Source of the DNA: an uncultured Pseudomonadales bacterium
GTDB taxonomy: Bacteria; Patescibacteriota; Microgenomatia; UBA1400; PJMF01
Direction of reading: 5' to 3'
NCBI GenBank assembly: GCA_964620965.1
Contig: CAZUHV010000003.1
Span: 162,093 to 226,092, forward strand
Length of the DNA: 64,000 bases
This document shows positions 1-64,000 of the stretch, one piece after another (positions within the stretch are counted from its first letter, which is position 1; every line of letters starts with the position of its first letter). Made by a program: the position numbers and the translations under genes. The notes under the pieces were generated by a model. It made no database searches. It saw only the letters and a list, made by a program, of their open reading frames with translations, and was not told the origin of the DNA.

Positions 1-184
1 AGATTTTTAAATTCAAAACGCTTTTGTCGGAAAATGACAAACGTACTGGTGAATCGTTATTTCACAATAGCTGATTTTTTAATTTTATTTCTTACATATC
101 AAATGAGTAATGGATTAAAAAAAGCTAGTAAGGTTTTGGTAGAAAGTGCCAAAACGAATAAGGGTGGTACCGCTCAAGAGAAGA

Positions 185-238
185 GCCCCTTTTGCTTTTA
201 GACAGTTTTTCTGTTGGAGGCAAAAGGGGCTTTTTTAG
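185..238 (+). terminator. Hairpin plus T-run upstream of argS: a terminator of the upstream gene or an attenuator
   Basis: AGCCCCTTTT ... CAAAAGGGGCT inverted repeat followed by TTTTTT. The loop contains a GGAGG-like element. Confidence 0.4.
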
Positions 239-293
239 TCTAAATGAGTTAGTATTAAGTTTAAGAATAAATACAAAAGATAAGGCAAAAACT

Positions 294-2129
294 ATGAAAA
301 TCACAGAATTGTTGCAACAAGCAATACAAGAAGCACTTGCAGAATTACGTATTCAAACAGATCAAGAGTTAATATCTCAAGAACTAGAAATAGCCCTTGA
401 ATACCCAGCAGACAAGTCTCATGGAGATTTTGCAAGTAATATTGCTCTGGTTTTATTTGGAAAACTAAAAGGTCAACCAGGCTTTGCTGCAAATTCTCCT
501 CGAGAATTTGCAGAACAAATAGCAAACAAGCTAAAAGCAAAAAGAGTCGATGAGCTCAGTAAAATAGAGATCGCAGGTCCAGGGTTCATAAACTTTACAC
601 TTTCTGACGCGTTTTTGTTATCCAAAATGGGCTTACTTATTAAAAATCGTGGAGATGTACTAGAAAAGCTTGGTAACGGCAGAAAAATAGTCGCAGAATA
701 CTCTTCGCCAAATATTGCGAAACCATTTACAGTTGGGCATCTTCGATCAACTATTATTGGTGATGCACTCGCAAATATTTTTACAGCAATGGGATATGAA
801 GTTTTCAGAGATAACCACTTGGGAGATTGGGGAACTCAGTTTGGAAAACAGATTTACGCTATCAAAACTTGGGGGAGCGAGTCTGAAATAGAAAACTCAG
901 AAAACCCAGTCAAAGAACTTGTTAAACTTTATGTTAAGTTTCATGAAGAAGCAGAAAAGAATCCTCAGATAGAAGATGAGGGTAGAGCGTGGTTTACAAA
1001 GCTGGAAACTGGTGATCAAGAAGCCAGAAGACTTTGGGAAAAATGTATTACTTGGTCTTGGAAAGAGTTTGAAAAAATCTATAAATTACTCAATGTTACA
1101 TTCACAGAAAATAACGGTCGTGGGTATGGAGAATCGTTCTTTGAAGATAAGATGACTGCGATTGTTGATGAGCTACGACAAAAAGGCTTTTTAGAGGAAA
1201 GTAAGGGCGCACAGCTGGTTTTTTTCCCAGAAGATAAGTATCCACCTCTCATGATTTTGAAAAATGACGGTTCAACCTTGTATGCAACTCGAGATTTAGC
1301 CACTGATAAGTTCAGACGAGATAAGTATGGTTCTGATATCACTATCTTCAATGAGGTTGGTGCAGAGCAGAGTTTATATTTTCAACAACTCTTTGAGATT
1401 GAGCAGATGTTGGGTTGGTACAAACCTAATCAAAGAGTTCACGTTGGACATGGTTTAATCAGGTTTAAAGATAAAAAAATGTCTACAAGAAAAGGTAATG
1501 TTATTTGGCTTGAAGATGTGCTTCAAGAAGCATATTCAAGAGTAGCAGACATGAGCTCGGATTTAACTGAAGATGAGATCTGGAAAATCGCTGTAGGTGC
1601 CCTTAAATGGAATGACTTAAAGAGAAAAATGCATTTACCTATGGTCTTTGATTGGGATGAACTAACAAACATCAAAGGGAATAGTGGTCCATATATGCAG
1701 TATACCTATGTAAGGTGTCAGAGTGTCTTAGAAAAAGCTCAAAATGAGGGAATAGAAGCAGTTCTTACCAAGAATATTGGAGAAAATAATGAAGATGCTT
1801 TAAATATCATTGCAGAATGTTTTGATATATTACTTAATAATAAATCATATTTAAATTCTCAAATAAATATTGATGAGAAAAATATATTACGAAACCTTAA
1901 TAGATATTCTGATATAGTTGAGCTGTCGGCAACAGAATATGCTCCACACCACATTGCAATTTACTTGTACGAGCTTGCACAAAGCTTTAATACCTTTTAT
2001 GCGAACCACAAAATCATAGATACCAACGCTCAAACAACAGAGTTGCGGCTCGCAATTGTTACTGCAGTCGCTTTAGTAATCAAGCATGGACTTGGTTTGT
2101 TGGGAATTCAGACAGTAAAGAAGATGTAG
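294..2129 (+). CDS. argS: Arginyl-tRNA synthetase
   Basis: Class I HIGH region (PFTVGHLRS) and a C-terminal DALR-type anticodon-binding region. The likely start is Met35 of the track ORF (MKITELL) with an upstream AAGG. An N/I-rich low-complexity insertion lies near the C-terminus. Confidence 0.9.
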   Translation: MKITELLQQAIQEALAELRIQTDQELISQELEIALEYPADKSHGDFASNIALVLFGKLKGQPGFAANSPREFAEQIANKLKAKRVDELSKIEIAGPGFINFTLSDAFLLSKMGLLIKNRGDVLEKLGNGRKIVAEYSSPNIAKPFTVGHLRSTIIGDALANIFTAMGYEVFRDNHLGDWGTQFGKQIYAIKTWGSESEIENSENPVKELVKLYVKFHEEAEKNPQIEDEGRAWFTKLETGDQEARRLWEKCITWSWKEFEKIYKLLNVTFTENNGRGYGESFFEDKMTAIVDELRQKGFLEESKGAQLVFFPEDKYPPLMILKNDGSTLYATRDLATDKFRRDKYGSDITIFNEVGAEQSLYFQQLFEIEQMLGWYKPNQRVHVGHGLIRFKDKKMSTRKGNVIWLEDVLQEAYSRVADMSSDLTEDEIWKIAVGALKWNDLKRKMHLPMVFDWDELTNIKGNSGPYMQYTYVRCQSVLEKAQNEGIEAVLTKNIGENNEDALNIIAECFDILLNNKSYLNSQINIDEKNILRNLNRYSDIVELSATEYAPHHIAIYLYELAQSFNTFYANHKIIDTNAQTTELRLAIVTAVALVIKHGLGLLGIQTVKKM

Positions 2130-2144
2130 GTGAATTACAGAATT

Positions 2145-2786
2145 TTATTTGGTTTGTTTGACTTGCTCAAATTTCTCGAGTGATTCTGACAGAACTTCTC
2201 TATTAGCATTGAAACCGTTGGCTACAACTGCCGATTTTTTTCTATTTCTTCTAGATATTCTTGATTCTTGTTGCAAAATTGATTCAATTATTATTTTTAA
2301 AAACTGAGCATCTCTTTTGCCAATCTCATACATAGTTTTAAACTCTGGAACATCTAGCATGTTTCTGATTGGATATGCTTTTCCAACATGAGTCTTAAAC
2401 TGGTGATAGAGTACTTTCATGATTGGGGCAATTAACTCTGGTTTCTTTGTAAGTAGCTTAGTAATAATAGAAGTAGGGATAGCCATCCAGACTTCTACTT
2501 TTTCATTTCCAGTATCTACAAAGATAAAAAGCTTTGGATTAATTAGATCATGGACATTTTCATAATTGAGCAGTTCATACACATGACCCTCGTTTAAAAT
2601 AACTTGATTTTTTTGTCTGTCAACTAATTGTTCTCTGGTGTAAACAGTTTTATCGATTCTTCTTGCATATTTTTCGCTATTTCTTTTAAATTTATCTGGC
2701 AGAATCTTACCAATTGGTTGCACGTAGTCAAAACCAGAAGGACTTGTATTTGGATTGGTCTCTTTTGAAAATGCAAATAGTTTCAT
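2145..2786 (-). CDS. Hypothetical protein (213 aa, basic C-terminus)
   Basis: Long ORF with no recognisable motif. Confidence 0.5.
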   Translation of the reverse strand: MKLFAFSKETNPNTSPSGFDYVQPIGKILPDKFKRNSEKYARRIDKTVYTREQLVDRQKNQVILNEGHVYELLNYENVHDLINPKLFIFVDTGNEKVEVWMAIPTSIITKLLTKKPELIAPIMKVLYHQFKTHVGKAYPIRNMLDVPEFKTMYEIGKRDAQFLKIIIESILQQESRISRRNRKKSAVVANGFNANREVLSESLEKFEQVKQTK

Positions 2787-2932
2787 GTAATCCTTTCATA
2801 AAGCTATATAGAGTGTCTCCATGAAGATTGAAATTATACACACTCAATGTGTATAAAAAAGTGTCAAAATAATGAATGAGCGTTAATCGAAGCTGAAATC
2901 TGCAATAGGATACCTGCTTTTTTAGAGGTATA

Positions 2933-4243
2933 ATGCTTCCCATGCTTACATATATTTACACAAAACTCCCTTCAGGATTACAAGTTATTAGAATTCCAAT
3001 GCCAGAGGTTAAATCAGTCACTGTTTTGGCTTTGGCAAACACGGGTTCAAGGTATGAAACTCCAAAAGAACAGGGTATTGCCCACTTTTTTGAGCACATT
3101 GTTTTTAAAGGAACAAAAAATTACCCTGATGCGCAAGTTTTGGCTGGTGCAATCGATGCAATTGGAGCAGACTTTAATGCTTTTACCAGTAAAGAATACA
3201 CAGGATACTATGTTAAATCAGCAAGTGAACATATTACAACCTCTTTAGATGTTGTTTCAGACATGTTGTTAGCTCCAAAGATACTTCAAGAAGATATAGA
3301 TCGAGAAAAAAATGTCATTATTGAAGAAATAAATATGTACGAAGATACTCCAATGCGTCAAATTGGAAATCTTTTTGAAGGTTTGGTTTATGACGGATCC
3401 GGTTTAGGACATGATATTTTAGGTACAAAAGAAACTGTTTCTAGTATTAAAAGTGCAGATTTTAGAAAATTTTTAAAGAAATGGTATGGCTTGGGGAATC
3501 TAGTTTTGATTGTTTCTGGAGATGCAAGCATTGTTGAATCAGATAGGACTTTAGATTTAATAAAAAAATACTTTAGCAAAGACGCTGGTGAAAGAGAAGT
3601 TAATCGAGTTGATACAAAAGCAATTGCAGACAAAGAACTCAAACTCTCTCAAGAAAAACTATTGGTTACTTACAAAAAAACAGAACAAGCACATTTGTGT
3701 ATGGGGTGGCTTGGTCTCGAAAGAGAAGACGACAGAAGATATGCCCTTACGTTATTGAGTACAGTTCTTGGTGCAAACATGAGCTCCAGACTTTTTACTG
3801 AAATCAGAGAGAAACGTGGGCTTTGTTACTATGTGCATTCCGACACTGATTTTTACCACAACACAGGAATTTTCGGAGCTTCAGCAGGTGTTGATCCAAG
3901 TAGAATTGAAGAAGCAATTACTGTAATGCTCGAGGAATTTTATAGCCTCATAGATGGAACTAAACCAGTTACAGCAGAAGAGCTTAAAAAAGCAAAAGAC
4001 TATGTCGCTGGATCAATGGTTTTGGGGTTAGAGGATTCCAGAAGTGTTGCTCAGTTTTTTGGAATGAAACAGTTACTCTCAGGAGAAATAAAATCTCCAA
4101 CAGAGGTTTTGACGGAGTTTGAGAAAGTCACTTTGAAAGAAGTTAACGATATTGCAAAAGAGTTAATTAAGAAAGGTGAGTGTAGATTGGCTGTGATTGG
4201 GCCTTACAAAGAAAAAAAGAAGTTTGCTGATTTGATCAAGTAA
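2933..4243 (+). CDS. M16 (pitrilysin/insulinase) family zinc peptidase
   Basis: Inverted zinc motif HFFEH-IVFKGT (HxxEH) near the N-terminus; length is typical of M16B. GAGG lies 5 nt upstream of the ATG. Confidence 0.8.
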   Translation: MLPMLTYIYTKLPSGLQVIRIPMPEVKSVTVLALANTGSRYETPKEQGIAHFFEHIVFKGTKNYPDAQVLAGAIDAIGADFNAFTSKEYTGYYVKSASEHITTSLDVVSDMLLAPKILQEDIDREKNVIIEEINMYEDTPMRQIGNLFEGLVYDGSGLGHDILGTKETVSSIKSADFRKFLKKWYGLGNLVLIVSGDASIVESDRTLDLIKKYFSKDAGEREVNRVDTKAIADKELKLSQEKLLVTYKKTEQAHLCMGWLGLEREDDRRYALTLLSTVLGANMSSRLFTEIREKRGLCYYVHSDTDFYHNTGIFGASAGVDPSRIEEAITVMLEEFYSLIDGTKPVTAEELKKAKDYVAGSMVLGLEDSRSVAQFFGMKQLLSGEIKSPTEVLTEFEKVTLKEVNDIAKELIKKGECRLAVIGPYKEKKKFADLIK

Positions 4244-4328
4244 TGATACTCGAAAAATGATAAAATAGTCTTTCTATCATACATAATAAATTTAGTAAAT
4301 TAAAAGTATAAAGTATAAAAAGGAAATT

Positions 4329-4811
4329 ATGAAAACAGCACGAACAGCAGTTTTAGTTAAGCCAGATGGCTTACAAAGAGGATTGATTGGAGAAATTATC
4401 TCAAGATTCGAGAGAAAAGGTCTTAAATTGATTGGCCTTAAAATGCTTAACATGTCTGATGAACAACTCTCAGATTGGTATGCAGAACATAAAGACAAAA
4501 GTTTCTTTGGAGATCTCAAGTCTTTCATGGGTTCTATGCCAATTGTTGCTATGGTCTGGGAAGGTATTGATGCAGTTCCAGTCGTAAGAAAACTCGTTGG
4601 AACTACTCTTGGTAGAGAAGCAGAAGGTGGATCTATTCGAGGTGACTTTGGAATGAGCCAACAGTTTAATCTTATTCATGCCTCAGCAAATGGGGATGAT
4701 GCAGAACGAGAAATCAAGATAGTTTTTGAAGATGCAGAACTTTTTGACTATGTAGGCGTTATGGACACTGTTATCTATGCAGACTATGAGCTTGCTAAGA
4801 TGAAAGAGTAA
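4329..4811 (+). CDS. ndk: Nucleoside diphosphate kinase
   Basis: NDK fold motifs (VLVKPDG, NLIHASAN active-site His region). AAAAGGAAA RBS. Confidence 0.9.
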   Translation: MKTARTAVLVKPDGLQRGLIGEIISRFERKGLKLIGLKMLNMSDEQLSDWYAEHKDKSFFGDLKSFMGSMPIVAMVWEGIDAVPVVRKLVGTTLGREAEGGSIRGDFGMSQQFNLIHASANGDDAEREIKIVFEDAELFDYVGVMDTVIYADYELAKMKE

Positions 4812-4855
4812 TAAATGTTGCTAAGTTTTTTAACTTGCTAAATTTAGTTTTAAAA

Positions 4856-4890
4856 TCAAAAATCGCTCGAGTAAAATTGGGCGATTTTTT
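4856..4890. terminator. Bidirectional rho-independent terminator between ndk and tRNA-Arg
   Basis: AAAATCGC-loop-GCGATTTT hairpin flanked by an A-run and a T-run. Confidence 0.6.
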
Positions 4891-4909
4891 GTATTTCTTA
4901 CAAAATTTG

Positions 4910-4981
4910 TGCCCCCACCAGGAATCGAACCTGAAGTTGCCGCTTAGGAGGCGGCCGTTTTATCCATTGAACTATAGGGGC
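4910..4981 (-). tRNA. tRNA-Arg (anticodon CCT)
   Basis: The reverse complement folds as a cloverleaf: GCCCCTA acceptor, GTTCGATTC T-arm, and anticodon loop CUCCUAA giving CCT. CCA is not encoded. Confidence 0.85.
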
Positions 4982-5155
4982 GTTATAGCTAGTGTTTTCT
5001 CAAACAGTTTTATTACACATTGCGGAATCACTTTTTGCAATGCGATAATAGCTGTACGCTACAAGGTATTCTACCAAACATGCCTGGCATATTAAATACA
5101 CATAGGTTTTTTTAGCTTATGCTGATACTATGTGCAGTGGTCAGAAGGGGAGAAT

Positions 5156-6376
5156 ATGGTTCGTACAACGAAAAAAACTGTAAGAAAACCTAAAAAAGTG
5201 GGTGGGGCTGTTCCTTCAAAAAATCAAAAAAAAAGCCCTAATAAAAAAGTTCCTGCAAACGCCCGTATCAAGGCACAGACTCCAAAAGATAGAACTCAAC
5301 TTAATTCAATTTACCTTTCTTCAGTGTTTGTAAGGCCAGATGAAACGCCTTTTTGGGAATTTTTGAAGAACGCGAACATTCCATTTTTTAAGAAACATTT
5401 CCCATTTTTAACAAACAACCAGATTCCTCAAATAAAGCAGGTTTTTGATTTTTCTGACTATATACGCATCGGATCGCGTGGAGAGGCTCTTTCGTACCTA
5501 TACAACGGCTTTGGCAAGGCATTAAACTATGTTGGTCCAGTCTTAGATCTTGAGTTAGAGCATGGTTTTAATGATCACACTGATCGCCACACGCTTTGGG
5601 TAACTCAGACAGGTGTTGAGCTGTTGCAAAGAGCTGGGATTTCTTATGATGGATCTGGGCATTATGATCCGTTAACAGAAACAATGATGACTTTAGTTGG
5701 TATGACCCATGATTTGGGTAATTTTTTCTCTAGAAAAGAACATTCAACATATAGCGCTTGGTTGCTTACCAGGCTATTTTCAAACACTAAAAAACATCCA
5801 AAAGAGTTTGAAACTGTATTACATTCAATTTTATTTCACGAAGAACCAACTTTAGTGAATCTGGGAATGAATATCGAGGACGGCACACCACTACAGTGGG
5901 CTTTGGTTGCTGCAGATAAGATGCATGTTGGCAGAGATAGAGTGGGAGGGCGTTCATTTGAGAGTGGAATTGCTAAAGGTGCACTCGAGGATGATATTCA
6001 TATTGTTTTAAATGCGTTAGTCGTTCGATCTAGCTGGCATTTGGGAGTTCGTAAGTTTGTTTGGAACCTTGATTTTAGTGTGGATCAACTTGAGGAAAAA
6101 TTTGAAAGTTTTACAACAGGCAATCAAAGGTTATATCTTCCAAAGTTTTTCCAGAAAATGTTTATTAGTAAGGGAACCTTATATCGAGAGTCATTCTCGA
6201 AATTATTTACTGATATTTATAAAAATCGTATTGAATTGGCGGCGAAATGTGTGTTTTTACTATTTCCTCATATTTCTGAATTTGTTGTCGAGTTGTCAGA
6301 CAATGATACAAGGGCAAAAGTGGGTAGTGGCAGGATGACAGTGGTGACTTTAACGAGAAAACAAGTATTTCTTTAG
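5156..6376 (+). CDS. Hypothetical protein with a Lys-rich N-terminal tail and a possible HD-domain phosphohydrolase core
   Basis: Start moved to MVRTTKK, which has AGGGGAG 5 nt upstream. H...DH...HD (MTHDLG) spacing resembles an HD domain but is unverified. Confidence 0.45.
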   Translation: MVRTTKKTVRKPKKVGGAVPSKNQKKSPNKKVPANARIKAQTPKDRTQLNSIYLSSVFVRPDETPFWEFLKNANIPFFKKHFPFLTNNQIPQIKQVFDFSDYIRIGSRGEALSYLYNGFGKALNYVGPVLDLELEHGFNDHTDRHTLWVTQTGVELLQRAGISYDGSGHYDPLTETMMTLVGMTHDLGNFFSRKEHSTYSAWLLTRLFSNTKKHPKEFETVLHSILFHEEPTLVNLGMNIEDGTPLQWALVAADKMHVGRDRVGGRSFESGIAKGALEDDIHIVLNALVVRSSWHLGVRKFVWNLDFSVDQLEEKFESFTTGNQRLYLPKFFQKMFISKGTLYRESFSKLFTDIYKNRIELAAKCVFLLFPHISEFVVELSDNDTRAKVGSGRMTVVTLTRKQVFL

Positions 6377-6377
6377 T

Positions 6378-7727
6378 CTACTTCTTCAACTCAAGCGCGT
6401 ACAAATTCAATGGAGCATCTGGGCTGAAACTTGTAAGAATTACGATTCTATCTCCATTTGGCCATGGATAGGTGAAGCTATTTGCAAATGGGCCAGAGTA
6501 AAGGGTTGTTAAGTTAGTTCTGTCATATTCCATGATTTTAATAGTAGAGTCTTCAACAAAAATTAAGTGTTTTGAATCTGGAAACCATTGCAAAGTATCT
6601 GCAAATGCACTCGAATGGTAAACATTAAAGTTATCTGCAGTTTGGGCACTGACAGTAGCTTGTAAAGTCTGGAATGCGCTAGGTGAAGCACTCAAAAGTG
6701 GTGAGTTTTTATCTAAAATATCTTGTGCTAACAAGACTTTATCTGCGGCTTGTGCGCTTTGGGAAGCTTCTGTTCCTACTCTAAAGTTTCTGTCTTCTTC
6801 TCGGTCATAAACATAAATGCCGCCAACCGACAGTGTTCGTTCTTCTTCTTGAGTGTTGCTTGCAGGAATTGGAGGGATAAGTTCGTCAGGAAGTGTTGTT
6901 TCTGCAATTGCGGTATATAAAATTCGTTTTTTATCTGGAGAGATATAAACATTTTTTGCACTTGTAGTTGCAAGCTCAATAACTTCTGGAGGGAATTTTG
7001 AGTAGTTTTCTCTTTCTCTTAAGTACATTTCTTGTTCCCATTCAGAAAGAATTTGTTTTTTTCTGAAGGTAATATCTGTAAGAGTATCGAGTGTGTTTAA
7101 TTTGTTGATATCTAAGAGAACTTCACGATTGTTAGAAATAAGGATGACCTCACTACTGTCTGGTGCCCAGATGAATTTAGCAGTTTCTAGATCAAAATTG
7201 AAAGATTCATCACTGATTTGTCTAGGTTCTTTTTGAAAGGTGAATGCATTATTTGAAAGTTCAAGTAAATAAAGTCCGTTTTTGCGTTCGCTCGTGTTGG
7301 AATGAGCATAGAAAATAATTTTTTGACCATCTGGAGATGGAGAAAGGTTCAAAGCTCCATTGAAAGTGAGAGTTGTTAAGCTTGGAGCTTTTGGGAACAG
7401 AGTTGCATTAGTTTGGACTACAAGTTCTTTTTCTATTCTGACTCTTTTTTTCCAGGAATTATAACCATCTTTTACGATCTCAATTTCGTATTCTCCAGGT
7501 TCAAGATACATAGTATCGTCTGTTGCTGTGATGAGTTTTCCGTCGATTATGACTTCTGCGGCCGTTGGAAATGAGTTTGCAGAAAGAAGTCCGGTTCCCT
7601 GTACAAAACCTTTATCTGTGAATCTGAAGTTGCCTTTTGCATATTGAATTGCGATTGCAGTACCGATTAAGATTGCAAAGGCTGAAAGCATTGTGTATAA
7701 AAAGCGTTTATTGACCTTAGACTTCAT
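6378..7727 (-). CDS. Membrane-anchored protein with a PEGA domain plus TolB-like beta-propeller repeats
   Basis: N-terminal TM helix; a PEGA-like segment (LEPGEYEIEIVKDGYNSWKKRVRI); repeated WAPDS/YISPD/WFPDS propeller-like motifs. Confidence 0.55.
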   Translation of the reverse strand: MKSKVNKRFLYTMLSAFAILIGTAIAIQYAKGNFRFTDKGFVQGTGLLSANSFPTAAEVIIDGKLITATDDTMYLEPGEYEIEIVKDGYNSWKKRVRIEKELVVQTNATLFPKAPSLTTLTFNGALNLSPSPDGQKIIFYAHSNTSERKNGLYLLELSNNAFTFQKEPRQISDESFNFDLETAKFIWAPDSSEVILISNNREVLLDINKLNTLDTLTDITFRKKQILSEWEQEMYLRERENYSKFPPEVIELATTSAKNVYISPDKKRILYTAIAETTLPDELIPPIPASNTQEEERTLSVGGIYVYDREEDRNFRVGTEASQSAQAADKVLLAQDILDKNSPLLSASPSAFQTLQATVSAQTADNFNVYHSSAFADTLQWFPDSKHLIFVEDSTIKIMEYDRTNLTTLYSGPFANSFTYPWPNGDRIVILTSFSPDAPLNLYALELKK

Positions 7728-7769
7728 ACAGGTATTATAGACTTAATAAAAGCTAAAGACTAGAGCAGT

Positions 7770-8795
7770 ATGCATATCCCATTTATCGATAAGCTGAATA
7801 AAAAAATAGGTATAGACTTGGGTACATCTCGTGTTCGCATTTGGGTTATGGGTTCTGGAGTGGTTGTTGATGAAGCGACATGTATTGCGTTTGATAAAAA
7901 AACAAAGAATATTCTTGCAGTTGGTGAGGCTGCTGTAGAAATGGATGGAAGAGTAGGGGATCATATTGAAGTTTCCTATCCTGTTGTTAATGGAAAAATC
8001 TATGATGAGGTTGCGGTTACAACGTTACTAAAGATTTTGTTGAATCAGGCGATTGGTTCTATTGCACTGTATAACCCAATTATTATGGCATCTGTTCCTG
8101 TGGGAGCTACGCAAGCAGATAGAGAAATAATGACGCAAGTTTTGTATGCACTTGGTGCAGGAGAAACGTACACTATTGCGCAACCCCTAGCTGCAGGGAT
8201 TGGTGCTGGGGTGCCCATTGCAGATGCTTCTGGAAGTTTTATTTTGCACATGGGAGCAGGAGTTGTTGAAGGAGTTGTTATTTCTTTAGGAAGTGTGATT
8301 GTTTCTCAGTCAAGTGAGTATGCGGGTAACTATATTAGCAATGGTATGCGAATTTTTATACAAAAAAATCTGGATCTCAAGATTAGTAAAAGAACAGCAA
8401 GTGATTTAAAGAAAACAGTTGTTTCTTTGGAGTATAACTCTGATAGAGAAAAATTGGTTGCAGGGCAGGATGTTGTTGATGAAAATCCTAAAGAGGTTTT
8501 GATTAAAAGTAGAGATTTGCTGGATTATACTTTGAATTACTTAGGCAAAGTTGAAGACGTTGTGGTGCGTTTGTTATCAAAAATGCCTTCAGAACTTGCA
8601 GTTGATGTGATTGATAAAGGGTTGTTATTGACTGGTGGAACAGCTCAGTTACATGCTATTGAAGCGTTTTTTGTAGAAAAACTTGGAATTCCAGTTTCTG
8701 TGGTGGACAATTCCGAACAGACAACAATCAATGGTATTGGCCAAGCTTTGGAGCACTTAGATCTATTTAAGAAAAGTTTGGGATATCAGGAGTAA
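7770..8795 (+). CDS. mreB: MreB-like actin-family protein (paralog 1, standalone)
   Basis: IGIDLGTS phosphate-1 motif, GAGVVEGVVISLG, LTGGTAQL. It is divergent from canonical MreB. Confidence 0.7.
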   Translation: MHIPFIDKLNKKIGIDLGTSRVRIWVMGSGVVVDEATCIAFDKKTKNILAVGEAAVEMDGRVGDHIEVSYPVVNGKIYDEVAVTTLLKILLNQAIGSIALYNPIIMASVPVGATQADREIMTQVLYALGAGETYTIAQPLAAGIGAGVPIADASGSFILHMGAGVVEGVVISLGSVIVSQSSEYAGNYISNGMRIFIQKNLDLKISKRTASDLKKTVVSLEYNSDREKLVAGQDVVDENPKEVLIKSRDLLDYTLNYLGKVEDVVVRLLSKMPSELAVDVIDKGLLLTGGTAQLHAIEAFFVEKLGIPVSVVDNSEQTTINGIGQALEHLDLFKKSLGYQE

Positions 8796-8844
8796 AAATT
8801 AGAAACGTATTTTGGAGCAGGTAAATATGTTTTTTTTGGAATCT

Positions 8845-10287
8845 TTAACCTAGTGCAACAAATTTTCTGAACTGATCTCCACGATCTTGGTAGTTTTCGA
8901 ACAAGTTGAAACTTGCGCTTGCAGGACTCATTAACACAACATCTCCTTCTTGAGAGTGATCTTTTGCAATTTGCACTGCTTGTTGCATAGAAGAAACTTG
9001 AGTATAGGTAATTTCTCCCATGTTATTAGAAATTCGCTTTTCAACTTCTTCTAAAATGATCTCACCTGTATCTGGGAGAAGGATTAAATGTTTGATTTGA
9101 TGATCAATAATTACTTGAGCGAGCTCTGAGTAGTCTAGACCTCGATCAAAACCACCTGCTATAAGAATAATTGGATTATTTTTAAAGCTTTCGATTGCGG
9201 CAATTGTTGCAACAGGAGTAGTAGAGAGTGAGTCGTTGTAGTAAGAAACTCCGTTAACTACTTGTACAAGTTCAAGTCTATGAGGCAGTGTTTTGAAGCT
9301 TTGCAGAGCTGAAGCTACAGCGGTAGTTTCTAGACCTAGTTGTTTGGCAATGACGACAGCTGGAAGAGCATTAGTGATTGTATGTTTTCCGATGAGGTTG
9401 ACTGTATCAAGATCAACGATTTGTTCTCCGTTGTAGGTAATCCAGTTGTTGTGAATGTTTCTTTCGTAACTAAAGTTGAGTTGTTGTGCATCTCCCATGT
9501 GCGCAATTTTTTTTGGAATGTACGAATGGGATTCAAGAACTGCAAAGTCGGCGTCAGACTGGAACATACAAATATGTGCTTTTGCTTTTACATATGCATC
9601 AAATGTTTTGTAGTAATCTAAATGTTCTGGGGTGACATCTAATATAACTGCATAGTTTGGACTTTGTTGTGCATCATTAAGTTGATGACAAGATAGTTCT
9701 AGAACAGCAAAAACTGGAAATCCAGAGGAATTTCTTTCTGCTGTATCGATAATTGGATCGATCAGTGAAAGGGGAGCAATTCCAATATTGCCGCCCAGAA
9801 ACGCGTGTAGTCCTGCACTAGAAAGTACATGCGCGATAATTGCAGTTGTGGTACTTTTTCCTTTTGTACCAGTTATTCCAATCGTTTTGACTTTTTGTTG
9901 TTCACTTGGAAGATTGGAATTAATAAGGTCTATTACAGTAAAAAAGAGATTGGTATTCGAGGTGATATTTGCTTGAAGTTCTTCTGCCTGCTTGAGTAAC
10001 TTGTTGTGGAGTGGGATGCCTGGTGTTTTAAAAATAATAACTCCATCTGCAGAGAGTAATTCTGAGTGTTGTAGATGATTTATGAATGTTGCGTTGCTGT
10101 CTGTGTTGCTAATTGTATGCCAAACCTCATCTAGGTTCGCGATGCTTTTTTCATCAACAAGCCAAAGATTTTTTTCTGGAAGATACTTTCTTAAGAATTC
10201 ATATGTTGAGTGTCCCTCACGACCAAGCCCAAGTATAACGATTTCTTTATCTTGGAGTTGCTGTAGGTAATCATAAATTTGATGCAT
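8845..10287 (-). CDS. murD: UDP-N-acetylmuramoylalanine--D-glutamate ligase (MurD or MurD2-type)
   Basis: N-terminal Rossmann IVILGLGREGHS and Mur-ligase P-loop GITGTKGKSTTT. The length is right for MurD. Confidence 0.85.
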   Translation of the reverse strand: MHQIYDYLQQLQDKEIVILGLGREGHSTYEFLRKYLPEKNLWLVDEKSIANLDEVWHTISNTDSNATFINHLQHSELLSADGVIIFKTPGIPLHNKLLKQAEELQANITSNTNLFFTVIDLINSNLPSEQQKVKTIGITGTKGKSTTTAIIAHVLSSAGLHAFLGGNIGIAPLSLIDPIIDTAERNSSGFPVFAVLELSCHQLNDAQQSPNYAVILDVTPEHLDYYKTFDAYVKAKAHICMFQSDADFAVLESHSYIPKKIAHMGDAQQLNFSYERNIHNNWITYNGEQIVDLDTVNLIGKHTITNALPAVVIAKQLGLETTAVASALQSFKTLPHRLELVQVVNGVSYYNDSLSTTPVATIAAIESFKNNPIILIAGGFDRGLDYSELAQVIIDHQIKHLILLPDTGEIILEEVEKRISNNMGEITYTQVSSMQQAVQIAKDHSQEGDVVLMSPASASFNLFENYQDRGDQFRKFVALG

Positions 10288-10293
10288 AGTTTT

Positions 10294-11772
10294 TTATATC
10301 TGCTTCATACGTTTGCTTGATTCTAGTTCAGTTTTTAGAATATCAGCAAATTCTTTTGGAAGCGAGTTGTCTTCATTCCAACTTGCAAAGATTTTTTGAG
10401 CTCTGACTGCATAGTCAGTATCACCATTTTGGCCAGTTTGCAGCTTTGGATTAGAATCTAGCTCTTGTTTTACTTTTTTGAGTAAAATTGGAAGGTTTTT
10501 ATGGTTTTTTTCATATGTTTGAATACAAAGATAGAATGCTGCGACTGTTTCTTCATGTGTTCCCACACAATCAAATGGTTTCGTTTCTGCTATTCCAAGA
10601 AGTTCTTTTGTAGTTTGCCAGAGTTCTTCGGATTCAAAGAGGTTTTTACCAAAGTATGCAGTAAGCCGGTCTTCTCCTAAAAATGGAAAGAGAATTGTCC
10701 AAGCAAATAAGCATTTTGAGCAGTGGCAACACCAAGCATTTTGCTTTTGTCCTTTGTTACAACTTCTAAACGTTGGATGGTGGTCTGGAAACTGGGCAAA
10801 AATTTGAGCAATTTGGAGTTCATAGAGTGGGCGTAAAAACGAAAAGTAGAAAGGAGCCTGTTCTGGAAGATATGTCTTAACGTATTGCTGAAAGTCTTTT
10901 TCAAATTCATATGATTTAGAGTATTGATGGTTTATTTCTTGATCACAATACCAGACGTTTCCTTCATTTGAGCTTCTCTCATTACTAATTGCAACATGCG
11001 TGTATCCAAACAAATCGGCAGTTAATAGGCTTAAAAATGCAAGATAGGCGCTGATTGGAACGTGCCCGTTGAGGTAGCCGGCCTCATTGAGCTCAAAGAG
11101 CTTTGGATCAATAGTTCTTGTAATTTTGATTTGTCTTTCTTGAGGAATGCGACTGACATCTATAGTGTGTTGTGCAGATTGAGGAGTGCTGACAATATAC
11201 GTGCCAACAGTGTAGTTTTTTTTGAGTATCTCTAGTGTCGTAGCAGAGTCTTTACCACCACCAACGGGTACGAGGACTGTAGGGGAAGATTTGGTGTCGG
11301 AAAAAGATGCATTTTCTTGAGATGTTAAAACTCTAGAGGTTGAGTGTTCCTTATTAGATTCAATTCTGAAGTTTACAAAGCTTTGTGTAGAAAAATCTAT
11401 GTTATTTTGATAGAAAAATTCTCCCATTCCTTTGAGGAGGAGCTTGTGCCAAAAACTTACTCCTTCTGGAGAAAGTTTTCCAGCTTGGATGACTATTTCT
11501 GGCGAGGCAGTGGTTTTCCAGTAGCTGTATAATTCTGCAAGTCCTATGGTAAAGGCATAAGTATCTATAGCATCTTTGCCAATTTTTTGAATCATTTCCT
11601 GAGTAACATTGTGAATTGTGACTGTAGGATTAAAGAAAATGTCTGGGCTAATTTTGTAAATAAATGTTAGTTTTAGGTCGGAATTATTGAGTAACTCCCA
11701 TGAATAACTCTGGTAGGTAAATGTTTTATGAGTAGCGCGCAGTTGTGTTGCTTGCTGTTTGAGTATTTGCAT
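10294..11772 (-). CDS. PP-loop (adenine-nucleotide alpha-hydrolase)-like ATPase with a C-terminal Cys cluster
   Basis: VPVGGGKDSATT resembles the SGGxDS PP-loop. The C-terminal CNKG...WCCHCSKC is a cysteine cluster. Its stop lies 6 nt from the murD start. Confidence 0.5.
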   Translation of the reverse strand: MQILKQQATQLRATHKTFTYQSYSWELLNNSDLKLTFIYKISPDIFFNPTVTIHNVTQEMIQKIGKDAIDTYAFTIGLAELYSYWKTTASPEIVIQAGKLSPEGVSFWHKLLLKGMGEFFYQNNIDFSTQSFVNFRIESNKEHSTSRVLTSQENASFSDTKSSPTVLVPVGGGKDSATTLEILKKNYTVGTYIVSTPQSAQHTIDVSRIPQERQIKITRTIDPKLFELNEAGYLNGHVPISAYLAFLSLLTADLFGYTHVAISNERSSNEGNVWYCDQEINHQYSKSYEFEKDFQQYVKTYLPEQAPFYFSFLRPLYELQIAQIFAQFPDHHPTFRSCNKGQKQNAWCCHCSKCLFAWTILFPFLGEDRLTAYFGKNLFESEELWQTTKELLGIAETKPFDCVGTHEETVAAFYLCIQTYEKNHKNLPILLKKVKQELDSNPKLQTGQNGDTDYAVRAQKIFASWNEDNSLPKEFADILKTELESSKRMKQI

Positions 11773-12380
11773 ACTGACCTTTTATTCTGGTTAGAAACTC
11801 GTTTATACCAAGTAGTGTATCTTATTTTTAGAGATTTTAATAGAAGTGCAGTAGCGTTGAAACGCAAATGAATTGTTGCACAATAAGATGAAAGCAGGTT
11901 GAGGCTAAAATTGGTTTTTTGGTAAAACTGGAAAAGTATCGGGTTTTGGAAATGTGGTGTTTTTAGTTCGGGTTGTAGTGATTAAAATATGATGTTTTTT
12001 GAGTGCTGGGGGAGGGGTTTTTCGAATTTAATCACTTATCTAGAAAAAATGTACTCAAAATGCCTTTTCAACAAGTTATCAAGATAAAGATGATAACAAA
12101 ATGTGTTTGTTTTTGGATTCTTTAGTTCGGAATATTGAACACAAAAATTTTTCAAAATTAAAAACACGAAGAAGATGCGAAAAAAAATAATATTTTACAT
12201 TTTTTAATTTTGTTCTAATTTTTAGTAAAATGTAAAAAAGAGCAGAGAATTCTTACATTTTTGCAGAAAAAATGCGCTCAATGACATATCTTTATAATTT
12301 TGCTAAACTATATCAGAGTGACAGTTTTGTTTGGGAAATACGTGGGGTAAAAAAACAATACTAACTGTTGATTTAAATTT

Positions 12381-13190
12381 ATGAAAAACAATGATAATTC
12401 AACCAATTTTCTTGGTTTTAAAATTGCTATCAATCAGAAACATGAACTGCTAAAAAATATTGTTTCTCAAGTTGAGGTTGGAAAAAAATTACAAACAGTG
12501 TTTACACCCAACCCAGAACAGCTTGTTTTTGCAAAGTCCCATAGTTCGTTCGAGAAAACTTTGGGTAAAGCGGATGTCTTACTTCCAGATGGTATTGGTA
12601 TAGTGATTGGGTCTCAAATTTTATCTGCTTTTGGGAAACAAACTCCAATTTTGGAAAGAGTGACTGGTGTTGATGTTGTTACAGAACTATTAGAAAAATT
12701 ACCAAAGAAGAAAATTCTGATTATTGGTGGCAGAAACTATGAGGGTTCACAGTATCAAAATTGGAAAGTGGTAAAGGCAGGTTCAAAAGTAGGTGGAAAA
12801 TCAGAGTTAAAGTCAAAGGGGCAAAGCGTTTTATATTGGCACGAGGCATTTTTGAATGTGAGTCAGCCAACAGAAGTTGAAAAAAAACAGTTGCTTGAAT
12901 ATATAAAAAAACTTGAACCAGATGTTGTTTTTGTTGCTTTAGGTGCGCCATACCAAGAGGAGTGGATTATTGAAAATAAAGCCACGTTGGAAACAAGCGG
13001 AGTCCGCCTTGCAATGGTAGTTGGAGGTGCTTTTGATATGTTGTTAGGAAAAGTAAAAAGAGCCCCAAAATGGATGCAAAGGATTGGCTTAGAGTGGTTA
13101 TTTAGATTGTACCAAGAGCCATGGAGATGGCGTAGACAGCTTAATTTATTGGTTTTCATGAAGATGGTAGTGCAAGAGGCGTTGGGGTAG
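12381..13190 (+). CDS. WecG/TagA/CpsF family (GT26) glycosyltransferase
   Basis: C-terminal signature RAPKWMQRIGLEWLFRLYQEPWRWRR, typical of WecB/TagA/CpsF. Confidence 0.8.
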   Translation: MKNNDNSTNFLGFKIAINQKHELLKNIVSQVEVGKKLQTVFTPNPEQLVFAKSHSSFEKTLGKADVLLPDGIGIVIGSQILSAFGKQTPILERVTGVDVVTELLEKLPKKKILIIGGRNYEGSQYQNWKVVKAGSKVGGKSELKSKGQSVLYWHEAFLNVSQPTEVEKKQLLEYIKKLEPDVVFVALGAPYQEEWIIENKATLETSGVRLAMVVGGAFDMLLGKVKRAPKWMQRIGLEWLFRLYQEPWRWRRQLNLLVFMKMVVQEALG

Positions 13191-13312
13191 AAGGTTTGTT
13201 TTCAATTACTTGAACACCTTAATTTTACAACGATTCATTCTAATTTATTAAGAGGATTTATGTTAGCATTAACATAGACGTATTTTTGAAATTTAAAAAA
13301 GGATGAAATCGT

Positions 13313-14920
13313 ATGGCAATTGAGACATATTCACTTCTTAAAGGGTTAAGAGAAGCAACAAAGAATAATATAGTTGGAAGGCCTGATACTGTTAAAGCTG
13401 GTGGGGTTAGTCAATTAAATCCTGACAAAAGAGATGCTCAAGTATCACAATTAGCAGAAGCAGTTCCTAATGTTGATAGAACTCATTGGCAGGACTCTGC
13501 TAAAGAGAAAAAAGCAAAAGAAAGAAAAACGATAGAACTTTTTGCAAGAATTGCTTCTACAATTAAAACAACAGAAGATGGTACTGCTGTTTGGAGAGAA
13601 CGAAGTTCTTCTTATGATGAGTCAGGTTATAAACCTGGTTCAAAATCAAGAGAAGAAGTGGTTAAAGAGCTTGTTGATTCTCTAGTACAGAATAAAGGTA
13701 CACTAATTTATGAAGTTTTTGGATCGGCTTTTTGTGCGGATGAGCAATTTGGAGGTTCTAACTATGGACAGATGCAACCTCATGAAAGAAGGCTTCTTAT
13801 AAATGTAGCTCCTAAGTTGATAGCTGAGTTACAAGCACAAAAAGGTGCTGATTTAGCGACAGAAGAGTACAGACAAAGAGCTGAAAGTACTATATTAAGT
13901 AAACTAAAACTTATAGCAAAGGGCAATTTGCCACCAAGATTGGTTGGGAAAGGTGAGTATAGTTCATATTCTCATGAGTCAATGTTGGCCTTAATGCAGG
14001 TTGAAGGCAATCATGTAAATGAAGTGCTTAAAAACTTTTTAGAAGATGGTTTAGTTGATGTTGATGACAAGATTGACGTTTTAAATAATTTCCCAATTAA
14101 TGATTTTGAAGATGTTTCTAGATTGATTAGTATAATTGCTGATGTTGATAGTCGAGGTATGAAAGGTGGAGATAAGATAACAGAAGCTGCAATTAAAAGA
14201 CTTAAATCGAAGAAAACATATGGCCACATTAACAATGAGACAATGGTTCAACATCAACATGTGACAAAAAAATTTGGAGCTTTTAGTCCTCAGGAACAAA
14301 GAGATATAGTTTCAGGAAGAAAAAATGTTTGTAGAGGTTTATTATTACAAATGAACTATTCTGGTAATTCTAAAGTCGCTTCTGAAGCTTTATCTCTTAT
14401 TCTCAGAGACATGACAAGTGAATGGAGTAGATCAGAAAGCCCTCGAATGTTTTCTGTTTATGGTGATGATCTAGATAGATTTAAGAGTATATCTCCAACT
14501 GTTATAAAGGCAATGCCAGGATTTGTGTTTGGGAAGAGTGCAGTTGACGAAGACGATGTGAGAGTTAATTCAGAAACAGATAAGCTCTTAGCAAAAGCAG
14601 GACTGCTTAAGAAACCAAACGTCATTCTTTCAGAAGCAAAAGCTTATTTAACGGGAGAGGTAATTAAAGGCGCTACTGAGCTATTGAAAATGATGGCTGG
14701 AAAACGAGACTATTTAGGTAACGTCAAGGTTGAGCAGGTTTCTACTGCTTTGGATGCTGCTATTGAAATGTACAGATCTCTGGACGTTTCTGACAGAGAG
14801 TCTATTACTATAAACAATTGGGATGTCAGAGAAAGCCTGAATTCTTTGCCTCGTCATATAAAGAAGGGCAGTTTAGTGAGAAAGCTTAAAAAACTTGGTT
14901 TTTCAGCTAGTGGGTATTAA
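13313..14920 (+). CDS. Hypothetical protein (535 aa) with no recognisable domain
   Basis: Long ORF with an AAGGA RBS and a strong terminator downstream. Confidence 0.55.
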   Translation: MAIETYSLLKGLREATKNNIVGRPDTVKAGGVSQLNPDKRDAQVSQLAEAVPNVDRTHWQDSAKEKKAKERKTIELFARIASTIKTTEDGTAVWRERSSSYDESGYKPGSKSREEVVKELVDSLVQNKGTLIYEVFGSAFCADEQFGGSNYGQMQPHERRLLINVAPKLIAELQAQKGADLATEEYRQRAESTILSKLKLIAKGNLPPRLVGKGEYSSYSHESMLALMQVEGNHVNEVLKNFLEDGLVDVDDKIDVLNNFPINDFEDVSRLISIIADVDSRGMKGGDKITEAAIKRLKSKKTYGHINNETMVQHQHVTKKFGAFSPQEQRDIVSGRKNVCRGLLLQMNYSGNSKVASEALSLILRDMTSEWSRSESPRMFSVYGDDLDRFKSISPTVIKAMPGFVFGKSAVDEDDVRVNSETDKLLAKAGLLKKPNVILSEAKAYLTGEVIKGATELLKMMAGKRDYLGNVKVEQVSTALDAAIEMYRSLDVSDRESITINNWDVRESLNSLPRHIKKGSLVRKLKKLGFSASGY

Positions 14921-14952
14921 TTATTTGATTAAAGAAATCAAAACCAGTTAAT

Positions 14953-14980
14953 CAAAAAGCCCCCAATCGGGGGCTTTTTA
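14953..14980. terminator. Bidirectional rho-independent terminator
   Basis: AGCCCCCAATCGGGGGCT hairpin with flanking A/T runs. It sits between convergent genes. Confidence 0.7.
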
Positions 14981-15007
14981 TATTTCATTTTTTATTGATT
15001 TTACAAT

Positions 15008-15277
15008 CTACATATCCTCACCAGTTACTCCAAGTAACCAGAGAACTGCTTCTTTTTTATATCTTCTGTCTCCGCGTGAGTTGATTCTAATTGCTGGAAG
15101 CTTACCTCTTTTTCCCCATCTTTTAATGGTTAATGGAGAAACGCGAAGTAAGTCTGCTACTTCACGAACAGTGAGCAGGTCTGGCAAGTTTTTGATATCT
15201 AATCTGCTTGCGTCATCAGCTCTCCCTGTTTTTTTATCTTCCTCTTGTACAGTGGTTGGCTGAACTTGATCGTTCAT
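15008..15277 (-). CDS. Excisionase-family (MerR-like, HTH_17) DNA-binding protein
   Basis: LTVREVADLLRVSPLTIKRWGKRGKLPAIRINSRGDRRYKKE matches the excisionase/AlpA-type HTH pattern. The N-terminus is acidic and disordered. Confidence 0.7.
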   Translation of the reverse strand: MNDQVQPTTVQEEDKKTGRADDASRLDIKNLPDLLTVREVADLLRVSPLTIKRWGKRGKLPAIRINSRGDRRYKKEAVLWLLGVTGEDM

Positions 15278-15527
15278 ATGTGCTGTCCTTTTGTTGTTTT
15301 CTGCCTAGAGTTATTTCTTTGGTTTACTCTAAGGCAACTCAATTTATACTATTTTTTGCAGTTTGCTTGACTTATTTTAAATTCAAATAAATCAATAAAA
15401 TGCTGTCTTACTAACAGTAAATAGAACTTACTGCTTAGCACATACCGGTGAAAAGTAGCTCAAACGTAAGCTTTGCTATATACAAAGTAGCAGAGTATTC
15501 GTAATTGGGTCAATAGGGAATTTTTGG

Positions 15528-17198
15528 TTACTCAATTTCAGTAGCATTAACAACTTCGCCTCCGCCGTGTTCATCCATTCCTACAAGATAAGCATTAGTG
15601 TAATCAATATTTTTTTCATCTAACCAAAGTTGAGCTATTTTTCTTAATTGATTCATAGTAACTCGACGATTTTGGTTTGCGGTAATAAAACCTATGCATT
15701 TATTATCTTTTATCACTGCAAAGTTAATAGCAATGTTGTGAACACTATTTTCTCTAGTTGGTATGTCATCAAAGGTATTAATATTAATGAGAGAAACTGG
15801 TCTTAAGATATTTTGACAAGATAAATATTCTTCTAGTTGGTTATTTGTATACTTTTCTGTGAGGATTGATATTAGTTGGGTATCACTCATAATTTGTATA
15901 TTTCCTTGAGTATCAAAGGTTACTATTGTGTGATAGGCAGGATAATTGTAGTTTTCTATTGGAATTCCACCCCATTGATCTTTGAGTTTAGAAACAAATA
16001 ACTTGAAAAAGTAATCTTTTTCTTGGGAAGAAAGCTTTTGGTATTTTGGAAGCATGTCTACTGACCAGCAGGCATACGAATTTGCAAAACATATAAATTC
16101 AATTAGGCTCATTGTTTTTTCTGCAACAACGCTTCCTCCCCAACCCATTGAAGGAATAGCTGTCCAAGAAGGAACTGTAGTAAATAGTGGATCTCCCCTT
16201 TTTCTATCATGAAATGAAAGAAACAACGGCCCTGTATGCATGTAGTTAACTGGAGAAGGGATTCCATGAGGATCTGTCATTACAGAGTCGGATGGTGGTG
16301 AAGGAAAGCCAAGTACTGGCTCATTATATCTGTTATGAGAATGGTAGGATGCTTTTTTTCCTTTTCTTTCTATTAGCTTTCTCAAAAATACCCCAACTTG
16401 ATACCCAATTACATCTTTTCCGTCTTGTGGGTAGGCTAGGGCAGAGTTGAGTTCTAATTTAAAATCACTATCAGTTGGTTCATAAATAAGAAGTTCGTCA
16501 AAAGCATTTTCTTTATTGGTTTCTATCCAACTGACGGGAATTGACGAAAGTGTGTAGCAAGGTTCAGTATGAATGTTTTTTTGTTGAGAAAAGTTTATAT
16601 TTATTGAGTGCTCAGAATATGTAGATGTTTCTTGTCTTTTTTTTGACTGTAGCATTTCTCCGATAAAAGCTCTCAGTGGGTCATAACTTGCAAGTAGAGA
16701 TTTTATGTCATCATATTTTGCCGTTCTTGCTCCTGTATTAGCAAGAATGCCTAAAATATTAAATTTTGAGCCAAAGACAATTGCAGCACTCCCTACAAGA
16801 GAAACTATGGAAGCTAGTTTTATAAACTGTCTTCTAGACATAGTCGTTGTTTCAAGTGTTTCTTTCCCTGATTTACCATCTAAAATTTTTCGTATTACCA
16901 AATTTAGTACTCCTGAACCAATGAGTGTTGCGAACCTATCATCTAGTGAGTTAATTCCGTTATGTGTGTAAATATTGGTAATTTTAAGGTGGGGAAGGTC
17001 ATGGATATGTACGTTGGGAAAAGGAAAAGTAATTGAAATTTCTGCTTGGTTGTCTGACAGAATTTGCACTTTAGGTTCTTGAAATTGAGTTACTATTTCA
17101 ATATTTGAGTCTTGTTGAGTGCGAGTTTTTTCTTGCGTATTCACAGTGTCGATATCAAAACCAGTAATCGCTAGAATTCTTTCTCTCATTGAAGGCAT
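15528..17198 (-). CDS. Hypothetical exported or membrane-anchored protein with a twin-arginine-like signal
   Basis: The track ORF runs to 17303, but a terminator hairpin lies inside its first 30 codons, so the start probably moves to MPSM (17198) or to MSRRQFIKLASIVSLVGSAAIVFGS (16841). Confidence 0.45.
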   Translation of the reverse strand: MPSMRERILAITGFDIDTVNTQEKTRTQQDSNIEIVTQFQEPKVQILSDNQAEISITFPFPNVHIHDLPHLKITNIYTHNGINSLDDRFATLIGSGVLNLVIRKILDGKSGKETLETTTMSRRQFIKLASIVSLVGSAAIVFGSKFNILGILANTGARTAKYDDIKSLLASYDPLRAFIGEMLQSKKRQETSTYSEHSININFSQQKNIHTEPCYTLSSIPVSWIETNKENAFDELLIYEPTDSDFKLELNSALAYPQDGKDVIGYQVGVFLRKLIERKGKKASYHSHNRYNEPVLGFPSPPSDSVMTDPHGIPSPVNYMHTGPLFLSFHDRKRGDPLFTTVPSWTAIPSMGWGGSVVAEKTMSLIEFICFANSYACWSVDMLPKYQKLSSQEKDYFFKLFVSKLKDQWGGIPIENYNYPAYHTIVTFDTQGNIQIMSDTQLISILTEKYTNNQLEEYLSCQNILRPVSLININTFDDIPTRENSVHNIAINFAVIKDNKCIGFITANQNRRVTMNQLRKIAQLWLDEKNIDYTNAYLVGMDEHGGGEVVNATEIE

Positions 17199-17213
17199 AA
17201 ACTCAGTATAGCA

Positions 17214-17242
17214 AAAACCCCACTCATTGAGTGGGGTTTTAG
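17214..17242 (-). terminator. Rho-independent terminator downstream of rplL
   Basis: AAAACCCCACTCATTGAGTGGGGTTTT hairpin with T-runs on both strands. Confidence 0.65.
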
Positions 17243-17336
17243 TTTTTATTTTAAGTTGAACTACGCAAAGTTTTTTAATAGTGCTTTGCAAATTTTGTAT
17301 CAACTCCTTTTTCTTCGAAAAAGAGAGGATCCAAAA

Positions 17337-17741
17337 TTACTTTAATTCAACAACACAACCTGCAGCTTCGAGGTCTTTTTGTGCTTGTTCAGCAACTTCT
17401 TTTTTAACACCTTCTAAAACTGTTTTTGGAGCTGATTCTACGAAAGTTTTAGCTTCACCTAAACCTAATTCTGGTTTGAGTGTTCTAACTGCTTTGATAG
17501 CACCAATTTTGTTTGAACCTGCGTCTTTTAAGACAACGTCAAACTCTTCTTTTTCTTCAACAGCTTCTGCTGCTGCGCCTGCCATTGGCATAGCACCCAT
17601 CATCATAGGAGCTGCTGCGGTAACACCGAATTCTTCTTCGAGTGCTTTTACTAATTCTGAGACTTCCATTAAAGAGAGATCTTTAACTGCGTCTACGATT
17701 TTTTGCACTTTTGCTGAGAGTGCTTTTGTTTCTTCTGACAT
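17337..17741 (-). CDS. rplL: 50S ribosomal protein L7/L12
   Basis: Typical N-terminal dimerisation helix, Ala-rich hinge and C-terminal domain ([11 protein letters not shown]...GLGEAK). Confidence 0.9.
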
Positions 17742-17875
17742 GAATGTCCTTTCTTCTTGCTGTTTTCAGCGAGTTTTGTACTATTTTTGTTGATTCCTTA
17801 GTTTTAAGTTTTCAACGGTGTCTGTTTTAGCTGAAGACAACCAGCGATTTACTTTCAAGCTTGTTTACCAAGTGA

Positions 17876-18385
17876 TTAGGCGTTGCCTTTTTCAGCAATA
17901 GCTTTAAGAGCGTAAACCAAGTCTCTTTGGTTAGCTTTAAGAACATTAACAAGTCCTGTAGCAGGAGATTGTAAGGTTCTAATAAGCATAGAGATAAGCT
18001 CGGATTTACCTGGAAGTTTGCTGAGTGCTTCTACTTCTGCAGCAGAAAGAACTTTATCTTCCATGTAGCCTTGTTTAATCTCTAATTTTTCTGAGTCTTT
18101 GTGAAAGTCGAATAGGGCCTTGATAGCTGCAACTTCGTCATTGTTTGAAAAGACGACAGCATTCATTCCTTCTAGAGATTCAGAAAGTTTGCCTTTACCA
18201 ATTGCAATATCGATTAAAGTGTTTTTGGTAACAAGAACTTCACCACCTGCTTCAGCAATTTTTTGTCTGAATGCAACTTGGTCGTTTGCACTTGTTCCGG
18301 AATAATCGACGATTGCCAATGATTTAGCCGCTGCGATCTTGTCTTTGAGACTTTGGACCATTTGTTGGTTTTTTTGGTTTGGCAT
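17876..18385 (-). CDS. rplJ: 50S ribosomal protein L10
   Basis: L10 N-terminal domain, synteny with rplL. Confidence 0.9.
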
Positions 18386-18719
18386 AGTCTTTCCTAGAGA
18401 ACTACTACTTAATACAATTTCTTTTTTGTATCAACCAAAGATGGGGGAGAGTGAAAAAAGTTTTAAGTGTTTTTGTAACCGAGACTTGAATCTTGGTGGG
18501 GCAACCATTTGACGGTTTTTATTCATTAAAACTTTTAATTTTCTCAGCCTCGGCGTGTCTTATGTTTATTTGCGATTTTTGTTTTCGCAAGCAAATTGCA
18601 CGCTGTCTTTGGATGACAGACTGGAATTATATAATTTATATCAAGAAGTGTCAAGTATTTTTTTTCTTGAATTATCTAAAAAAGATTGATTTGAACTTAA
18701 AAACTAATTTAAATTAATT
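18386..18719 (-). promoter_or_regulatory. 334-nt 5' leader of rplJ-rplL; candidate L10-leader autoregulatory structure
   Basis: Unusually long untranslated gap with several short hairpins upstream of rplJ; L10(L12)4 is known to regulate via such leaders. Confidence 0.3.
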
Positions 18720-19373
18720 TTAAACCAAGCCAGGTCTTAGAACACTAGGCGCAGATTCTAGTCTTGAGGGAGTTCTTTCCTTATTTGGTTTTCCTGCAAT
18801 CCAATAAATCAGTGCCGTTGGGATACCGTCCTCTGAGGTTCCTACGACATGTACTTGAATTTCCTTATCTGCAAACTGTGGAACTGTAACGCCGTGTGAA
18901 CTTAAAAAGGCGACCAAATCATTTACTGGAATACTCAGAGATCGTTTTATACTTTCGTTTTTTTTGATTTTACTCGCAACTCTTTTTGAAAAAAATGTGT
19001 TTGGACTTTGAATGATCGAGGCTGAAAGTGGGTTACTTTCGTCTATAGGAAAAAATTTGTTGATTTCGACGAGCAATTCTTGGACAGATGAGAGTGGCCG
19101 TAAATCAATTCGTGCAGAATCTTGAGCTCCGTACTTGATTGCATAGAGTAATACAGATGCAACTCTGTTGTGCGCAGTCAGTTGAGAGGTTCTGGCTAAA
19201 AACTCTTGTTTGAGCTTTTTTGCACGACTCATTTGTCCTAAAGTTTCTTGTTTCAACTTGAAAAATAGATTTACAAGAAAAGCCATATTCCTATGAGTTT
19301 CTAATGAACGTATTTTGTCATTTGGAGTTTTTTCTGGTTTCCCCCCACTGATTTCCTCTGGTGTTGTTTTCAT
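18720..19373 (-). CDS. Hypothetical protein (217 aa) just upstream of the rplJ leader
   Basis: ORF only; no motif recognised. Confidence 0.5.
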   Translation of the reverse strand: MKTTPEEISGGKPEKTPNDKIRSLETHRNMAFLVNLFFKLKQETLGQMSRAKKLKQEFLARTSQLTAHNRVASVLLYAIKYGAQDSARIDLRPLSSVQELLVEINKFFPIDESNPLSASIIQSPNTFFSKRVASKIKKNESIKRSLSIPVNDLVAFLSSHGVTVPQFADKEIQVHVVGTSEDGIPTALIYWIAGKPNKERTPSRLESAPSVLRPGLV

Positions 19374-19498
19374 TTTTTGTGTGTATGTACAAATTACATA
19401 TTGTAATATTTCTGGTTTTGTTTTACAGTATACACCAATGACAAGTAATTTTTATTGGCTTACCAGCAACCACATTTGCCGCTTCCAAATTAAGATGG

Positions 19499-19574
19499 GA
19501 GAGGTTTGTGCAGCAGTAAGTTAAAAAAAATTACAGTCTAAGCGCAAACCTCTCAAGCACACGAGAGGTTTTTT
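19499..19574 (+). promoter_or_regulatory. Mutually exclusive hairpins (GAGAGG / CCTCTC / GAGAGG) ending in a terminator
   Basis: A 13-bp stem (GAGAGGTTTGTGC / GCGCAAACCTCTC) shares the CCTCTC segment with a downstream CCTCTC-loop-GAGAGG-TTTTTT terminator. Confidence 0.4.
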
Positions 19575-19643
19575 AATATCTGTAGAGTGTTTTTTTGCAC
19601 AGTACTGTCGACTTGGTTTTTAAGTTTTCTTAAAAATATCGAA

Positions 19644-19694
19644 GGAGAAGTGTATGCAACTAGGTTTTTCGCGAAAACCTAAAAAGAAAAATGC
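19644..19694 (+). CDS. Micro-ORF encoding a 16-aa Lys-rich peptide (MQLGFSRKPKKKNAKK)
   Basis: GAAGGAGAAG Shine-Dalgarno 4 nt before the ATG; not in the ORF track because of the length cutoff. Confidence 0.2.
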
Positions 19695-19851
19695 TAAGAA
19701 ATAACAAGCTATAGTTTTCTTATGCAAAGGAGCACTCAGTTCAGATAGGTGGATGAAAAAGTAAAGATGTTTTGCACAGGTAAAAATCAGAGATTTTCTT
19801 AAACCAAAGTAGTAATAAAAGTGTGCTAGGAAGCAAACAGGAGGTGTTTGT

Positions 19852-20031
19852 ATGAAATTAGAAGAAACTTCTGCCCCCTACAGCAGAGAAACCCTTGAAA
19901 GGTTAATGAACGTGCTTAAGCAATATGAGGTTCTTCCTTGGCTTAATCCAGTCACTAATGCCATTAGCATTAAGGATTTTAATTTCGCCCAACATCGTCC
20001 CTTTACTCAAGGTCCCTGTCGAGAGGAATAA
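19852..20031 (+). CDS. Small ORF (59 aa) with a consensus SD
   Basis: CAGGAGGTG lies 6 nt upstream of the ATG; ORF MKLEETSAPYSRETLERLMNVLKQYEVLPWLNP...; sits 1 codon below the track cutoff. Confidence 0.4.
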   Translation: MKLEETSAPYSRETLERLMNVLKQYEVLPWLNPVTNAISIKDFNFAQHRPFTQGPCREE

Positions 20032-20047
20032 TGCTCAAATTGTTTTA

Positions 20048-20389
20048 TGGTATAATCCTCGAGATGGATAAAAACCTCACAACCACTACCACCACAACTA
20101 CAATCCCTGTTTAGGGTGTGGCTGATAGTGTTTGAAAACGAATCAGGAAGCCCCCTAAACAGGGGGCTTTTTTCTTTCATGCCCTGAATTTTTGAATAAA
20201 ATTCAGCTGGCATGAAATATGCAAAGCGCAGGACTCGATCTTTTTTGTTTAAAAAAGTCGCAGGTACGAAAGATGCAAAGCATGAAACAGATATACAAGA
20301 TAAAAAGTGGGAAGCAAAAAGTACATAAGAAACAAAATCGCTTCCCACAGACAAGAACAAACTATTATAATAAGGAAAAGAAAGACAAT
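20048..20389 (+). promoter_or_regulatory. thrS promoter and structured leader with terminator/antiterminator (attenuator)
   Basis: Extended -10 TGGTATAAT (20048-20056). CCCTGTTTAGGG (20104-20115) is exactly complementary to the 3' side of the 5' stem, the loop and the 5' side of the 3' stem of the terminator GCCCCCTAAACAGGGGGC-TTTTTT (20149-20172). A second hairpin lies at 20177-20213. Confidence 0.5.
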
Positions 20390-22159
20390 ATGAACGAACA
20401 ACATAATCAAGCAGAACTAGAAAAACTACGACATTCTGCAGCACATTTACTTGCGGCTGCAGTTTTAGAGTTATATCCAGAGGCTAAACTAACGATCGGG
20501 CCAGCAACAGAAGATGGGTTTTATTACGATTTTGATTTTGGGGATATTCAAATCAGCGATAAAGATTTTCAAGCAATAGAAAAAAAGATGAGGTTTCTTA
20601 GTAAAAGTTGGGGAAGTTTTGAGCGCCAAGAAATCTCTTCTCAAGAAGCATTAGAGCGTTACAAAGATAACGAATATAAAACAGAACTGGTTACAGACAT
20701 AGTTCAAGCTGGTGAACAGATTTCACTCTATAAATCTGGCAATTTTACTGATCTTTGTAGAGGTGGTCACATAGAAAAGCCAGCTGTGAGCTTGAAATAC
20801 TTTAAGTTGCTTTCAGTTGCAGGTGCCTACTGGCGTGGCAGTGAAGAAAATAAAATGCTGACTCGTATTTATGGAACAGCGTTTTTTAGTCAAGAAGAAC
20901 TTGATGCTTTTATCAAAATGAAAGAGGAAGCAAAAAACAGAGATCATAGAAAACTCGGTAAAGAGCTTGGTCTTTTTGTCTTTTCTGATACAGTCGGTAA
21001 AGGATTACCTCTATGGACAGCAAAGGGGGCAACGGTTCGTCGAGAACTTGAACGTTTTGTAACTGATGAAGAAATCAGAAGAGGTTACCAACATGTTATG
21101 ACTCCGGATATTGCTAATCTAGACCTCTACAAAAAATCTGGTCACTATCCGTATTACAAAGAAAGCATGTACGCGCCAATTCAAATTGAAGAAGAGGAAT
21201 ATATGCTTCGTCCAATGACTTGCCCACATCACTTTGAGTTATATAACGCACATCCACACTCATATAGGGAGCTTCCAATGCGTATTGCAGAACTCGCAAA
21301 GTTGTATCGTTTTGAGCGTTCTGGAGAGCTTTCTGGATTGATTAGGGTTCGAAGTTTTTGTTTAGCAGATTCACATATTGTTTGTATGAAATCTCAAGCA
21401 AAAGATGAGATTAACGGAGTTTTGGATTTAATTGAGTTTATGGGTAAAACATTTGGTTTAGAACCAGGCAAAGATCTTTCATACCGCTTATCTCTTGGAG
21501 ACAGAGCTGATGAAAAGAAATATTACAAAGATGACGCGTCATGGGATTTTGCAGAAAATGTTTTGCGTGAAGTTTTGGAAGAACGTGGTTCAAAATTTGT
21601 TGAAGCAGAACAAGAAGCTGCGTTTTATGGTCCAAAAATTGACGTTCAAATGAGAAATGTAAATGGCAAAGAAGACACTGCTTTTACTGTTCAGTATGAT
21701 TTTGTGATGCCAAAACGTTTTGATCTTAAGTATGTTAACGAACATGGTGAAGTTGAACAGCCAATCGTGATTCATCGTTCTTCTATTGGCGCAATCGAAA
21801 GAACACTCGCATTTTTAATAGAAAAATTTGCTGGAAAATTCCCGGTTTGGCTTGCTCCAACCCAAGTGAAAATCTTGCCTATATCAGATAAATTTAATGC
21901 TTATGCACAAGAACTCTATTCAAAGATGGTTCGGGAAAACATTAGGGTAGAAGTTGATGACAGATCAGAGCGTTTGCAAGCAAAAATTCGTGACGCGCAA
22001 ATGGAAAAAGTTCCATATATGCTAGTTGTTGGTGAAAAAGAAGCTGCAGAAGCTACCGTTACTGTTCGAAAACGAGATGGCAAAAACCAAGATGTTCAAC
22101 GAGTTGACGAGTTTATTGAATCAGTTAAGCAACAGATACGAGAGAGAAGCATAGAATAA
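20390..22159 (+). CDS. thrS: Threonyl-tRNA synthetase lacking the N-terminal TGS domain
   Basis: HSAAHLLAAAV editing-domain motif, class II catalytic core, C-terminal anticodon-binding domain. The real start is MNEQHN with AAGGAA upstream; the first 57 codons of the track ORF are leader. Confidence 0.9.
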   Translation: MNEQHNQAELEKLRHSAAHLLAAAVLELYPEAKLTIGPATEDGFYYDFDFGDIQISDKDFQAIEKKMRFLSKSWGSFERQEISSQEALERYKDNEYKTELVTDIVQAGEQISLYKSGNFTDLCRGGHIEKPAVSLKYFKLLSVAGAYWRGSEENKMLTRIYGTAFFSQEELDAFIKMKEEAKNRDHRKLGKELGLFVFSDTVGKGLPLWTAKGATVRRELERFVTDEEIRRGYQHVMTPDIANLDLYKKSGHYPYYKESMYAPIQIEEEEYMLRPMTCPHHFELYNAHPHSYRELPMRIAELAKLYRFERSGELSGLIRVRSFCLADSHIVCMKSQAKDEINGVLDLIEFMGKTFGLEPGKDLSYRLSLGDRADEKKYYKDDASWDFAENVLREVLEERGSKFVEAEQEAAFYGPKIDVQMRNVNGKEDTAFTVQYDFVMPKRFDLKYVNEHGEVEQPIVIHRSSIGAIERTLAFLIEKFAGKFPVWLAPTQVKILPISDKFNAYAQELYSKMVRENIRVEVDDRSERLQAKIRDAQMEKVPYMLVVGEKEAAEATVTVRKRDGKNQDVQRVDEFIESVKQQIRERSIE

Positions 22160-22181
22160 CTGTAATTAACAGGTATTTTTA

Positions 22182-24824
22182 CTACATTATCTTTCGAATT
22201 ATAGTAACTTTAGAGATTTCCTCAACTATTGGGGCAAGTAAAGATACTACAATTGCGATAGCAAGCAATTCTGCACTTAAATGCACGGTTTTAAAGATGT
22301 CTCCACCAAGATATACGACGGACAAGGTAACTGCTGTACCAAAAATCACAGAACCTGGAATCCACTTGTTTTTACTTAGACCAATACTGAACAGAGATTT
22401 ATCAATGGATCGTGCTGTAAAAGCTCTAAAAAGCTCTGTCATAGATAAGGTAACAAATGCCATTGTTTGTGCTGTTGCTGTTGAGATTTCTAATCCTACA
22501 AAGTAAGAGACCATAACAGCGAAAGTCGCCACAACTGTCATCAGTCCAATGTTAAACCACATTGGTTTTGTAATAATAGATTCATCTTTCTTTCTTGGAG
22601 GAAGATTCATGAGTGTTTCGTCACCTGGCTCTCTAGACATTGCAATAGCTGGGGCAGCATCTGTAACAATGTTTAAAAGAAGCAACATAACTGCTGTTAA
22701 AGGAATTGGTACACCAATAATTGTTGCAGCAACAAAAATTCCGATTTCGGCGAAGTTACAGCTTAAGAGGTAACTCACGAATAAACGAATTCTTTGCAGA
22801 ATAAATCTACCTTCTTTGATTGCTTCAACTAAGGTGCTATAGTTGTCGTCAAGTAAGACCAAGTCAGCTGCAGATTTAGTAACATCACTTCCTCTTTTTC
22901 CCATAGCCACTCCAACATGTGCGGCTTTTAGGGAAGGTGCGTCGTTAACTCCGTCTCCAACCATAGCAACGAGATATCCTGCGTTTTGGAACAAGTCAAC
23001 AATATACGATTTGTGACTTGGAGAAACTCTGGCAAAAATTCGTGCCCCAAGAATGTCATTTTTTCTATTCTCTGCAATAGCTTCATCAAGTTCTGCACCA
23101 GACATGACGATATGTTTTTGTTTTGCTTCTTGTTTACTGATGAGTCCAACCATAAGTCCAATTGTTTTTGCAGTTACTGGGTTATCACCGGTCATCATGA
23201 TTGGTTGAATTCCAGCTTTTCTTGCAAGTTCAATTGCTTCTGGAACTTCCTTTTTAGCTGGATCACTGAGGCCAATCAAACCAATAAGAGTGAGATTATT
23301 TTCAATACTATTACGTTTATCCGTCTTTTTGAAAGAATGTAGCGTTCTTTCTGCAAGCGCTATTACACGCAGTCCTTTTGAAGTCATTTCAAGTAGTTGT
23401 TCTTCGACTTTTTTCTTTGCTTCTGGGCTAAGTTTAACAGCTTCTGATTGCGCATTAAAATAGTGAGTAGTATAGCTTAAAAGAATGTCTGGGGCACCTT
23501 TTGTTGCTACGAAAAATGTTTCTTTTTTACTTTTAGAGTTGGAAGAATAGTTGTGAACAGTAGACATTCTCTTGAAGGAACTATTGAACTCATACTCAAA
23601 AACTTTTGGCAAATCAGGTATTTCTGCAGCACTTTCTTCCACCCAATTCAGGATAGCAATATCGGTTGGATTAGAATTTGTATTACAAAGTTTAGCAACT
23701 CGTAGTAGTTGCCCCAAAAGGGGAGAAGCGTGTTTTTCTTGTTGCTTTTTTGAGGCTAATAAATCTGTTGTCCATGTTTCTGTCACAGACATTGAACCGG
23801 TGGTAAGAGTTCCTGTTTTATCAGTTAAAATAACAGAAACACTACCGAGTGCCTCAACTGCTTTGAGTTTTCTTACAAGCGCATTTTTCTTAACCATTAC
23901 TTGAGTTCCAAAGGCCAAACAGATTGTGATAACAGCAGGTAAACCTTCTGGCACAGCCGCAATTGCCAGAGCAACAGACTCAATGAGAGCTTCTAAAAAG
24001 TGTTCACCTCGAACAAAAACATTTAAAAAGAGAACAATTGTTACCATACCAATGAGTACGGTGCTCAAGAATTTTCCAAGTTTTTCTAATTGTTGCTCTA
24101 GTGGAGTAGGTTCAGATTCGGTGTCTTTAAGGAGTTTTGCGATTTTACCAAGTTCGGTTTCCATTCCTGTAGCAGCTACAACGGCACTGAGTTTGCCTTC
24201 AAGTAGTAGGGTACCACTGTAGGCCATGTTGTTTCGTTCTGCCAATGGGGTATTTTCTTCGAGTACACCACCTCTTTTACTACAAGGTAATGATTCACCT
24301 GTTAGGGTAGACTCATCTATAGTACAGTTTTGTGCTTCAATAATTCTGATATCAGCAGGAATGCCGTCACCAGCCTTCAGCTCGACAATATCTCCAACAA
24401 CAACATCTCTAGTGTTAATAGTGATAAATTTTCCATCACGAAGAACTGTGGTACTATGAGATTCAAGTTTTTTGAGGTTTTTGAGTGATTCTTCCGCCTT
24501 TGCGTCTTGGATATAGCCAAGAATTGCCATAAAAAGGATGATAGCAATGATTAAAATTCCATCAATGAGTTCTCCAGCGAGTATAGAGATAATAGCTCCA
24601 ACTATTAGAATCCAGACAAGATAGTTGTTAAATTGTTCAAGTAGTTTTTTCCACCAAGGTACTGATTCTTGTTCTTCTATTTCGTTGAATCCGTGCTTTT
24701 CTTGAAGCGCGGTAGATTGTTGGGAGGTCAATCCAGTTTTTTCTGAAGTTTTGAGATCAGAAAGTACTACATTTATTTTTAGATTATGGAAATTTTTGTG
24801 CATTGTAACTTCTGATTCTAGCAT
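22182..24824 (-). CDS. P-type cation-transporting ATPase (P2-type, Ca2+/Mg2+-like)
   Basis: DKTGTLT phosphorylation motif, MMTGDN, VAMVGDGVNDAPSLKAA, about 10 TM helices. The start could also be Met8 (24803). Confidence 0.85.
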   Translation of the reverse strand: MLESEVTMHKNFHNLKINVVLSDLKTSEKTGLTSQQSTALQEKHGFNEIEEQESVPWWKKLLEQFNNYLVWILIVGAIISILAGELIDGILIIAIILFMAILGYIQDAKAEESLKNLKKLESHSTTVLRDGKFITINTRDVVVGDIVELKAGDGIPADIRIIEAQNCTIDESTLTGESLPCSKRGGVLEENTPLAERNNMAYSGTLLLEGKLSAVVAATGMETELGKIAKLLKDTESEPTPLEQQLEKLGKFLSTVLIGMVTIVLFLNVFVRGEHFLEALIESVALAIAAVPEGLPAVITICLAFGTQVMVKKNALVRKLKAVEALGSVSVILTDKTGTLTTGSMSVTETWTTDLLASKKQQEKHASPLLGQLLRVAKLCNTNSNPTDIAILNWVEESAAEIPDLPKVFEYEFNSSFKRMSTVHNYSSNSKSKKETFFVATKGAPDILLSYTTHYFNAQSEAVKLSPEAKKKVEEQLLEMTSKGLRVIALAERTLHSFKKTDKRNSIENNLTLIGLIGLSDPAKKEVPEAIELARKAGIQPIMMTGDNPVTAKTIGLMVGLISKQEAKQKHIVMSGAELDEAIAENRKNDILGARIFARVSPSHKSYIVDLFQNAGYLVAMVGDGVNDAPSLKAAHVGVAMGKRGSDVTKSAADLVLLDDNYSTLVEAIKEGRFILQRIRLFVSYLLSCNFAEIGIFVAATIIGVPIPLTAVMLLLLNIVTDAAPAIAMSREPGDETLMNLPPRKKDESIITKPMWFNIGLMTVVATFAVMVSYFVGLEISTATAQTMAFVTLSMTELFRAFTARSIDKSLFSIGLSKNKWIPGSVIFGTAVTLSVVYLGGDIFKTVHLSAELLAIAIVVSLLAPIVEEISKVTIIRKIM

Positions 24825-24899
24825 GTTTTGGTCGAGTAGAGAATAAGAATAAAATTATGACAAAACCAGAAAAAATGCGAAAAATAAGAAAAGGGCAAC

Positions 24900-24950
24900 A
24901 AAAAGCCCTGTCAGACTTTTATTATTTTAGAGTCTGACAGGGCTTCTATT
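24900..24950 (-). terminator. Terminator downstream of rplA
   Basis: Perfect 13-bp inverted repeat AGCCCTGTCAGACT ... AGTCTGACAGGGCT followed by a T-run on the minus strand. Confidence 0.65.
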
Positions 24951-24982
24951 TTCTGTGTAAGTACTGTTTGTACCAAGAAAAA

Positions 24983-25690
24983 TTATCTTGTAATTTCTAG
25001 TTTTACACTAGGGCTCATGGTTGCTGAGATTGTTGCAGATTGGAGTTTTCCTTTTGCAATGGTCAATAAAGCTTCAATATTTTCAACCAAAGCTTTGTCA
25101 TCCATAGAAACTTTACCAACTGTAACGTGAATTACAGGGTTTTTCTTCTCGGTTTTGAGTTCGAATGTACCTCTTTCTAATTCAGCTTTTTTGATTTCTG
25201 GTTTTGGAGTAACTGTACCATTCTTTGGATTAGGCATTAATCCTTTTGGACCTAAAACTCTAGCAAATTTAGCGAGTTTTGGCATGTATTGTGGAGTTGT
25301 GACTAATGCGTCAAATTCGATAGTACCAGCTTCGATTTCTGCTAATAGAGCATCATCAACGATAGCAACTCTAATTGATTTTCCTGTTGAGTGAGGAAGT
25401 GTGAGGGAAGCAACTTTTCCAGCTTCTTTGACAACTCCATCCAATGTGATTGTGCCGTCAAATTTTGTGTAGGAAAGTTTTTTGATGATTGCGACTGCTT
25501 CAGCAGTTGTGTATTTTCTTGTTTTATCAACTTGAGATCTGGTCTTAGCATATTTTCTGCTTCTGACTTTTTTGGAAGTAACAAGAGCTTCTTTTTTGGA
25601 AGTTTCTGTTCCTTCTACTGATTCAGCTGTTTCAACAACTTTTACTGTGTCTTGTGCCGCACTCATGTCGACATTTTTTTTGGAACCCAT
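24983..25690 (-). CDS. rplA: 50S ribosomal protein L1 with a Lys/Glu-rich N-terminal extension
   Basis: FARVLGPKGLMPNPKNGTVT L1 signature. Start chosen at MGSKK with a GGAGAGAAAGGAA RBS; the track ORF is longer. Confidence 0.85.
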   Translation of the reverse strand: MGSKKNVDMSAAQDTVKVVETAESVEGTETSKKEALVTSKKVRSRKYAKTRSQVDKTRKYTTAEAVAIIKKLSYTKFDGTITLDGVVKEAGKVASLTLPHSTGKSIRVAIVDDALLAEIEAGTIEFDALVTTPQYMPKLAKFARVLGPKGLMPNPKNGTVTPKPEIKKAELERGTFELKTEKKNPVIHVTVGKVSMDDKALVENIEALLTIAKGKLQSATISATMSPSVKLEITR

Positions 25691-25880
25691 ATAGGTTTTC
25701 CTTTCTCTCCTGCAATAGATTTTTTCGGGGTAGTTTTTACCCTTATTGTGAAGATTCACAACTTTTATAAAGCAGTAGTATTGATACTTAGTGGGATTGC
25801 TCCCAGTTGGGGGTTACCCCCCAGTTTTAATTTGTACGCACTTATTGAGCTGTATGCTTTTTTATGCGTATTTTTTTAAC

Positions 25881-26306
25881 TTACTCAGCGATTTTAACGC
25901 CCATACTTCTTGCTGCACCGGCAACTGTTTTCATTGCGGCATCAATATTGTTGGTGTTAAGATCTGGCATCTTTTCTTCAGCAATAGCACGAAGTTGGTC
26001 TTGAGTTAAGGTTCCAACGACAGCTTTTCCTGTGGTTGCACTTCCACTTTTGAGTTTTAAAGCTTGTTTGATCATTGCTGATACTGGTGGAAGTTTTAAA
26101 ACAAAAGAGAAAGATCTGTCTGCATAAACAGTGATTTCTGCAGGAATAACTTGACCTCTTTTATCTGATGTTTTGTCATTATATTGTTTCAAGAAGTCCA
26201 TCATGTTAATACCTGCTTGACCTAAAATAGGACCGACTGGAGGAGCTGGAGTAGCGCTTCCTGCTGGGAGGTTTAACTTAAGAACGTTAATTATTTTTTT
26301 TGCCAT
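25881..26306 (-). CDS. rplK: 50S ribosomal protein L11
   Basis: [22 protein letters not shown]11 N-terminal motif. Confidence 0.9.
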
Positions 26307-26377
26307 ACTTTTTTCGCCGCACTTTTGTATTGTTTATTTGCGCGTACGCCTTCTAATTTTCTTTATTTCTAATTTTT

Positions 26378-26998
26378 TTAAACTTTCTTTACTTGTAAAA
26401 AGTCGAGTGTAACTGGAGTTTCTCGGCCGAAAATATTAACTAACACTTCAACTTGACCTTTTTCTTCATCAATAGAGTTAACGGTTCCCAAAAAGTCATT
26501 AAATGGACCATCAACGATTTTGACAGCTTCACCTTCTGAGTAATCAGCCTTGTATGAAGGAGCAGCTTGTGTCATGTATTTTCTAATTGCTTCAACTTCG
26601 TGTTTTGGAAGTGGAGTTGGTTTATTTCCAACACCAACAAATCCGGTGACACCCTGAGTTGTTCTAACTGCTAACCAAGAATTGTCGGTAAGTTCCATTT
26701 GAACGAGCATGTATCCTGGAAAAATTTTCTCAGTAACATTTTTTCTTTGGCCACGTTTAATTTGGATTTTTTCTTGGGTAGGAATCAAAACAGAAATGAT
26801 TTTGTCGGTTAAGTCTAAGGTTTCTGCACGTTGTTTTAGTGCTTCTGCGACCTTGTTTTCATGACCAGAATAAGTGTGAACAACATACCAACGAGCTTTT
26901 CTGTTTTCAGTGTTAGAGATAATAACAAGGTTAGGGGTTTGTACCTTAACTTCTTGAACCTCTGGAGCTTCTAGTGGTTGTTGCATTTGGTCTGTCAT
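26378..26998 (-). CDS. nusG: Transcription termination/antitermination factor NusG with an N-terminal extension of about 30 aa
   Basis: NGN domain (WYVVHTYSGHENKV) and C-terminal KOW (GEAVKIVDGPFNDFLGTV). Confidence 0.85.
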   Translation of the reverse strand: MTDQMQQPLEAPEVQEVKVQTPNLVIISNTENRKARWYVVHTYSGHENKVAEALKQRAETLDLTDKIISVLIPTQEKIQIKRGQRKNVTEKIFPGYMLVQMELTDNSWLAVRTTQGVTGFVGVGNKPTPLPKHEVEAIRKYMTQAAPSYKADYSEGEAVKIVDGPFNDFLGTVNSIDEEKGQVEVLVNIFGRETPVTLDFLQVKKV

Positions 26999-27045
26999 AT
27001 TCTGTAATTTCTCTATTTTCTTCTTTTTTTTAATATATACAATTT

Positions 27046-27225
27046 TTATAAAACTGCGGACAACAATTTTTGAAAGACTGTGTCGAGTAGTGCTATGTAT
27101 AAGCCAATTGCGATACTAACACCAATAACAAGGAGTGTCATATCTTGAGTTTGTTTTCTTGTAGGCCAAGTAACTTTCTTGGTTTCTCTCACAACTTCTT
27201 GAATGAAATTGACTGGACTTAGCAT
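27046..27225 (-). CDS. secE: Preprotein translocase subunit SecE (59 aa)
   Basis: Not in the ORF track. The hand translation MLSPVNFIQEVVRETKKVTWPTRKQTQDMTLLVIGVSIAIGLYIALLDTVFQKLLSAVL has the typical SecE KVTWPTRKE motif plus a single TM helix. Position upstream of nusG fits. Confidence 0.75.
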   Translation of the reverse strand: MLSPVNFIQEVVRETKKVTWPTRKQTQDMTLLVIGVSIAIGLYIALLDTVFQKLLSAVL

Positions 27226-27239
27226 AGGCAGGTATTGTA

Positions 27240-29021
27240 TCAGGCTTTAGGTTGATTTTCAAGCGTTTTTAATAATTCTTTAGCTTTTTCTGATCCCTGA
27301 GGGGTACCTGGCTTTACAGCATAGGTTTGTACATCGATCTTCCTATCCTCAGTATGTGGATGGTATGTAACTGAACTACCAGGCTTTCTAAGTTTACTCA
27401 TAACTGCAAAGAGTATAGAGAGGACCAAAAGCAAAATGCCGACTAAGATAATAAAGAATGGAAGTTTTGATTCTGGATTTTGAATGAGGTTTTTAACCAG
27501 TCCCCAGAGTGTTTCGTCTGCCTCGTAGGAATCATCATATACTTTTTTCTCTACAAGCGCATTACCTTGCTCATTAAACTCAGTTGCATTTTCTACAGTC
27601 TTATCACCTTTGAGTGGAGTGTCAGAGTCTGCAACTTCTGCAGCATTGCTTGCATCAGTAACTTTATTTGAGTATGCATTAGAAACAGTTTCTTGAGTTG
27701 TTGCGCTACAAGAGGTGCTACTAACATTTGTTGCTAAACGGCATTGTCCCTCATAACAGCGTAAGTTAACTGCACAGTCTCTATTCGTAGAACAGGTTTC
27801 ATTACAGCTTTGAATAACGGCAGCTGTTTGTTGGGCAGTTGGGTTGGCACAACGATAATCTTGAGGGTTTTGAGGGTTTCTACAAAAGCTTTCATAGCAG
27901 GTTAAACCAGCAACACATTCAGAATTGCTTGTACAGTATTGGTTACAGCTTCGTAATGTAGTTTGTGTTGTTCCTGAACCAGTATCACTAGAGCCTCCAC
28001 CATTGTTCCCACCTCCAGTATTGCCACTAGATTCTTGGCAAGAAGAACTGCTTGGATTTATAGCAAGTCTACATAGTTTTTGGCCTCCAGTTGCATAGCA
28101 GCGCATGCCAACTTCACAGTCTCTGTTACTGGTACAGGTTTCGTTACATCCTTGTACTGGTGGAACAGTAGGTGTTGGGGTAGGAGATGGAGTTATTGTT
28201 GGAGTAGGGGTAGGTGTCCCAGATGGAGGAGGCGTTGTTCCAGGATTATTTGCACAAGTTGTGCCATTCCAACATTTACTTGCTCCACAATCACAACTGT
28301 CTGTGAGTACGTCAAGACAGGCTTGTTCTGAGACCAATGACCAACAGTTGTCTGCACAGCTATTTGGGAATTCTTTCCATGTTCCTCCAGAATTTTTACA
28401 TGCGGTTTGAGTATCAGAACCTGTAGAACCGGTTATTTCATATTCAAGCCCAGTTGGAACAGTTAATTGGACAGCAAGGTTTAAGGTATCTGCATAGGTT
28501 CTGTCTGGATCGAAAGTAATTTGGAGTTTACCAGGTTTTCTTGGAACCAGTTTAAGTCTAATAAGCGATTTATCTGATGGTTCAACGAGCCAATCTAAAT
28601 TATTTTTAACTGCTGTGACTTTAACTAAATATCCATCAGAAATTTTCTGAACTTCAATTTCTTTTGCATCAAAACCAGATCCTTGATTTACAATTACCTC
28701 TGGGGTATCTAGGTCTTTATTTGTTATGTTAAAAACTGCATATACGTGTGTAAAAGTATAATTAGCACTATTGAGGTTAAAGGCAACTTCTCCAGTTTTA
28801 TTAACTTCAAATTTTGTCCTTAGTTCTGCAGATATACCAGGTTTAGCAACAGTATCAGCAGTTTTAGCTTCACTTCTTGTATCCTGAGAAGTTTCTAGAG
28901 GTTTTTGGATAAATAAGAGTCCAATGATACCTGCTGCAACTAATAAAGCTCCGATATATGGAACTAAGTTTTTAAAATTTTCTAGGAGTGTTTGAAATAC
29001 TGAATTTGCTTTTTTCATCAA
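27240..29021 (-). CDS. Cell-surface protein: N-terminal signal anchor, beta-rich domain, Pro/Thr linker, three tandem six-Cys modules, C-terminal TM anchor
   Basis: TPTPTPTITPSPTPTPT linker; three copies of CN(E/Q)xC(T/S)xN(R/S)(D/E)C...RCY...C; hydrophobic C-terminal helix plus a basic tail. It lies 14 nt upstream of secE. Confidence 0.6.
   Translation of the reverse strand: MMKKANSVFQTLLENFKNLVPYIGALLVAAGIIGLLFIQKPLETSQDTRSEAKTADTVAKPGISAELRTKFEVNKTGEVAFNLNSANYTFTHVYAVFNITNKDLDTPEVIVNQGSGFDAKEIEVQKISDGYLVKVTAVKNNLDWLVEPSDKSLIRLKLVPRKPGKLQITFDPDRTYADTLNLAVQLTVPTGLEYEITGSTGSDTQTACKNSGGTWKEFPNSCADNCWSLVSEQACLDVLTDSCDCGASKCWNGTTCANNPGTTPPPSGTPTPTPTITPSPTPTPTVPPVQGCNETCTSNRDCEVGMRCYATGGQKLCRLAINPSSSSCQESSGNTGGGNNGGGSSDTGSGTTQTTLRSCNQYCTSNSECVAGLTCYESFCRNPQNPQDYRCANPTAQQTAAVIQSCNETCSTNRDCAVNLRCYEGQCRLATNVSSTSCSATTQETVSNAYSNKVTDASNAAEVADSDTPLKGDKTVENATEFNEQGNALVEKKVYDDSYEADETLWGLVKNLIQNPESKLPFFIILVGILLLVLSILFAVMSKLRKPGSSVTYHPHTEDRKIDVQTYAVKPGTPQGSEKAKELLKTLENQPKA
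27711..28148 (-). repeat. Three tandem coding repeats (about 35-45 aa, six-Cys modules) inside the surface-protein gene
   Basis: Protein-level repeats at residues about 292-328, 359-391 and 406-437. Confidence 0.5.
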
Positions 29022-29175
29022 TACTTTAGTATAGACATATTTTTATATTCAAGCAATATGTTTCTTAAGGCTAAACTTGGGTACTACATTAAATATGAAA
29101 AAGTATGAAGATTTTTTGCTGTGTGATACACTAGTGATACATGTATTGTATAAATCAAATAGATTTAAGGGAGAC

Positions 29176-30075
29176 TCTATGTCCACTGATATACAAAAGA
29201 AAGTGAGAAAAGCAATTATCACTGATGCAGGTTTTGCAAGCAGATATTTGCCAATCACTAAAACTGTTCCAAAAGGAATGTTACCACTTGGAAACAGACC
29301 AATTATGCAGTTTATGGTTGAAGAATGTGCTCAGGCTGGAATAGAAGAAATTATCATTGTTGCTACTCCAGAGGGTAAGCCAGTTTACGAAGATTATTTT
29401 AATAATGGTGTCAACAGAATTAGAAAACAATTAGCTGCACAAGGCAAAGAAGATCGTTATGAACCAGTTCAACATGTTTTAGATTTTCCAAAGATTGTGG
29501 TGATTACTCAAGACGAAAGCTTGCCTTATGGAAATGGTTCTCCAGTTGTTTCTGCATCAAAATTTGTTGAAGGAGAAGAAGCTTTTGTTGTTATCTATAG
29601 TGATGACGTTGTGTTTGGAGAGCAAGGAGACGTCAAGACTATGGTTGATTTATACGAAGCAAACCCAGATGTCTCTGGCATTATTATGTCTCAAGAGGTT
29701 TCTGCTGATGTTGTTGATAAATATGGAATCATTAAGTTTAAAGATGGTTCAGAAACAGATTTGGATTATATTGTTGAAAAACCAGATAAGGGTTCAGAAC
29801 CATCTAGACTTGGCTCATATGGTAGATATTTGCTGACCCCAGAAGTTTTACAACACTTAACTGGTGGCAATACTGGTAAAGATGATGAACTTTGGACAGT
29901 TGATGCTATTACAAAAGTAGCAGAAACAAAGACAGTGCTTGTTGGTAAAACAAAAGGTGAGTGGATGACCACTGGTGATCCAGAGAATTATTTTAAAGCT
30001 CATCTTAAGTTTGTGATTGATAGTGAAAAATATGGTCCAAATGTTGCTGAGTGGCTAGAGGAGATTCAAAAGTAG
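29176..30075 (+). CDS. galU: UTP--glucose-1-phosphate uridylyltransferase (GalU family)
   Basis: AIITDAGFASRYLPITKTVPKGMLPLGNRPIMQFMVEE matches the GalU N-terminal nucleotidyltransferase signature. Start moved to MSTDIQ. Confidence 0.8.
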   Translation, partial: SMSTDIQKKVRKAIITDAGFASRYLPITKTVPKGMLPLGNRPIMQFMVEECAQAGIEEIIIVATPEGKPVYEDYFNNGVNRIRKQLAAQGKEDRYEPVQHVLDFPKIVVITQDESLPYGNGSPVVSASKFVEGEEAFVVIYSDDVVFGEQGDVKTMVDLYEANPDVSGIIMSQEVSADVVDKYGIIKFKDGSETDLDYIVEKPDKGSEPSRLGSYGRYLLTPEVLQHLTGGNTGKDDELWTVDAITKVAETKTVLVGKTKGEWMTTGDPENYFKAHLKFVIDSEKYGPNVAEWLEEIQK

Positions 30076-30299
30076 CTCGAGTTACGTTGATTTATAAATC
30101 TCTTTTGACCCTTCAATAGTTTGAGCCAAAGCTTTATACTTTAGATATAAGATTGGCACATTAACAGTCGAGCGTGAGGGGTTTACAAATTTATTTTTCC
30201 TGAACACTTTTTTTAGGGTTCATGGAGTATTCCGCATCACCGTGGTGATGTAGATTTCCTACCCACCTGCTATTTTGCGGGAAAATCGTAGCCCTTCAC

Positions 30300-30349
30300 G
30301 CCCGGTTGTTAAAAAACTGCCCGAATTTTTTTGCCAACCGGGCTTTTTT
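30300..30349 (+). terminator. Rho-independent terminator inside a 520-bp noncoding region
   Basis: GCCCGGTTG-25 nt loop-CAACCGGGC-TTTTTT. Confidence 0.55.
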
Positions 30350-30594
30350 CAGTCAAAACGTTTGTGCTGTTGTTTCTTTTTTTATTTTTACAATTTTTAT
30401 CAATTGTTTATCTATATTTATGACTAAAAATAGCAATAGACAAAGTTATAATTTACAGAGATCAGAGGCTAGTGTGAGAGTTGTTGATATTTGGTGTTGT
30501 TTCTTAGCCATATTTTCTTCTGCACTTGTGATTTATTTATGATAAAATATTCTCCTGCTTTGGATAAATTTTGATGAAAACAGAGCGGAGAGCT

Positions 30595-30666
30595 GCCCAG
30601 ATAGTTCAGTGGCAGAACGCTTTCTTGGTAAGAAAGAGGTCGAGGGTCCGATTCCCTCTCTGGGCT
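30595..30666 (+). tRNA. tRNA-Thr (anticodon GGT)
   Basis: Cloverleaf: GCCCAGA acceptor, anticodon loop UUGGUAA, GGTCCGATTCC T-arm. Confidence 0.85.
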
Positions 30667-30734
30667 CAAGGTATCTTAATGATATAATAATTGCGCATGA
30701 AATTGTGTGTGAACTACATTTAACAAGTAAATAA

Positions 30735-30816
30735 GCCGAGTTACCCAAGCGGTCAACGGGGGCAGACTGTAAATCTGCTGACATAGTCTTCGGAGGTTCG
30801 AATCCTTCACTCGGCA
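30735..30816 (+). tRNA. tRNA-Tyr (anticodon GTA), type II with a long variable arm
   Basis: GCCGAGT acceptor, anticodon loop CUGUAAA, 13-nt variable arm, GGTTCGAATCC T-arm. Confidence 0.85.
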
Positions 30817-30820
30817 CAAT

Positions 30821-30893
30821 GCCACCTTAGCTCATTCGGTAGAGCATCTGTTTTGTAACCAGAAGGTGCGGGGTTCGAATCCCCGAGGTGGCT
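30821..30893 (+). tRNA. tRNA-Thr (anticodon TGT)
   Basis: GCCACCT acceptor, anticodon loop UUUGUAA (one mismatch at the 31-39 pair), GGTTCGAATCC T-arm. It starts 4 nt after tRNA-Tyr. Confidence 0.7.
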
Positions 30894-31013
30894 CAATCGA
30901 TTGGTTTTTAATAAGCGTTAGTTACAACGCCTAAAATTCTAAAAAAATTTGAACTCGCCCACATTGACAAGTTCTGATATAATACCAGTCTTGATTAAAA
31001 GAAAGAAATTACT

Positions 31014-31220
31014 ATGGCAGCAAAAAAGAAAAAAGGTCCACGCCAAATAACAGGTTTACAATGTAGCGTTTGTAAAGCTTTTGGATATGTTACCGAATAC
31101 AACAAAAATAATGAAATTTTAATGAAACAAACAAAAAATGTTTCAACTTTTCCATTAAGCAAGTACTGTAAAGTTTGTAAAAAACATACAGATCACAAAC
31201 AAATGAAGAAATTAAAATAA
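31014..31220 (+). CDS. rpmG: 50S ribosomal protein L33 (zinc-ribbon type)
   Basis: Two CxxC pairs (CSVC...CKVC) and the C-terminal KYCKVCKKHTDHKQ L33 pattern. Promoter-like TTGACA/TATAAT lie upstream. Confidence 0.75.
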   Translation: MAAKKKKGPRQITGLQCSVCKAFGYVTEYNKNNEILMKQTKNVSTFPLSKYCKVCKKHTDHKQMKKLK

Positions 31221-31242
31221 TTTTTTTGAATGAAAATTTTAA

Positions 31243-31270
31243 AAGCCCTCGAGAAATCGGGGGCTTTTTG
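31243..31270 (+). terminator. Terminator after rpmG
   Basis: GCCCTCGAGAAATCGGGGGC hairpin followed by a T-run. Confidence 0.5.
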
Positions 31271-31341
31271 GTTAGGTAACCAAAACCTGCAATTTCGTAA
31301 TCCACAAGAAGTTGTTTAAATAGTATGTATAATAAGAAACT

Positions 31342-31680
31342 ATGAAGACAGAAGGTAGTAGCGATCAATTAGAAAAAATAGGTCAAAAACTAAGAGCGGA
31401 AGAACTAGAAGAAAAGCTGAGGATAGAGGCAGAACAGATAGTAGAAGAAATTCGTAGACTTAAGACAGAAAACAGAGTTTTTAGTCTTCAAAGAATGGAA
31501 GATTTTGCAAATAGATTAGGTGGCAATCACCCAATCACAACATGGATGTTAGATGAGATTGAAGCTATGGGTATTGATGTTGCTTCTAGAATTCTAGAAG
31601 AGTTTAGGAGCCAAAAACTAGAGGGTTACAGAAAAAAATTAACACCTAAACTTGGTTTCAAGGTTACCAGATCCAGATAA
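31342..31680 (+). CDS. Hypothetical coiled-coil protein (112 aa)
   Basis: ORF with charged heptad-like N-terminus. Confidence 0.45.
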   Translation: MKTEGSSDQLEKIGQKLRAEELEEKLRIEAEQIVEEIRRLKTENRVFSLQRMEDFANRLGGNHPITTWMLDEIEAMGIDVASRILEEFRSQKLEGYRKKLTPKLGFKVTRSR

Positions 31681-31691
31681 ATGGTTAAGGT

Positions 31692-33008
31692 TTACTTAAA
31701 ATTTTTTACAACTTCTATAATCTTTTTTGCCCCATTTAAGAACAGAGGATCTATTTTGTGAGCATTATTCATGGCTTTTTCTACCCAAGACTGTGCTTTT
31801 CCTTGAGCTGAAGTTAAGACTCGAAGTTGAGTTCCAATGTTTTCTGTGAGTGCTACTCTGGAAATTTCTAGTTGTTCGAAAACTTCTCTAATACGTTCTT
31901 CCCATTCTCCCCATTCATCAAGTGTGAGAATGAATGAACCGGAAGCAGCTGCATCATAGGCCATGTCTCCAGAAGGTTTTGAAATAAAACCGTCAGCCCA
32001 AGGGAAGGCATATTTGATCAAGAACTCATTAGCATCAACGAGTTGTGGATGATGAAAGACCCTAAATGGAGCAGTTTTATCTTCAGACCGACCAATCTTT
32101 ACCTTATTTTCTTTCGCAATGGCTACGATTTCGTCATAAATGTCTTTATGTGTCCCAGTATACACAAGGAGCTTAAATTTACAGTTCGTGTTTTTTAGTT
32201 TTGGTACCAGTTGGCGGACAACTTCCATCATTTCCTGACTATTTGTGCCAAGTCCACCGGTGGTAAGGCAAAGGTTCAAACAGCCACTTCTCCAGGTGTT
32301 TTTCTTTTTTCTACAAGCAATTATTCTTGGATCAACCGGAGGTCCGGTGACAATAACTCTTTCTGGACTGGCTTCCTTACCTAGAAGCGCAGCTTTTTCT
32401 AAAAATTCGGTTTTTGTTTGTTCATCAAAGACACAAAAGACAATATTTTCCTTGTCCGAGTTAAACACGTACTCATCCCGAACGTGTGGATCGGTAATTA
32501 CCTGAACAACCTTCTTTCCTTGCTCTGCAAGTATATTTCCTGCAGCAATATGAAGTGAAAGAATTGGGTAAGTAATGTTTTCAGTTAAGTGTAGTAAAGG
32601 AGGGGTGATACTTTTGAGTATTGGAAGCTTACTTCTGCCAAACTTATCTATAAAATCTTTGATAAGTTTGAGAATTTTATGGCGTGCTAAAACTTTGCCA
32701 ATATTTTCTGTGAGGATAATTGAAGACCACTGTTTATTTGAAACATAGTTAGTTGGGTCGACTACCCACATTTTGTCTGGTTGAATTTTTTTGCCCCATA
32801 CTTCTACTGCAATGCCCGCAGCCATAGAGTAGTGGGCTCTAGAAAAAACTACGTCTGGAATTGTATCGTTGTCTGGATATCCATGAACTCTTTTGAGATC
32901 TTCACGATATGCAGCAGAGACAGTGATTGTTGGGATTTCTGTTTTCTCGAGTAGCTTTTTATCTTTTTGCAAAGTTTTTACTAAAAATTTGTCAAATAGT
33001 TCTGGCAT
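31692..33008 (-). CDS. GT28-family glycosyltransferase (UgtP / MGDG-synthase-like diacylglycerol glycosyltransferase)
   Basis: VIVTGPPVDPRI, LCLTTGGLGTNS and ADGFISKPSGDMAYDAAASGSFILT match the VKITGIPIRP / LLMGGGEGMG / ADLVISKPGGLTISE blocks of UgtP/MGDG synthases. The likely start is MPELFD (track ORF extends to 33080). Confidence 0.7.
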   Translation of the reverse strand: MPELFDKFLVKTLQKDKKLLEKTEIPTITVSAAYREDLKRVHGYPDNDTIPDVVFSRAHYSMAAGIAVEVWGKKIQPDKMWVVDPTNYVSNKQWSSIILTENIGKVLARHKILKLIKDFIDKFGRSKLPILKSITPPLLHLTENITYPILSLHIAAGNILAEQGKKVVQVITDPHVRDEYVFNSDKENIVFCVFDEQTKTEFLEKAALLGKEASPERVIVTGPPVDPRIIACRKKKNTWRSGCLNLCLTTGGLGTNSQEMMEVVRQLVPKLKNTNCKFKLLVYTGTHKDIYDEIVAIAKENKVKIGRSEDKTAPFRVFHHPQLVDANEFLIKYAFPWADGFISKPSGDMAYDAAASGSFILTLDEWGEWEERIREVFEQLEISRVALTENIGTQLRVLTSAQGKAQSWVEKAMNNAHKIDPLFLNGAKKIIEVVKNFK

Positions 33009-33054
33009 ATGTATCAGTATATAGTAGTATTGGACATTTATTCTAGATATAAAC

Positions 33055-33753
33055 ATGATAAAATGGTTATGTAACCTCAAATTTATGTCTTATTCTATTG
33101 CCGTAAAGCAAAAAGCAAAAAAACTTCGTGAAGAAGGTAACTCTCTTTTTTTTATCTCACAATCATTAGGTATTTCAAAAAGTACACTTTCTGTTTGGTT
33201 AAAAAATGTGCAGTTGAATGATTTAGCACTTGAGAAGATTAACAATAAGAAATACTTGTCTCAACAAAAAGCAATACTTACCAAACATAAACAGGTGTTA
33301 GCTAGAAAAGCGGGAATAAATAAGAAAGTAAAATCTTTCTTTAATAGATTCGATTTTTCTCAGGAGCAATTAAAAATTATTTGTTCTTTGCTATTTTGGA
33401 CAGAAGGGAGTAAATCTGGAAGTTTAGTATCATTTATTAATTCCGATCCAAAAATGATACAACTATTTTTATTTACTCTGAGGAGGGCTTTTATAATTGA
33501 TGAAAAAAAGCTGAGGGGGTTAGTTCACTTACATGAATATCATGATAGGGCTTGGACAGAAAAATACTGGTCTGATGTTTCTGGTATTCCCTTAAGCCAG
33601 TTTAGTAAAAGCTACTTAAAGTCAAATACGGGAAAAAGAAAAAAAGAGGGCTATTTTGGTAGTTTTCGTGTACGATATTATGATGTTAGGGTTGCAGAAG
33701 AATTAACCTCAATTTATACTATGCTCTCAGAGTTGATACTCAGAAGAGAATAA
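33055..33753 (+). CDS. HTH-containing protein with a LAGLIDADG-like motif (possible free-standing homing-endonuclease-like protein)
   Basis: N-terminal HTH (ISQSLGISKSTLSVWLKN), then LLFWTEGSKSGS resembling LAGLIDGDGS followed by FINSDPKMIQLFLFTLRRAF. It ends 1 nt before tRNA-Trp. The start may be 33085. Confidence 0.35.
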   Translation: MIKWLCNLKFMSYSIAVKQKAKKLREEGNSLFFISQSLGISKSTLSVWLKNVQLNDLALEKINNKKYLSQQKAILTKHKQVLARKAGINKKVKSFFNRFDFSQEQLKIICSLLFWTEGSKSGSLVSFINSDPKMIQLFLFTLRRAFIIDEKKLRGLVHLHEYHDRAWTEKYWSDVSGIPLSQFSKSYLKSNTGKRKKEGYFGSFRVRYYDVRVAEELTSIYTMLSELILRRE

Positions 33754-33754
33754 T

Positions 33755-33825
33755 AGGGCCGTAATGTAATGGTAGCATTAGTGTCTCCAAAACACTCCGT
33801 GGGGGTTCAAATCCCTCCGGCCCTG
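33755..33825 (+). tRNA. tRNA-Trp (anticodon CCA)
   Basis: AGGGCCG/CGGCCCT acceptor, anticodon loop CUCCAAA, GGTTCAAATCC T-arm. Confidence 0.85.
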
Positions 33826-33839
33826 CAAAATGAAAAAGT

Positions 33840-34391
33840 ATGAATAAAAAAAAACAAAAAGATTTTCAGCTTTTCACCCACGATGAGATTGAACTAAAAA
33901 ATGCTTTTATCACTGAAGCAAGAGAACTTGCGAAAAGTGAGCGTTTTGGTGGTAAATTAGCTTCAGCAATGATTTATGTTAGTTTGGCGGAATACTTAGC
34001 AGAACACTTATTAGAAAACTTGAATTACCTCGTTTATCGATCTAGTTACATTGATTATGGAGCAATACTATATATTGATGAAAGATCAGTTAGTGAAAAG
34101 CAGACTTTAGGACAATCGACAAGGAGCTTAGCAAAGTATTCTTTTCCTGATAAAGCGGATATCATCAAAATTTTAGAAAAAGTAGCTAAATCTAGAAATC
34201 ACTTGTTTCACAATTTGGCCAAAACTTCTGTTGCTGAATGGTCAAAATTAGAAGATGATATTAATGAAATCAGCAAGAATGTGGAAGAACTGATTGAAAA
34301 AATCAATGTTGTTACAGAGGGGCTGCGTAAAATTCTCATACCTCAACAAACCTCCTCAGGTGTTGCATCAAATGCAAATGTGGAAAAGTAA
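33840..34391 (+). CDS. Hypothetical all-alpha protein (183 aa) with a candidate HEPN Rx4H motif
   Basis: KSRNHLFHNLAK contains R-x4-H. The size and predicted helical character fit a HEPN domain, unverified. Confidence 0.4.
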   Translation: MNKKKQKDFQLFTHDEIELKNAFITEARELAKSERFGGKLASAMIYVSLAEYLAEHLLENLNYLVYRSSYIDYGAILYIDERSVSEKQTLGQSTRSLAKYSFPDKADIIKILEKVAKSRNHLFHNLAKTSVAEWSKLEDDINEISKNVEELIEKINVVTEGLRKILIPQQTSSGVASNANVEK

Positions 34392-34462
34392 GTTTTTACA
34401 TACTCTACCAAGCCCTGTAAAAAAATAAAAATCTGAATAAATGTTGCGAATTATGATGAGTA

Positions 34463-35302
34463 TTGTATAGTTATCATATGTTCTCTAGTTCAAAAAAAAA
34501 GCATTTTTCTAAAGTTACATTATATGGTTTCCCTTTAGGATGGCTTTTTTCACATTTTTCGCATGTTTCTGATGACGATACTTCTTTGAACGGAATTTTT
34601 GAGGCAAAGGAAATAGTTGATAGTAAAAAAGAAGGGCTGTCCGTTTTTTTTGCTCACTTAGGAGTATTCGATGTCTTTGGTACAGCCTGTGCTATAGAAA
34701 AGGTAATCAATTATAAAGCTGTGTTTCCTGTAGCAGCTTCTTGGTACTATTTTCCTTTGGTTAGATCTTTATTGAGAAAGCTAGATGAGCAAGTTCCTCA
34801 TGAATTTTATCCCGTGTTTAGGAAAGAAGAAATGGGATACTCAACATTCGATGTTACTTTTGTAGATTTTTCTGGGCTAGATCAACAGGGTAAAAGAGAA
34901 GCAAATAAAGCATATGTTGAAAGAAGCCTGGAGATGGTTTCTAATGGTGGTGTTCTTATTGTAGCTCCATATGGAGGAAGAGCTCCAAAAGTAGAATTTT
35001 TGCGCAGTGGGCCACTTAAAACAATGCAGCAAGGAAAGCCTATTATACTTTCATTAACAAAATGGAACTGGAAAAGATTAAAGTATGATGTGTTTTTTTC
35101 AAAAGTGTATACATTCCCTAAAACCATAGATAAAAAACAAGCACACAGACTGATAACAAAAGAGTTTTTTAGAATGGCAAAGCTTTCCAAACTTACAAAA
35201 GAACAAGTTTTGCACGCAAAGTCATCAAATGGGTTGGGAGGATCATTATGGAGAATGGCTCAACCAATACTAACACTTATTTTAAGCGTTAAGAGTCATT
35301 AG
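34463..35302 (+). CDS. Putative lysophospholipid (PlsC-like) acyltransferase
   Basis: HLGVFD (HX4D motif I) and VAPYGGR (FPEGTR-like motif III). Weak assignment. Confidence 0.4.
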   Translation: MYSYHMFSSSKKKHFSKVTLYGFPLGWLFSHFSHVSDDDTSLNGIFEAKEIVDSKKEGLSVFFAHLGVFDVFGTACAIEKVINYKAVFPVAASWYYFPLVRSLLRKLDEQVPHEFYPVFRKEEMGYSTFDVTFVDFSGLDQQGKREANKAYVERSLEMVSNGGVLIVAPYGGRAPKVEFLRSGPLKTMQQGKPIILSLTKWNWKRLKYDVFFSKVYTFPKTIDKKQAHRLITKEFFRMAKLSKLTKEQVLHAKSSNGLGGSLWRMAQPILTLILSVKSH

Positions 35303-35919
35303 CGAAAAATCGACTTGATTTTAGCAATAAGCCATTGCCAAAAGGTAAGTTCTTCATTTATTTGTTCTGTTTGATTTTGCGTGGGATCCAAAACAGCTGG
35401 TGGCTCTGGATATGCGTTTTTATTAGTATACGGAGCGGCTGTTCCCTGTGGGAGGAGCGTAGCAATTCCGTCTTTTAGTTCTGCTTCTGAGAATTCTTTG
35501 TTGCAAGTATCAGGAGATTTTATTCCAATTATATAGAGGGGTTCATTTTTTGCATCTTCCTCATAGATTTCAAAAGATGCTGTGGAGTAGGGAAAATACC
35601 AACAGTAATCGGGCGTAGTGATAGTTTTTTTTGAACAGGTAAAAATTTTTTCTGTAGTTGCTGAGACTCCTAAAACTGCTTCGCCATGTGTATCTGTGGT
35701 AATTTCGTGGGTAACTATTTCATCTTCTGTAACAAGTCCAAGTTTTTTTGGCATTTCTCTACAGACAATTATTTCATTAGCAACGGGCTCTTCAAGATCA
35801 GTTTGTAGGATGATTGGTCTAGAATATTTAGCTTCTGGAGCGTTTTCAATAGGAGCTTCCTGAGCAAAGACAGGGTTTACAGTAAAGAAACTAATTAAAA
35901 GAAAAAACAAAATTTTCAT
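35299..35919 (-). CDS. Secreted hypothetical protein (signal peptide MKILFFLLISFFTVNPVFA)
   Basis: Classic Sec signal with an A-Q-E cleavage context. Confidence 0.5.
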   Translation of the reverse strand: MKILFFLLISFFTVNPVFAQEAPIENAPEAKYSRPIILQTDLEEPVANEIIVCREMPKKLGLVTEDEIVTHEITTDTHGEAVLGVSATTEKIFTCSKKTITTPDYCWYFPYSTASFEIYEEDAKNEPLYIIGIKSPDTCNKEFSEAELKDGIATLLPQGTAAPYTNKNAYPEPPAVLDPTQNQTEQINEELTFWQWLIAKIKSIFR

Positions 35920-35946
35920 CTCAACTTTAGTGTAACACATCTACAG

Positions 35947-37227
35947 CTATTGGTTTTTTGTAATAATATTTTTAACAACCACTCCAGCAGGAGTATGAAC
36001 CATAGTTTCTACCCAGTTCGGTGCCTTTTGGAAGTGTTCCTTAGAAAGGTTTTCTGGGCTTACTAGTTGGAAGTGCACATTTTGTTTAAAAGAATCTCCT
36101 TGAGGAGTTTTGTATTCTCCAAGTTTTTTTGCGAGTTGTTCCTGATATTCTGTTGGAATACAAATTGTTGTGAGTAGGTTTTGGTCTGTTGCGATGTACA
36201 TATAGTGTACAAGGTTTAAAACTTCATGATCTCCTCTTGGGGGAAGCCAAACGATATTTGGATTTTTACCAAGTTCTGAAAGTACCAAGCTATGCTTAAT
36301 TTGCTCGGATGGGTTAGCAATAATGAGCTGTGCATCGTGATCCATTTGTCTTGCAGCATTATAATAGAGACCTTCGTCCAGGCTTGATTTAACAGTTGGA
36401 GTATTGTATTTATTTCTGTTTTTAACATGACCTTGTAGCCATTGTCGCAGTGCAATTTCCATTTTAGTATGACCTTTTCCTGGAAATACAATGGATTCTA
36501 TCCCGCTATTTTTCCAAAGTGCCTCAATAATTTGAGTAATTAATTTCGCATCTCCGCCACTGCCAGAAAGTTTAAATACACAAATATTTTCTTTTTCAAA
36601 AATCTCAGAAAGACCGAGAAAGCGTATTTGCTCTTCATTAAGATTTTTAAAGCCTTTGAGTGGATCTAGAAGTTTAATGAGGTGGGCATCTAGTTGGTGT
36701 TCTTCTGTAAGTGTTTTATATGCATGTTCACTCCAGACCAGGTATTGTGCTTTTCGTTGTTGTTCAGTTGGGGTTCTGTGAGGGGAAAGTTTTCCAATTG
36801 CGTCGGGCAGGATAATGATGACGGAAAATTTTTTGCCGTTAAGTTTTACTTCAGTTGCTTCTTCACCAAGCACATTCTGTGGAGTTAAAAAGAACTCAGC
36901 ATTTGGATATCGTTTTAATGTTGATTTAATAAAAAGTCGGAGTTGTAATTTAAGAAGCTCCGCTTTTTTTGAATCTCTAGTTGCCACACTATTTTCTGCG
37001 TATTTCATTGTTCTCTCTGTACTACTAGACATGAGTGCATGAAATACAGCTCCTGCAGTAATCATTGCTCCAGAAGGATAAATATCTTTGACTCTAATGC
37101 CAGCTTCTTCTAACTCTTGGGTTATTGCTGCTGTTTCTGTAGGATTGCCAAGACCGATAGCAGGTGTTGCTGTAACAACTTCTACGGATTTTCTAAAATT
37201 TTTTTCTTTACTAGAAAAAGGTGGCAT
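35947..37227 (-). CDS. Hypothetical protein (426 aa), possibly a GT-B-like or nucleotide-binding fold
   Basis: ORF with Gly-rich loops (LGNPTETAAI, SGSGGDAK); no confident family. Confidence 0.45.
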   Translation of the reverse strand: MPPFSSKEKNFRKSVEVVTATPAIGLGNPTETAAITQELEEAGIRVKDIYPSGAMITAGAVFHALMSSSTERTMKYAENSVATRDSKKAELLKLQLRLFIKSTLKRYPNAEFFLTPQNVLGEEATEVKLNGKKFSVIIILPDAIGKLSPHRTPTEQQRKAQYLVWSEHAYKTLTEEHQLDAHLIKLLDPLKGFKNLNEEQIRFLGLSEIFEKENICVFKLSGSGGDAKLITQIIEALWKNSGIESIVFPGKGHTKMEIALRQWLQGHVKNRNKYNTPTVKSSLDEGLYYNAARQMDHDAQLIIANPSEQIKHSLVLSELGKNPNIVWLPPRGDHEVLNLVHYMYIATDQNLLTTICIPTEYQEQLAKKLGEYKTPQGDSFKQNVHFQLVSPENLSKEHFQKAPNWVETMVHTPAGVVVKNIITKNQ

Positions 37228-37242
37228 ACATCTGGAATTATA

Positions 37243-37878
37243 CTACAGATTTTTTTCCTCTAAAATTGTAGTTGTTTCTCCATGACCTGGATAGCAAATT
37301 GTTTTTTCCGGAAAGTTTTTGAAGATTTTTTGTATTGAGTTTTGCATTTCTTTTGGAGAAGAGTACTCAAAATCAGTTCTTCCAACTCCTGCTTGGAAAA
37401 GCGTGTCTCCGGTAAAAAGTATTGGCTGTGGTTCATTAGCAAAAAGACAGATGGAGCCTGGAGTATGTCCTGGTGTTTCGTAAATTTCGAGCACAGAATT
37501 TCCAATTTTTAACTTTCCTCCCTCAGAAATTGGCAATGTTTTATCTGGAACAGGGTCGACTTGTTGTTTTAACCAGTACTGAGCACTTTTTTGGGCGTTT
37601 TTAAGAATATCTGTGTCTGCTTGGTGCATAAAGATTGGAAGGTTAAAGTTAAGTTTTAGTTCTAGGCTGCCAAGTACATGATCAAAATGGCCATGAGTAA
37701 AGACGATACAGAGTGGTGTAAGTTCTAGGTCTAAAATTGTTTGTGTAATGTAGTCTGCAGCGTCCGCTGGATCAATAATAATGCATTCTCGCGTTTTTTT
37801 ACACCAAACAATGTAGCAATTGGTTTCTAGTTGCCCCAAAGTGAGTGTTTCTATTTGTAAATTATTTTCTTGATTCAT
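37243..37878 (-). CDS. MBL-fold metallo-hydrolase (glyoxalase II-like)
   Basis: THGHFDHV (HxHxDH) zinc motif and downstream His/Asp ligands. Confidence 0.8.
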   Translation of the reverse strand: MNQENNLQIETLTLGQLETNCYIVWCKKTRECIIIDPADAADYITQTILDLELTPLCIVFTHGHFDHVLGSLELKLNFNLPIFMHQADTDILKNAQKSAQYWLKQQVDPVPDKTLPISEGGKLKIGNSVLEIYETPGHTPGSICLFANEPQPILFTGDTLFQAGVGRTDFEYSSPKEMQNSIQKIFKNFPEKTICYPGHGETTTILEEKNL

Positions 37879-37916
37879 TTAAATGTTTTGTTATAAAAAT
37901 CAACTCTGTAAAGAAG

Positions 37917-38630
37917 CTAGAAAAACCAAAGGTTACTGAGTAGTTTGATAACAAACTCAATAATAGGTGTAATGAGGTGGGAGACAGCGCTTCTTGAGCT
38001 AAAAATTGGTAAAATAAGGAATAATAGTACCATTGTTGAGTAGCGATTCATGAAAATTTCGTATTCAAGCGCGGTTTCTTTAGGAAGTAGTGCTTGGAAA
38101 ATTTTACTTCCATCAAGTGGATAGACTGGAATTAGATTAAAGATTGCAAGCATAACATTGACAAAAATTGTGGTCACCAAAACAGTTCCAATCATGCCGT
38201 TAAGGTTGAAAATCCCGATAATCAAAGAAAGGAGTGTTGCAAGAATAATATTTGAAAGAGGTCCGGCAACTGCGATAAGGGCGATGTCTTTTTTAGGGTT
38301 TTTGAGGTTGAATGGGTCAAACATAACAGCTTTTCCCCAACCAAAACCAATTAACAGAATCGCAAGTGTTCCAAGTGGGTCTAAGTGAGCTCGAGGGTCT
38401 AAAGTAACTCTTCCCTGATATCTTGGAGTTGGGTCTCCAAGTTTATCTGCTACGAATGCATGTGCAAATTCATGAATAGTAACTGATACTACTAAGCCAA
38501 TCGCAACTAAAACAAAGCTGATTGGGTCTGTAAAGAGTAATGAAATAAGTCCTGTTCTCATATAGCTACCCATTATACAAAAATTTTGGCAGATAGAAAC
38601 CACTAGTGATAGTTTTTTAGAGGTTTGCAC
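37917..38630 (-). CDS. M50 family site-2 protease-like membrane metalloprotease
   Basis: HEFAHAF (HExxH) inside a TM helix; several TM segments; PLDGS-like motif downstream. Confidence 0.75.
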   Translation of the reverse strand: MQTSKKLSLVVSICQNFCIMGSYMRTGLISLLFTDPISFVLVAIGLVVSVTIHEFAHAFVADKLGDPTPRYQGRVTLDPRAHLDPLGTLAILLIGFGWGKAVMFDPFNLKNPKKDIALIAVAGPLSNIILATLLSLIIGIFNLNGMIGTVLVTTIFVNVMLAIFNLIPVYPLDGSKIFQALLPKETALEYEIFMNRYSTMVLLFLILPIFSSRSAVSHLITPIIEFVIKLLSNLWFF

Positions 38631-38728
38631 GGCTCAGAGTATTTAAAAGCATTACTACAACACAAGGCTTGAATACTACAAATTTCAGGTTTGATAAAAA
38701 TCAGTTTTAGTTGTATAATCAACAGCCT

Positions 38729-38941
38729 ATGTCAAGTTTTGCTTTTAAACACAAATCAGTTGCTCATGTTGGAAACAAAGTTTCCCATGCAAAAAATAGA
38801 ACAAAAAGAAGTTTCAAATACAATTTACACACTGTTACAGTGATTGTAGATGGAATGAAACAAAAAATGAGAGTTCCTACAAAAGTTTTAAGAACTCTTA
38901 AAAAAGCTGGTCTTACCACACACTGGACAAAACCAGAGTAA
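38729..38941 (+). CDS. rpmB: 50S ribosomal protein L28
   Basis: GNKVSHAKNRTKRSFKYNLH plus downstream V..G..K..V....LR.LKKAG match the L28 signature. TTGTATAAT lies 10 nt upstream of the chosen ATG. Confidence 0.7.
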   Translation: MSSFAFKHKSVAHVGNKVSHAKNRTKRSFKYNLHTVTVIVDGMKQKMRVPTKVLRTLKKAGLTTHWTKPE

Positions 38942-38965
38942 ATTTCTATAAAATTGATTTTTAGA

Positions 38966-38992
38966 TAACGCAACTAAGTTGCGTTATTTTTT
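38966..38992. terminator. Bidirectional terminator between rpmB and fmt
   Basis: AACGCAACTAAGTTGCGTT hairpin with a T-run. Confidence 0.7.
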
Positions 38993-39058
38993 GTGATTTT
39001 TTTATTGAAGAGTGGCAAAGCTGGGTGATAATTTCAACGTTGTGGATAACCTTATAAT

Positions 39059-40066
39059 TTAATCCAAAATAGAATTTTTTATAGCATCCCAAGAAGTAGG
39101 GTTTTTTCCCTCAATCTGAACAGAGAGGAGTATAAGTTTACCGGATTTGTATTCTGCTTCAAGCAGTTTCATACGTTTTTCTCCCTGATTGGTATTCACA
39201 AGAGTCCAAACTTGCGGCCAGTTTGCAAAAGCCTTAGTTGCTCTTTCTATAGTGAGCGGCACGCTTTGATTTTTTAAAACAGCTTCTTGTAAAACTATAG
39301 AAAATTGAGAATTTTTGAGTTCGTTTTCATCTAACATTTCCCCGTTTTTTTCTGGAAATAGTCCTTCAAGCGCTTTTTTTATGTAATCCCAAGAGATAAA
39401 AGTCTCATCTTTGGAAATAAGTTTTGCAGTTATAGTAGGAGAGGCATCTGGTTGTTGGGTACATGCTTCATGTTTTGTTTTAGGGTTTGTATATTTTTCT
39501 GCGAATGTTGCGATTTTTGTGTCTAGGTTAGTGCACATTAAATCAAATGCATGGGCATAGTAATCTGATTGATCCCAAGCTTGGTCGACAGTAAAAAAGT
39601 CCTGGTGGATTATTGGTCCGTGATCGAGTTTAGAATCCATAACCATCAAAGTTACTGCAGAGTTTGTTTCATTGAAAAGTAACGCAAACTGACCAGGAGA
39701 ACTTCCTCGCCATTTTGGAAGCTCTGAAGGATGAATATTTAATGGCGCAATACTTGGAACATCAAGAAGCCACTGTGGAATAATGTAACCAAAATCAACA
39801 ACGAGCAAGAAATCTGGCTTTTCAAGAGCTATGATTTGGTTTTTAACGATCTCATTAATTTTATTTTCAACGAAAACGGTTTGTATTTTATGTTCTGTAG
39901 CGAAAAGTTCCATTGGGTTTGGGGTAAGTATTTGTTTTCTTCCAACAGGTTTAGCTACAGGGGTCAGAATCCAAGATATTTCAAAGAGCTCGCTTTGGAA
40001 AAGGGAGTTGGCGCATTGTTGTGTTCTGCTAGTAGTTCCTGCAATTGCGATACTGTATTTTTTCAT
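39059..40066 (-). CDS. fmt: Methionyl-tRNA formyltransferase
   Basis: HPSELPKWRGSSP (the HPSLLPKYRG motif) and the C-terminal domain. Synteny with def. Confidence 0.9.
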   Translation of the reverse strand: MKKYSIAIAGTTSRTQQCANSLFQSELFEISWILTPVAKPVGRKQILTPNPMELFATEHKIQTVFVENKINEIVKNQIIALEKPDFLLVVDFGYIIPQWLLDVPSIAPLNIHPSELPKWRGSSPGQFALLFNETNSAVTLMVMDSKLDHGPIIHQDFFTVDQAWDQSDYYAHAFDLMCTNLDTKIATFAEKYTNPKTKHEACTQQPDASPTITAKLISKDETFISWDYIKKALEGLFPEKNGEMLDENELKNSQFSIVLQEAVLKNQSVPLTIERATKAFANWPQVWTLVNTNQGEKRMKLLEAEYKSGKLILLSVQIEGKNPTSWDAIKNSILD

Positions 40067-40120
40067 TCACTCTTATCAATTTTTTTTATTTGACTGTATT
40101 TAGGCAAATCACTTTCAACT

Positions 40121-40669
40121 TTAAAATAATTTTAGAATTTCGTGATCAACTTCCTTGAACTTATCTTTTTGGTACTCTTTATAAACAGGAAGATCAAATT
40201 CAAGTGCGTAGTCTGTAAAGAGGATTCCATCTAGGTGGTCTAATTCATGTTGGAAAACGCGAGCTTCGAAGGCTTCGAAGCGAGCAGAGTGGTTCACTAA
40301 CTTCTCATCTTCAAGTATTTGAAACTCAGCATCAACCCATTCCCAACGAGGAACAGGCCCGTATAATTCTGGCATGGAAAGGCACCCTTCCATAATTGGA
40401 TCTTCTGGATCTGGTCCAAAAGTAGTCTTTGAGCTTGTTTTTATAATTTTTGGGTTGATATAGGTTTGTAATCCATTGACGTTCATACAGAATGCTCTAA
40501 TAGAAGTATCAACCTGTGGAGCAGCAAGGCCAACTCCTCTTGGATTTCTTTTTTTATCGAGTGTTTCTTCTAATTCCGCCACGAACCTAATGAGTTTTTT
40601 GTCAACTTTTGTAATGTCTTTTGCGACTTTTCTTAAGCTTTCGTGTGGTATTTCAATTATTTTTTTCAC
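40121..40669 (-). CDS. def: Peptide deformylase
   Basis: GVGLAAPQV, EGCLSMP and QHELDHLDG, the three PDF motifs. Confidence 0.9.
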   Translation of the reverse strand: MKKIIEIPHESLRKVAKDITKVDKKLIRFVAELEETLDKKRNPRGVGLAAPQVDTSIRAFCMNVNGLQTYINPKIIKTSSKTTFGPDPEDPIMEGCLSMPELYGPVPRWEWVDAEFQILEDEKLVNHSARFEAFEARVFQHELDHLDGILFTDYALEFDLPVYKEYQKDKFKEVDHEILKLF

Positions 40670-40684
40670 TTGAGTATTATATCA

Positions 40685-42868
40685 TTACTTCTGGTTTGCT
40701 TGCATTTCTTTAAGAACAGAAATTCTTTCAAGCACTTCGGCATTACCTGGACTAATATGTTCTAGAATAGTTTCTAAAGGTGCAATAGCTTTGTCATACT
40801 GTTCCAAAGATTGGTAGACTTCACTCAATTTTAAGTATGGTCTTTCATAGTCTGGTTTCAGTGTGATTGCTTCATTATATAATCGTACAGCTTCTTCAAG
40901 GTTTTCGTTTGTGTGTTCAATCACAGCCAGGGTGTACACAAGTTTTGGGTCTGTTGGAGAGAGTTCCATTGCTTTTAATAAAGTTGCTTTTGCATCTTCA
41001 AGGTACATTTCATCAAGTTGAGAAAGCGTCACCATTACTCGAGCTCTTGTTTTGTAAAAATTTAAGTGACGATCGTTTAGTTTGAGTGTTTCATTGCTTG
41101 CTGCTATGGTTTGTTCTGCCATTTGGGCTGCGGCTGTTGCTTCTCCAATGTTTGCAAAGTGTACTGCTAACTTTGCATAGTCATCACTTAAAGTATCAAA
41201 AAAAAGTGCTTCATTTGGAGATCTAGAGATAGATTCGAGCATTTTTTGAACTCCATACTGGTATTGTCCGGCATTAAAGTAGTTTTTACCTTGTGCGTAT
41301 GCTTTGTCAGCTGCCCAATAGTTGTATACTCTAAAGAGCAAAACAAGAGTGATAATTCCTACCAAAGTTAATCCAAAGTATTGTGAACCTTCATTGATTA
41401 CATAAGTTGTTCTTTTTTTATTTTTTACGCTTTCCTTATCTTCTTTTACATTTGAATAAATAATTGCTGTTATTGCAAAATATAGGTACATGAGCACGTT
41501 TACAGCAACAGTAGAGAAGCCAAAAAAGTTTGAGATAAACAGCGCAATTTGTCCAGAATAAAGGGCAAGGGCAATAAGTTTTTCTGTAGCTTCGTATTTT
41601 TTAAGTATGCTAATTTTGACAGTCATGATTGTGATAACGATAAAAATACTTAAGTAGGTAATAAGTCCAATAGTTCCGGTAGTAGCCATCAAGTTTAAAA
41701 GTTCGTTATGTGCCTTGTTGTATAAAAAATCCCACTCGGAAACATTGTTATGTTCTATAGTCCTGTCTTGGTAATAACTATAGGCGAAGGTTTCTACCCC
41801 AGATCCAATGATTGGATATCGTTGCCAAACTTTAAAAGCTCCTGTCCACACTATTTTTCTAATTTCTCCAGAGTCGGTACCGCCCTGATCTAGACGGTTA
41901 ACTACAATCTCTGGAGTTTGTGTTGGTTGGGGATCTTGATCTAAGTTTTGAGATACTTCAGAGGTTTGAGCTGAATCTTTTTGAAAGAGCTCAAAAAAAC
42001 TTGGAGTAAAGCTTGTTCCATTAAAAAGTACAAAGCCAAAAATACAAAGAGCAATGATTCCAAGTGAAGGAAAGTGGAATTTTTTGAACAGTTCTTTTTT
42101 TGATTGTAAGTAGAGTGTTCCAACCCCTAAAGCAAAGATGACTAATCCAACACCTAACCCAAGAATTCCAGATCTGGATCTGGTATATAAAAGGACCAAG
42201 AATAGGGCAAGAGTAGTAATTAGAAAGAGTATTCTTTTAGCTATTGGTAATTTATGTTGAATTGTTGCGATAAACGAAAGTGGAAACAGAGTTATTACGT
42301 ATGCTGCTAGCCAGTTAGGTTGGCCAAAGCTCGCAAATACTCTTGATTGAACGTCTTGAACCCAGCAATCAACACCAAAAGATCTGTTTCCAGCAACAAA
42401 CAAACAACTTAAGGAATGCCCAAAGTGTTCAAGAATTCCATATAAAGAAACTAATAATCCGGAGGCAAAGGTGCTCAAAAAGAAACTTCCCAGATCTTTT
42501 TTATTTATATTACTTACAAATGCATAGAAAAGTACTATGTAGGAAATTGTTGAAAAAAGTCCACCATTAAATCGGGAGTAATACCCAAACCATGAAGTAT
42601 AGGGGTGTATGGAAAAGATTGTTGAAATAAATTGAGAGAACAGAAACGCAAGTATTGGTAAGTCTAGGGGAGTCTTTTTAATAATCAAGCGTTTTTCAAA
42701 TATCATTCTTAGAACCCAGAGAAAGCCAATTATTATGGTAAGGGCATAGACGAGTATCATTTTGTTGAATTCGAATAGCTCTTCGTTTACGAATCTAAAG
42801 TACAGCGGAACGCTAAAAATTAAAAGATTAAAGGCACTAACAATAAGAAATTTTGGAGTAATTTTCAT
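40685..42868 (-). CDS. Polytopic membrane protein with an O-antigen-ligase (Wzy_C)-like domain fused to C-terminal TPR repeats
   Basis: About 12 TM helices, a Wzy_C-like loop (LLYTRSRSGILGLGVG), and TPR-like repeats in the last 250 aa. Confidence 0.6.
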   Translation of the reverse strand: MKITPKFLIVSAFNLLIFSVPLYFRFVNEELFEFNKMILVYALTIIIGFLWVLRMIFEKRLIIKKTPLDLPILAFLFSQFISTIFSIHPYTSWFGYYSRFNGGLFSTISYIVLFYAFVSNINKKDLGSFFLSTFASGLLVSLYGILEHFGHSLSCLFVAGNRSFGVDCWVQDVQSRVFASFGQPNWLAAYVITLFPLSFIATIQHKLPIAKRILFLITTLALFLVLLYTRSRSGILGLGVGLVIFALGVGTLYLQSKKELFKKFHFPSLGIIALCIFGFVLFNGTSFTPSFFELFQKDSAQTSEVSQNLDQDPQPTQTPEIVVNRLDQGGTDSGEIRKIVWTGAFKVWQRYPIIGSGVETFAYSYYQDRTIEHNNVSEWDFLYNKAHNELLNLMATTGTIGLITYLSIFIVITIMTVKISILKKYEATEKLIALALYSGQIALFISNFFGFSTVAVNVLMYLYFAITAIIYSNVKEDKESVKNKKRTTYVINEGSQYFGLTLVGIITLVLLFRVYNYWAADKAYAQGKNYFNAGQYQYGVQKMLESISRSPNEALFFDTLSDDYAKLAVHFANIGEATAAAQMAEQTIAASNETLKLNDRHLNFYKTRARVMVTLSQLDEMYLEDAKATLLKAMELSPTDPKLVYTLAVIEHTNENLEEAVRLYNEAITLKPDYERPYLKLSEVYQSLEQYDKAIAPLETILEHISPGNAEVLERISVLKEMQANQK

Positions 42869-43002
42869 ACTATATGTTATAGACTACCACATACTCAATA
42901 TTTTTTAATTTGGATATTTTCAAAACCCTAAAAAAACTGCTATAGTTGTATTAGAAGCAAAGACAACTTTGCTTATAGTTTCGTAAAGTAAATAAGGAAA
43001 TT

Positions 43003-43692
43003 ATGAACGATCAAACTGCCCAAAATCCGCAAACAAGTGTTTCTTATGTTGATGACTACGTGCCACCAACAGACGATGCAACAACTCCTACATCAGATCA
43101 GACTGCTTACCAAGCAACAACTTCACCAGTATCACAAGACAGTTCTGTCGTGAATTCAACAGATGATTCAAATGACGATATCGATCTAGAAGAAACCCTT
43201 GCAGGAACTGATGAAAATTCAGAAGGTATGGATATTTCAGACGAAGACATTGAAGCTCAGAATATTTTTGAGATGCTTGGGGTTGAAGGTGGTAATGAAG
43301 ATTTAAAAGAAAAGTTTTTAGATCAATTACAAGATGTGATTTGGGACGATTTTTTGGCAAATGATGTGCAATTATTGCTTTCAGAATCCGAAAACACAGA
43401 ATTTCAAACATACAAATCCAAAGCTGACTCAGCTGCAGAAGGTGATGCAAAGGAACAAGCAAAAGATGAAATGGTTGAGTATCTTGAGAAGTTAGTTCCA
43501 GATCTCGAAGATATTATGCTAGAAAAAGCACTTGACCTTAAAGCAGATCTTTTTGTCGAAAGAATTAATGGTCTTAAGGAATATTTCACTGAAAAACCAG
43601 ATCAGTTCGCAAAAGTAAACGAAGCAGAACAGATGATGTTTGAGGATAAATGGAAATCTGCAGCAGAGCTTTTGAACTCTCTTACTGACTAA
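43003..43692 (+). CDS. Highly acidic hypothetical protein (229 aa) upstream of mreB
   Basis: D/E/T-rich disordered N-terminus and a helical C-terminus. Confidence 0.45.
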   Translation: MNDQTAQNPQTSVSYVDDYVPPTDDATTPTSDQTAYQATTSPVSQDSSVVNSTDDSNDDIDLEETLAGTDENSEGMDISDEDIEAQNIFEMLGVEGGNEDLKEKFLDQLQDVIWDDFLANDVQLLLSESENTEFQTYKSKADSAAEGDAKEQAKDEMVEYLEKLVPDLEDIMLEKALDLKADLFVERINGLKEYFTEKPDQFAKVNEAEQMMFEDKWKSAAELLNSLTD

Positions 43693-43719
43693 AGCCAGTA
43701 AGTCTTATATACTAGCCCC

Positions 43720-44721
43720 ATGAAAGCGTTAGGAGTGGTGCAATCTTTATTTCTCAAAAAGGCAGAACCTGTTCTGATTGATCTTGGATCTTCCTACACT
43801 CGAATCTATCTTGGTGAAAAAGAAGCTTTCAATGGGGCAACTTGTATTGCAGTTCACACAAACTCAGAATCTGTGGTTGCTGTAGGAAACAAGGCTTTGC
43901 AGTTATTGGGTAAAACGCCCGATTCGGTAGAGATCAGTTTTCCTGTTTTAAATGGAGAGGTTGCTCACACAAGATATTTAGAATTATTTTTAACTGCCAT
44001 ATTAAAGGAAGCACTTTCAGAATTGAATATCCAAAGAGGTTTATTTGGTTTAACTGCAAAAGTCGCGATTCCCAATTCGCTTGCTCCAGCAAAAAAGAAT
44101 TTGTTAAAAGGAATTCTTAAAACTGTTGGTTTTAATAAGATAACATTCATAGGAAGTGGTTTTATTATTGCCAAGAACATTGCAAAAAATGATAGTAAGT
44201 TACGAGATATTTGTGTGTTAGATATTGGGGCTCAAAAATCAGAGATATCGATTTTTTCATTAGGAGAGCTTGTATATGCACAATCATATAGGTGGGGAGG
44301 AGTGTTTTTAACAGAGAGCTTGCAGAAAATTGTTAGAAGTAAACATAACTGTGTGGTTGGATGGCATGTAGCAGAGGATGCTAAAAAGGAAATTGGAAGT
44401 TTTGTTACAACAAAAGAAAAGCTTGCAATTAGAGGAAAAGACCTTGTGAGTCAGGCCAGTAAAACTGTTATTATAGATAGTACTGACATTAAAGGTGAGT
44501 TTTCGAAATTACTTGACGAACTACTAGATGATATTCAACAGTTTATCTCGTTGTTGCCTTCAGAAGTAGCAATCTCGGTGTTAGATAAAGGAATTTACTT
44601 AACTGGAGGTACTAGCCAAATAGAGGGAATTGACCAAGCAGTGATTGAAAAATTTAAGTGTGATGTTTTGGTTTCAACTCGACCACAAATGGATGTGATC
44701 ATTGGACTACAAGCTCTTTGA
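43720..44721 (+). CDS. mreB: Rod-shape protein MreB (paralog 2, in a mreBCD-PBP2 operon)
   Basis: LIDLGSSYTRIY, LTGGTSQIEG; operon context. Confidence 0.8.
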   Translation: MKALGVVQSLFLKKAEPVLIDLGSSYTRIYLGEKEAFNGATCIAVHTNSESVVAVGNKALQLLGKTPDSVEISFPVLNGEVAHTRYLELFLTAILKEALSELNIQRGLFGLTAKVAIPNSLAPAKKNLLKGILKTVGFNKITFIGSGFIIAKNIAKNDSKLRDICVLDIGAQKSEISIFSLGELVYAQSYRWGGVFLTESLQKIVRSKHNCVVGWHVAEDAKKEIGSFVTTKEKLAIRGKDLVSQASKTVIIDSTDIKGEFSKLLDELLDDIQQFISLLPSEVAISVLDKGIYLTGGTSQIEGIDQAVIEKFKCDVLVSTRPQMDVIIGLQAL

Positions 44722-45499
44722 GCAGAGTTTAAGTAGGAATAGTATGAAAAAAGAACCAGCAATTTTTATAGGTATTATATTTTTATGTGGATTGTTTGAG
44801 TTTGTTGGTTGGTTTGATTGGTTTAGAAATCTTTCTCAAAAAATAAGTGCTCCAGTTTTAGCATATAACGTAAGGTTGATAGAAAAAGCTGCTCGACCAT
44901 ATGAAGCAGTGGTGTTTAATTTTACAAAATCAAAGTACCTTAAGCAGGTTGAGGCAAATTATGCTCAAGCACTGTCTCAGTTAAATGAATTGGATGTGCT
45001 TCGTGCAGAAAATGCCGAGCTTCGAAAACTGCTTGGAACTAGTGACAGAAAAATAGATGAAAAAATAATAGTTGGAGCTCCGATTGTTTCTCTTGCATAT
45101 CCAGCAGTCGGGATAGGTTCTGTAGACGGAGTTCAAGTCAATGACATGGTTTTGATAGATAAAGTTTTGGTTGGCACAGTTGATACTGTTACGGAGTATC
45201 AATCAAAGGTTGCTTTGCTCACAACAAAGAGAAAAAACAGAATTTTGGCGCGAACAGAGAGTGGAGTCGAAGGAGTAATTGATGGAGACGGAAGAAACGT
45301 TTTATTAACACACATTCCCCGATCTACTCAGTTGCAAGAAGGAGAGCGCGTGGTTACAGTTGGTCAGGAAGGAATAGAAAAAAATGTGTTGATTGGAACA
45401 GTTCAAAAAGCTACGACAAATCCATCTGACTCAACAAATACGTATGTAGTTTCTCAGCTCGTCTCGTTTTATAATGCAGTTTTAGTGGAGGTGAAATAA
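44702..45499 (+). CDS. mreC: Rod-shape protein MreC
   Basis: N-terminal TM, a coiled-coil (ENAELRKLLG) and a beta-barrel region. Confidence 0.7.
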   Translation: MDYKLFEQSLSRNSMKKEPAIFIGIIFLCGLFEFVGWFDWFRNLSQKISAPVLAYNVRLIEKAARPYEAVVFNFTKSKYLKQVEANYAQALSQLNELDVLRAENAELRKLLGTSDRKIDEKIIVGAPIVSLAYPAVGIGSVDGVQVNDMVLIDKVLVGTVDTVTEYQSKVALLTTKRKNRILARTESGVEGVIDGDGRNVLLTHIPRSTQLQEGERVVTVGQEGIEKNVLIGTVQKATTNPSDSTNTYVVSQLVSFYNAVLVEVK

Positions 45500-45505
45500 A
45501 GCTAT

Positions 45506-45979
45506 ATGGTTTTAGTGTATAGAATTTTAGAAGTACTACTTAAGTTGGCAACACTATTTTTTGTAATAGCATTTGAGAGAGTTATCGGGTTTCCTGTGTT
45601 GTTTTTGACTTTTGCTGTTTCTTTTTTATTGTTTTCGCACTCTTTTAGTAGATACATTATTTTTGTTGGAGCAGCGTTTTTACTTGCAATTTTTTATCAG
45701 TTAGCTTTTATTTTAAGTTTCATCTTGCTTGCGGCTTTTTATTTAGGGTTTGTTTTAGGTGGGCAGTTTCTAGAATCAAACTTAAACAGATTCCTAATTT
45801 TGTTGAGCGCTGTAATCGTTTTAATTGCTCTATTGGCATCAATAGAGATTCATACTTTTGTGGTGGTTCAAGCTATTGCCGGAGTTTTTGTTTCAGCTGT
45901 TTTTTTGGTGAAGTTTTTATTTGTTCGATATGGGTTTTTAGGAACAAAAATGAGCTCTCGTCAGAGTTTCTTTAAATAG
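45506..45979 (+). CDS. mreD: Rod-shape protein MreD-like membrane protein
   Basis: Small multi-TM protein between mreC and PBP2. Confidence 0.5.
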   Translation: MVLVYRILEVLLKLATLFFVIAFERVIGFPVLFLTFAVSFLLFSHSFSRYIIFVGAAFLLAIFYQLAFILSFILLAAFYLGFVLGGQFLESNLNRFLILLSAVIVLIALLASIEIHTFVVVQAIAGVFVSAVFLVKFLFVRYGFLGTKMSSRQSFFK

Positions 45980-45982
45980 TGA

Positions 45983-47962
45983 GTGCTAGTTATGAAACAA
46001 CAAAAATATTCTAATCGAGGAAAAATCCTTTTTTTATATGGGTTCATGGTTTTTATTGTTACTAGTTTATGTATCCGTCTAATTGATACACAAATTGTGA
46101 ACGGTAAATTGTTTGCAGATTTAGCTGATGGAAACAGAATGTATATTGTTTCTGAACCAGAAGAAAGAGGAGTGCTACTTGATAGGTACTTAGAGCCATT
46201 GGTGTTTAATAAACCAGTGTATTACAAGCTGGATACTTCGGACACTTTATATAGTGAAAAACAAAGAATTAGCAGAGAAGAAGCGTTACAAATTATGGCA
46301 ACTGATCCTGATTTGATCCGTGTTGAACATGAAAGGGAGTATCGATATCCAGAGTCGTTAGCGCATGTCATTGGATATATTGGTAGTGTAACGGCGGATG
46401 ATTTATTGGCAGACAGTAGTTTGCATATCAGCGATAAAATTGGCAAGATTGGTTTGGAGTATAAATTGCAGGATTTTCTAAAAGGTGAAAATGGTTTCAA
46501 AAAGTTTGAAATTAACGCAATGGGCGAAAAACAACATCTTGTTGCTGAAGACTTAGGAATAGAGGGACAGTCAGTGCCAACAACGATAGACCCCTATTTA
46601 TCTGAAGTTGCCTATAAAGCAATGGGAGACAAGCTTGGAAGCGTTGTAATTCTTGATGGAGAAACAGGAGAAGTCTTAAGTTTAGTAAGTACCCCGAGTT
46701 TTGACCTGAGGTATTTTGCGGAATCGCAAGGCACAACTGAAGGGGAAGTGGAGCGAATTAAAAAAATCCAGTCCTTCTTTTCTCATCCACAGAAACTTTT
46801 TTTTAATCGTGCAGTGAGTGGGGCATATCCTCCAGGCTCTGTTTTTAAGCTTATTACAGCTTTGTCTGGTTTAGAAAATCAAAAAATCACTGCAAACACA
46901 ACTGTTCGTGATGAAGGGGTGCTTGAAGTTGGTGAGTATTCATACGCAAATTGGTATTTTACCCAATATGGTAGGGTAGAAGGAGATATTAATCTCGAGA
47001 AATCGATAGCTCGAAGTAATGATATTTTTTTCTATAAGGTTGCGGAGTGGGTCGGTCCAGAGAAAATTAAGGAAATGGCAGAGTTGTTTGGATTAGGTAA
47101 GAAAACTGGAGTTCAGCTCCAGGCAGAAAGTGAAGGTTTAATTCCAGATCCAGAATGGAAACAAGCAACACTTGGGGAGCGTTGGTTTTTGGGAAATACC
47201 TATCATTTTGGCATTGGTCAGGGAGATTTATTAGTTTCTCCGATTCAAATTGCTCAAATGGTTCAAGGAATAACAAACAAAGGGACACTTTGTGCTCCTA
47301 CCTTAGTGAAAGACTCTTTTAGATTAGGATATGTGAGTGAAGATCGTTGTGGGGAAGTTGGTGTTTTAAGGGAAAACCTTGATATTGTTGTTAAGGGAAT
47401 GCTTGATGCTTGTAGTACGGGAGGAACAGGCTTTCCATTTTTTAGTTATAACACTAAGGTTAGAAATCAAGAGTCGAATGCATATGATGAAATTGATGCA
47501 GGAGCGGTTGCTTGTAAGACTGGAACCTCAGAGTTTGGCTCTGCAGATTCTCGAGGATACAGAAAGACACATGGTTGGTTTGTAGCAAGTTTTGGTACTA
47601 AAAACCTCATAAACGAGCTTAAAAAACAGTATTCTGATGAGCTTGATTTGGAGGAAACAGATCTAGTCAGTAGTGATGAGGCAGAATTGGCGAGTGAAAG
47701 TGCTGTAGTGGTCAGTTCTGGAGAGAACTCTGCAATTGCGAGATCAGACAAACAATCCTGGAGAGAAAATGTGATTAAAAATGGATTTCCAGAAAAGTTA
47801 GTCATTGTTGTTTTGGTCGAAAGTGACGAGGTCAATCCTTATAAAGAAGGGTCAAAAGATGCTGGACCCGTTGCGAAAGAAATTTTTGATTGGATGTTTA
47901 GTGACGTTTCAGGCTTGGTTGGCCAAGATCTAGATGCAATTCCAGAGTATTCTCGAGAATAA
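45983..47962 (+). CDS. mrdA: Penicillin-binding protein 2 (class B transpeptidase)
   Basis: SVFK (SxxK), SND and KTGT motifs; N-terminal TM. Confidence 0.85.
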   Translation: MLVMKQQKYSNRGKILFLYGFMVFIVTSLCIRLIDTQIVNGKLFADLADGNRMYIVSEPEERGVLLDRYLEPLVFNKPVYYKLDTSDTLYSEKQRISREEALQIMATDPDLIRVEHEREYRYPESLAHVIGYIGSVTADDLLADSSLHISDKIGKIGLEYKLQDFLKGENGFKKFEINAMGEKQHLVAEDLGIEGQSVPTTIDPYLSEVAYKAMGDKLGSVVILDGETGEVLSLVSTPSFDLRYFAESQGTTEGEVERIKKIQSFFSHPQKLFFNRAVSGAYPPGSVFKLITALSGLENQKITANTTVRDEGVLEVGEYSYANWYFTQYGRVEGDINLEKSIARSNDIFFYKVAEWVGPEKIKEMAELFGLGKKTGVQLQAESEGLIPDPEWKQATLGERWFLGNTYHFGIGQGDLLVSPIQIAQMVQGITNKGTLCAPTLVKDSFRLGYVSEDRCGEVGVLRENLDIVVKGMLDACSTGGTGFPFFSYNTKVRNQESNAYDEIDAGAVACKTGTSEFGSADSRGYRKTHGWFVASFGTKNLINELKKQYSDELDLEETDLVSSDEAELASESAVVVSSGENSAIARSDKQSWRENVIKNGFPEKLVIVVLVESDEVNPYKEGSKDAGPVAKEIFDWMFSDVSGLVGQDLDAIPEYSRE

Positions 47963-48047
47963 TTACTGCGGTTTGTTTCCAGATTATACAGGTTTACGTT
48001 TGCGTCGTTACAGATAGATGTAAGATTCTTTATATAGTATCTGTGTT

Positions 48048-49220
48048 ATGGAGAGTGCAAGTGTAAATCTATTAGATTTTTCGTATTCGTCAAAAGAAAA
48101 GGACATACTGTTACAGCTCTATTTAGTTAAGGGCGCAGGAAGAAAGACACTCACAGAAGTTTTATTAGTACTTAAAAAACACGAACAAAGTTGTGGAAAT
48201 TATTTGGGTATCTTAAAAAAATATTATAACAAAAATAGTTTGATAAATAAATATTTTAAAGATGAATTAGAACAAAATATATGTTCTTTTAAAAAACAAC
48301 TCAAAAAATCAAAAATAAAAGTGATTGCTTTTTGGGAGAATGAGTATCCTTCGTTGTTGAAACGCACTGAAGATTTTCCACTCCTACTCTTTATAAAAGG
48401 GAATAGTTCAGTTTTGAATTCAGAACTGTTTGCAGTGGTTGGAACAAGAAAAATTACCTCATATGGCAAGATGGTAACTCAAAAATTGGTACGTGAGCTT
48501 GTTGCATACAACTATACTATTGTTTCTGGAGCAATGTATGGGGTTGATCAAGTTGCACATCAAGAAGCAATTCAGAATACAGGGAACACAGTTGCTGTTT
48601 TAGGATATGGTCTTGAGTATATTCCGCAACCCTCGATCCAAAAGTTACTTCAAGAGATTGTTGAGAGTGGAGGCTGTTTGGTTTCTGAGTATCTGCCCAA
48701 CACAGCTCCTTCAAAAGGAACATTTCCCCAGAGAAATCGAATTGTAGCAGGCATGAGTTCAGGAGTTTTGGTAACAGAAGCAGCTTTGCAAAGTGGCACT
48801 CATATTACTGCAAGGTTTGCACTTGATGCAGGGAGAGAGGTTTTTGCGGTTCCCGGAAGTATTTTTAATCCGTATTCAGAAGGGACCCAGTATTTATTAA
48901 ATCAGGGGGCAAAATGTGTAGGTTCTGCAGTGGATATAGTTGCAGAATTTAAAAAAGTCATTACAATACCTAGTTCTCTAGATCCAGGTTTAAAAGCGAT
49001 CGATATGGAAGAGCTTATTGAATCATTGAGCCTTGATTCTGTATCAAAAAAAATTATAAAAGAACTACTGTATTTGCCACAATCAACTAATGCATTGAGT
49101 CAAAGAACAAATCTACCAATTACAGAGTTACTTACCATTTTAGGTATGCTAGAGTTAGAAAATATAATAGAAAATGAGGCTGGGATATGGCACTGTGTGT
49201 TATCATATTCAAGTCACTAA
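48048..49220 (+). CDS. dprA: DNA processing protein DprA (Smf)
   Basis: Rossmann-like core (VVGTRKITSYG, SGAMYGVDQVAHQ, RNRIVAGMSSGVLVTEA). Confidence 0.85.
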   Translation: MESASVNLLDFSYSSKEKDILLQLYLVKGAGRKTLTEVLLVLKKHEQSCGNYLGILKKYYNKNSLINKYFKDELEQNICSFKKQLKKSKIKVIAFWENEYPSLLKRTEDFPLLLFIKGNSSVLNSELFAVVGTRKITSYGKMVTQKLVRELVAYNYTIVSGAMYGVDQVAHQEAIQNTGNTVAVLGYGLEYIPQPSIQKLLQEIVESGGCLVSEYLPNTAPSKGTFPQRNRIVAGMSSGVLVTEAALQSGTHITARFALDAGREVFAVPGSIFNPYSEGTQYLLNQGAKCVGSAVDIVAEFKKVITIPSSLDPGLKAIDMEELIESLSLDSVSKKIIKELLYLPQSTNALSQRTNLPITELLTILGMLELENIIENEAGIWHCVLSYSSH

Positions 49221-49253
49221 AAAGAAAAGTAGTACGAAGTTTAAAGAAAAAAT

Positions 49254-51473
49254 ATGAATTTAGTTATAGTTGAGTCTCCTACAAAAGCAAAGAAACTTAA
49301 GAACTTTTTAGGTAGTGCATATCAAGTTGAAGCCTCTGTTGGACATATAAGAGATCTTCCGCAAAAAGGACTTGGAGTAGACACAGAAAATAATTTTGAA
49401 CCAACGTATGAAATTTCAGAAGATAAAACAAAAGTTGTTACAAAACTAAGAGACGCTGCTGCAAAGGCAGAAAAAGTTTATCTTGCAACTGACCCTGACC
49501 GAGAAGGTGAAGCAATTGCATGGCACATTCAATATTTGTTGGAGAATGCTAAAGGTAAGAAAAAGTCGAAAGCCGATTTTTTAAGGGCAACTTTCCATGA
49601 AATTACTAAAGGAGCTGTTTTAGATGCAATAGATCACCCTTCAACTATAAATATGGATCTTGTTGATGCTCAACAAGCTCGCCGTGTTTTGGATAGGCTT
49701 GTTGGTTATAAAGTTTCTCCAGTTTTATGGAAAAAGATTAGACGTGGTTTATCTGCAGGTAGAGTTCAATCTGTTGCATTGCGTTTAATTGTTGAAAGAG
49801 AAAAAGAGATTGAAGCATTTAAGCCAGAGGAATATTGGGAATTAACAACAGCGCTTGCAACAAAAGAAGATCCACAAGAAGTTTTTTCAAAAGAAGGAAA
49901 GCCAGCTGAAGATTTGGCAGATCATATATTTTTAGGCCAAGTTGCTAAGGTCAATAATAAAAAGTTTGAGCCAAAAACTAAAGAAGATGTTGATCCAGTT
50001 GTTGCAGTAATTCCAGACTCAAAATATGTAGTTAAAACAGTCGAAAAGAAGCAGAGAAATAGAGCAAGCTTACCTCCATTCACAACTTCAACGATGCAAC
50101 AAAAAGCTGCAACAATGTTTGGTTATTCTGGTAAACAAACTATGAGGTTAGCTCAGCAACTCTATGAAGAAGGTTTAATTACGTATCACAGAACAGACTC
50201 TGTTAATTTATCTGATACAGCAATTGCAATGGCAAGAGACTATATTAAGACTCAGATTGGTCCAAACTATTTGCCAGACAAACCAAGAATGTTTGCAAAG
50301 CAGAGCAAAAATGCACAAGAGGCTCATGAAGCAATTCGTGTTACATATATAGATGTAATTGGATCAGACATTCTATCAAAAAGTGCTAAGTTTACTCCAC
50401 AACATGTAAAATTATATGAACTCATTTGGAAGCGATTTGTTGCAAGCCAAATGGAAACCGCAGTTTACGACCAAACAAGTGTTGAGATTCAATTCACTCC
50501 AAATAAATCAGAAAAAGTCAAAAATGGAATCATAAAAGTTACTGGCTCTGTTTTAAAATTTGATGGTTGGATGAAGTTATTCCCAAATAGAGAAGACAGT
50601 CTATTGCCAGAGCTAGAAGAAGATCAAGAGGTTTTCTTTACAGATATGTTTGCAGCACAGAAGTTTACACAACCACCTGCAAGATACAATGATGCTTCTT
50701 TAATTAAAGAGCTAGAAAAAAGAGGAATTGGTCGTCCAAGCACCTATGCCTCAATCATTTCTGTGATTATAGATAGAGGCTATGTAGAAAGAAATCAAAA
50801 AAAGTTTTTTGCGACAGCGGTTGGTATAACTGTTACAGATTTCTTACTTAAATATTTCGACCAAATTATGGATTATGAGTTTACTGCAGAAATGGAAGAA
50901 GATTTAGATAGGATCTCACTTGGAAAAAAAGATTGGCGAAAAGTTGTTGCGAGTTTGTATGATCCACTAGAAAAAAAGATTGAAGTTGTCACGGATAAGG
51001 CAGAACGTGCTCAGATTCCTGTCGAAACCACAGGAGAAAAATGTCCTGAATGTGGTGAGACAGAGCATGGTGAAATTGTTATTAGAACAGGTAGATTTGG
51101 TAAGTTTAAGAGTTGTAGCAGATTTCCAGATTGTAAATTTACAGAAAATATTGTTGAAACAGTTGAAGATGTAGTGTGTCCACTTTGTGGTACAGGTGAA
51201 GTTACAATTAAAAATACAAGATGGGGAAAGCCATTTTTTGGATGTGGCAGGTATCCAGAATGTAACTGGGCAAGTTGGAAACAACCACAAAAAGGTGAGA
51301 AAATTACAAAAAAGGAGTGGGAAGAGCTTCAGGCTAAGAGAGAAGAACGAAAACAAAAATGGCTAGAGAGCAAAAAAAAGACTGCAGAGGTAAAAAAGGG
51401 AGCTAAAGTAACCTCAACTAAAAAGGTCGCAACCAAAGCGACAAAAAAGAAGCCTGCAAAAAAAAGTAAATGA
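49254..51473 (+). CDS. topA: DNA topoisomerase I
   Basis: Toprim N-terminus (LVIVESPTKAKK), catalytic domains and C-terminal Zn ribbons (CPECG...CSRFPDC). Confidence 0.9.
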   Translation: MNLVIVESPTKAKKLKNFLGSAYQVEASVGHIRDLPQKGLGVDTENNFEPTYEISEDKTKVVTKLRDAAAKAEKVYLATDPDREGEAIAWHIQYLLENAKGKKKSKADFLRATFHEITKGAVLDAIDHPSTINMDLVDAQQARRVLDRLVGYKVSPVLWKKIRRGLSAGRVQSVALRLIVEREKEIEAFKPEEYWELTTALATKEDPQEVFSKEGKPAEDLADHIFLGQVAKVNNKKFEPKTKEDVDPVVAVIPDSKYVVKTVEKKQRNRASLPPFTTSTMQQKAATMFGYSGKQTMRLAQQLYEEGLITYHRTDSVNLSDTAIAMARDYIKTQIGPNYLPDKPRMFAKQSKNAQEAHEAIRVTYIDVIGSDILSKSAKFTPQHVKLYELIWKRFVASQMETAVYDQTSVEIQFTPNKSEKVKNGIIKVTGSVLKFDGWMKLFPNREDSLLPELEEDQEVFFTDMFAAQKFTQPPARYNDASLIKELEKRGIGRPSTYASIISVIIDRGYVERNQKKFFATAVGITVTDFLLKYFDQIMDYEFTAEMEEDLDRISLGKKDWRKVVASLYDPLEKKIEVVTDKAERAQIPVETTGEKCPECGETEHGEIVIRTGRFGKFKSCSRFPDCKFTENIVETVEDVVCPLCGTGEVTIKNTRWGKPFFGCGRYPECNWASWKQPQKGEKITKKEWEELQAKREERKQKWLESKKKTAEVKKGAKVTSTKKVATKATKKKPAKKSK

Positions 51474-52078
51474 ACATAGCATTATTTGGGGGAGCGTTTG
51501 ATCCTCCTCACATTGGTCATAAAATTGTTGCTGATTCACTAATAGAAAATAAGATTGTTGATGAAGTCTGGTTTGTGCCAGTGTTTCAGCATCCTTGGGC
51601 AGATCGATATGGGAAAAGACAACTTGCAGAATATGAGCTTCGAGTAGAAATGCTTGAATTAACAATACAATCACTTCACGCTCAAAGCGCTCAAGACGAG
51701 AAAAATAAAGATAAGCAGAAGGTTGCTCATTACAAGGATGTGAGTTTTACTTTTAACACATTGGAATATTTTTCAAAACTGCATCCAGAGCATATTTTTT
51801 CTTGGGTTATGGGTTCAGAATATTTAGATAGCTTTGATGACTTTCTAAAAGGACATCCTCAACTAATAGATTACCCATTTTTTGTATATCCTCGAGCAGG
51901 GCACTCTTTTAATGAAGCATTAAAGAAAAAGAATATGACTTTCTTACATGACATGACAGAAGTTTCTGCGTCTTCAACAGAGACAAAAGAATTGGTTAAA
52001 ACTCATAAAGATTTTTCTGCTTTAGTGGTTCCAGAAGTGCACAGTTTTATTTTGAAAAAAAACTTATATCAAGATTAG
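51470..52078 (+). CDS. nadD: Nicotinate-nucleotide adenylyltransferase
   Basis: GGAFDPPHIGH (HxGH). 4-nt overlap with the topA stop. Confidence 0.85.
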   Translation: MNIALFGGAFDPPHIGHKIVADSLIENKIVDEVWFVPVFQHPWADRYGKRQLAEYELRVEMLELTIQSLHAQSAQDEKNKDKQKVAHYKDVSFTFNTLEYFSKLHPEHIFSWVMGSEYLDSFDDFLKGHPQLIDYPFFVYPRAGHSFNEALKKKNMTFLHDMTEVSASSTETKELVKTHKDFSALVVPEVHSFILKKNLYQD

Positions 52079-52136
52079 TTTCTCTATTTTTTTGAACTGA
52101 TGATTTCAGAAATTTCTGTGATATGATTCGCTTAAT

Positions 52137-53288
52137 ATGAAAACAACAGCTCAACCAGAAAATCTTGTAACAAGTATTGATCAATCTCCTGTAAGAAAAG
52201 AGGAAACAAGAAATCTTTCCTTATATAGGAGGGAAACGAATGCGATTGGTACAGACGGAATATATCCTGTGGTTGAAGCAACTTTTGAGGCTCTAGATGA
52301 ATCAGAAAAGGCAGAGGTTTTTCGATTAGCTAAGGATTTGGGATTCGAAAAAGAGCAGTTGACTCTTGCTCTTGAAACCTCTTTAAGACAGACAGTTATT
52401 GTCCTTATTTTTAATAAAGAAAAAACCAAAGCTATTGGTATAGGCATGGTTTTTTTAATGAAAGAATTTGGAGCGGCAAATAAGAATCTTGGGGTTTCAA
52501 GATTAGGTACAGTTGGTTTGGGGTATGCTTTTATAGAAGAAGAGTTTAGAGGTAAACATCTTGGAAAAGAGTTGTTACGGTTACGTTGTGAAAAAATTGC
52601 AAGCGGTTATTTTCAAGATTGGGTGAAACAGAGTTCTACAGAAAAATTAAAACTTAGAGGGCAAAAATTGGATGGTAAACCAGTTACAAAAAGAACTCTT
52701 ATCTCTGCTACTGCAAGAGAAAATATTATTTTATATTGTGATTTAAGAGACAAAGAAGCGCATTTTGGAAGAGTTGCAGAAGCTGCAGAGGCAGTTGGAA
52801 TGGAAGTGACAACTGTTTCAAAAGAGAATATGCAACCATACGTTTCAATGACTATTTTGCAAGAAAAAGAGTTCCTTTTGATGTATGCATTTGATGGAGC
52901 TCCAGTTGATGAAGTTGGAGGAAGAAGTATGCTAAGTCGTAGGAATACGATACAACCAATATACTTTTATGGTCCAAAAAAAATGAGAGAACAAGTTGCA
53001 GATAAAATTGCTCAAAGATTAGTAGCAGTTGGAGCCCAATACAACGAAACGTTTCGTGCGTATAGCAATTTTTCAGCAGATCTTCTTTGGCAGATTGTTA
53101 CAGAACTTGTTGCAAGTAGTGAATACGACAAGACTCTTGATCAACCAAATACTGCCACAACAAAAACCAAAGCAGCAGAAGCTTATGCAAATGGTAAAAA
53201 ACTACATATGCTCACAATACAGGCTTATGATACGCATAGACTCAGTATGGGTTTTTCCTCAAAAAGAAAAAGAGGCAAGAGACAATAA
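52137..53288 (+). CDS. Hypothetical protein with a possible GNAT-like fold
   Basis: IEEEFRGKHLGKELL resembles GNAT motif A; the rest is unknown. Confidence 0.35.
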   Translation: MKTTAQPENLVTSIDQSPVRKEETRNLSLYRRETNAIGTDGIYPVVEATFEALDESEKAEVFRLAKDLGFEKEQLTLALETSLRQTVIVLIFNKEKTKAIGIGMVFLMKEFGAANKNLGVSRLGTVGLGYAFIEEEFRGKHLGKELLRLRCEKIASGYFQDWVKQSSTEKLKLRGQKLDGKPVTKRTLISATARENIILYCDLRDKEAHFGRVAEAAEAVGMEVTTVSKENMQPYVSMTILQEKEFLLMYAFDGAPVDEVGGRSMLSRRNTIQPIYFYGPKKMREQVADKIAQRLVAVGAQYNETFRAYSNFSADLLWQIVTELVASSEYDKTLDQPNTATTKTKAAEAYANGKKLHMLTIQAYDTHRLSMGFSSKRKRGKRQ

Positions 53289-53304
53289 TCTATTTTAGAG
53301 AACT

Positions 53305-53742
53305 TTATTTATTAAATATCTCTAAAAACTGTTTCAAAATCTCAGGATGATCAAAGGCAATCTCTCCAGATTCAATTAAATCTAAAATAGAGTTAAAAGG
53401 AACTACTTCGATGCTCTCAAACTCTCCGTGATTTGGCATAGAATTTACATCATATGCTTCATCTAATAATAAAATAAATGCAGTTGTTATCCATCCATTA
53501 TTTTCTGATTTACATAAGAAAATAAATTTCTCTAGCGAAGCAGTAATCCCTAATTCTTGTAATATTTCTCGTTGAGCAGCGTGTTGTTCTGATTCGTCGG
53601 TTGGTTCTTGTTTTCCTCCAAGCACCTGTAGTTTATTAGCTGCTTGTTTACTCCAGTCAGGTCGTCTGTTCAAGATAATAGATTTGTCTGGGTTAACGAC
53701 AACAACTCTTGCAACTTTCTTTTCATTGTTATGAGTATTCAT
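53305..53742 (-). CDS. NUDIX hydrolase
   Basis: Nudix box GGKQEPTDESEQHAAQREILQELGI. Confidence 0.8.
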   Translation of the reverse strand: MNTHNNEKKVARVVVVNPDKSIILNRRPDWSKQAANKLQVLGGKQEPTDESEQHAAQREILQELGITASLEKFIFLCKSENNGWITTAFILLLDEAYDVNSMPNHGEFESIEVVPFNSILDLIESGEIAFDHPEILKQFLEIFNK

Positions 53743-53829
53743 GAGCGATATTCTACCAGTAGTTTTGTGCTAATTCCTAGCTGAATTCTAGAGTGTTTTA
53801 TGTTAGTTTATTTGGGAGGAGACTTTAAA

Positions 53830-54744
53830 ATGCCAAAACAAAACACAAAAAACATTGTTACCTACAATAAAAAGCGGACTCCCGATGAACAATACAAAAA
53901 CCTACTCAAATTTATCCTAGAAAATGGGGAAAGGGTAGTGGCTCAACAAGAAGTTGATGCACTTACCTACATGGCGCCCCCATCTTTAAGATTTAAGCTT
54001 AAAAATGGATTTCCAATTATTACAGAACGAAAAATCAGTAAAAAAATTTGGGGTCAAGCTATTGGTGAGATCATTGGATTTATCAATGGAGCAAGGACTC
54101 AAGACGAACTTAGTGAATATGGATGTAAGTGGTGGAAGTATTGGGTAACAGAAGCTAAATGCCATAAGAGAGGTTTGGAAACTGGTGATATGGGTCCCGG
54201 AAGCTATGGGGCTGCGTTTCATGATTTTCCAACTGCAGAAGGGCCAACATATAATCAGTTTAAAAACATCATTGAGCAGATTAAAGAACAACCTCAATTA
54301 AGAACTCATTTTATTTCTCCTTGGGTTCCACAGTACACCATTCGTGGAGCAGGCAAACAACAAAAGGTTGTGGTTTGTCCTTGTCACGGATGGATTCATA
54401 TTAGAATTATCAATAATAAATTAACACTACACATGTTCCAAAGAAGTAGTGATACTCCAATTGGATTACCTGCGAATTTGGCGCAATATGCCGCTTTAAC
54501 AATGATGATTGCTCAAGTAACTGGATATGAAGCTTACGAATATATCCACAGTTTTTCTGATGCACATATTTATGTTGATCAGATAGACCATGTAAAAGAG
54601 CTTCTTGAAAGAGAAACAAAACCATTCCCAGTTATGAAGCTGAATCCAAAAGTAAATGATTTGTTTGAATTCAGACTTGATGATTTTGAATTAGAAGAAT
54701 ATGAATCTGGCGATGGTATGTGGGATATTCCAGTTGCAATTTAA
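53830..54744 (+). CDS. thyA: Thymidylate synthase (ThyA type)
   Basis: Catalytic Cys in CPCHGWIH; FQRSSDTPIGLPANLAQY with Asn indicating dUMP specificity; C-terminal DDFELEEY. GGGAGGAG RBS before MPKQN. Confidence 0.85.
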   Translation: MPKQNTKNIVTYNKKRTPDEQYKNLLKFILENGERVVAQQEVDALTYMAPPSLRFKLKNGFPIITERKISKKIWGQAIGEIIGFINGARTQDELSEYGCKWWKYWVTEAKCHKRGLETGDMGPGSYGAAFHDFPTAEGPTYNQFKNIIEQIKEQPQLRTHFISPWVPQYTIRGAGKQQKVVVCPCHGWIHIRIINNKLTLHMFQRSSDTPIGLPANLAQYAALTMMIAQVTGYEAYEYIHSFSDAHIYVDQIDHVKELLERETKPFPVMKLNPKVNDLFEFRLDDFELEEYESGDGMWDIPVAI

Positions 54745-54790
54745 ATTCAGATTCTTTGTGCGCGTGATGGATCACAATATAAAATGATGA

Positions 54791-55261
54791 GTGAAAATAC
54801 TAAGGAAAAAAATGCAGAAAAAACAATTCGTTGATTTAGATAATGCCAGAGAAGATGAGCAAAAAAAAGTGATGAATGAAATTATTGAAGCAGATCACTG
54901 CCCGTTTTGTTTAGAAAATCTTAAAAAGTATCATAAACAACCAATTATCAAAGAAGGGCAGTATTGGCTTGTAACGAATAATCAGTGGCCATACAAACAC
55001 ACTCAGTTGCATTTTTTAGTGATTTATAAAGATCATGCAATCAACTTATCAGAGCTTGATCCAAAATCTGGAACAGAACTACTTGAATTACTTCAATGGG
55101 TAGAAACAGAATATCAGGTTCCTGGTGGTGGTTGGGCAATGCGTTTTGGTGATACAAACTATTCTGCGGGTACAGTCAATCATATCCATGTACAGTTTAT
55201 TCAGCCAGATATTGCTACAGAAAACTTTGAGCCAGTGAGGATTAAGATTGGCAAAGGGTAG
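54791..55261 (+). CDS. HIT-family nucleotide hydrolase/transferase
   Basis: VNHIHVQFI histidine triad and an N-terminal CPFC. Confidence 0.7.
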   Translation: MKILRKKMQKKQFVDLDNAREDEQKKVMNEIIEADHCPFCLENLKKYHKQPIIKEGQYWLVTNNQWPYKHTQLHFLVIYKDHAINLSELDPKSGTELLELLQWVETEYQVPGGGWAMRFGDTNYSAGTVNHIHVQFIQPDIATENFEPVRIKIGKG

Positions 55262-55329
55262 GTTTTTGCTATAATCAGTTCAATTTATGTAATACAGAGC
55301 TCATTTTTTGAGACAGAGGAGGGTTTGTA

Positions 55330-55722
55330 ATGAAAACACATACAGGTGGACATGAAGATGAAGCAAGTAGAGGGATGGAAGAGGTTTTGGCAAAAAAACA
55401 GGCAGAGCATGGGGATGAGGTAAGTGAGGTTGAAGAACACGCTGGAGCTCAATTACTCTCAGAGTTTGTTCGTAGCATGAATATTCAATTAAGACCCGAA
55501 GAGATGCAAGTTTATCTCAAACTCTTGCTTGCGAATACAGAATTTCAAGGAAGTGCTGTAGTATATCGGGGAGTTACAAAACCAAATACGTTTCAAACAT
55601 TTCCTGCATACAGTTTTAAAATGCAAGAAATTTATGGAGAGTATCCAGAAAATGCATATAATATTTGGTTTCAAAGAAGTGAAGGTAAATGGATTTTAAA
55701 CTACAGCAAGGTTCCTCAATAA
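55330..55722 (+). CDS. Hypothetical protein (130 aa)
   Basis: ORF only. Confidence 0.4.
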   Translation: MKTHTGGHEDEASRGMEEVLAKKQAEHGDEVSEVEEHAGAQLLSEFVRSMNIQLRPEEMQVYLKLLLANTEFQGSAVVYRGVTKPNTFQTFPAYSFKMQEIYGEYPENAYNIWFQRSEGKWILNYSKVPQ

Positions 55723-55758
55723 GGGAACTATAGGGGTTAGTTAAACAAGAGTAAAAAA

Positions 55759-56622
55759 TTATTTTAATTTAATAATTTCAACTTCTGTATCGGTTAGGAT
55801 TCTTTCTCCGTCAAGCATAGAGTAGCCATCAAGGAAATAGAGCTTTTTGATCCCGCTTGCTGCAACTTGTTTTGCACAAACAGGACAAGGAAATGTAGAA
55901 ACAAGAAGACTTGTATCTTTGAGTGAAATCCCTTCTTTAGCACAGTAAGCGATAATTCCAGCTTCTGCATGGATAGCAGTACTTAAATCTATATGTTCAC
56001 CTTTGTGAAATGAATTTCTTGGATCAGAATCAATATATGGGGTGTAAGGGCTTGGCAGATGTGTATTATGCGCAATTGCAAGTATTTTTTGTTTTTTTGG
56101 ATTTTCAGCATCTTCTGTGAAGGCAATGGCACCGACTTGTCGCCACCAATCAGAGCTAAGTTCTGCAGTTTGGGCAACTAGTTGCATGAGTGGCTCAAGT
56201 TGCTTGCTTGCTGAATTTTTAGTTTCAATATTTATTTTATTTTTTTCCGCTGCATTTTTTCGATTCCAGCGCAAGAAAGTAGTATCAAAGGTAACATCAC
56301 AATTGGCTAAGTATTTTTTAGAAAGCCAAACAAAAATATCTTCATTTGGGAGAATAATTTTTTGATTTTTGTTGGCAAATAAGAGTAGGTCATTGCCTCC
56401 AATAAGTGTAATGTTTCGTTTAGGGAGCAATGCTTTTAAACTAATTTCTGCTTGTTGCGGGGTGATACTTCTTATTTCTTTTCGTAAGTAGTCAAACTCT
56501 TGATCAATGAGTTCAATGAGGTTTTGGTTTGCAATCAAAATATCTGCATCTGGATATTTTTCAAAAAAATGTAAATATCCTGCATGGATAACCGGAAGAT
56601 AGACAATAATTTTTGGTTTCAT
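55759..56622 (-). CDS. dCMP/cytidine deaminase-domain protein with an extra N-terminal domain of about 130 aa
   Basis: HAEAGIIAYCAKEG ... PCPVCAKQV zinc-binding deaminase motifs (H/C-A-E, PCxxC). Confidence 0.7.
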   Translation of the reverse strand: MKPKIIVYLPVIHAGYLHFFEKYPDADILIANQNLIELIDQEFDYLRKEIRSITPQQAEISLKALLPKRNITLIGGNDLLLFANKNQKIILPNEDIFVWLSKKYLANCDVTFDTTFLRWNRKNAAEKNKINIETKNSASKQLEPLMQLVAQTAELSSDWWRQVGAIAFTEDAENPKKQKILAIAHNTHLPSPYTPYIDSDPRNSFHKGEHIDLSTAIHAEAGIIAYCAKEGISLKDTSLLVSTFPCPVCAKQVAASGIKKLYFLDGYSMLDGERILTDTEVEIIKLK

Positions 56623-56637
56623 AACTTGTTTATTTTT

Positions 56638-57204
56638 TTATTCATTTTCTTCCTTGAGTTCTTCAAGGATATCTTCGATTGTTTTTATAAGTCTGTTTGA
56701 AATAGTTTTTGTCACTCTTTTTTCGGCACCAATTTGTACTAAGCGAATCTTTGCACTTGTAGAAGTCGTTGCTTTTCTACGAAGAACTACAACTTTGCCA
56801 CAGAACTCTAAAAGTTGTTGTTTTTGTTCTGGGGTATATGTATCGGCGGTTGCGATTAGAACGTCAGGTTTAATTATTTTGATCAGTTCCCATTTTGATT
56901 CAGAGAGTTTTTTAAGGATGACGTGATCAACTTGAGAAATATAGGTGAGCATTTCAAGGCGTTCATCTTGAGGAACAACTGGGCGATCTGGGCCTTTTCG
57001 TTCTTTGATTTTGTTATCACTATCAACTCCAACTAAGAGAACATCTCCGTGACTTTTAGCGTCACATAAATAGCGGCAATGCCCAATGTGTAGCATATCA
57101 AACGAACCAGAAGTTAAAACAATTTTTTTCTTTTTTCTTCTGTAAGATGCAACAAGCTTGGGAAGATCTTTATAGTTTGTAATAATTTTATTTTTCATTT
57201 TCAC
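56638..57204 (-). CDS. Cytidylyltransferase-like nucleotidyltransferase (RfaE domain II / HldE C-terminal-like)
   Basis: VLTSGSFDMLHIGH and LVGVDSDNKIKERKGPDRPVVPQDER parallel the RfaE-II blocks VFTNGCFDILHAGH / [22 protein letters not shown]. Confidence 0.65.
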   Translation of the reverse strand: MKMKNKIITNYKDLPKLVASYRRKKKKIVLTSGSFDMLHIGHCRYLCDAKSHGDVLLVGVDSDNKIKERKGPDRPVVPQDERLEMLTYISQVDHVILKKLSESKWELIKIIKPDVLIATADTYTPEQKQQLLEFCGKVVVLRRKATTSTSAKIRLVQIGAEKRVTKTISNRLIKTIEDILEELKEENE

Positions 57205-57242
57205 TGCATAGTACTATATTTACTATTGTTCTGACTACTATC

Positions 57243-57770
57243 GTGATACCATACTTAGGTATGAAAGTAAATTTACTTGCAGCAGTCACAGCAGATGGAT
57301 ATATTGGGAGATCAGATTCAGATCTTTCAACCAAATGGACCTCAAGAGAGGATACAAAATTTTTTGTAAAGTTTTCGAAAGAGGTTCGACACTTAATTCT
57401 TGGTTCAAAGACATTTGCAACTTTTGATAGAGAGCTAAAGGAGAGAACTTTCTATGTCTATTCAAGATCAAGTGAGGTTCCAAATCCATTTAATAATGAA
57501 ATGGAAGTAGTTTCGCAAGATCCTCAGAGTTTATTGGCTCGTTTAGAAGCAAACGGTATTACAGAAGTAATGGTGGCTGGAGGAAGTAATATTTATACAC
57601 TGTTTTTAAATGCAGGCGTGGTTACAGATATCTACCTAGTTTTTGAACCTGTTTTATTTGGTAAGGGCATTAGTTTATTTTCTGATGCTGTTTCTGCACA
57701 ACTAGAATTGGTTGAGGTCATAGATTTATCAGAGCAAACCAAAGTTTTTCATTATCAGGTACTAAAGTGA
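57243..57770 (+). CDS. Dihydrofolate reductase-like protein (RibD C-terminal / DHFR-fold family)
   Basis: LLAAVTADGYIGRSD ... ILGSKTF ... VAGGSNIY pattern of DHFR-fold reductases. Confidence 0.55.
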   Translation: MIPYLGMKVNLLAAVTADGYIGRSDSDLSTKWTSREDTKFFVKFSKEVRHLILGSKTFATFDRELKERTFYVYSRSSEVPNPFNNEMEVVSQDPQSLLARLEANGITEVMVAGGSNIYTLFLNAGVVTDIYLVFEPVLFGKGISLFSDAVSAQLELVEVIDLSEQTKVFHYQVLK

Positions 57771-57842
57771 GATATTTTTTCTTTTTAAAATTTTTTAGTT
57801 ATTTTGGTTATTAAAGAGAAAAGGGTTTACAGAGAGAAGAAG

Positions 57843-58286
57843 ATGAGTAAAGCAATTCAGGTAATTTTTAAACAATTTGATACAAGTTTGCCTAAACCAG
57901 AATACAAAACTGCAGGGGCAGCAGCGCTAGATTTATATGCAAGAGTTGAAACAGTCATCCCTGCAAGAGGGATTGAGTATGTGCCACTTAATATTGCATT
58001 GCAACTTCCAGAAAACCACTGGGCATTGTTGTCTGCCAGAAGTAGTTTGCACAAGCGCGGCCTAATGCTTGCGAACGGAATTGGAGTTGGAGATTACGAT
58101 TATCGTGGTCCAAATGATGAGTACTTGGCCGCGCTCTACAACTTTACAGAAACAGATGTGGTTGTGGAGAAAGCGGAAAGAATTGTTCAGATGATTGTTA
58201 TGCATCGTGAACCAGTTACGCTCAAACTTGTTGCAGATTTTGATACACAAGATAGAGGTGGGTTTGGATCTACTGGTCGAAAGTAG
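57843..58286 (+). CDS. dut: dUTP diphosphatase
   Basis: AGAAALDL motif, GVGDYDYRG, C-terminal RGGFGSTG. Confidence 0.8.
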   Translation: MSKAIQVIFKQFDTSLPKPEYKTAGAAALDLYARVETVIPARGIEYVPLNIALQLPENHWALLSARSSLHKRGLMLANGIGVGDYDYRGPNDEYLAALYNFTETDVVVEKAERIVQMIVMHREPVTLKLVADFDTQDRGGFGSTGRK

Positions 58287-58483
58287 TTGTAAAAACTGAG
58301 CAATGTATAGCAAAATTTTTCCGTACTAATTGTGTTCGATTTGTAAAATAGTGCCCTCAAATGGGCGCGGAAATCTTTGATTTCCATATTTCATAAAGCA
58401 CATGATATAGATATATCTAGTTGATAAACCACAACATGTTGTGGTTTAGTTGATTTTGTTGTTCAAATGTAGTGCATTGAAAA

Positions 58484-59461
58484 TTGAACTTAGAAAATAG
58501 AATGGTAAAGCGTACAGATAGTGGTTTATTTATTCCTGAGAGTGTTGTTATAAGGCCAACAGTAGGAGGTTTTAGAACTGCTCAAACTCTTGATAGTACG
58601 AGCAAAGTTAAGGAAAGGGACCAGAGGCGTAGAAAGTCCCTGATTCAACTTGAAGCCTTTGTCCAAGACGTTGTTCGCTGGCAAAAAGAACGTCCCCCAT
58701 TATTTGAGACAGATAAAGATGTTGAGATCTTAGTTTTACTCCTTCTTGGTGAAATAAAAGAAGTACTTGAGCATAGAGAACTTGAAGGTTTGTCTGGATA
58801 TGATTTTAAATCTGAAAAAGGTGAAATCATTGATGCCGCATTTTTTCTAGCAGCATTTGCCACAATTTTAAGAGAAAGAAATGAAGAAATTGATTTTAAT
58901 AGTGCGATTATGAACGCTAATGGACAAACCAATGGTTCTCATGCAATCGAGATCTTAAGAGAAGTTGGCGGGAATATTACCGAGAAAACACTTCAAAAAG
59001 ATTTGCAGTTTCTTTGGACACTCTGGGTTTCGTATGTGATTCACATGAAGTATCCAATAAGTCCGAACCAGGTTTTACACGAGTATACTTTTCCTAAAAA
59101 CAACGGCAACTATGTCGAAGAACTATTAAAAACAAACCCTGTTTTTGAAAGAGAATTTAGAAGAAGAATGAACAGGGAAGAAAAAATTGCTTATTTTGCT
59201 CATTACAGAAAAGCAATGCGTTTAATCAGAGATTTTGTTCTTAAATACATTGATCAATCAGTTGAACATACAGGTCTTAGACCAGAACACTACAGACCAT
59301 ATAAGCTTTTTATTTTTAACTTTATGAAATTTAACTCTGTGGGAATTACTGCAGAACAGGCTTTGGTTCAGCTAGAGGAGCAATTATTTAAAGATTTTGC
59401 GGTTCCAAGAGAAGCAGGTACACCAAAGATTTTGAGGGCTAACACAAAAATACCAAATTAG
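58484..59461 (+). CDS. Hypothetical alpha-helical protein (325 aa), possibly a MazG-like NTP pyrophosphatase
   Basis: LLLLGEIKEVLEH...EIIDAAFFLAAFA resembles the EExxE/D pattern of all-alpha NTP-PPases; weak. Confidence 0.3.
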   Translation: MNLENRMVKRTDSGLFIPESVVIRPTVGGFRTAQTLDSTSKVKERDQRRRKSLIQLEAFVQDVVRWQKERPPLFETDKDVEILVLLLLGEIKEVLEHRELEGLSGYDFKSEKGEIIDAAFFLAAFATILRERNEEIDFNSAIMNANGQTNGSHAIEILREVGGNITEKTLQKDLQFLWTLWVSYVIHMKYPISPNQVLHEYTFPKNNGNYVEELLKTNPVFEREFRRRMNREEKIAYFAHYRKAMRLIRDFVLKYIDQSVEHTGLRPEHYRPYKLFIFNFMKFNSVGITAEQALVQLEEQLFKDFAVPREAGTPKILRANTKIPN

Positions 59462-59535
59462 TGTATAAATGGTAGAGAAATTGTTAGTACAATGGATACG
59501 TTGATACAATAGAAGCATAGTAAAGAAGGAATTAT

Positions 59536-60171
59536 ATGGGAACAGATAACGGATATTTAATTACACTTGAAGGTGGAGAAGGTGGTGGAAAGACAACCCA
59601 AATTGTTCGTCTTCGCGACACACTGACAAAAGAGGGCAAAGACGTGGTTGTGCTTCGTGAACCAGGTGGAACAGTAATCTCCGAGCAAATTCGCGAAGTT
59701 GTGCTGTCTGCAAAAAATGTTGGTATCGCCTTCACTACAGAGGTTTTATTGTTCCAAGCAGCTCGGGCACAGATTTATAGAGAGATCGTTCTGCCTTCTA
59801 TGGAAGCGGGCAAAGTTGTTATTATTGATAGATCAAGAGATAGCTCTGTAGTTTATCAAGGAATGGTTCGTGGTTTCGGGAAAGATATGATAGAACAACT
59901 TAATGATGTTTCTACCAAAAATACATATCCAAATATTACACTTTTACTTGATATAGATGTTAAAACTGGATTAAAAAGAAGAGAAGACGCGGGAGCTATG
60001 AACCGCCTTGATATGGAAGCAAATGACTTTCATCAAAAAGTTCGAGATGCTTATTTAGAACTTGCAAAAGAAGATACAACCGGAAGATGGGAAATAATTG
60101 ATGCCTCAAAATCAATTGATGAGGTAGAAAAAGACATCTGGAACGCTGTATCTAAGAAGATGGGGATTTAG
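59536..60171 (+). CDS. tmk: Thymidylate kinase
   Basis: ITLEGGEGGGKTTQ P-loop, REPGGT, DRSRDSS lid region. Confidence 0.85.
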   Translation: MGTDNGYLITLEGGEGGGKTTQIVRLRDTLTKEGKDVVVLREPGGTVISEQIREVVLSAKNVGIAFTTEVLLFQAARAQIYREIVLPSMEAGKVVIIDRSRDSSVVYQGMVRGFGKDMIEQLNDVSTKNTYPNITLLLDIDVKTGLKRREDAGAMNRLDMEANDFHQKVRDAYLELAKEDTTGRWEIIDASKSIDEVEKDIWNAVSKKMGI

Positions 60172-61376
60172 GATTTGTTTCTAAATTTCCGTGATCTTTT
60201 TATTTTAAATTTTTCCTGAATACCAAGAAAAAATTTAGAAATTTTGCTATACAGATAATATCTAGAATGATCAATTCTAAATTCTCTATACAATTGGTCT
60301 ACTCTCATTTTTAGTGAAACTTCGTATGGATTTTCTACTCGAGTTTTTTCAGCACGCATTCTATCCATGATTTGAACAAGTTCTTTTAAGCTTTTATCTG
60401 TTGGAAAGTTGATCTTGGTAGGATCGAGTTTTTCAGGGTCATCATTTGATTCAGAACTATTGACGATTTTTGTGATTTCAAGATATTCATTATCGCTATT
60501 ACGTCCACGTGTTCTAAATATTCTGGAATGATATTTTGCCATTACAACAGCTGCTGACTCAAAAAAGCTCCAACCCAAACAACTATTAATAACATCAATC
60601 CACTGCCTGTACATTTCTGTAGCTTGAGGGTCAATGATAATCATATGTAGTAGGTTGTAGTGTAAGTCTATAATTTCAGATAGAAGATGGCCTTCAAGTG
60701 ACCTTCTTTCTTCAGCAATTTCTTGTATTTTCGCGATTGCATGTAGCCGTACTAACTCGCCGTTCTTGATTTTCTTTTGTTGTTCAAGTAAGTGTTGGTA
60801 CGCATCTATTTCTGCAATAGTTGTGTCCGATGAGAGTAGAGTTGACATAACTTCAACCAAACTATTGATAGCATGGTTGAGTTCTTCCATGCTAACTTCT
60901 AATTCTGATTGTGTATCTGCACCAAGTGTTAGGTTTTCCGCCTCGGTAGCCCTTCTTTTTTTGTGAGAAAACCATTCATCAATTTCTCTAAGAAGCTCAT
61001 ACATTTCAGAAAGTTTAACAATCCTTCCTAATTTTTCCTCATCCTCTTTTGATCTTATACGTCTTCCATAAAAATCAACTTCTTTTGCAGTATCAAAAGC
61101 GTAAATTCCTTTTAGTTTTGCTTCTCTTCTTGGAAAATATCCTGCCCTATATTGATCATTTTCTTTTAGCAACATTTTCCATAGTATGGAAAAGACTAGA
61201 TCCTCACTTTTTCTATCAAGAACTTCTCTGCAGACTGCTTGAGTTTCAAAGGTGCTAAGGTTGTTGATATCAATATTAAATTCAGAGTTATCTATTCTGA
61301 GAATTGAAAGTGGAGCAGGAAGTTTTTTTTCGTTAAAAGAGAATGATGGAGTATTTTTTTCTTGACCTTTTGTCAT
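60168..61376 (-). CDS. Hypothetical protein (402 aa)
   Basis: ORF only; predicted mostly helical. Confidence 0.45.
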   Translation of the reverse strand: MTKGQEKNTPSFSFNEKKLPAPLSILRIDNSEFNIDINNLSTFETQAVCREVLDRKSEDLVFSILWKMLLKENDQYRAGYFPRREAKLKGIYAFDTAKEVDFYGRRIRSKEDEEKLGRIVKLSEMYELLREIDEWFSHKKRRATEAENLTLGADTQSELEVSMEELNHAINSLVEVMSTLLSSDTTIAEIDAYQHLLEQQKKIKNGELVRLHAIAKIQEIAEERRSLEGHLLSEIIDLHYNLLHMIIIDPQATEMYRQWIDVINSCLGWSFFESAAVVMAKYHSRIFRTRGRNSDNEYLEITKIVNSSESNDDPEKLDPTKINFPTDKSLKELVQIMDRMRAEKTRVENPYEVSLKMRVDQLYREFRIDHSRYYLYSKISKFFLGIQEKFKIKRSRKFRNKS

Positions 61377-61510
61377 TAAAATTAAATTATAGGATCTTTT
61401 TAGAGATTTGTCAATAGTACTTGTTTTGCAATAATTTATTGTAGCTTTATTACTTGCGTCTTACTAGAAACATTTGTAGTATGGTGGTCTGAGGTTGAGA
61501 AAGAAATGCC

Positions 61511-62119
61511 ATGAAGTTACCAAGAGCAGTACAAGATTTAATCGAAAAATTTGAAAAGCTACCAGGTGTTGGACCAAAATCTGCTCAGCGCTTGGTTTTT
61601 TACTTGCTACATAACCCAGAACACGAACTTCAGGATTTTGCAAACAAACTTACTGCTTTGAAAAAAAATACAGTACTTTGCGACCTTTGCCACAATGTGA
61701 GCGAATCAAACCCCTGTTCAATTTGCGATGACCCAAACAGAGAGCAACACACGATTTGTGTTGTCGAACAGCCTTTAGACGTGATTGCTTTAGAAAAATC
61801 AAACTCTTTTAAAGGTAGATATCATGTGTTGCATGGAAGTATTGCACCTTTGAATAATATCGGTCCGGATCAACTTTTTTTACATGATTTGGCTGGAAGG
61901 TTAGAGGGTGTTACAGAGCTTATTGTGGCGACAAACCCTACTATGGAAGGTGAAGCAACGGCTTTGTATATAAATGAATATTTAGCGAGTAGCCCAAAAG
62001 TTGATTCCTCAGCAGTTAGCGTTACTAGAATTGGACACGGGTTGCCAATTGGGGCAGATATTGAGTATGCCGATGGTATTACATTAGCTAGAGCACTTGA
62101 GGGCAGACGAAAATTATAG
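61511..62119 (+). CDS. recR: Recombination protein RecR
   Basis: N-terminal HhH (LPGVGPKSAQRL), C4 zinc finger (CDLC...CSIC) and a Toprim domain. Confidence 0.9.
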   Translation: MKLPRAVQDLIEKFEKLPGVGPKSAQRLVFYLLHNPEHELQDFANKLTALKKNTVLCDLCHNVSESNPCSICDDPNREQHTICVVEQPLDVIALEKSNSFKGRYHVLHGSIAPLNNIGPDQLFLHDLAGRLEGVTELIVATNPTMEGEATALYINEYLASSPKVDSSAVSVTRIGHGLPIGADIEYADGITLARALEGRRKL

Positions 62120-62279
62120 CGTAGTGTGCTATACTGAATAATAGATGACACAGTTGCGTCAGATATTTGAACACTTGAGATTCTTATAAAGAGTCCAGGT
62201 GTTTTTTTGTTTGTTACTTTGTCATTCTCATCTCAAGTTACTTGAGAAAAAAGGTTATAAACTTGAAGAAAGGAACCCT

Positions 62280-62603
62280 ATGACCGTAATAGTTGAGTCA
62301 AAAAAAATGAAAGTTACTCAAGCTATTAGAATTTTTGCCGAGAAACAGGCAGAAAAACTCAAAAAATTGGAGAAGGGAGTTTCGCAAGTTCGCATTTATC
62401 TTGAGAGTGTGGCAAAGAAAAAGTCTGACGTGCACTCAAATATTGTTACCTATTGCATTTCAATTCCAGGAAAAGATGTGATTGTTAAAAAACGTGCTGT
62501 TGATATGTACACGGCAATTGTTGATGCTACAGAAGGAGCCGTAAGAAAGCTTCGAAAAGTCAGTGAAAAAAGAATGACTATGAAGCGGCACGCTAGAGCA
62601 TAG
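62280..62603 (+). CDS. hpf: Ribosome hibernation promoting factor / RaiA (YfiA family), short form
   Basis: MTVIVESKKMKVTQAIRIFAEKQAEKLKK...VRIYLE matches the HPF beta-alpha-beta fold signature. GAAAGGAA RBS. Confidence 0.65.
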   Translation: MTVIVESKKMKVTQAIRIFAEKQAEKLKKLEKGVSQVRIYLESVAKKKSDVHSNIVTYCISIPGKDVIVKKRAVDMYTAIVDATEGAVRKLRKVSEKRMTMKRHARA

Positions 62604-62675
62604 TTTTACAGTTATAGTCAATATTTTGTAGTCCTACTTGATTATTTAGGTATATATCTAGTATCTTGTAAGTAT

Positions 62676-63203
62676 ATGGCAGACGATGTGCAACAAAATT
62701 CGGTGCTTAGTGATGATGCTAGCAATTCTAGTGGGGTTCCTGTTTCGGGAACAACAGGAGATGCTGTAGCAAATCCCGCAGGTGGAAGTAGTGGCAAAAC
62801 AGGAGATCCAGCTAGTGGTGCATCTCAGCAAAATCCACTTGATGTTCTAGAAAAACTGCTTGATGAAATAGATTCTGGCAAGGGTTCTGGAGGCAAATCT
62901 AAAGGTGTGGCTGGTGGTGCACAAGCTCCTGCTGGTCCAACTCCAGAAGAAATCGCTGCAAAAGAAGCAGAAGAGGAATTAGAACGACGACGTATTGAGT
63001 ACGAAGAAAAGCAGGCTCAACAGCAGGTCATTGATCAACAAAAAATTGAGGAACAACGACAAGCTTTAGTCGAAGAAATGCAACACGGAACAGCAAATGT
63101 TGCTCGTGAACAGCAGGATAAAGAAAAGGCTGAAAAACAAGAAGAGGCAAAACAAGCAGGAGAAGGTTTTGAAGTTGTTCAGCTTGGTCATACAAAGATT
63201 TAG
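62676..63203 (+). CDS. Low-complexity hypothetical protein (G/S-rich N-terminus, E/Q-rich coiled C-terminus)
   Basis: ORF with compositional bias. Confidence 0.4.
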   Translation: MADDVQQNSVLSDDASNSSGVPVSGTTGDAVANPAGGSSGKTGDPASGASQQNPLDVLEKLLDEIDSGKGSGGKSKGVAGGAQAPAGPTPEEIAAKEAEEELERRRIEYEEKQAQQQVIDQQKIEEQRQALVEEMQHGTANVAREQQDKEKAEKQEEAKQAGEGFEVVQLGHTKI

Positions 63204-63292
63204 ATTTTGAGAAATTACACTTAGTTTGTGTAAGTTTACCAGCAGTTATAGTGTGAAAACGGTAATTGTGTTAGGTAAGAAGAAAGAAGTAC

Positions 63293-63991
63293 ATGCCTGC
63301 ACCAGGTGCCCCAATGGGAGGAATGGGTTTTCCAGGGGGAGAAGTTCCAGAAGAAATGGCTCAAATGATGGGAAATGTTTCTAGTGGTTCTACTGGAAGT
63401 AGTTCTGGTGGGGGTGCTGGAATTGGTGGGGCAGGAAAGCCAAATGCTGCACAGATGGCTGCCGCCCAGCAGGCAATGAGCCAAATGGGCGGAGTACCTG
63501 GTGGTGATGGAGAAAATATGGACGCAGCACAGGCTGCAGCGGCGGCTCAAGCTCAGCAAGCATCACAGAACCCTCCAAGAGAAGTTGGCACAATTGCTGA
63601 CGAAATGAAACGAGGTGTTACTGACTTATTTCAAGGAATCAAAGAATTTTTTAAGTTAAATACTTGGCTTGGTTTAAATGCAGAAAAAATGGATCCTCAA
63701 CAACAGGCTCATGCAAAACAACTGCATTCTCGTTATCAGCAGCTGGATCAAGAGCAACAAATGGTTGCGAAGCGTATGTATGAAGAGCGAATGCAGAAAA
63801 AGAAAATTGAGGAAGAAGAAGCTGCTCGTAAAAAACAAATGGAAGCAGAACAACAGGCACAGAGTTTTGAAATGCCAAGTGGTCCGCAAAAAGGTCCGGT
63901 TGGGCCTGGCTCTGGAAAGTCTAAAAAACAAAATACAATGACAAAGCTTAAGCAAGATAGAACGACACTTAATAATGTACAAGGGGAATAA
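63293..63991 (+). CDS. Low-complexity hypothetical protein (G/M/A-rich N-terminus, Q/E/K-rich coiled C-terminus)
   Basis: ORF with an AAGAAAGAAG RBS and compositional bias similar to the preceding gene. Confidence 0.4.
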   Translation: MPAPGAPMGGMGFPGGEVPEEMAQMMGNVSSGSTGSSSGGGAGIGGAGKPNAAQMAAAQQAMSQMGGVPGGDGENMDAAQAAAAAQAQQASQNPPREVGTIADEMKRGVTDLFQGIKEFFKLNTWLGLNAEKMDPQQQAHAKQLHSRYQQLDQEQQMVAKRMYEERMQKKKIEEEEAARKKQMEAEQQAQSFEMPSGPQKGPVGPGSGKSKKQNTMTKLKQDRTTLNNVQGE

Positions 63992-64000
63992 AACTGTTAC

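Follow-up and report, generated by a model that had tools for sequence, protein, structure and literature searches.

A MurL-type gene directly upstream of a murD homologue in a Patescibacteria bacterium: a probable MurD2/MurL route to peptidoglycan D-glutamate

In a 64-kb stretch of DNA (64,000 nucleotides, analysed as a whole and called the window here), a "hypothetical protein" of 492 aa is encoded directly upstream of a murD homologue. What is this protein, and which glutamate does its neighbour add? The first-pass annotation had put forward a MurL-type epimerase acting together with a MurD2-type ligase or, failing that, an uncharacterised family. The MurD2/MurL route was first described in Xanthomonas oryzae in 2017 (reviewed in PMC8788868, PMC5808125), and the chemistry is known from Xanthomonas, Micromonospora and Salinispora enzymes. 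It shares the ligase fold and the ATP-binding residues with canonical MurD plus MurI, but inversion follows ligation and takes place on the nucleotide-linked dipeptide, at the cost of an extra ATP and with no need for a free D-Glu pool. Reviews describe MurL as a protein without known domains whose mechanism is unclear (PMC5808125, PMC8788868).

The genes and intervals at the locus are:

10294-11772, minus strand: murL, an ORF of 492 aa (ORF list and homology)
10288-10293, minus strand: 6-nt spacer from the murL stop (TAA) to the murD start (ATG) (sequence)
8845-10287, minus strand: murD homologue of 480 aa (TIGR01087, Mur_ligase_M and Mur_ligase_C domains, residue mapping)
11773-12380, no strand: AT-rich intergenic region of 608 nt between murL and a divergent wecG-family gene (sequence)

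Both the coordinates and the sequence of the junction (ATA TAA aaaact ATG) agree with the earlier placement of the 492-aa ORF on the same strand as murD and 6 nt upstream of it. The short gap suggests that the two genes may be translationally coupled; upon inspection of the sequence, no clear Shine-Dalgarno was seen 5' of the murD ATG. The operon promoter presumably lies within the 608-nt intergenic region. Promoter-like matches around the operon, this region included, were not commoner than in shuffled sequence, and a terminator scan around the operon was no more informative than one of shuffled sequence. Rfam gave no match to the intergenic region, and its matches in the window were tRNAs only. 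MreB, WecG and PEGA genes are the neighbours at the locus, a neighbourhood that recurs in a relative of 69% identity.

An HMM search with the 492-aa protein, as the first-pass annotation had advised, matched the NCBIfam MurL model NF041275 (E=1.3e-67, 228 bits), with aa 74-422 corresponding to positions 62-399 of the 447 in the model. This score is far under the equivalog cut-off of 700 bits. NCBIfam calls the model MurL_Xanthmoales, and so high a cut-off suggests that it is tuned to Xanthomonadales; all 38 aligned homologues also match it, the best of them at only E=3.1e-76. Using blastp with the PGAP-annotated MurL of Xanthomonas sacchari, whose murL/murD2 pair was taken from a plasmid collection, we observed 31% identity over 334 aa (E=1.3e-49). 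The proteins are homologous over ~340 residues and share the PP-loop (GGGKDS), NGH, SNE, NHQxSK, four cysteines and ECVG. As in the window, the Xanthomonas gene lies directly upstream of a murD-like gene, overlapping or abutting it, and the arrangement in X. sacchari is the same as ours. Unlike the known MurLs, the window protein belongs to a low-GC CPR/Patescibacteria host rather than to Proteobacteria or Actinobacteria, and it exceeds them in length by ~40 aa and carries a disordered insert (aa 148-160).

Precomputed hits place PF26299 (MurL_N) and PF26298 (MurL_epimerase_C) on a homologue of the same length and 97% identity (P0001) as well as on all 240 homologues listed, and the window protein would have the same architecture, as read from these homologues; several relatives with both domains carry the JGI name MurL. 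A Pfam scan of the 492-aa protein with a release older than the MurL models gave QueC (E=0.16) and DUF6395 (E=0.11) as its best matches, neither of them significant. Because phmmer returned no relatives of the protein in the PDB, the searched copy contains no MurL structure. A homologue search that started from a high-GC MAG (L021) and was aimed at the Xanthomonas and Micromonospora MurLs returned further MAG proteins only. Judged by homology, the "hypothetical protein" is MurL, and the fallback of an uncharacterised family was discarded since the ORF matches the MurL model.

Within the protein, we mapped the following segments:

11245-11271, minus strand: PP-loop motif VPVGGGKDS, aa 168-176, the predicted ATP/pyrophosphate-binding loop (invariance, alignment, fold)
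10711-10761, minus strand: cysteine cluster CNKGQKQNAWCCHCSKC, aa 338-354, C338-x9-C348-x2-C351-x2-C354, a predicted QueC-like zinc site (invariance)
10549-10569, minus strand: CVGTHEE segment, aa 402-408, speculative candidate catalytic residues (invariance)

Conservation was scored over 38 homologues of 43-69% identity, in all of which P169 and G171-S176 (P-x-GGGKDS), C338, C348, C351 and C354, and C402, V403, G404 and E408 are invariant. The PP-loop and cysteine motifs exceed chance. VPVGGGKDS had been read as a PP-loop before, and the fold supports that identity; the cysteine cluster is likewise present as annotated, but it sits ~70% along the protein rather than at the C-terminus. The spacing of the four cysteines is QueC-like, and by analogy they may form a zinc site.

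The PP-loop of the window protein aligns with SGGKDS of TtuA and SGGQDS of E. coli QueC. An AF2 model of the 492-aa protein (pLDDT 93.4) was compared with alpha-hydrolase folds, a comparison that had been proposed earlier, and matched QueC, Cap9, TtuA, NAD synthetase and LarE. ThiI was a further structural neighbour, Foldseek matched QatC along the full length of the model, and the closest solved fold is that of QueC. In the model, an SGGxDS-type loop sits where the first strand of a predicted Rossmann-like domain ends, as expected for the PP-loop superfamily (adenine nucleotide alpha-hydrolase fold). The Pfam QueC match (PF06508) covers aa 311-355 and reaches 11.9 bits against a cut-off of 22, below the gathering score, and hhalign with E. 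coli QueC gave a probability of 11% (E=0.0027). Going by the model, the protein is QueC-like by fold only. It differs from QueC and Cap9/QatC in that no significant sequence-family match links it to them and in that MurL has extra N-terminal (~140 aa) and C-terminal helical (~140 aa) domains; by analogy, its substrate would also differ, being UDP-muramyl dipeptide, which would be epimerised, whereas those enzymes form amides or nitriles or modify proteins.

These neighbours raise the question of whether the ORF encodes a tRNA-modification or queuosine PP-loop enzyme (TilS/TtcA/TtuA/QueC), or a defence protein similar to QatC/Cap9, and sits beside murD by chance. Both the structural matches to QueC, Cap9, QatC, TtuA and ThiI and profile matches to TtuA (E=1.2e-3) and MnmA in their PP-loop region favour such an enzyme. 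However, the TtuA and MnmA matches span only a 46-residue P-loop segment, on which ground the tRNA-modification reading was rejected; a TilS/TtcA-type match, named by the first-pass annotation as the result that would speak against MurL, was not found beyond that segment. Searches of Pfam, NCBIfam and PADLOC linked the protein to no such family, and no que, tRNA-modification or defence genes lie nearby. The QatC/Cap9 defence reading was dropped because PADLOC gave no match, the neighbours being the MreB, WecG and PEGA genes. In addition, adjacency to murD is kept across phyla, with overlaps and fusions. A chance neighbour of this kind is thus extremely improbable, and we consider it effectively refuted.

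The linkage itself was followed in related loci. In ~70 of 80 such loci, which come from several phyla, murL is followed on the same strand by a murD-like gene. Where both genes were present (n=65), the gap has a median of -4 nt, 45 pairs overlap, and in 5 loci the two are fused in frame; MurL-MurD fusion proteins also account for 29 of the best 150 family representatives.

The identity of the glutamate added by the partner was approached through its residues. The 480-aa ligase matches TIGR01087 at 333 bits and has Mur_ligase_M and Mur_ligase_C domains, and it keeps the ATP-binding residues K115, N138, E157, H183 and K198 (E. coli numbering). Residue mapping placed the following codons:

9625-9627, minus strand: E221, equivalent to E. 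coli D182, X. oryzae E197 and X. sacchari E206
9226-9228, minus strand: L354, equivalent to E. coli K319 and X. sacchari I339
9142-9144, minus strand: R382, equivalent to E. coli K348, X. oryzae R358 and X. sacchari R367
8908-8910, minus strand: F460, equivalent to E. coli L416; Phe also in X. sacchari MurD2

Previous work has reported that the double mutation E197D/R358K turns MurD2 into a D-Glu ligase and that E. coli MurD with K319T accepts L-Glu (PMC8788868). At the position of E. coli A414, the window protein has Ala (A458) as E. coli does, versus Pro in MurD2. Because the MurD2 mutants P433A and F435L are reported to retain L-Glu specificity, and because Phe at the L416 position also occurs in the canonical MurD of T. 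maritima, the A414 and L416 positions are not discriminating. Among 69 MurDs, comprising that of the window and 68 MurL-linked ones from related loci, Glu is present at 182 in 66 and Arg at 348 in 68, and none has Lys at 319, nor has any of 120 further homologues at that position. Each of the three canonical MurDs (E. coli, T. maritima, S. agalactiae) has Lys at 319, with Asp or Thr at 182. Canonical-like D/K residues do occur in some MurL-linked MurDs (as at locus L006), so the L-Glu signature is not universal among them, and there are subgroups with D/A/K and E/Q/K at positions 182, 319 and 348.

Like X. sacchari MurD2, the window MurD is a three-domain Mur ligase encoded directly downstream of murL, with Glu, Arg, a hydrophobic residue and Phe at D182, K348, K319 and L416, respectively. 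It differs in having Ala instead of Pro at A414, and identity is only ~28% (142 bits); overall, it is nearer to the canonical Streptococcus agalactiae MurD (222 bits). In an NJ tree of 73 MurD sequences, three of them canonical, the window protein groups with MurL-linked CPR MurDs, and the split between the canonical three and the rest received a bootstrap of 39/100. X. sacchari MurD2 stands on a long branch, and this tree resolves no MurD2 clade with Xanthomonas in it. The first-pass annotation had held that a MurD clustering with D-Glu-adding ligases would count against its proposal; D-Glu-type residues are absent from the window MurD. From these residues, it is most likely that the adjacent "MurD" adds L-Glu, not D-Glu.

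A different outcome of the same activation can also be envisaged, in which the 492-aa protein would be a QueC-like enzyme that adenylates the alpha-carboxylate of Glu for, e.g., ammonia-dependent amidation to iso-glutamine, beside a D-Glu-adding MurD. Gram-positive peptidoglycan often contains iso-glutamine, and as a whole the window MurD looks like the streptococcal enzyme; QueC, the closest solved fold, works through adenylates as it converts a carboxylate first to an amide and then to a nitrile. Yet the homology is specific to MurL, with QueC reaching just 11.9 bits, and the window MurD has both L-Glu-determining residues and no Lys319. Furthermore, for MurL orthologues from two phyla, ATP/Mg2+ has proved sufficient for epimerisation (PMC8788868). 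We judge amidation to be very unlikely. The murL and murD genes of the window very probably constitute the MurD2/MurL route to peptidoglycan D-glutamate, and the pairing first proposed is borne out by NF041275, the Pfam domains of the homologues, the X. sacchari alignment and the ligase residues. As such, the pair is a further, ordinary example of the known MurD2/MurL system, in a CPR/Patescibacteria bacterium.

By analogy, the CPR pair would share the activities of the Xanthomonas type. The MurD2-type ligase would add L-glutamate, rather than D-glutamate, to UDP-MurNAc-L-Ala. The QueC-like PP-loop core of MurL would then bind ATP via P-x-GGGKDS and adenylate the alpha-carboxylate of the terminal L-Glu. 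Either this acyl-adenylate or the oxazolone to which it could give rise with the Ala carbonyl would acidify the C-alpha proton, which could be taken off and put back on the opposite face, and hydrolysis would free the D-product. We propose that the reaction would be one-way because only the L-epimer would be adenylated; the details of proton exchange are our conjecture. The ATP-to-AMP stoichiometry that has been reported for MurL agrees with a PP-loop fold (PMC8788868, PMC5808125).

Is this pair the only source of D-Glu? A tblastn search of the 64-kb window with E. coli MurI gave no match (best E=8), Pfam hits to the window ORFs scanned include neither a racemase nor an aminotransferase, and the window has no second murD. 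A canonical murI, whose presence would have told against the first proposal, is therefore not seen in these 64 kb. Neither a murI-like sequence nor a second murD was found in the 21-kb locus of the 69%-identical relative. It is conceivable that MurD2/MurL is genuine here but redundant or conditional, with MurI or a D-amino-acid aminotransferase, and possibly a second canonical MurD, encoded elsewhere, as the sample is 64 kb of the genome and Saccharibacteria MAGs are present among the MurL loci. CPR genomes are strongly reduced, which makes such redundancy less likely, and the absences in the window and in the locus of the relative also weigh against it. An active MurI has been reported for at least one CPR bacterium, Ca. 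Saccharimonas aalborgensis (cited in PMC11974145); on the other side, published MurD2/MurL genomes lack D-Glu-forming genes (PMC8788868). Taken together, we regard a second source of D-Glu as unlikely, though well short of negligible.

Reviews state that MurD2/MurL is limited to Xanthomonadales, a few Alphaproteobacteria and Micromonosporaceae (PMC8788868, PMC5808125). We observed a MurL family of 3359 clusters at 50% identity and at least 589 MurL-matching stretches in a one-genome-per-species collection. The MurL/MurD pair occurs commonly in CPR, Bacteroidales, Clostridia and Acidobacteria, with many matches in CPR and gut/rumen anaerobes, and MurD2/MurL is far more widespread than the papers we found state. 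Our literature search for MurL together with CPR, Bacteroidales, Clostridia or QueC/PP-loop found no link, and the description of Minisyncoccus does not mention peptidoglycan genes. We lean slightly towards a joint reading, in which MurD2/MurL may be a major D-Glu route in much of CPR/Patescibacteria and in many uncultured Bacteroidales, Clostridia and Acidobacteria, often as one MurL-MurD fusion, and in which MurL would be a QueC-derived, zinc-binding PP-loop adenylating enzyme.

Every public name returned for a MurD2-type ligase, that of the X. sacchari gene included, calls it a D-glutamate ligase, and if the route is this widespread, many database entries for "MurD, D-glutamate ligase" would be wrong. 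MurD2/MurL has been proposed as a narrow-spectrum antibiotic target on the premise that few genera have it (PMC8788868, PMC5808125), a premise that the 3359 clusters and 589 or more stretches, many in CPR and gut/rumen anaerobes, weaken. The QueC-type PP-loop core and the four-Cys site offer testable residues for a mechanism that has been called unclear (PMC5808125, PMC8788868), and a QueC-derived adenylating MurL would give a concrete mechanism to an epimerase described as lacking known domains. The finding is also relevant to the D-Glu supply of host-dependent bacteria with reduced genomes, which by this route would do without a free D-Glu pool.

The first-pass annotation had described two adjoining ORFs and two motifs in this part of the window (window G+C ~36%), and we found all of them at the positions reported. 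With the neighbouring intergenic region added, the features are:

10294-11772, minus strand: 492-aa ORF, murL
8845-10287, minus strand: 480-aa ORF, a murD homologue 3' of murL
aa 168-176 of the 492-aa protein: PP-loop, VPVGGGKDS
aa 338-354 of the 492-aa protein: cysteine cluster, CNKGQKQNAWCCHCSKC
11773-12380: AT-rich intergenic region of 608 nt between murL and a divergent wecG-family gene

The two genes are separated by a 6-nt spacer (...ATA TAA aaaact ATG...), with no obvious Shine-Dalgarno sequence at the junction. The cysteine cluster had been called C-terminal; it is present, but lies ~70% along the protein. The 608-nt intergenic region gave no Rfam match, and promoter-like sites within it were not in excess over shuffled sequence.

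A local Pfam scan of the 492-aa protein returned nothing significant (QueC, E=0.16; DUF6395, E=0.11). The NCBIfam scan gave a single strong match, NF041275 'MurL_Xanthmoales' (E=1.3e-67), whose product name is UDP-N-acetyl-alpha-D-muramoyl-L-alanyl-L-glutamate epimerase; the match, at 228 bits, falls short of the 700-bit equivalog cut-off set for this order-specific model. It aligns aa 74-422 of the protein with positions 62-399 of the 447-position model, and NF041275 was also matched by all 38 sequences of an alignment (A1) containing the window protein and 37 homologues. A search among 5.8 billion proteins yielded >7000 homologues, the best of which (P0001, 97% identity, and the next, 69%) come from Patescibacteria MAGs. 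All homologues among the matches listed carry precomputed PF26298 (MurL_epimerase_C) and PF26299 (MurL_N) domains, and several had already been named MurL by JGI. An authentic Xanthomonas pair, annotated murL-murD, is present on a 508-kb X. sacchari replicon. Its MurL is 31% identical to the window protein over 334 residues (E=1.3e-49) and shares the PP-loop (AIGGGKDS), NGH, SNE, NHQWSK, the four cysteines, and ECVG. Given the NF041275 match, the MurL domains of the homologues, and the similarity and shared motifs of X. sacchari MurL, we assign the 492-aa ORF to the MurL family, as had been proposed, and not to an uncharacterised family, the other option entertained. The X. sacchari 'plasmid' also carries genes that look essential; it may be a chromid or a piece of a chromosome. 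Separately, Pseudonocardia plasmids (P. alni pPaSha1, 3764-5164 of locus L087; NZ_CP010991; NZ_CP011869) hold a MurL-like gene of ~28% identity, annotated hypothetical and, on pPaSha1 at least, with no adjoining murD; its product may be related to MurL but act on another substrate.

Residues invariant in A1 were P169, G171-S176, N235-H237, N264-E265, N269-E270, N281-H282, Y284-K286, R314-P315, C338, C348, C351, C354, C402-G404, and E408. The AlphaFold2 model built from A1 (mean pLDDT 93.4, pTM 0.91) was disordered only at residues 148-160, and its top Foldseek match was the QueC-like QatC, aligned over the full length (E=2.6e-4). The A1 profile matched the SGGKDS region of TtuA (E=1.2e-3) and, weakly, E. 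coli QueC over the PP-loop and NGHVP segment, all of which bears out the earlier PP-loop guess. The spacing of the four cysteines is QueC-like, and they probably form a structural zinc site. Carboxylate adenylation is the chemistry of QueC, so a PP-loop core of this type agrees with the hypothesis that MurL adenylates an alpha-carboxylate. Two reviews give this hypothesis, describe the reaction as requiring one ATP with AMP as a product, and state that MurL 'lacks known conserved domains' (PMC5808125, PMC8788868). In the mechanism that we propose, adenylation of the terminal L-Glu alpha-carboxylate would acidify C-alpha, directly or via an oxazolone; the C-alpha proton would be taken off and put back on the opposite face, and hydrolysis would release the D-epimer. 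L-form-selective adenylation would set the direction of epimerisation.

The 480-aa ORF encodes a MurD homologue of full length (TIGR01087, 333 bits, plus Mur_ligase_M/C domains). Relative to E. coli MurD, X. oryzae MurD2 carries D182→E197, K348→R358, A414→P433, and L416→F435; the double mutation E197D/R358K turns it into a D-Glu ligase, and E. coli MurD K319T accepts L-Glu (PMC8788868). The E. coli numbering in that work is that of the Met-less protein, as we confirmed.

Residues at the positions compared between MurD and MurD2, in E. coli numbering (E. coli; T. maritima; S. agalactiae; X. sacchari MurD2; window)
182: D; D; T; E206; E221
319: K; K; K; I339; L354
348: K; K; R; R367; R382
414: A; A; A; P443; A458
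416: L; F; W; F445; F460

At the two switching positions the window ligase has the MurD2 residues (E221, R382), and it lacks Lys319; X. sacchari MurD2 is alike in all three, in agreement with the suggestion of a MurD2-type partner. When the window's MurD was compared with 68 from MurL-containing loci, E occupied position 182 in 66 of the 69 and R position 348 in 68, while none had K at 319. At 182/319/348, 102 of 120 further homologues had E, L/I/M, R, 12 had E/Q/K, and six had D/A/K. The signature is not universal, since locus L006 has D/A/K yet is MurL-linked. Overall, the window MurD is more similar to streptococcal MurD than to Xanthomonas MurD2, and a neighbour-joining tree with three canonical sequences did not separate the deep branches. 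Canonical-like residues (D/A/K or E/Q/K) occur in subgroups of CPR MurD homologues, for example L006 7316-8665, directly linked to murL, and the database proteins P0195, P0206, P0212, P0216, P0219, P0229, P0167, and similar ones.

A murD homologue follows murL on the same strand in ~70 of the 80 loci kept. For the 65 loci with both genes delimited, the median gap was -4 nt, with 45 overlaps, 8 gaps of 0-20 nt, and 5 in-frame fusions (L007, L026, L039, L055, L073). The 69% relative, 'Patescibacteria group bacterium BroJett025', has a 17-nt murL/murD overlap and the same neighbourhood as the window: WecG, MurL, MurD, MreB, PEGA, M16 peptidase, and ArgRS. When 1.84 billion cluster representatives were searched exhaustively with an HMM, 3359 clusters fell into the MurL family (1558 at E≤1e-30). 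Among the best 150 of these, 29 are MurL-MurD fusion proteins of ~900 aa (P0361, P0367, P0377, and others), mostly with MurL N-terminal and MurD C-terminal; P0380 alone is reversed. Gene-calling artefacts could account for some of them, though not for the five fusions that were checked in the DNA itself. Scanning one genome per species gave at least 589 murL-matching stretches. Sources among the matches listed, whose MAG taxon labels may be unreliable, were CPR (Gottesman-, Roizman-, Pace-, Nealson-, and Saccharibacteria, and the cultured Minisyncoccus archaeiphilus), Bacteroidales, Lachnospiraceae including Pseudobutyrivibrio xylanivorans DSM 14809, other Clostridia, Erysipelotrichaceae, and high-GC MAGs; a further homologue search added MAGs of Acidobacteria, Binatia, and Deltaproteobacteria.

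The window otherwise has ordinary CPR housekeeping content: ArgRS, ThrRS, ribosomal protein L1, NusG, fmt/def, TopA, DprA, ThyA, Tmk, and five tRNAs, together with genes for two MreB paralogues, MreC, PBP2, and a WecG-family transferase. No murI-like sequence or second murD was found within the 64 kb. An active MurI has been reported for one Saccharibacterium, as cited in PMC11974145. Other features of the window were:

7770-8795, plus strand: MreB paralogue 1, convergent (tail-to-tail) with the putative murD2
43720-47962, plus strand: mreB-mreC-(157-aa ORF)-PBP2 cluster, with MreB paralogue 2
5132-6376 and 13313-14920, plus strand; 15528-17303, 27240-29021, and 35947-37227, minus strand: large ORFs (414-593 aa) with no Pfam match at E≤0.001

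By sequence criteria, the window pair is very likely a MurD2/MurL system, working like that of Xanthomonas and belonging with it. Every public name returned for the MurD2-type ligase, Xanthomonas and CPR homologues included, was "D-glutamate ligase"; the X. sacchari ligase (L086 5121-6557, NZ_CP010410) is so named. Curators are partly ahead of the literature, with the Pfam MurL families and the JGI naming of MurL, but not in naming the ligase. What goes beyond the literature we found is the breadth of the MurL family with its MurL-MurD fusions, and the QueC-type PP-loop and four-cysteine architecture of MurL.

Follow-up and report, generated by a model that had tools for sequence, protein, structure and literature searches.

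Two likely transcription attenuators in series and a conserved small-protein gene upstream of thrS in a genome of the Patescibacteria

The stretch of DNA analyzed here, a window of 64 kb from a host of the Patescibacteria (Microgenomates type, candidate phyla radiation), raises the question of what occupies the 1,016 nt that lie between long open reading frames (ORFs), directly upstream of thrS, the gene for threonyl-tRNA synthetase (ThrRS). This gap spans positions 19374-20389; an earlier note on the same DNA had put it at 850 bp and had remarked on switch-like hairpins and two micro-ORFs equipped with Shine-Dalgarno sequences. The gap is likely to be a single regulatory and coding unit, read from left to right on the + strand and working by classical leader-peptide attenuation. 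There is, by the same token, good reason to think that it holds two transcription attenuators in series together with the gene for a conserved protein of 59 residues. Both intrinsic terminators of the gap (T1 and T2) were detected by a consensus scan; they are the only intergenic terminators in the 64-kb window that lack a preceding gene on the same strand, and the scan found no other attenuator-type terminators in the window. A scan of the whole window against Rfam at gathering thresholds for known RNAs (T-box, 6S, SRP and others) returned tRNAs only, and an E-value scan of the gap returned solely sub-threshold matches to leaders and terminators.

The order and structure of the elements in the gap are conserved across loci whose ThrRS is 74-86% identical (L001-L003), and also across more distant loci that carry members of the family of the 59-residue protein. 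To this set of related loci the metagenome scan contributed three true loci only. One further candidate from that scan, L095, proved to be a false positive, a high-GC aminotransferase.

The element nearest to thrS, here called the Thr element, extends over 20064-20173 and comprises a leader ORF, an antiterminator and a terminator. It begins 17 nt beyond the end of the segment covered by the earlier note, from which it is absent. Its parts, with the putative promoter element before it and the gene after it, are as follows.

20048-20056, + strand: predicted extended -10 element P2, TGGTATAAT
20064-20114, + strand: Thr leader peptide ORF MDKNLTTTTTTTTIPV with its stop codon, 16 codons, including eight consecutive Thr codons at 20079-20102
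20105-20130, + strand: region 2 of the Thr attenuator, made up of the antiterminator strand and a segment that pairs back with the Thr codons
20150-20173, + strand: intrinsic terminator T2, GCCCCC-TAAACA-GGGGGC followed by T6
20390-22159, + strand: thrS, threonyl-tRNA synthetase, 589 aa, true start ATG 20390, the regulated gene (Pfam tRNA_SAD, tRNA-synt_2b and HGTP_anticodon are recorded for its orthologs)

The Thr element is probably a threonine-sensing leader peptide of the textbook type, a case of classical regulation in a little-studied phylum. An ORF containing a run of Thr codons, followed by a hairpin and a T-run, is found upstream of thrS in 19 loci of very different sequence. The run comprises 4-8 Thr codons in the other loci, and the hairpin and T-run lie 26-39 nt past the leader stop in all 19. 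Within the window, CCCTGTTTAGGG (20105-20116, with the stop codon inside it) pairs with 20153-20164 to form the antiterminator, while GGTGTGGCTGATAGTG (20115-20130) folds back on the Thr codons. In silico, the antiterminator depends on the position of the ribosome: with a ribosome modeled on the early Thr codons P(terminator) is ~0 in 19 of 19 loci, and with the ribosome at the leader stop codon it is at least 0.96 in every one of them. When region 2 was shuffled, 10 of 190 controls reached P(terminator) < 0.1. A shortage of charged tRNA-Thr would accordingly be read as follows: the ribosome would stall on the early Thr codons, CCCTGTTTAGGG would pair with the terminator sequence and the polymerase would enter thrS. 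When Thr-tRNA is plentiful, the ribosome would advance to the TAG codon and cover CCCTGTTTAGGG, T2 would form and thrS would not be transcribed.

Some relatives can dispense with the Thr leader, which has decayed in L002 and is missing from L097 and L099. A longer form of the leader, starting at ATG 20031 in a TAATG overlap with the stop codon of the preceding small-protein gene, is not conserved in L083 or L001, and the short form was taken as the functional one. In L083 only ~40 nt separate T2 from the thrS ATG. A TATAAT box occurs in the window at 20366-20371, ~20 nt before the thrS ATG; it may serve thrS as a promoter of its own, in which case both attenuators would be bypassed.

The architecture of the Thr element is that of the enterobacterial attenuators, among them thrL (thr operon), trpL, hisL and pheM (before pheST). 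It shares with these a short ORF in which codons for the sensed amino acid stand in tandem, the pairings 1:2, 2:3 and 3:4 with an intrinsic terminator at the end, and a stop codon sited so that a finishing ribosome blocks the antiterminator; as in pheM-pheST, control falls on the gene for the cognate aminoacyl-tRNA synthetase (aaRS). Unlike them, it has no Shine-Dalgarno sequence, its start lies 6-12 nt past a -10 box and is probably leaderless, its host belongs to the Patescibacteria, and a second attenuator and a small gene stand upstream of it in series. Sequence homology is also lacking: in a 1.3-kb search the best Rfam matches in the gap, Thr_leader (RF00506, 29.1 bits) and Phe_leader (RF01859, 32.0 bits), each with E = 0.0044, stayed below the gathering threshold of 55 bits. 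The Thr element works like these two families and is not a homologous member of either.

Elsewhere, thrS is controlled by T-box leaders in Firmicutes and by a translational operator in E. coli. The gene is the same, and in each case the supply of charged tRNA-Thr is ultimately what is sensed; unlike those systems, the one proposed here would sense it through translation of Thr codons rather than through binding of tRNA or ThrRS. No T-box was detected in an Rfam search of 19200-20500 with E values up to 10, and inspection of the region near the thrS ribosome-binding site revealed no tRNA-like anticodon-arm hairpin of the E. coli operator type. More specifically, the 24 nt before ATG 20390 are unstructured and A-rich, with no nearby hairpin, again by inspection, bearing an NGU anticodon-like 7-nt loop.

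The second attenuator, leader 1, lies at the opposite end of the gap. The hairpins proposed earlier as a regulatory switch belong to this element, and the proposal is borne out, the GAGAGG/CCTCTC/GAGAGG arrangement being kept in 18 related loci. Two of its components, the ORF that overlies the switch (19438-19524) and the long rod hairpin (19440-19538), did not feature in the earlier note.

19401-19429, + strand: predicted promoter P1, with -35 TTGTAA (19401-19406), a 17-nt spacer and -10 TACAGT (19424-19429)
19438-19524, + strand: uORF1, 28 codons, MTSNFYWLTSNHICRFQIKMGEVCAAVS with its stop codon, without a Shine-Dalgarno sequence
19440-19538, + strand: rod hairpin, pairing 1:2, the anti-antiterminator, 99 nt, its apical part CGCTTCCAAATTAAGATGGGAGAGGTTTGT nearly invariant
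19499-19554, + strand: antiterminator, pairing 2:3, arm 1 GAGAGGTTTGTGC (19499-19511) with arm 2 GCGCAAACCTCTC (19542-19554)
19546-19574, + strand: intrinsic terminator T1, AAACCTCTC / loop AAGCACAC / GAGAGGTTT (19546-19571), with T6 at 19569-19574

At the level of sequence, a conserved and translatable short ORF lies over the 5' strand of this switch. uORF1 is open in 18 loci, with 25-28 codons, in-frame indels of 3 nt and a stop codon 6-18 nt past arm 1, and its openness, length and stop position hold even in the sequence-divergent loci L003, L096 and L098. Its codon positions 1/2/3 vary 14/17/15, and the peptide sequence itself is therefore not under selection. For the leader RNA (19434-19577) the folding energy is -46.7 kcal/mol (z = -6.45), a value that none of 200 shuffles matched, and the rod is part of the minimum-energy fold of this RNA; in alignment A6 the rod pairing is kept in 80.7% of cells, versus 44-52% with slid partners, and in 93% for the apical helices. 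Arms 1 and 2 form 13 pairs, one of them G-U (duplex z = -6.8), and their duplex amounts to -13 to -24 kcal/mol in 18 loci. In L003, L096 and L098 both arms are altered with complementarity retained, and it is only in these divergent loci that compensatory double changes occur in the leader 1 pairings; no double change was found column by column for the antiterminator within the CM-aligned set, because the arms barely vary there. The T1 stem pairs in 100% of cells, with a compensatory CCTCCT/AGGAGG in L003. Terminator, antiterminator and anti-antiterminator are in this way present as alternative pairings, all of them conserved, and a covariance model of leader 1 finds 15 loci at 114-171 bits, in every case immediately before a homolog of the small-protein gene.

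The P1 transcript would begin on the uORF1 ATG or a few bases away from it at most, and its RNA would take one of three mutually exclusive pairings: the rod (1:2), the antiterminator (2:3) or terminator T1 (3:4). With the ribosome absent or at the uORF1 stop, T1 would form and transcription would end at 19574, whereas a ribosome halted within the 5' half of uORF1 would leave arm 1 free for arm 2 and permit read-through. The read-through RNA would contain a structured spacer and then the small-protein gene, directly after which comes the Thr leader ORF (16 codons, putatively leaderless, eight Thr), probably with its own extended -10 promoter as well. In the model, free leader 1 RNA has P(terminator) ~0.95, and a ribosome stalled in the 5' half of uORF1 brings about antitermination in most loci; L085, L091, L081 and L098 show little or none. 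The modeled antitermination window of the leader 1 under study covers codons 11-16 (N H I C R F), and for a ribosome at Thr codon 9 (ACC, 19462-19464) the modeled P(terminator) is ~0.74.

Leader 1 has no run of regulatory codons, just 1-4 scattered Thr codons. The leading guess for the signal that would hold the ribosome on uORF1 is nevertheless a shortage of charged tRNA-Thr. Thr is the sole residue found in uORF1 codons 6-14 of all 11 lineages and makes up 17.5% there versus a background of 6.2%, in counts drawn from related, non-independent sequences. In L033, moreover, a related leader, MIRLPQTCCTTPIPQREVL, stands directly before the thrS operon with its Thr codons inside the modeled window. 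His, Cys, Ile and Asn were considered as signals and set aside, since each is missing from the stall region in at least one lineage; in L096, Asn stands in place of His 12. An alternative frame with its stop in the apical loop was checked by hand and has neither a conserved start nor Thr codons. No arrest motif was recognized in leader 1.

The ermC-type leader is an attenuator without amino-acid specificity, which senses a slowdown of translation and controls translation (PMC2965389). Leader 1 is similar in being a run-less short ORF over alternative hairpins, with the outcome set by the site at which the ribosome would pause. It differs in ending in a transcription terminator and in preceding a small protein gene and thrS rather than a resistance gene.

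Both leader ORFs are probably leaderless, their start codons being placed at the very 5' end of the predicted transcripts or close to it. Every one of the 20 Thr-type leaders (the 19 with a Thr run plus that of L033) has a -10 box 6-12 nt before its start and no Shine-Dalgarno sequence. Taking all leader start codons together, 38 of 38 have a -10 box 4-13 nt upstream, likewise without a Shine-Dalgarno sequence, versus 22% of random ATGs with such a box. The -10 of P1 ends 8 nt before the uORF1 ATG, and the P1 elements ATTGnA and TAnnnT recur at the same spacing in 18 loci; P2 ends 7 nt before the Thr leader ATG and is conserved in coding and non-coding settings alike. Sequences, their conservation, alternative pairings and a modeled dependence on ribosome position are what the analysis shows; we infer the sites at which transcription starts, that the two leader ORFs are translated, and a response to threonine. 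Leaderless leader peptides have been described in Streptomyces lividans before aaRS genes (thrL-thrS, leuL2-leuS, trpL2-trpS, alaL-alaS) and read as attenuators; the Streptomyces thrL has two Thr codons only, and its authors saw no clear U-rich terminator (PMC8079986). The likeness lies in leaderless short ORFs before aaRS genes, thrS included. In contrast to Streptomyces thrL, to which the Thr leader of the window bears no sequence relation, the present element has a run of 4-8 Thr codons, a canonical terminator and a consistent switch model across 19 loci.

Between T1 and the Thr leader, the gap contains the following features.

19576-19747, + strand: structured spacer domain, closing helix ATATCTG..GAGTGTTTTTTTGC (19576-19598) with GCAAAGGAGCACTC..CAGATA (19724-19747)
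19654-19704, + strand: 16-codon ORF MQLGFSRKPKKKNAKK, after the Shine-Dalgarno sequence GAAGGAGAAG (19641-19650)
19838-20031, + strand: ORF59, Shine-Dalgarno sequence CAGGAGGTG (19838-19846), coding part 19852-20031, 59 codons

The structured spacer, another element absent from the earlier note, yields 38 pairs by RNAalifold on 11 loci, 9 of them changed on both sides, and its closing helix also appears in the minimum-energy fold of the window's own sequence. ORF59 is a real gene for a conserved small protein. Its family numbers 52 proteins (E of 4.2e-10 or better) and, in the 21 loci carrying a member whose genomic context was available, lies upstream of thrS in 20. Codon positions 1/2/3 vary in 29/23/42 columns, the pattern of a coding sequence. 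The proteins, of ~50-85 residues, share the motif PYS[RK]..L..L...L......W..P.TN.I..K, which is present in the window protein, and among the 20 matches listed against 50%-identity cluster representatives 17 are small proteins of 52-85 aa. Searches with sequence profiles found no significant relatives in Pfam, NCBIfam or PDB. The AlphaFold2 model (pLDDT 71) consists of one helix and a beta-hairpin; Foldseek gave no significant fold match for it, and no RNA-binding fold is recognizable. ORF59 does not qualify as a leader peptide: its codons favor no single amino acid, no terminator switch overlaps it, and it evolves as a folded protein.

It is unlikely, though with an appreciable chance, that leader 1 (19438-19574) is governed by a factor rather than by a ribosome. 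The balance between rod, antiterminator and terminator would then be shifted by something bound to the invariant apical stem-loop of the rod, be it a small ligand, an RNA or a protein, perhaps ORF59 or ThrRS, and the overlapping ORF would be incidental. The invariance of the 30-nt apical block CGCTTCCAAATTAAGATGGGAGAGGTTTGT and its 8-nt loop at all codon positions, third positions included, across otherwise diverged loci points to a partner at the RNA level and is left unexplained by the ribosome model; uORF1, besides, shows neither a coding-type substitution pattern nor a codon run, and in several loci the model gives it a narrow stall window or none. However, the length, in-frame indels and stop position of uORF1 are conserved even in L003, L096 and L098, the geometry from promoter to ATG equals that of the Thr leader, and the invariant loop is lost in L096 and L098. 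Nor does the Rfam search of the gap match leader 1, and no RNA-binding fold can be recognized in ORF59, one of the candidate proteins.

A related proposal, quite improbable in our estimation, is that leader 1, the spacer and ORF59 constitute an undescribed regulatory module tied to thrS, with ORF59 as a trans-acting factor. One possibility would be that ORF59 binds RNA, recognizing the invariant apical stem-loop of the rod and exerting feedback on attenuation; another, that it associates with ThrRS or modulates it. Were this true, it would represent a new kind of attenuation protein in one clade of the candidate phyla radiation and not a passenger gene.

There is a slim chance that the first element stands alone as a small gene, its ~135-nt P1 transcript always ending at T1 and serving as an sRNA or as the message for a 28-residue peptide, and ORF59 being transcribed from a separate promoter in the spacer. 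T1 is indeed strong, with a modeled P(terminator) of ~0.95 in free RNA, and a TATAGT-like spacer box, GCTATAGT (19708-19715), which might be such a promoter, is a conserved feature of L094, L099 and the closest relatives. In L003, however, the terminator lies 36 nt before the start of the ORF59 homolog and there is therefore no room for another promoter; because of this spacing an sRNA is less likely than a cis-acting attenuator. The complementarity of arms 1 and 2, furthermore, exceeds what the terminator stem needs and is conserved, which only makes sense with regulated read-through, and the peptide is without protein-type constraint.

As first suggested, the functional products of the locus, be they small proteins or leader peptides, would come from the 16-codon and 59-codon ORFs with their strong Shine-Dalgarno sequences; this is very unlikely. 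Both ORFs and both Shine-Dalgarno sequences exist, ORF59 does encode a real protein, and Lys-rich ORFs occupy a position similar to that of the 16-codon ORF in L083, L081 and L092. The start, frame and length of the 16-codon ORF nevertheless shift among the closest relatives (3 to 49 codons), the ORF is disrupted or displaced in L084, L089 and L090 as well as in the L001 group, and a Shine-Dalgarno sequence at its position occurs in the window only. Its sequence appears instead to be held by an RNA hairpin that it overlaps, TAGGTTTT-TCGCG-AAAACCTA (19661-19681), with compensating stem changes in L083, L084, L089, L092, L090 and L081 in an alignment read by eye; this hairpin is not part of the RNAalifold consensus. 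From these comparisons the 16-codon ORF is judged not to be a gene and not to be conserved as coding sequence, and for it the suggestion is largely refuted. Conservation in relatives thus upholds the switch and the 59-codon ORF and fails the 16-codon ORF, and only the former of the two ORFs encodes a small protein. Neither is a leader peptide, that part being played by the ORFs without Shine-Dalgarno sequences at 19438-19524 and 20064-20114. Finally, decay of a larger gene, with hairpins arising by chance, has nothing to suggest it except the unusual length of the gap and is almost certainly wrong, given stop codons throughout all six frames of the spacer, small ORFs in relatives that show no similarity to it, and the order and structure of elements conserved across loci.

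Leader-peptide attenuation in series remains the likely reading of this gap. To our knowledge, almost nothing is known of gene regulation in Patescibacteria, and a literature search combining Patescibacteria, attenuation and leader peptide found no paper. The Patescibacteria have small genomes from which amino-acid biosynthesis is largely missing, and the matching of tRNA charging to amino-acid supply is therefore a real question for them. For annotation, the lesson is that long "empty" gaps in compact genomes may be densely packed with RNA switches and with small ORFs, all overlooked by gene callers. For threonine, the locus offers a clear and testable answer, attenuation of thrS by a putatively leaderless leader peptide, a design present in at least 19 related genomes, and it also yields a second conserved attenuator, a structured 5'-UTR domain and a new family of small proteins genetically linked to thrS.

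Because thrS (20390-22159, + strand) starts at the ATG at 20390, where the mechanical ORF list has 20219, the gap upstream of it measures 1,016 nt. The earlier note on 19374-20047 had drawn attention to a hairpin switch, a 16-codon ORF and a 59-codon ORF within this gap. The observation was confirmed in part, and its interpretation likewise found partial support. The region proved to be real and dense with function, but its key parts differ from those flagged; the switch and the 59-codon ORF stood, while the 16-codon ORF is not a gene. Two features frame the description that follows:

18720-19373, - strand: ORF of 217 aa, left border of the gap
20150-20173, + strand: terminator T2, GCCCCC-TAAACA-GGGGGC, then T6

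The Thr element, a Thr leader ORF together with T2, is very probably an attenuator of thrS. Its ORF, which begins 17 nt beyond the end of the flagged region and was missed there, reads ATG GAT AAA AAC CTC (ACN)x8 ATC CCT GTT TAG (20064-20114). The Thr codons have their complement in GGTGTGGCTGATAGTG (20115-20130), and CCCTGTTTAGGG (20105-20116), which holds the stop codon, is complementary to CCCTAAACAGGG within T2. In 19 loci thrS is preceded by a Thr-run ORF with a hairpin and a T-run behind it; the peptides include MHKKLIATTTTTTIPV, MKIFTTTTTSC, MMNAIRTTTTTTS and MKQQFAATTTTTAL. In a ribosome model, a 28-nt footprint was blocked around each A-site codon and the probability (P) of the terminator hairpin was computed. 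A ribosome stalled on early Thr codons abolished the modelled terminator in 19 of 19 loci (minimum P <=0.06), and moving the ribosome to the stop codon restored it in all 19 (P >=0.96); with region 2 shuffled, P fell below 0.1 in 10 of 190 sequences, as against 19 of 19 real ones. The top sub-threshold Rfam matches in the gap, to Phe_leader at 32.0 bits and to Thr_leader at 29.1 bits (E = 0.0044 each), score far below the gathering score of 55, so the Thr leader counts as an analogue outside these families.

In all 20 Thr-type leaders (the 19 and that of locus L033) a -10 box lies 6-12 nt upstream of the start codon and there is no Shine-Dalgarno sequence, which suggests that the Thr leader is translated from a leaderless transcript; the predicted box in the window, TGGTATAAT, is an extended -10. 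The peptide would probably also be translated in the window from RNA reading through ORF59. In the related locus L083 the terminator lies ~40 nt from the thrS ATG, making the attenuator the main gate to thrS there. The attenuator is decayed in L002 and absent from L097 and L099.

The 214-nt spacer between T2 and thrS in the window (20177-20389) is not found in the close relative L083 (~40 nt). Within it are a hairpin, TCATGCC..GGCATGA (20177-20215), with compensating change of the inner stem in L001, a repeat of ATGCAAAGC and, ~20 nt upstream of the thrS ATG, a TATAAT box (20366-20371); the box is TATAAT again in L001 and L002 and TATACT in L003. This spacer and its box may act as a promoter of thrS in its own right or as one more regulatory element. 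Some 10 kb past thrS, a pair of tRNA-Thr genes (anticodons GGT and TGT) is clustered with tRNA-Tyr at 30595-30894; the two anticodons are jointly able to read the ACA, ACC and ACT codons of the Thr leader.

The hairpin switch was recovered with all its segments where the earlier note had placed them, and belongs to a first element, leader 1 (19438-19574), which is likely a cis-acting attenuator. Arm 1, GAGAGGTTTGTGC (19499-19511), can form 13 pairs with arm 2, GCGCAAACCTCTC (19542-19554), as an antiterminator; alternatively, AAACCTCTC (19546-19554) pairs with GAGAGGTTT (19563-19571) ahead of T6, a terminator call (19546-19571 + T6) shared by a consensus scan. The leader RNA (19434-19577) folds at -46.7 kcal/mol (z = -6.45; equally good shuffles 0 of 200). 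A covariance model matched leader 1 in 15 loci (114-171 bits), each with an ORF59 homologue directly downstream, and inspection by eye picked out diverged versions in L096, L097 and L098. Upstream of its ATG is a conserved predicted promoter (ATTGnA, 17 nt, TAnnnT), with the ATG 4-11 nt past the end of the -10 box and without a Shine-Dalgarno sequence. The ORF has 25-28 codons, remains open despite in-frame 3-nt indels in L081, L084 and L090, is also open in L003, L096 and L098, whose sequences differ greatly, and in every case stops 6-18 nt past arm 1. Its 5' half is paired to its 3' half in a conserved rod-like hairpin (19440-19538 in the window).

Complementarity of arm 1 and arm 2 (-13 to -24 kcal/mol) is retained in 18 of 18 loci, as is the terminator, and the divergent arms change on both sides: CCTCCT/AGGAGG in L003, GCCTCCG/CGGAGGC in L096 and GCCCCCCTC/GAGGGGGGC in L098. 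Within the set aligned to the covariance model (91.8% pairing), a column-wise count gave no antiterminator double changes because the arms scarcely vary there. The rod and terminator show 80.7% pairing versus 44-52% in slid controls, and their covariation score was matched by 2 of 500 shuffles, a modest covariation backing. The leader ORF shows no coding-type substitution pattern, with variable columns of 14/17/15 at codon positions 1/2/3 and 123:813 synonymous to non-synonymous differences. Since, moreover, a 30-nt apical block is unchanging even at third codon positions, the peptide sequence is not what selection preserves; it preserves the open reading frame and the pairings of the RNA.

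In the ribosome model, P(terminator) of leader 1 is 0.95 for ribosome-free RNA and 0.00-0.13 with the ribosome on codons 11-16; on codon 17 it is back at 0.74, and from codon 18 to codon 29, a range that takes in the stop, it stays at 0.95. As modelled, this dependence on ribosome position is classical attenuator logic, with the weaknesses that the antitermination window is narrow, that antitermination is slight in L085, L091, L081 and L098, and that the ORF has no codon run. On balance, leader 1 seems to be ribosome-mediated. Thr is the sole residue found within codons 6-14 in all 11 lineages (17.5% versus 6.2% background, the counts not being independent), and in L033 the covariance model weakly matches a related leader, MIRLPQTCCTTPIPQREVL, which immediately precedes the thrS operon and whose Thr codons fall within the modelled window. 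These two observations make Thr the leading guess, and a tentative one, for the signal that leader 1 reads.

The L033 operon (5510-5920) has this single leader, with Thr and Cys codons and a stop past arm 1 like that of leader 1. A 76-aa ORF with no relation to ORF59 separates the leader from thrS, and immediately upstream is a tRNA gene. In another related CPR genome (L035:61-230), a predicted leaderless Ile-rich ORF, MRNLYLIIISFVLFKDEV, sits within a rod, antiterminator and terminator arrangement upstream of a gene, and its modelled antitermination window covers I-I-S-F-V codons. The same design may therefore serve other amino acids in these bacteria.

In the closest relatives a structured domain is common between terminator T1 of leader 1 and ORF59. 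It consists of inner hairpins closed by a long helix (19576-19598 with 19724-47), which recurs when the window sequence alone is folded to minimum energy; RNAalifold gave 38 pairs, 9 of them changed on both sides. Within it lies the flagged 16-codon ORF, over a hairpin, TAGGTTTT-TCGCG-AAAACCTA (19661-19681), that is not in the RNAalifold consensus and whose stem, in an alignment read by eye, has compensating changes in L083, L084, L089, L092, L090 and L081. The ORF is present as described, but among the relatives compared it is not kept and its Shine-Dalgarno sequence occurs in the window only. Its counterpart has 3 codons in L084 and 7 in the L001 group, and there is none at that position in L089 or L090; the gene caller's 49-codon ORF in L089 is in a different frame. 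The peptide is Lys-rich because of an A-rich tract. With neither start nor length kept, the ORF was rejected as a gene in favour of RNA. The domain is missing from L002 and L003; their terminators lie 110 and 36 nt, respectively, before the ORF59 start codon, a further argument for leader 1 as the cis-regulator of ORF59.

There is little doubt that ORF59 (19852-20031), the 59-codon ORF found where it had been reported, is a real gene with homologues and coding-type variation. It has 11 close homologues and 52 found by profile; among cluster representatives at 50% identity, a search listed 20 matches, of which 17 are small proteins of 52-85 aa. The family motif is PYS[RK]..L..L...L......W..P.TN.I..K, and variable columns (29/23/42 at codon positions 1/2/3) follow a coding-sequence pattern. 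Of 21 carrier loci, 20 have ORF59 ahead of thrS, the exception being L098, a Woesebacteria contig; the gene is confined to a narrow clade, L001-L003 alone among 80 thrS loci from species representatives. Its AlphaFold2 model (pLDDT 71) has one helix and a beta-hairpin, and no match was found in Foldseek, PDB profiles, Pfam or NCBIfam. Additional small ORFs, without counterpart in the window, occur before the ORF59 homologue in L094 (1247-1468; 73 aa) and after it in L003 (5558-5797; 79 aa), with weak mutual similarity (35% over 46 aa; E = 0.09 in a search of the comparison loci). Other small ORFs, by eye unrelated to ORF59, follow the Thr attenuator and precede thrS at L008:5511-6000, L030:5748-6000 and L044:2829-3120.

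The window genome is a member of the Patescibacteria, of Microgenomates type. The nearest ThrRS relatives (59-86% identity) come from MAGs titled Patescibacteria, Levybacteria, Gottesmanbacteria and similar, and several relatives titled "uncultured Pseudomonadales" or "Gammaproteobacteria" are evidently mislabelled. ThrRS similarity and gene context clearly place many public MAG records (L001, L004, L005, L007-L009, L012, L013 and others) among the Patescibacteria; their titles ("uncultured Pseudomonadales", "Gammaproteobacteria" or "Dehalococcoidales") look like taxonomic mislabels. The 217-aa ORF has no match in Pfam or NCBIfam, and a 591-aa ORF (15528-17303, - strand) has none in Pfam. An ORF of similar size (144-237 aa), divergent from leader 1, takes the place of the former in L081, L083, L087, L089, L091 and L096; in the window the promoter of the 217-aa ORF and P1, the predicted promoter of leader 1, must both lie within 19374-19437. 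Farther upstream is rplJ-rplL on the minus strand, a neighbourhood repeated in relatives. In several relatives the ORF59-thrS unit is bordered by toxin-antitoxin and abortive-infection genes (PIN, PhdYeFM, MazE, AbiEii):

L096:4714-5195: toxin-antitoxin / abortive-infection flank
L097:61-2137 and 4681-5195: the same
L089:271-510: the same

The Thr attenuator shares its mechanism with the thr, trp and his leaders of enterobacteria and with pheM-pheST, in which the target is, as here, the cognate synthetase. Leaderless leader peptides have been proposed before aaRS genes in Streptomyces lividans, including a thrL before thrS with two Thr and no clear terminator (PMC8079986), and the switching of one synthetase gene between T-box and leader-peptide control is documented (PMC2965389). 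No paper was found joining Patescibacteria with attenuation and leader peptides. The Thr element is a known attenuation mechanism in a new phylum, and leader 1 belongs to the same mechanistic kind; the regulated slot before thrS appears to have repeatedly recruited small genes.

Follow-up and report, generated by a model that had tools for sequence, protein, structure and literature searches.

The trp, thr, his and pheST leaders of Escherichia coli are the classical examples of leader-peptide attenuation, and E. coli thrS is autoregulated by means of tRNA-like operator hairpins. The element described here, which lies upstream of the threonyl-tRNA synthetase gene thrS in a member of the Patescibacteria, resembles the E. 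coli thr leader (RF00506) in having an ORF with Thr codons, a codon tract that may pair downstream, mutually exclusive antiterminator and terminator helices and, as proposed below, read-through when Thr-tRNA is limiting. The E. coli leader, however, controls biosynthesis (thrABC), whereas the present element would control the synthetase, and E. coli thrL contains both Thr and Ile codons and is led by a Shine–Dalgarno (SD) sequence, whereas the ORF found here has eight uninterrupted Thr codons and is probably leaderless. Against the Thr_leader model (RF00506) the element scores 29.1 bits (E=0.0024 in a 701-nt search), below the gathering threshold of 55, and it is an analogue of Thr_leader rather than a detectable homologue.

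Attenuation at a synthetase gene, with sensing of the charging of the cognate tRNA, is a further likeness, shared with E. coli pheST (pheM) and with the hisS leaders of bacilli, in which His leader peptides are found at hisS paralogues (PMC2965389); those leaders nonetheless concern another amino acid, another gene and other phyla, and show no sequence similarity to the thrS element. In Streptomyces lividans TK24, RNA-seq has revealed leaderless leader ORFs before synthetase genes, among them thrL before thrS, and the leader-peptide targets of this organism include thrS, leuS, trpS and alaS (PMC8079986); polycysteine leaderless uORFs are described from mycobacteria (bioRxiv 10.1101/834739). 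The element analysed here would share with these actinobacterial leaders an ORF at the 5′ end of the transcript and the lack of an SD sequence. In S. lividans, however, ThrL contains just two Thr codons, and a clear intrinsic terminator was not detected (PMC8079986); the patescibacterial element at issue combines eight such codons with a canonical terminator and an antiterminator that covaries. The T-box (RF00230), finally, serves the same purpose (more synthetase at low charging) through the same antiterminator/terminator output, and weak matches place T-boxes at the corresponding site of thrS in other Patescibacteria, and of argS in the DNA studied here; a T-box senses uncharged tRNA by RNA–RNA contacts, whereas the sensor proposed here is the translating ribosome. 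Literature searches on leader-peptide attenuation, whether at thrS or in Patescibacteria, brought up no account of it from this group.

Here we present comparative and folding analyses of the thrS leader, which is very probably a ribosome-mediated (leader-peptide) transcription attenuator that matches transcription of thrS to how much charged tRNA-Thr is available.

RESULTS

Organization of the thrS leader region

The window, by which we mean the whole 64-kb stretch of DNA that was analysed, is AT-rich (about 36 % GC). The following features were located in the thrS region.

20048–20056, + strand: promoter P1, extended −10 TGGTATAAT (read from the sequence)
20064–20114, + strand: putative leader ORF (thrL-like), encoding MDKNLTTTTTTTTIPV, 16 codons plus TAG (from translation)
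20079–20102, + strand: eight consecutive Thr codons (ACA ACC ACT ACC ACC ACA ACT ACA), the putative sensing tract and attenuator segment 1
20105–20116, + strand: antiterminator 5′ arm CCCTGTTTAGGG, which includes the TAG at 20112–20114 and is fully complementary to 20153–20164
20117–20134, + strand: segment 2, G/U-rich TGTGGCTGATAGTGTTTG, which pairs with the Thr codons in minimum free energy (MFE) folds
20145–20177, + strand: intrinsic terminator, stem 20145–20156/20161–20172 followed by the U-tract TTTTTTCTTT (terminator scan and folds)
20175–20217, + strand: second hairpin, 9+9 bp, adjoining the terminator (folds and inverted repeats)
20342–20371, + strand: putative promoter P2, TTCCCA-18 nt-TATAAT, a 10/12 match (promoter scan)
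20390–22159, + strand: thrS, encoding a threonyl-tRNA synthetase (ThrRS) of 589 aa with SAD, class II core and anticodon-binding domains (Pfam)

The initial annotation had assigned this leader to thrS, and that gene does lie downstream, with its ATG at 20390, one base earlier than had been implied. No Pfam match to a TGS domain was found in the 589-aa protein. A total of 493 ThrRS relatives were confirmed among 185,579 species genomes, the best of them 86 % identical, and the closest relatives are all Patescibacteria-type MAGs of the Microgenomates type (Levybacteria, Gottesmanbacteria and ‘PATE’ bins). Titles that are evidently wrong, e.g. ‘Pseudomonadales’, appear on several of the relatives’ records. 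An N-terminal extension of ThrRS from the ATG at 20219 was considered and rejected, the homologues aligning from residues 1–10 and the frame that is open from 20219 being interrupted by an in-frame stop in the related locus L001; the hairpin thus does not lie inside a conserved extension of the protein, a finding that the initial annotation had named as one that would speak against its reading. An ORF of 145 aa on the opposite strand (20007–20444), which has no Pfam match and overlaps the structured leader, was treated as spurious.

A Thr-codon ORF precedes the complementary arms

The tract upstream of the complementary arms had been described as CA-rich and unstructured. It is indeed CA-rich (the string originally quoted was slightly miscopied, and the actual letters are CCTCACAACCACTACC...); rather than an unstructured tract, however, it consists of eight ACN (Thr) codons in frame and in succession within an ATG...TAG mini-ORF, which opens at 20064 and whose TAG (20112–20114) falls inside the antiterminator arm 20105–20116. 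Across the six frames of the 64-kb window no other short ORF has at least six identical residues in a row, and the tRNA-Thr species encoded in the window, with GGT and TGT anticodons, both read the leader Thr codons.

The extended −10 that had been noted upstream is present. The start of transcription from P1 is predicted at 20063/20064, i.e. at the leader ATG or 1 nt before it, and the leader ORF is probably leaderless, because its ATG lies only 7 nt past the −10 hexamer and an SD sequence is absent. A 20-nt block in the P1 area, GTGGTATAATCCTCGAGATG, is identical in L001, and the DNA further upstream is unrelated. Between an upstream ORF of 59 codons (19852–20031) and position 20145 there is no separate terminator.

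Mutually exclusive antiterminator and terminator

The terminator core, GCCCCCT-AAAC-AGGGGGC (20150–20167), is extended by flanking A–U pairs to 12 pairs (20145–20172), and its strength is −15.9 kcal/mol, with a U-tract present. Terminator and U-tract (TTTTTTCTTT) had both been reported in the initial annotation, whose features were found within 1 nt of where it had placed them. The antiterminator arm CCCTGTTTAGGG (20105–20116) is the 100 % reverse complement of CCCTAAACAGGG (20153–20164), as had been claimed; 36 nt separate the two arms, and the 3′ arm lies inside the terminator. When the region after the Thr run was paired with the 5′ half of the terminator the duplex had a free energy of −16.1 kcal/mol (z=−3.8, p about 0.002, 500 dinucleotide shuffles), so that this long-range pairing of the arms exceeds what chance would give; the fold of the entire leader gave z=−4.1 against shuffles.

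Folding was carried out for 14 leaders with a ribosome footprint masked at varied positions. As free RNA, the leader of the window pairs 20080–20096 with 20117–20134 in MFE folds and the terminator forms; with a ribosome masked on the Thr run the antiterminator state forms (−30.8 kcal/mol), and with a ribosome masked at the stop codon the terminator forms. In these folds segment 2, together with a small CCCT/AGGG apical hairpin, would lock the antiterminator arm and so may act as an anti-antiterminator. Taken singly, the window gives no significant helix between segments 1 and 2 (1:2; z=−1.1, dinucleotide shuffles of segment 2), and part of the 1:2 pairing is explained by composition, ACN codons facing a G/U-rich segment. 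A ribosome covers about 12–13 nt 3′ of its A-site codon. Given that footprint, a ribosome at Thr1–Thr5 ends before 20105, and a ribosome at the UAG covers all of 20105–20116.

Recurrence of the leader upstream of thrS

The thrS loci of relatives were fetched, 80 from genomes and 80 from metagenomes, which with the window made 161 sequences. About 20 related Patescibacteria loci have a short ORF with a Thr run before thrS, and elsewhere in those loci such ORFs are nearly absent. The recurrent leader ORFs contain 4–8 consecutive Thr codons, or three in one locus. When the 562 kb of the first locus set were scanned in six frames for short ORFs (6–40 codons, any frame or strand), 15 had at least four consecutive Thr codons, and 13/15 of these immediately preceded thrS and shared its strand; with at least five Thr codons the figure was 11/11. 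The metagenome loci added six distinct Thr-run leaders.

The leader peptides of the relatives (L001, MHKKLIATTTTTTIPV; L004, MQYAKLTTTTTTTIPA; L007, MLITTTTTTIPAGE; L030, MNAIRTTTTTTS; L025, MKQQFAATTTTTAL) have little in common outside the Thr run, with the third positions of codons varying freely. Free third positions combined with a kept Thr run are the signature expected of selection on codon identity. A strong −10 ends 4–12 nt (mostly 6–9 nt) before an in-frame start in 17/20 leaders, against 4, 4 and 1 of 20 when the same test was applied to displaced control windows; an SD-like motif is absent in 19/20 of these homologous leaders, and the distance from stop to terminator is 23–38 nt in all 20 leaders measured, and 23–36 nt in the 14 leaders that were folded.

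A scan of the window and the 160 loci for residue-run ORFs with a terminator no more than 75 nt from the stop gave 17 Thr cases (17/24), all of them before thrS, and five Phe cases. In L049, L095 and L016 the gene that follows the Phe-run leader is pheS, as identified with Pfam; the further Phe cases are L084, in which the locus ends before the gene downstream of the leader, and L153. Judged from these candidates, putative leaderless leader-peptide control in Patescibacteria has so far been seen for thrS and pheS.

In folds of the 14 leaders, free RNA showed 1:2 pairing together with the terminator in 11/14 (the window and 10/13 others), and a ribosome at the stop gave the terminator in 14/14. 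A ribosome on the Thr run gave the antiterminator in 14/14 when the terminator 3′ arm was omitted; in full-length folds the antiterminator displaced the terminator in about 9/14, and no such replacement was seen in full-length folds of L001, L008, L023, L025 and L030. The combined Z over 20 leaders (dinucleotide shuffles of segment 2) was −8.3 for 1:2 and −9.1 for the pairing of segments 2 and 3 (2:3), values that overstate significance, several of the 20 leaders being mutually related.

Covariation of the antiterminator and terminator helices

In an unbiased MAFFT alignment of the window with six relatives (A3), the RNAalifold consensus is the same antiterminator helix, and 6/12 of its pairs have changed on both sides (compensatory changes). 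The helix is paired in 90 % of the cells of A3, against 76 % in shuffles (0/500), with a covariation score of 0.464 against 0.207 (0/500), and control helices slid along the alignment were paired in 44–63 %. The terminator helix is paired in 87.5 % of cells in the A3 relatives, with changes on both sides in 4/7 pairs, and in a second subgroup 4/6 of its pairs are compensatory. In the MAFFT alignment of all 20 leaders (A1) the terminator was poorly registered, and pair counts were taken from the subgroups A3 and A4 instead. A metagenome scan for closer relatives returned none above 65 % identity, and the fine-scale covariation rests on the genome-contig loci because the metagenome relatives are all at most 65 % identical.

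When the 1:2 helix of the window was imposed on A3 its register was not conserved, 52 % of cells being paired. Such drift is expected because the ACN tract is repetitive, and the 1:2 helix is less firmly supported. For the antiterminator and terminator, folds and covariation alike bear out the mutual exclusivity upstream of thrS that the initial annotation had proposed; a lack of covariation in homologous thrS leaders, which it had named as the result that would speak against its reading, is not what was found, since the antiterminator covaries.

A probable second promoter between the terminator and thrS

About 217 nt separate the terminator from thrS. About 110 nt of the window have no counterpart in L001; a local direct repeat and a third hairpin are among them. 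P2 sits 18 nt before the thrS ATG. Of 20 leader-bearing loci, 12 have a strong −10 no more than 60 nt upstream of thrS, where shuffles predict 1.3. In about eight relatives thrS looks leaderless from P2, a point against the attenuator model in those loci, since read-through transcripts would need another way of having thrS translated. The layout is thus probably a tandem one, in which a constitutive P2 would supply basal transcription independent of the attenuator and P1 would be gated by it. Because of this probable P2 between terminator and gene, the attenuator would govern only part of thrS transcription.

The same arrangement admits the reading that P1, the ORF and the terminator form a self-contained unit, either a gene for a Thr-rich peptide or a small RNA, with thrS transcribed from P2 only and under no control in cis. 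A strong −10 downstream of the terminator in 12/20 loci would suit such a unit, as would a terminator of −15.9 kcal/mol with a U-tract, and released attenuator RNAs can act in trans in other bacteria, rnTrpL being an example (PMC6614838). The peptide, however, is not conserved beyond the Thr run, the unit is always co-oriented and directly before thrS, or before thrS with a small ORF in between, irrespective of what is found farther upstream, and the Phe version at pheS fits the logic of a cognate amino acid. A covarying antiterminator, moreover, would be purposeless unless termination were conditional. We regard this alternative as unlikely, although it survives better than the others considered.

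The second hairpin

The hairpin that had been noted after the terminator is present at 20175–20217; no U-tract follows it. It is kept in L001, where the inner stem shows compensatory changes (CTGAATTTT/AAAATTCAG against CTCTATTTTC/GAAAATGGAG), and it is not present in the other leader-bearing relatives. The possibility that it is a repeated or mobile element was rejected, there being no second copy within the 64-kb window.

Its retention in L001 with compensatory changes, and the precedent of the tRNA-like operator hairpins of E. coli thrS, could be taken to mean that ThrRS or another RNA-binding protein binds the leader in a protein-mediated autoregulation to which the Thr codons are incidental. 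Inspection of the folds, however, showed no 7-nt anticodon-like loop with NGU in the hairpins of 20173–20389, and a search for an operator of the E. coli type in folds and inverted repeats of 20140–20395 gave loops of UGAAU, GUUU and 24 nt, none of them anticodon-like. The second hairpin is moreover missing from the other relatives, to which the ORF and the antiterminator–terminator pair are common, and binding of a protein would leave the Thr run, its reading frame and the placement of its stop codon unexplained. Protein-mediated control is accordingly very improbable here.

The leader is not recognized as a T-box

The initial annotation had called the leader T-box-like. A permissive Rfam search of 19800–20500 gave no match to RF00230 even at E≤10, and no covariance-model match in that interval to the conserved T-box sequence AGGGUGGNACCGCG, to Stem I or to a specifier. 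The best permissive matches at the leader, both sub-threshold (gathering 55), are to two leader-peptide families, which fits the attenuator reading, namely Phe_leader (32 bits), which is driven mainly by the terminator, and Thr_leader (29 bits); at the Rfam gathering threshold the whole window yields tRNAs only. As a positive control, the leader of argS, a gene at the start of the window, matches the T-box model at 37–193 (35 bits, E=1.7e-6, below the gathering score of 93), and the stretch upstream of argS contains AGGGTGGTACCGC and a terminator.

A divergent T-box, in which uncharged tRNA-Thr would bind the leader and stabilize the antiterminator, might be entertained since thrS is a typical target, since AGGGTGTGGCTGA is faintly like the T-box sequence, and in view of the weak match before argS in the same window and of the sub-threshold matches (36–40 bits, permissive mode) before thrS in L055, L079, L035 and L058. 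Yet the thrS leader lacks a match at E≤10 in the very mode that detects the argS T-box. The gap of about 40 nt between promoter and arm is too short for Stem I and a specifier loop, and is occupied by the ORF; there is no UGGN bulge context, and AGGGTGTGG is accounted for by its complementarity to the Thr codons and its place in the antiterminator arm. The probability that the leader is a T-box is therefore very small, smaller even than that of protein-mediated control.

Among the relatives, 19 with a T-box-like GGGTGGAACC motif gave no T-box at the Rfam gathering threshold. A tandem arrangement of T-box and leader peptide, considered for L099 and L149, was rejected, being unconfirmed by Rfam, and the motif there appears to be a long terminator hairpin. 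Because weak T-box matches precede thrS in other Patescibacteria, the two putative sensing systems, T-box and leader peptide, appear to alternate at thrS within this group.

Least probable of all, and already refuted by the comparative data, is a chance ORF beside an inverted repeat that serves as the ordinary terminator of the upstream 59-codon gene: ORF 19852–20031 does lack a terminator before 20145, but the feature recurs in about 20 loci with differing upstream genes, runs of at least five Thr codons occur only upstream of thrS in 562 kb, the pairing covaries, and the shuffle statistics oppose chance.

DISCUSSION

The ORF, its helices and their mutual exclusivity, together with their conservation, covariation and exclusive association with thrS, are direct results of the computation, and ribosome-mediated attenuation is the reading to which they very probably belong. 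Our working model is that RNA polymerase starts at P1, at the AUG at 20064 or 1 nt before it, and that a ribosome loads on the leaderless ORF and trails the polymerase. When Thr-tRNA is plentiful, the ribosome would pass the eight Thr codons to reach the UAG at 20112–20114 and so cover the arm 20105–20116; with the arm covered, the terminator (20145–20172) would fold and transcription would end in the U-tract. When Thr-tRNA is scarce, owing to low threonine or low ThrRS, the ribosome would stall at about Thr1–Thr5 with its front edge short of 20105, where it would also block the pairing of the Thr codons with 20117–20134. The freed arm, CCCUGUUUAGGG, would then pair with the emerging CCCUAAACAGGG, no terminator would form, and the polymerase would read through and continue for about 217 nt into thrS. 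If the ORF were left untranslated, the Thr codons would pair with 20117–20134, the arm would be held in the apical hairpin and the terminator would form. The second promoter near thrS probably gives basal expression. What we infer within the model is where transcription starts, that the ORF is translated, that ribosome and polymerase are coupled, that the ribosome stalls, and the outcome for regulation.

The initial annotation was right to see an attenuator here, but the mechanism is not the novel one that it had suggested, since a leader ORF with Thr codons makes it the classical ribosome-mediated scheme. The conceptual surprise is accordingly modest, the mechanism itself being textbook; what is new is an unusually clean case in the understudied Patescibacteria. 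Very little has been explored of how genes are regulated in the candidate phyla radiation, since most of its members are uncultivated, and the leader offers a clear, comparatively supported instance of classical attenuation in Patescibacteria, the target being an essential synthetase gene, not a biosynthetic operon. The element implies coupling of transcription and translation in these organisms, as well as leaderless initiation for a regulatory ORF. Taken with the putative T-box of argS and the T-box-like thrS leaders of sister lineages, it also suggests that two sensing systems share one regulatory position. In annotation, a small ORF and an attenuator feature should be entered in the leader of about 330 nt, and the start of thrS set at 20390.

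It is tempting to speculate that leaderless leader-peptide attenuators constitute a clade-wide mode of synthetase control in Patescibacteria, in some lineages replacing T-boxes and accompanied by a constitutive second promoter; the thrS and pheS leaders make this generalization a serious possibility, though on balance we lean slightly against it. If it were true, such attenuators would provide a sequence-readable marker of the amino acids that limit growth in uncultivated lineages, and reduced, amino-acid-scavenging episymbionts would depend on a tight coupling of the leaderless-start ribosome and RNA polymerase.

Leaders of other aminoacyl-tRNA synthetase genes

The thrS attenuator is not the only candidate regulatory leader in the window. 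A divergent T-box leader is predicted upstream of argS, matching RF00230 in an Rfam search with 35.3 bits (E=1.7e-6) against a gathering score of 93; the canonical AGGGTGGTACCGC is present in it, and its terminator reads GCCCCTTTTGC...GCAAAAGGGGCTTTTTT.

37-237, + strand: predicted divergent T-box leader
about 295-2129: argS

With a T-box at argS and a leader peptide at thrS, a single genome would appear to use both systems. Leader ORFs carrying a phenylalanine run, each followed by a terminator, were found in related loci, including the four listed here, with peptides such as MKFFFFSGFFGNIS and MTIKKTFVFFFFASQSGEPLGV.

L049 5027-5095: Phe-run leader ORF, upstream of pheS (Pfam)
L095 4387-4431: Phe-run leader ORF, upstream of pheS (Pfam)
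L016 5959-6027: Phe-run leader ORF, upstream of pheS (Pfam)
L084 4373-4441: Phe-run leader ORF

The pheS product of L016 has an AlaRS-like domain at its N-terminus.

The spacer between the attenuator and thrS

Several further elements lie between the attenuator and thrS in the window.

20175-20217: 18-bp (9+9) hairpin lacking a U-tract, directly 3' of the attenuator terminator
20206-20227 and 20260-20281: direct repeat, 82%
20307-20315/20340-20348: 9-bp hairpin

The 18-bp hairpin occurs once in the window and is conserved, with compensatory changes, in a single related thrS locus, L001; guesses at its role are RNase III cleavage, pausing or a stabilising effect. About 110 nt of the stretch 20206-20350 are missing in L001, and the stretch contains both the direct repeat and the 9-bp hairpin, which with its 3' arm overlaps the -35 of P2, the putative second promoter. 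The arrangement points to a duplication or insertion local to the spacer.

ThrRS, its surroundings and its relatives

Pfam gave no TGS domain match in the window ThrRS (gene at 20390-22159), the SAD domain occupies residues 111-161 and homologues align to the protein from residue 1 (up to 1-10); it is therefore the short form that characterises this clade. The thrS unit lies on the strand opposite to two ribosomal protein genes that flank it.

17876-18385, - strand: ribosomal protein L10 gene
24983-25759, - strand: ribosomal protein L1 gene

About 6.6 kb lies between these genes, occupied by a 217-aa ORF without annotation, the 59-codon ORF, the thrS unit and an 880-aa P-type cation ATPase. 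The rplKAJL cluster is normally contiguous, and such a separation is unusual for it. Many of the closest relatives (L001, L004, L005, L007-L009 and others) come from records titled as 'uncultured Pseudomonadales' or 'Gammaproteobacteria' MAGs; these labels are probably wrong, since the corresponding ThrRS sequences group with Patescibacteria bins.

Possible variant attenuators and promoters of thrS in relatives

In L118, two tandem Thr-run ORFs, each followed by a terminator, precede one thrS and may constitute a double attenuator.

L118 64-129 and 355-435: tandem Thr-run ORFs

L002, whose ThrRS is 78% identical to that of the window, has the same leader architecture at 2735-2872 (…NPV*, CCCCGTTTAGGGTGTGG, terminator stem). 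With the Thr run decayed to TTILTM and a weak U-tract, this attenuator may be degenerating.

Seven loci (L008, L030, L044, L099, L111, L118 and L149) have about 240-470 nt between attenuator and thrS, a gap that contains an open reading frame whose start often coincides with the U-tract's end. A -10 box, frequently of the form TGnTAnnnT, ends 6-10 nt before the thrS ATG in L008, L013, L025, L026, L030, L044, L075 and L118, and because of this proximity thrS may be transcribed leaderless from its own promoter in these eight relatives. If that is true, it would pose a puzzle as to how thrS is translated from transcripts that read through the attenuator.
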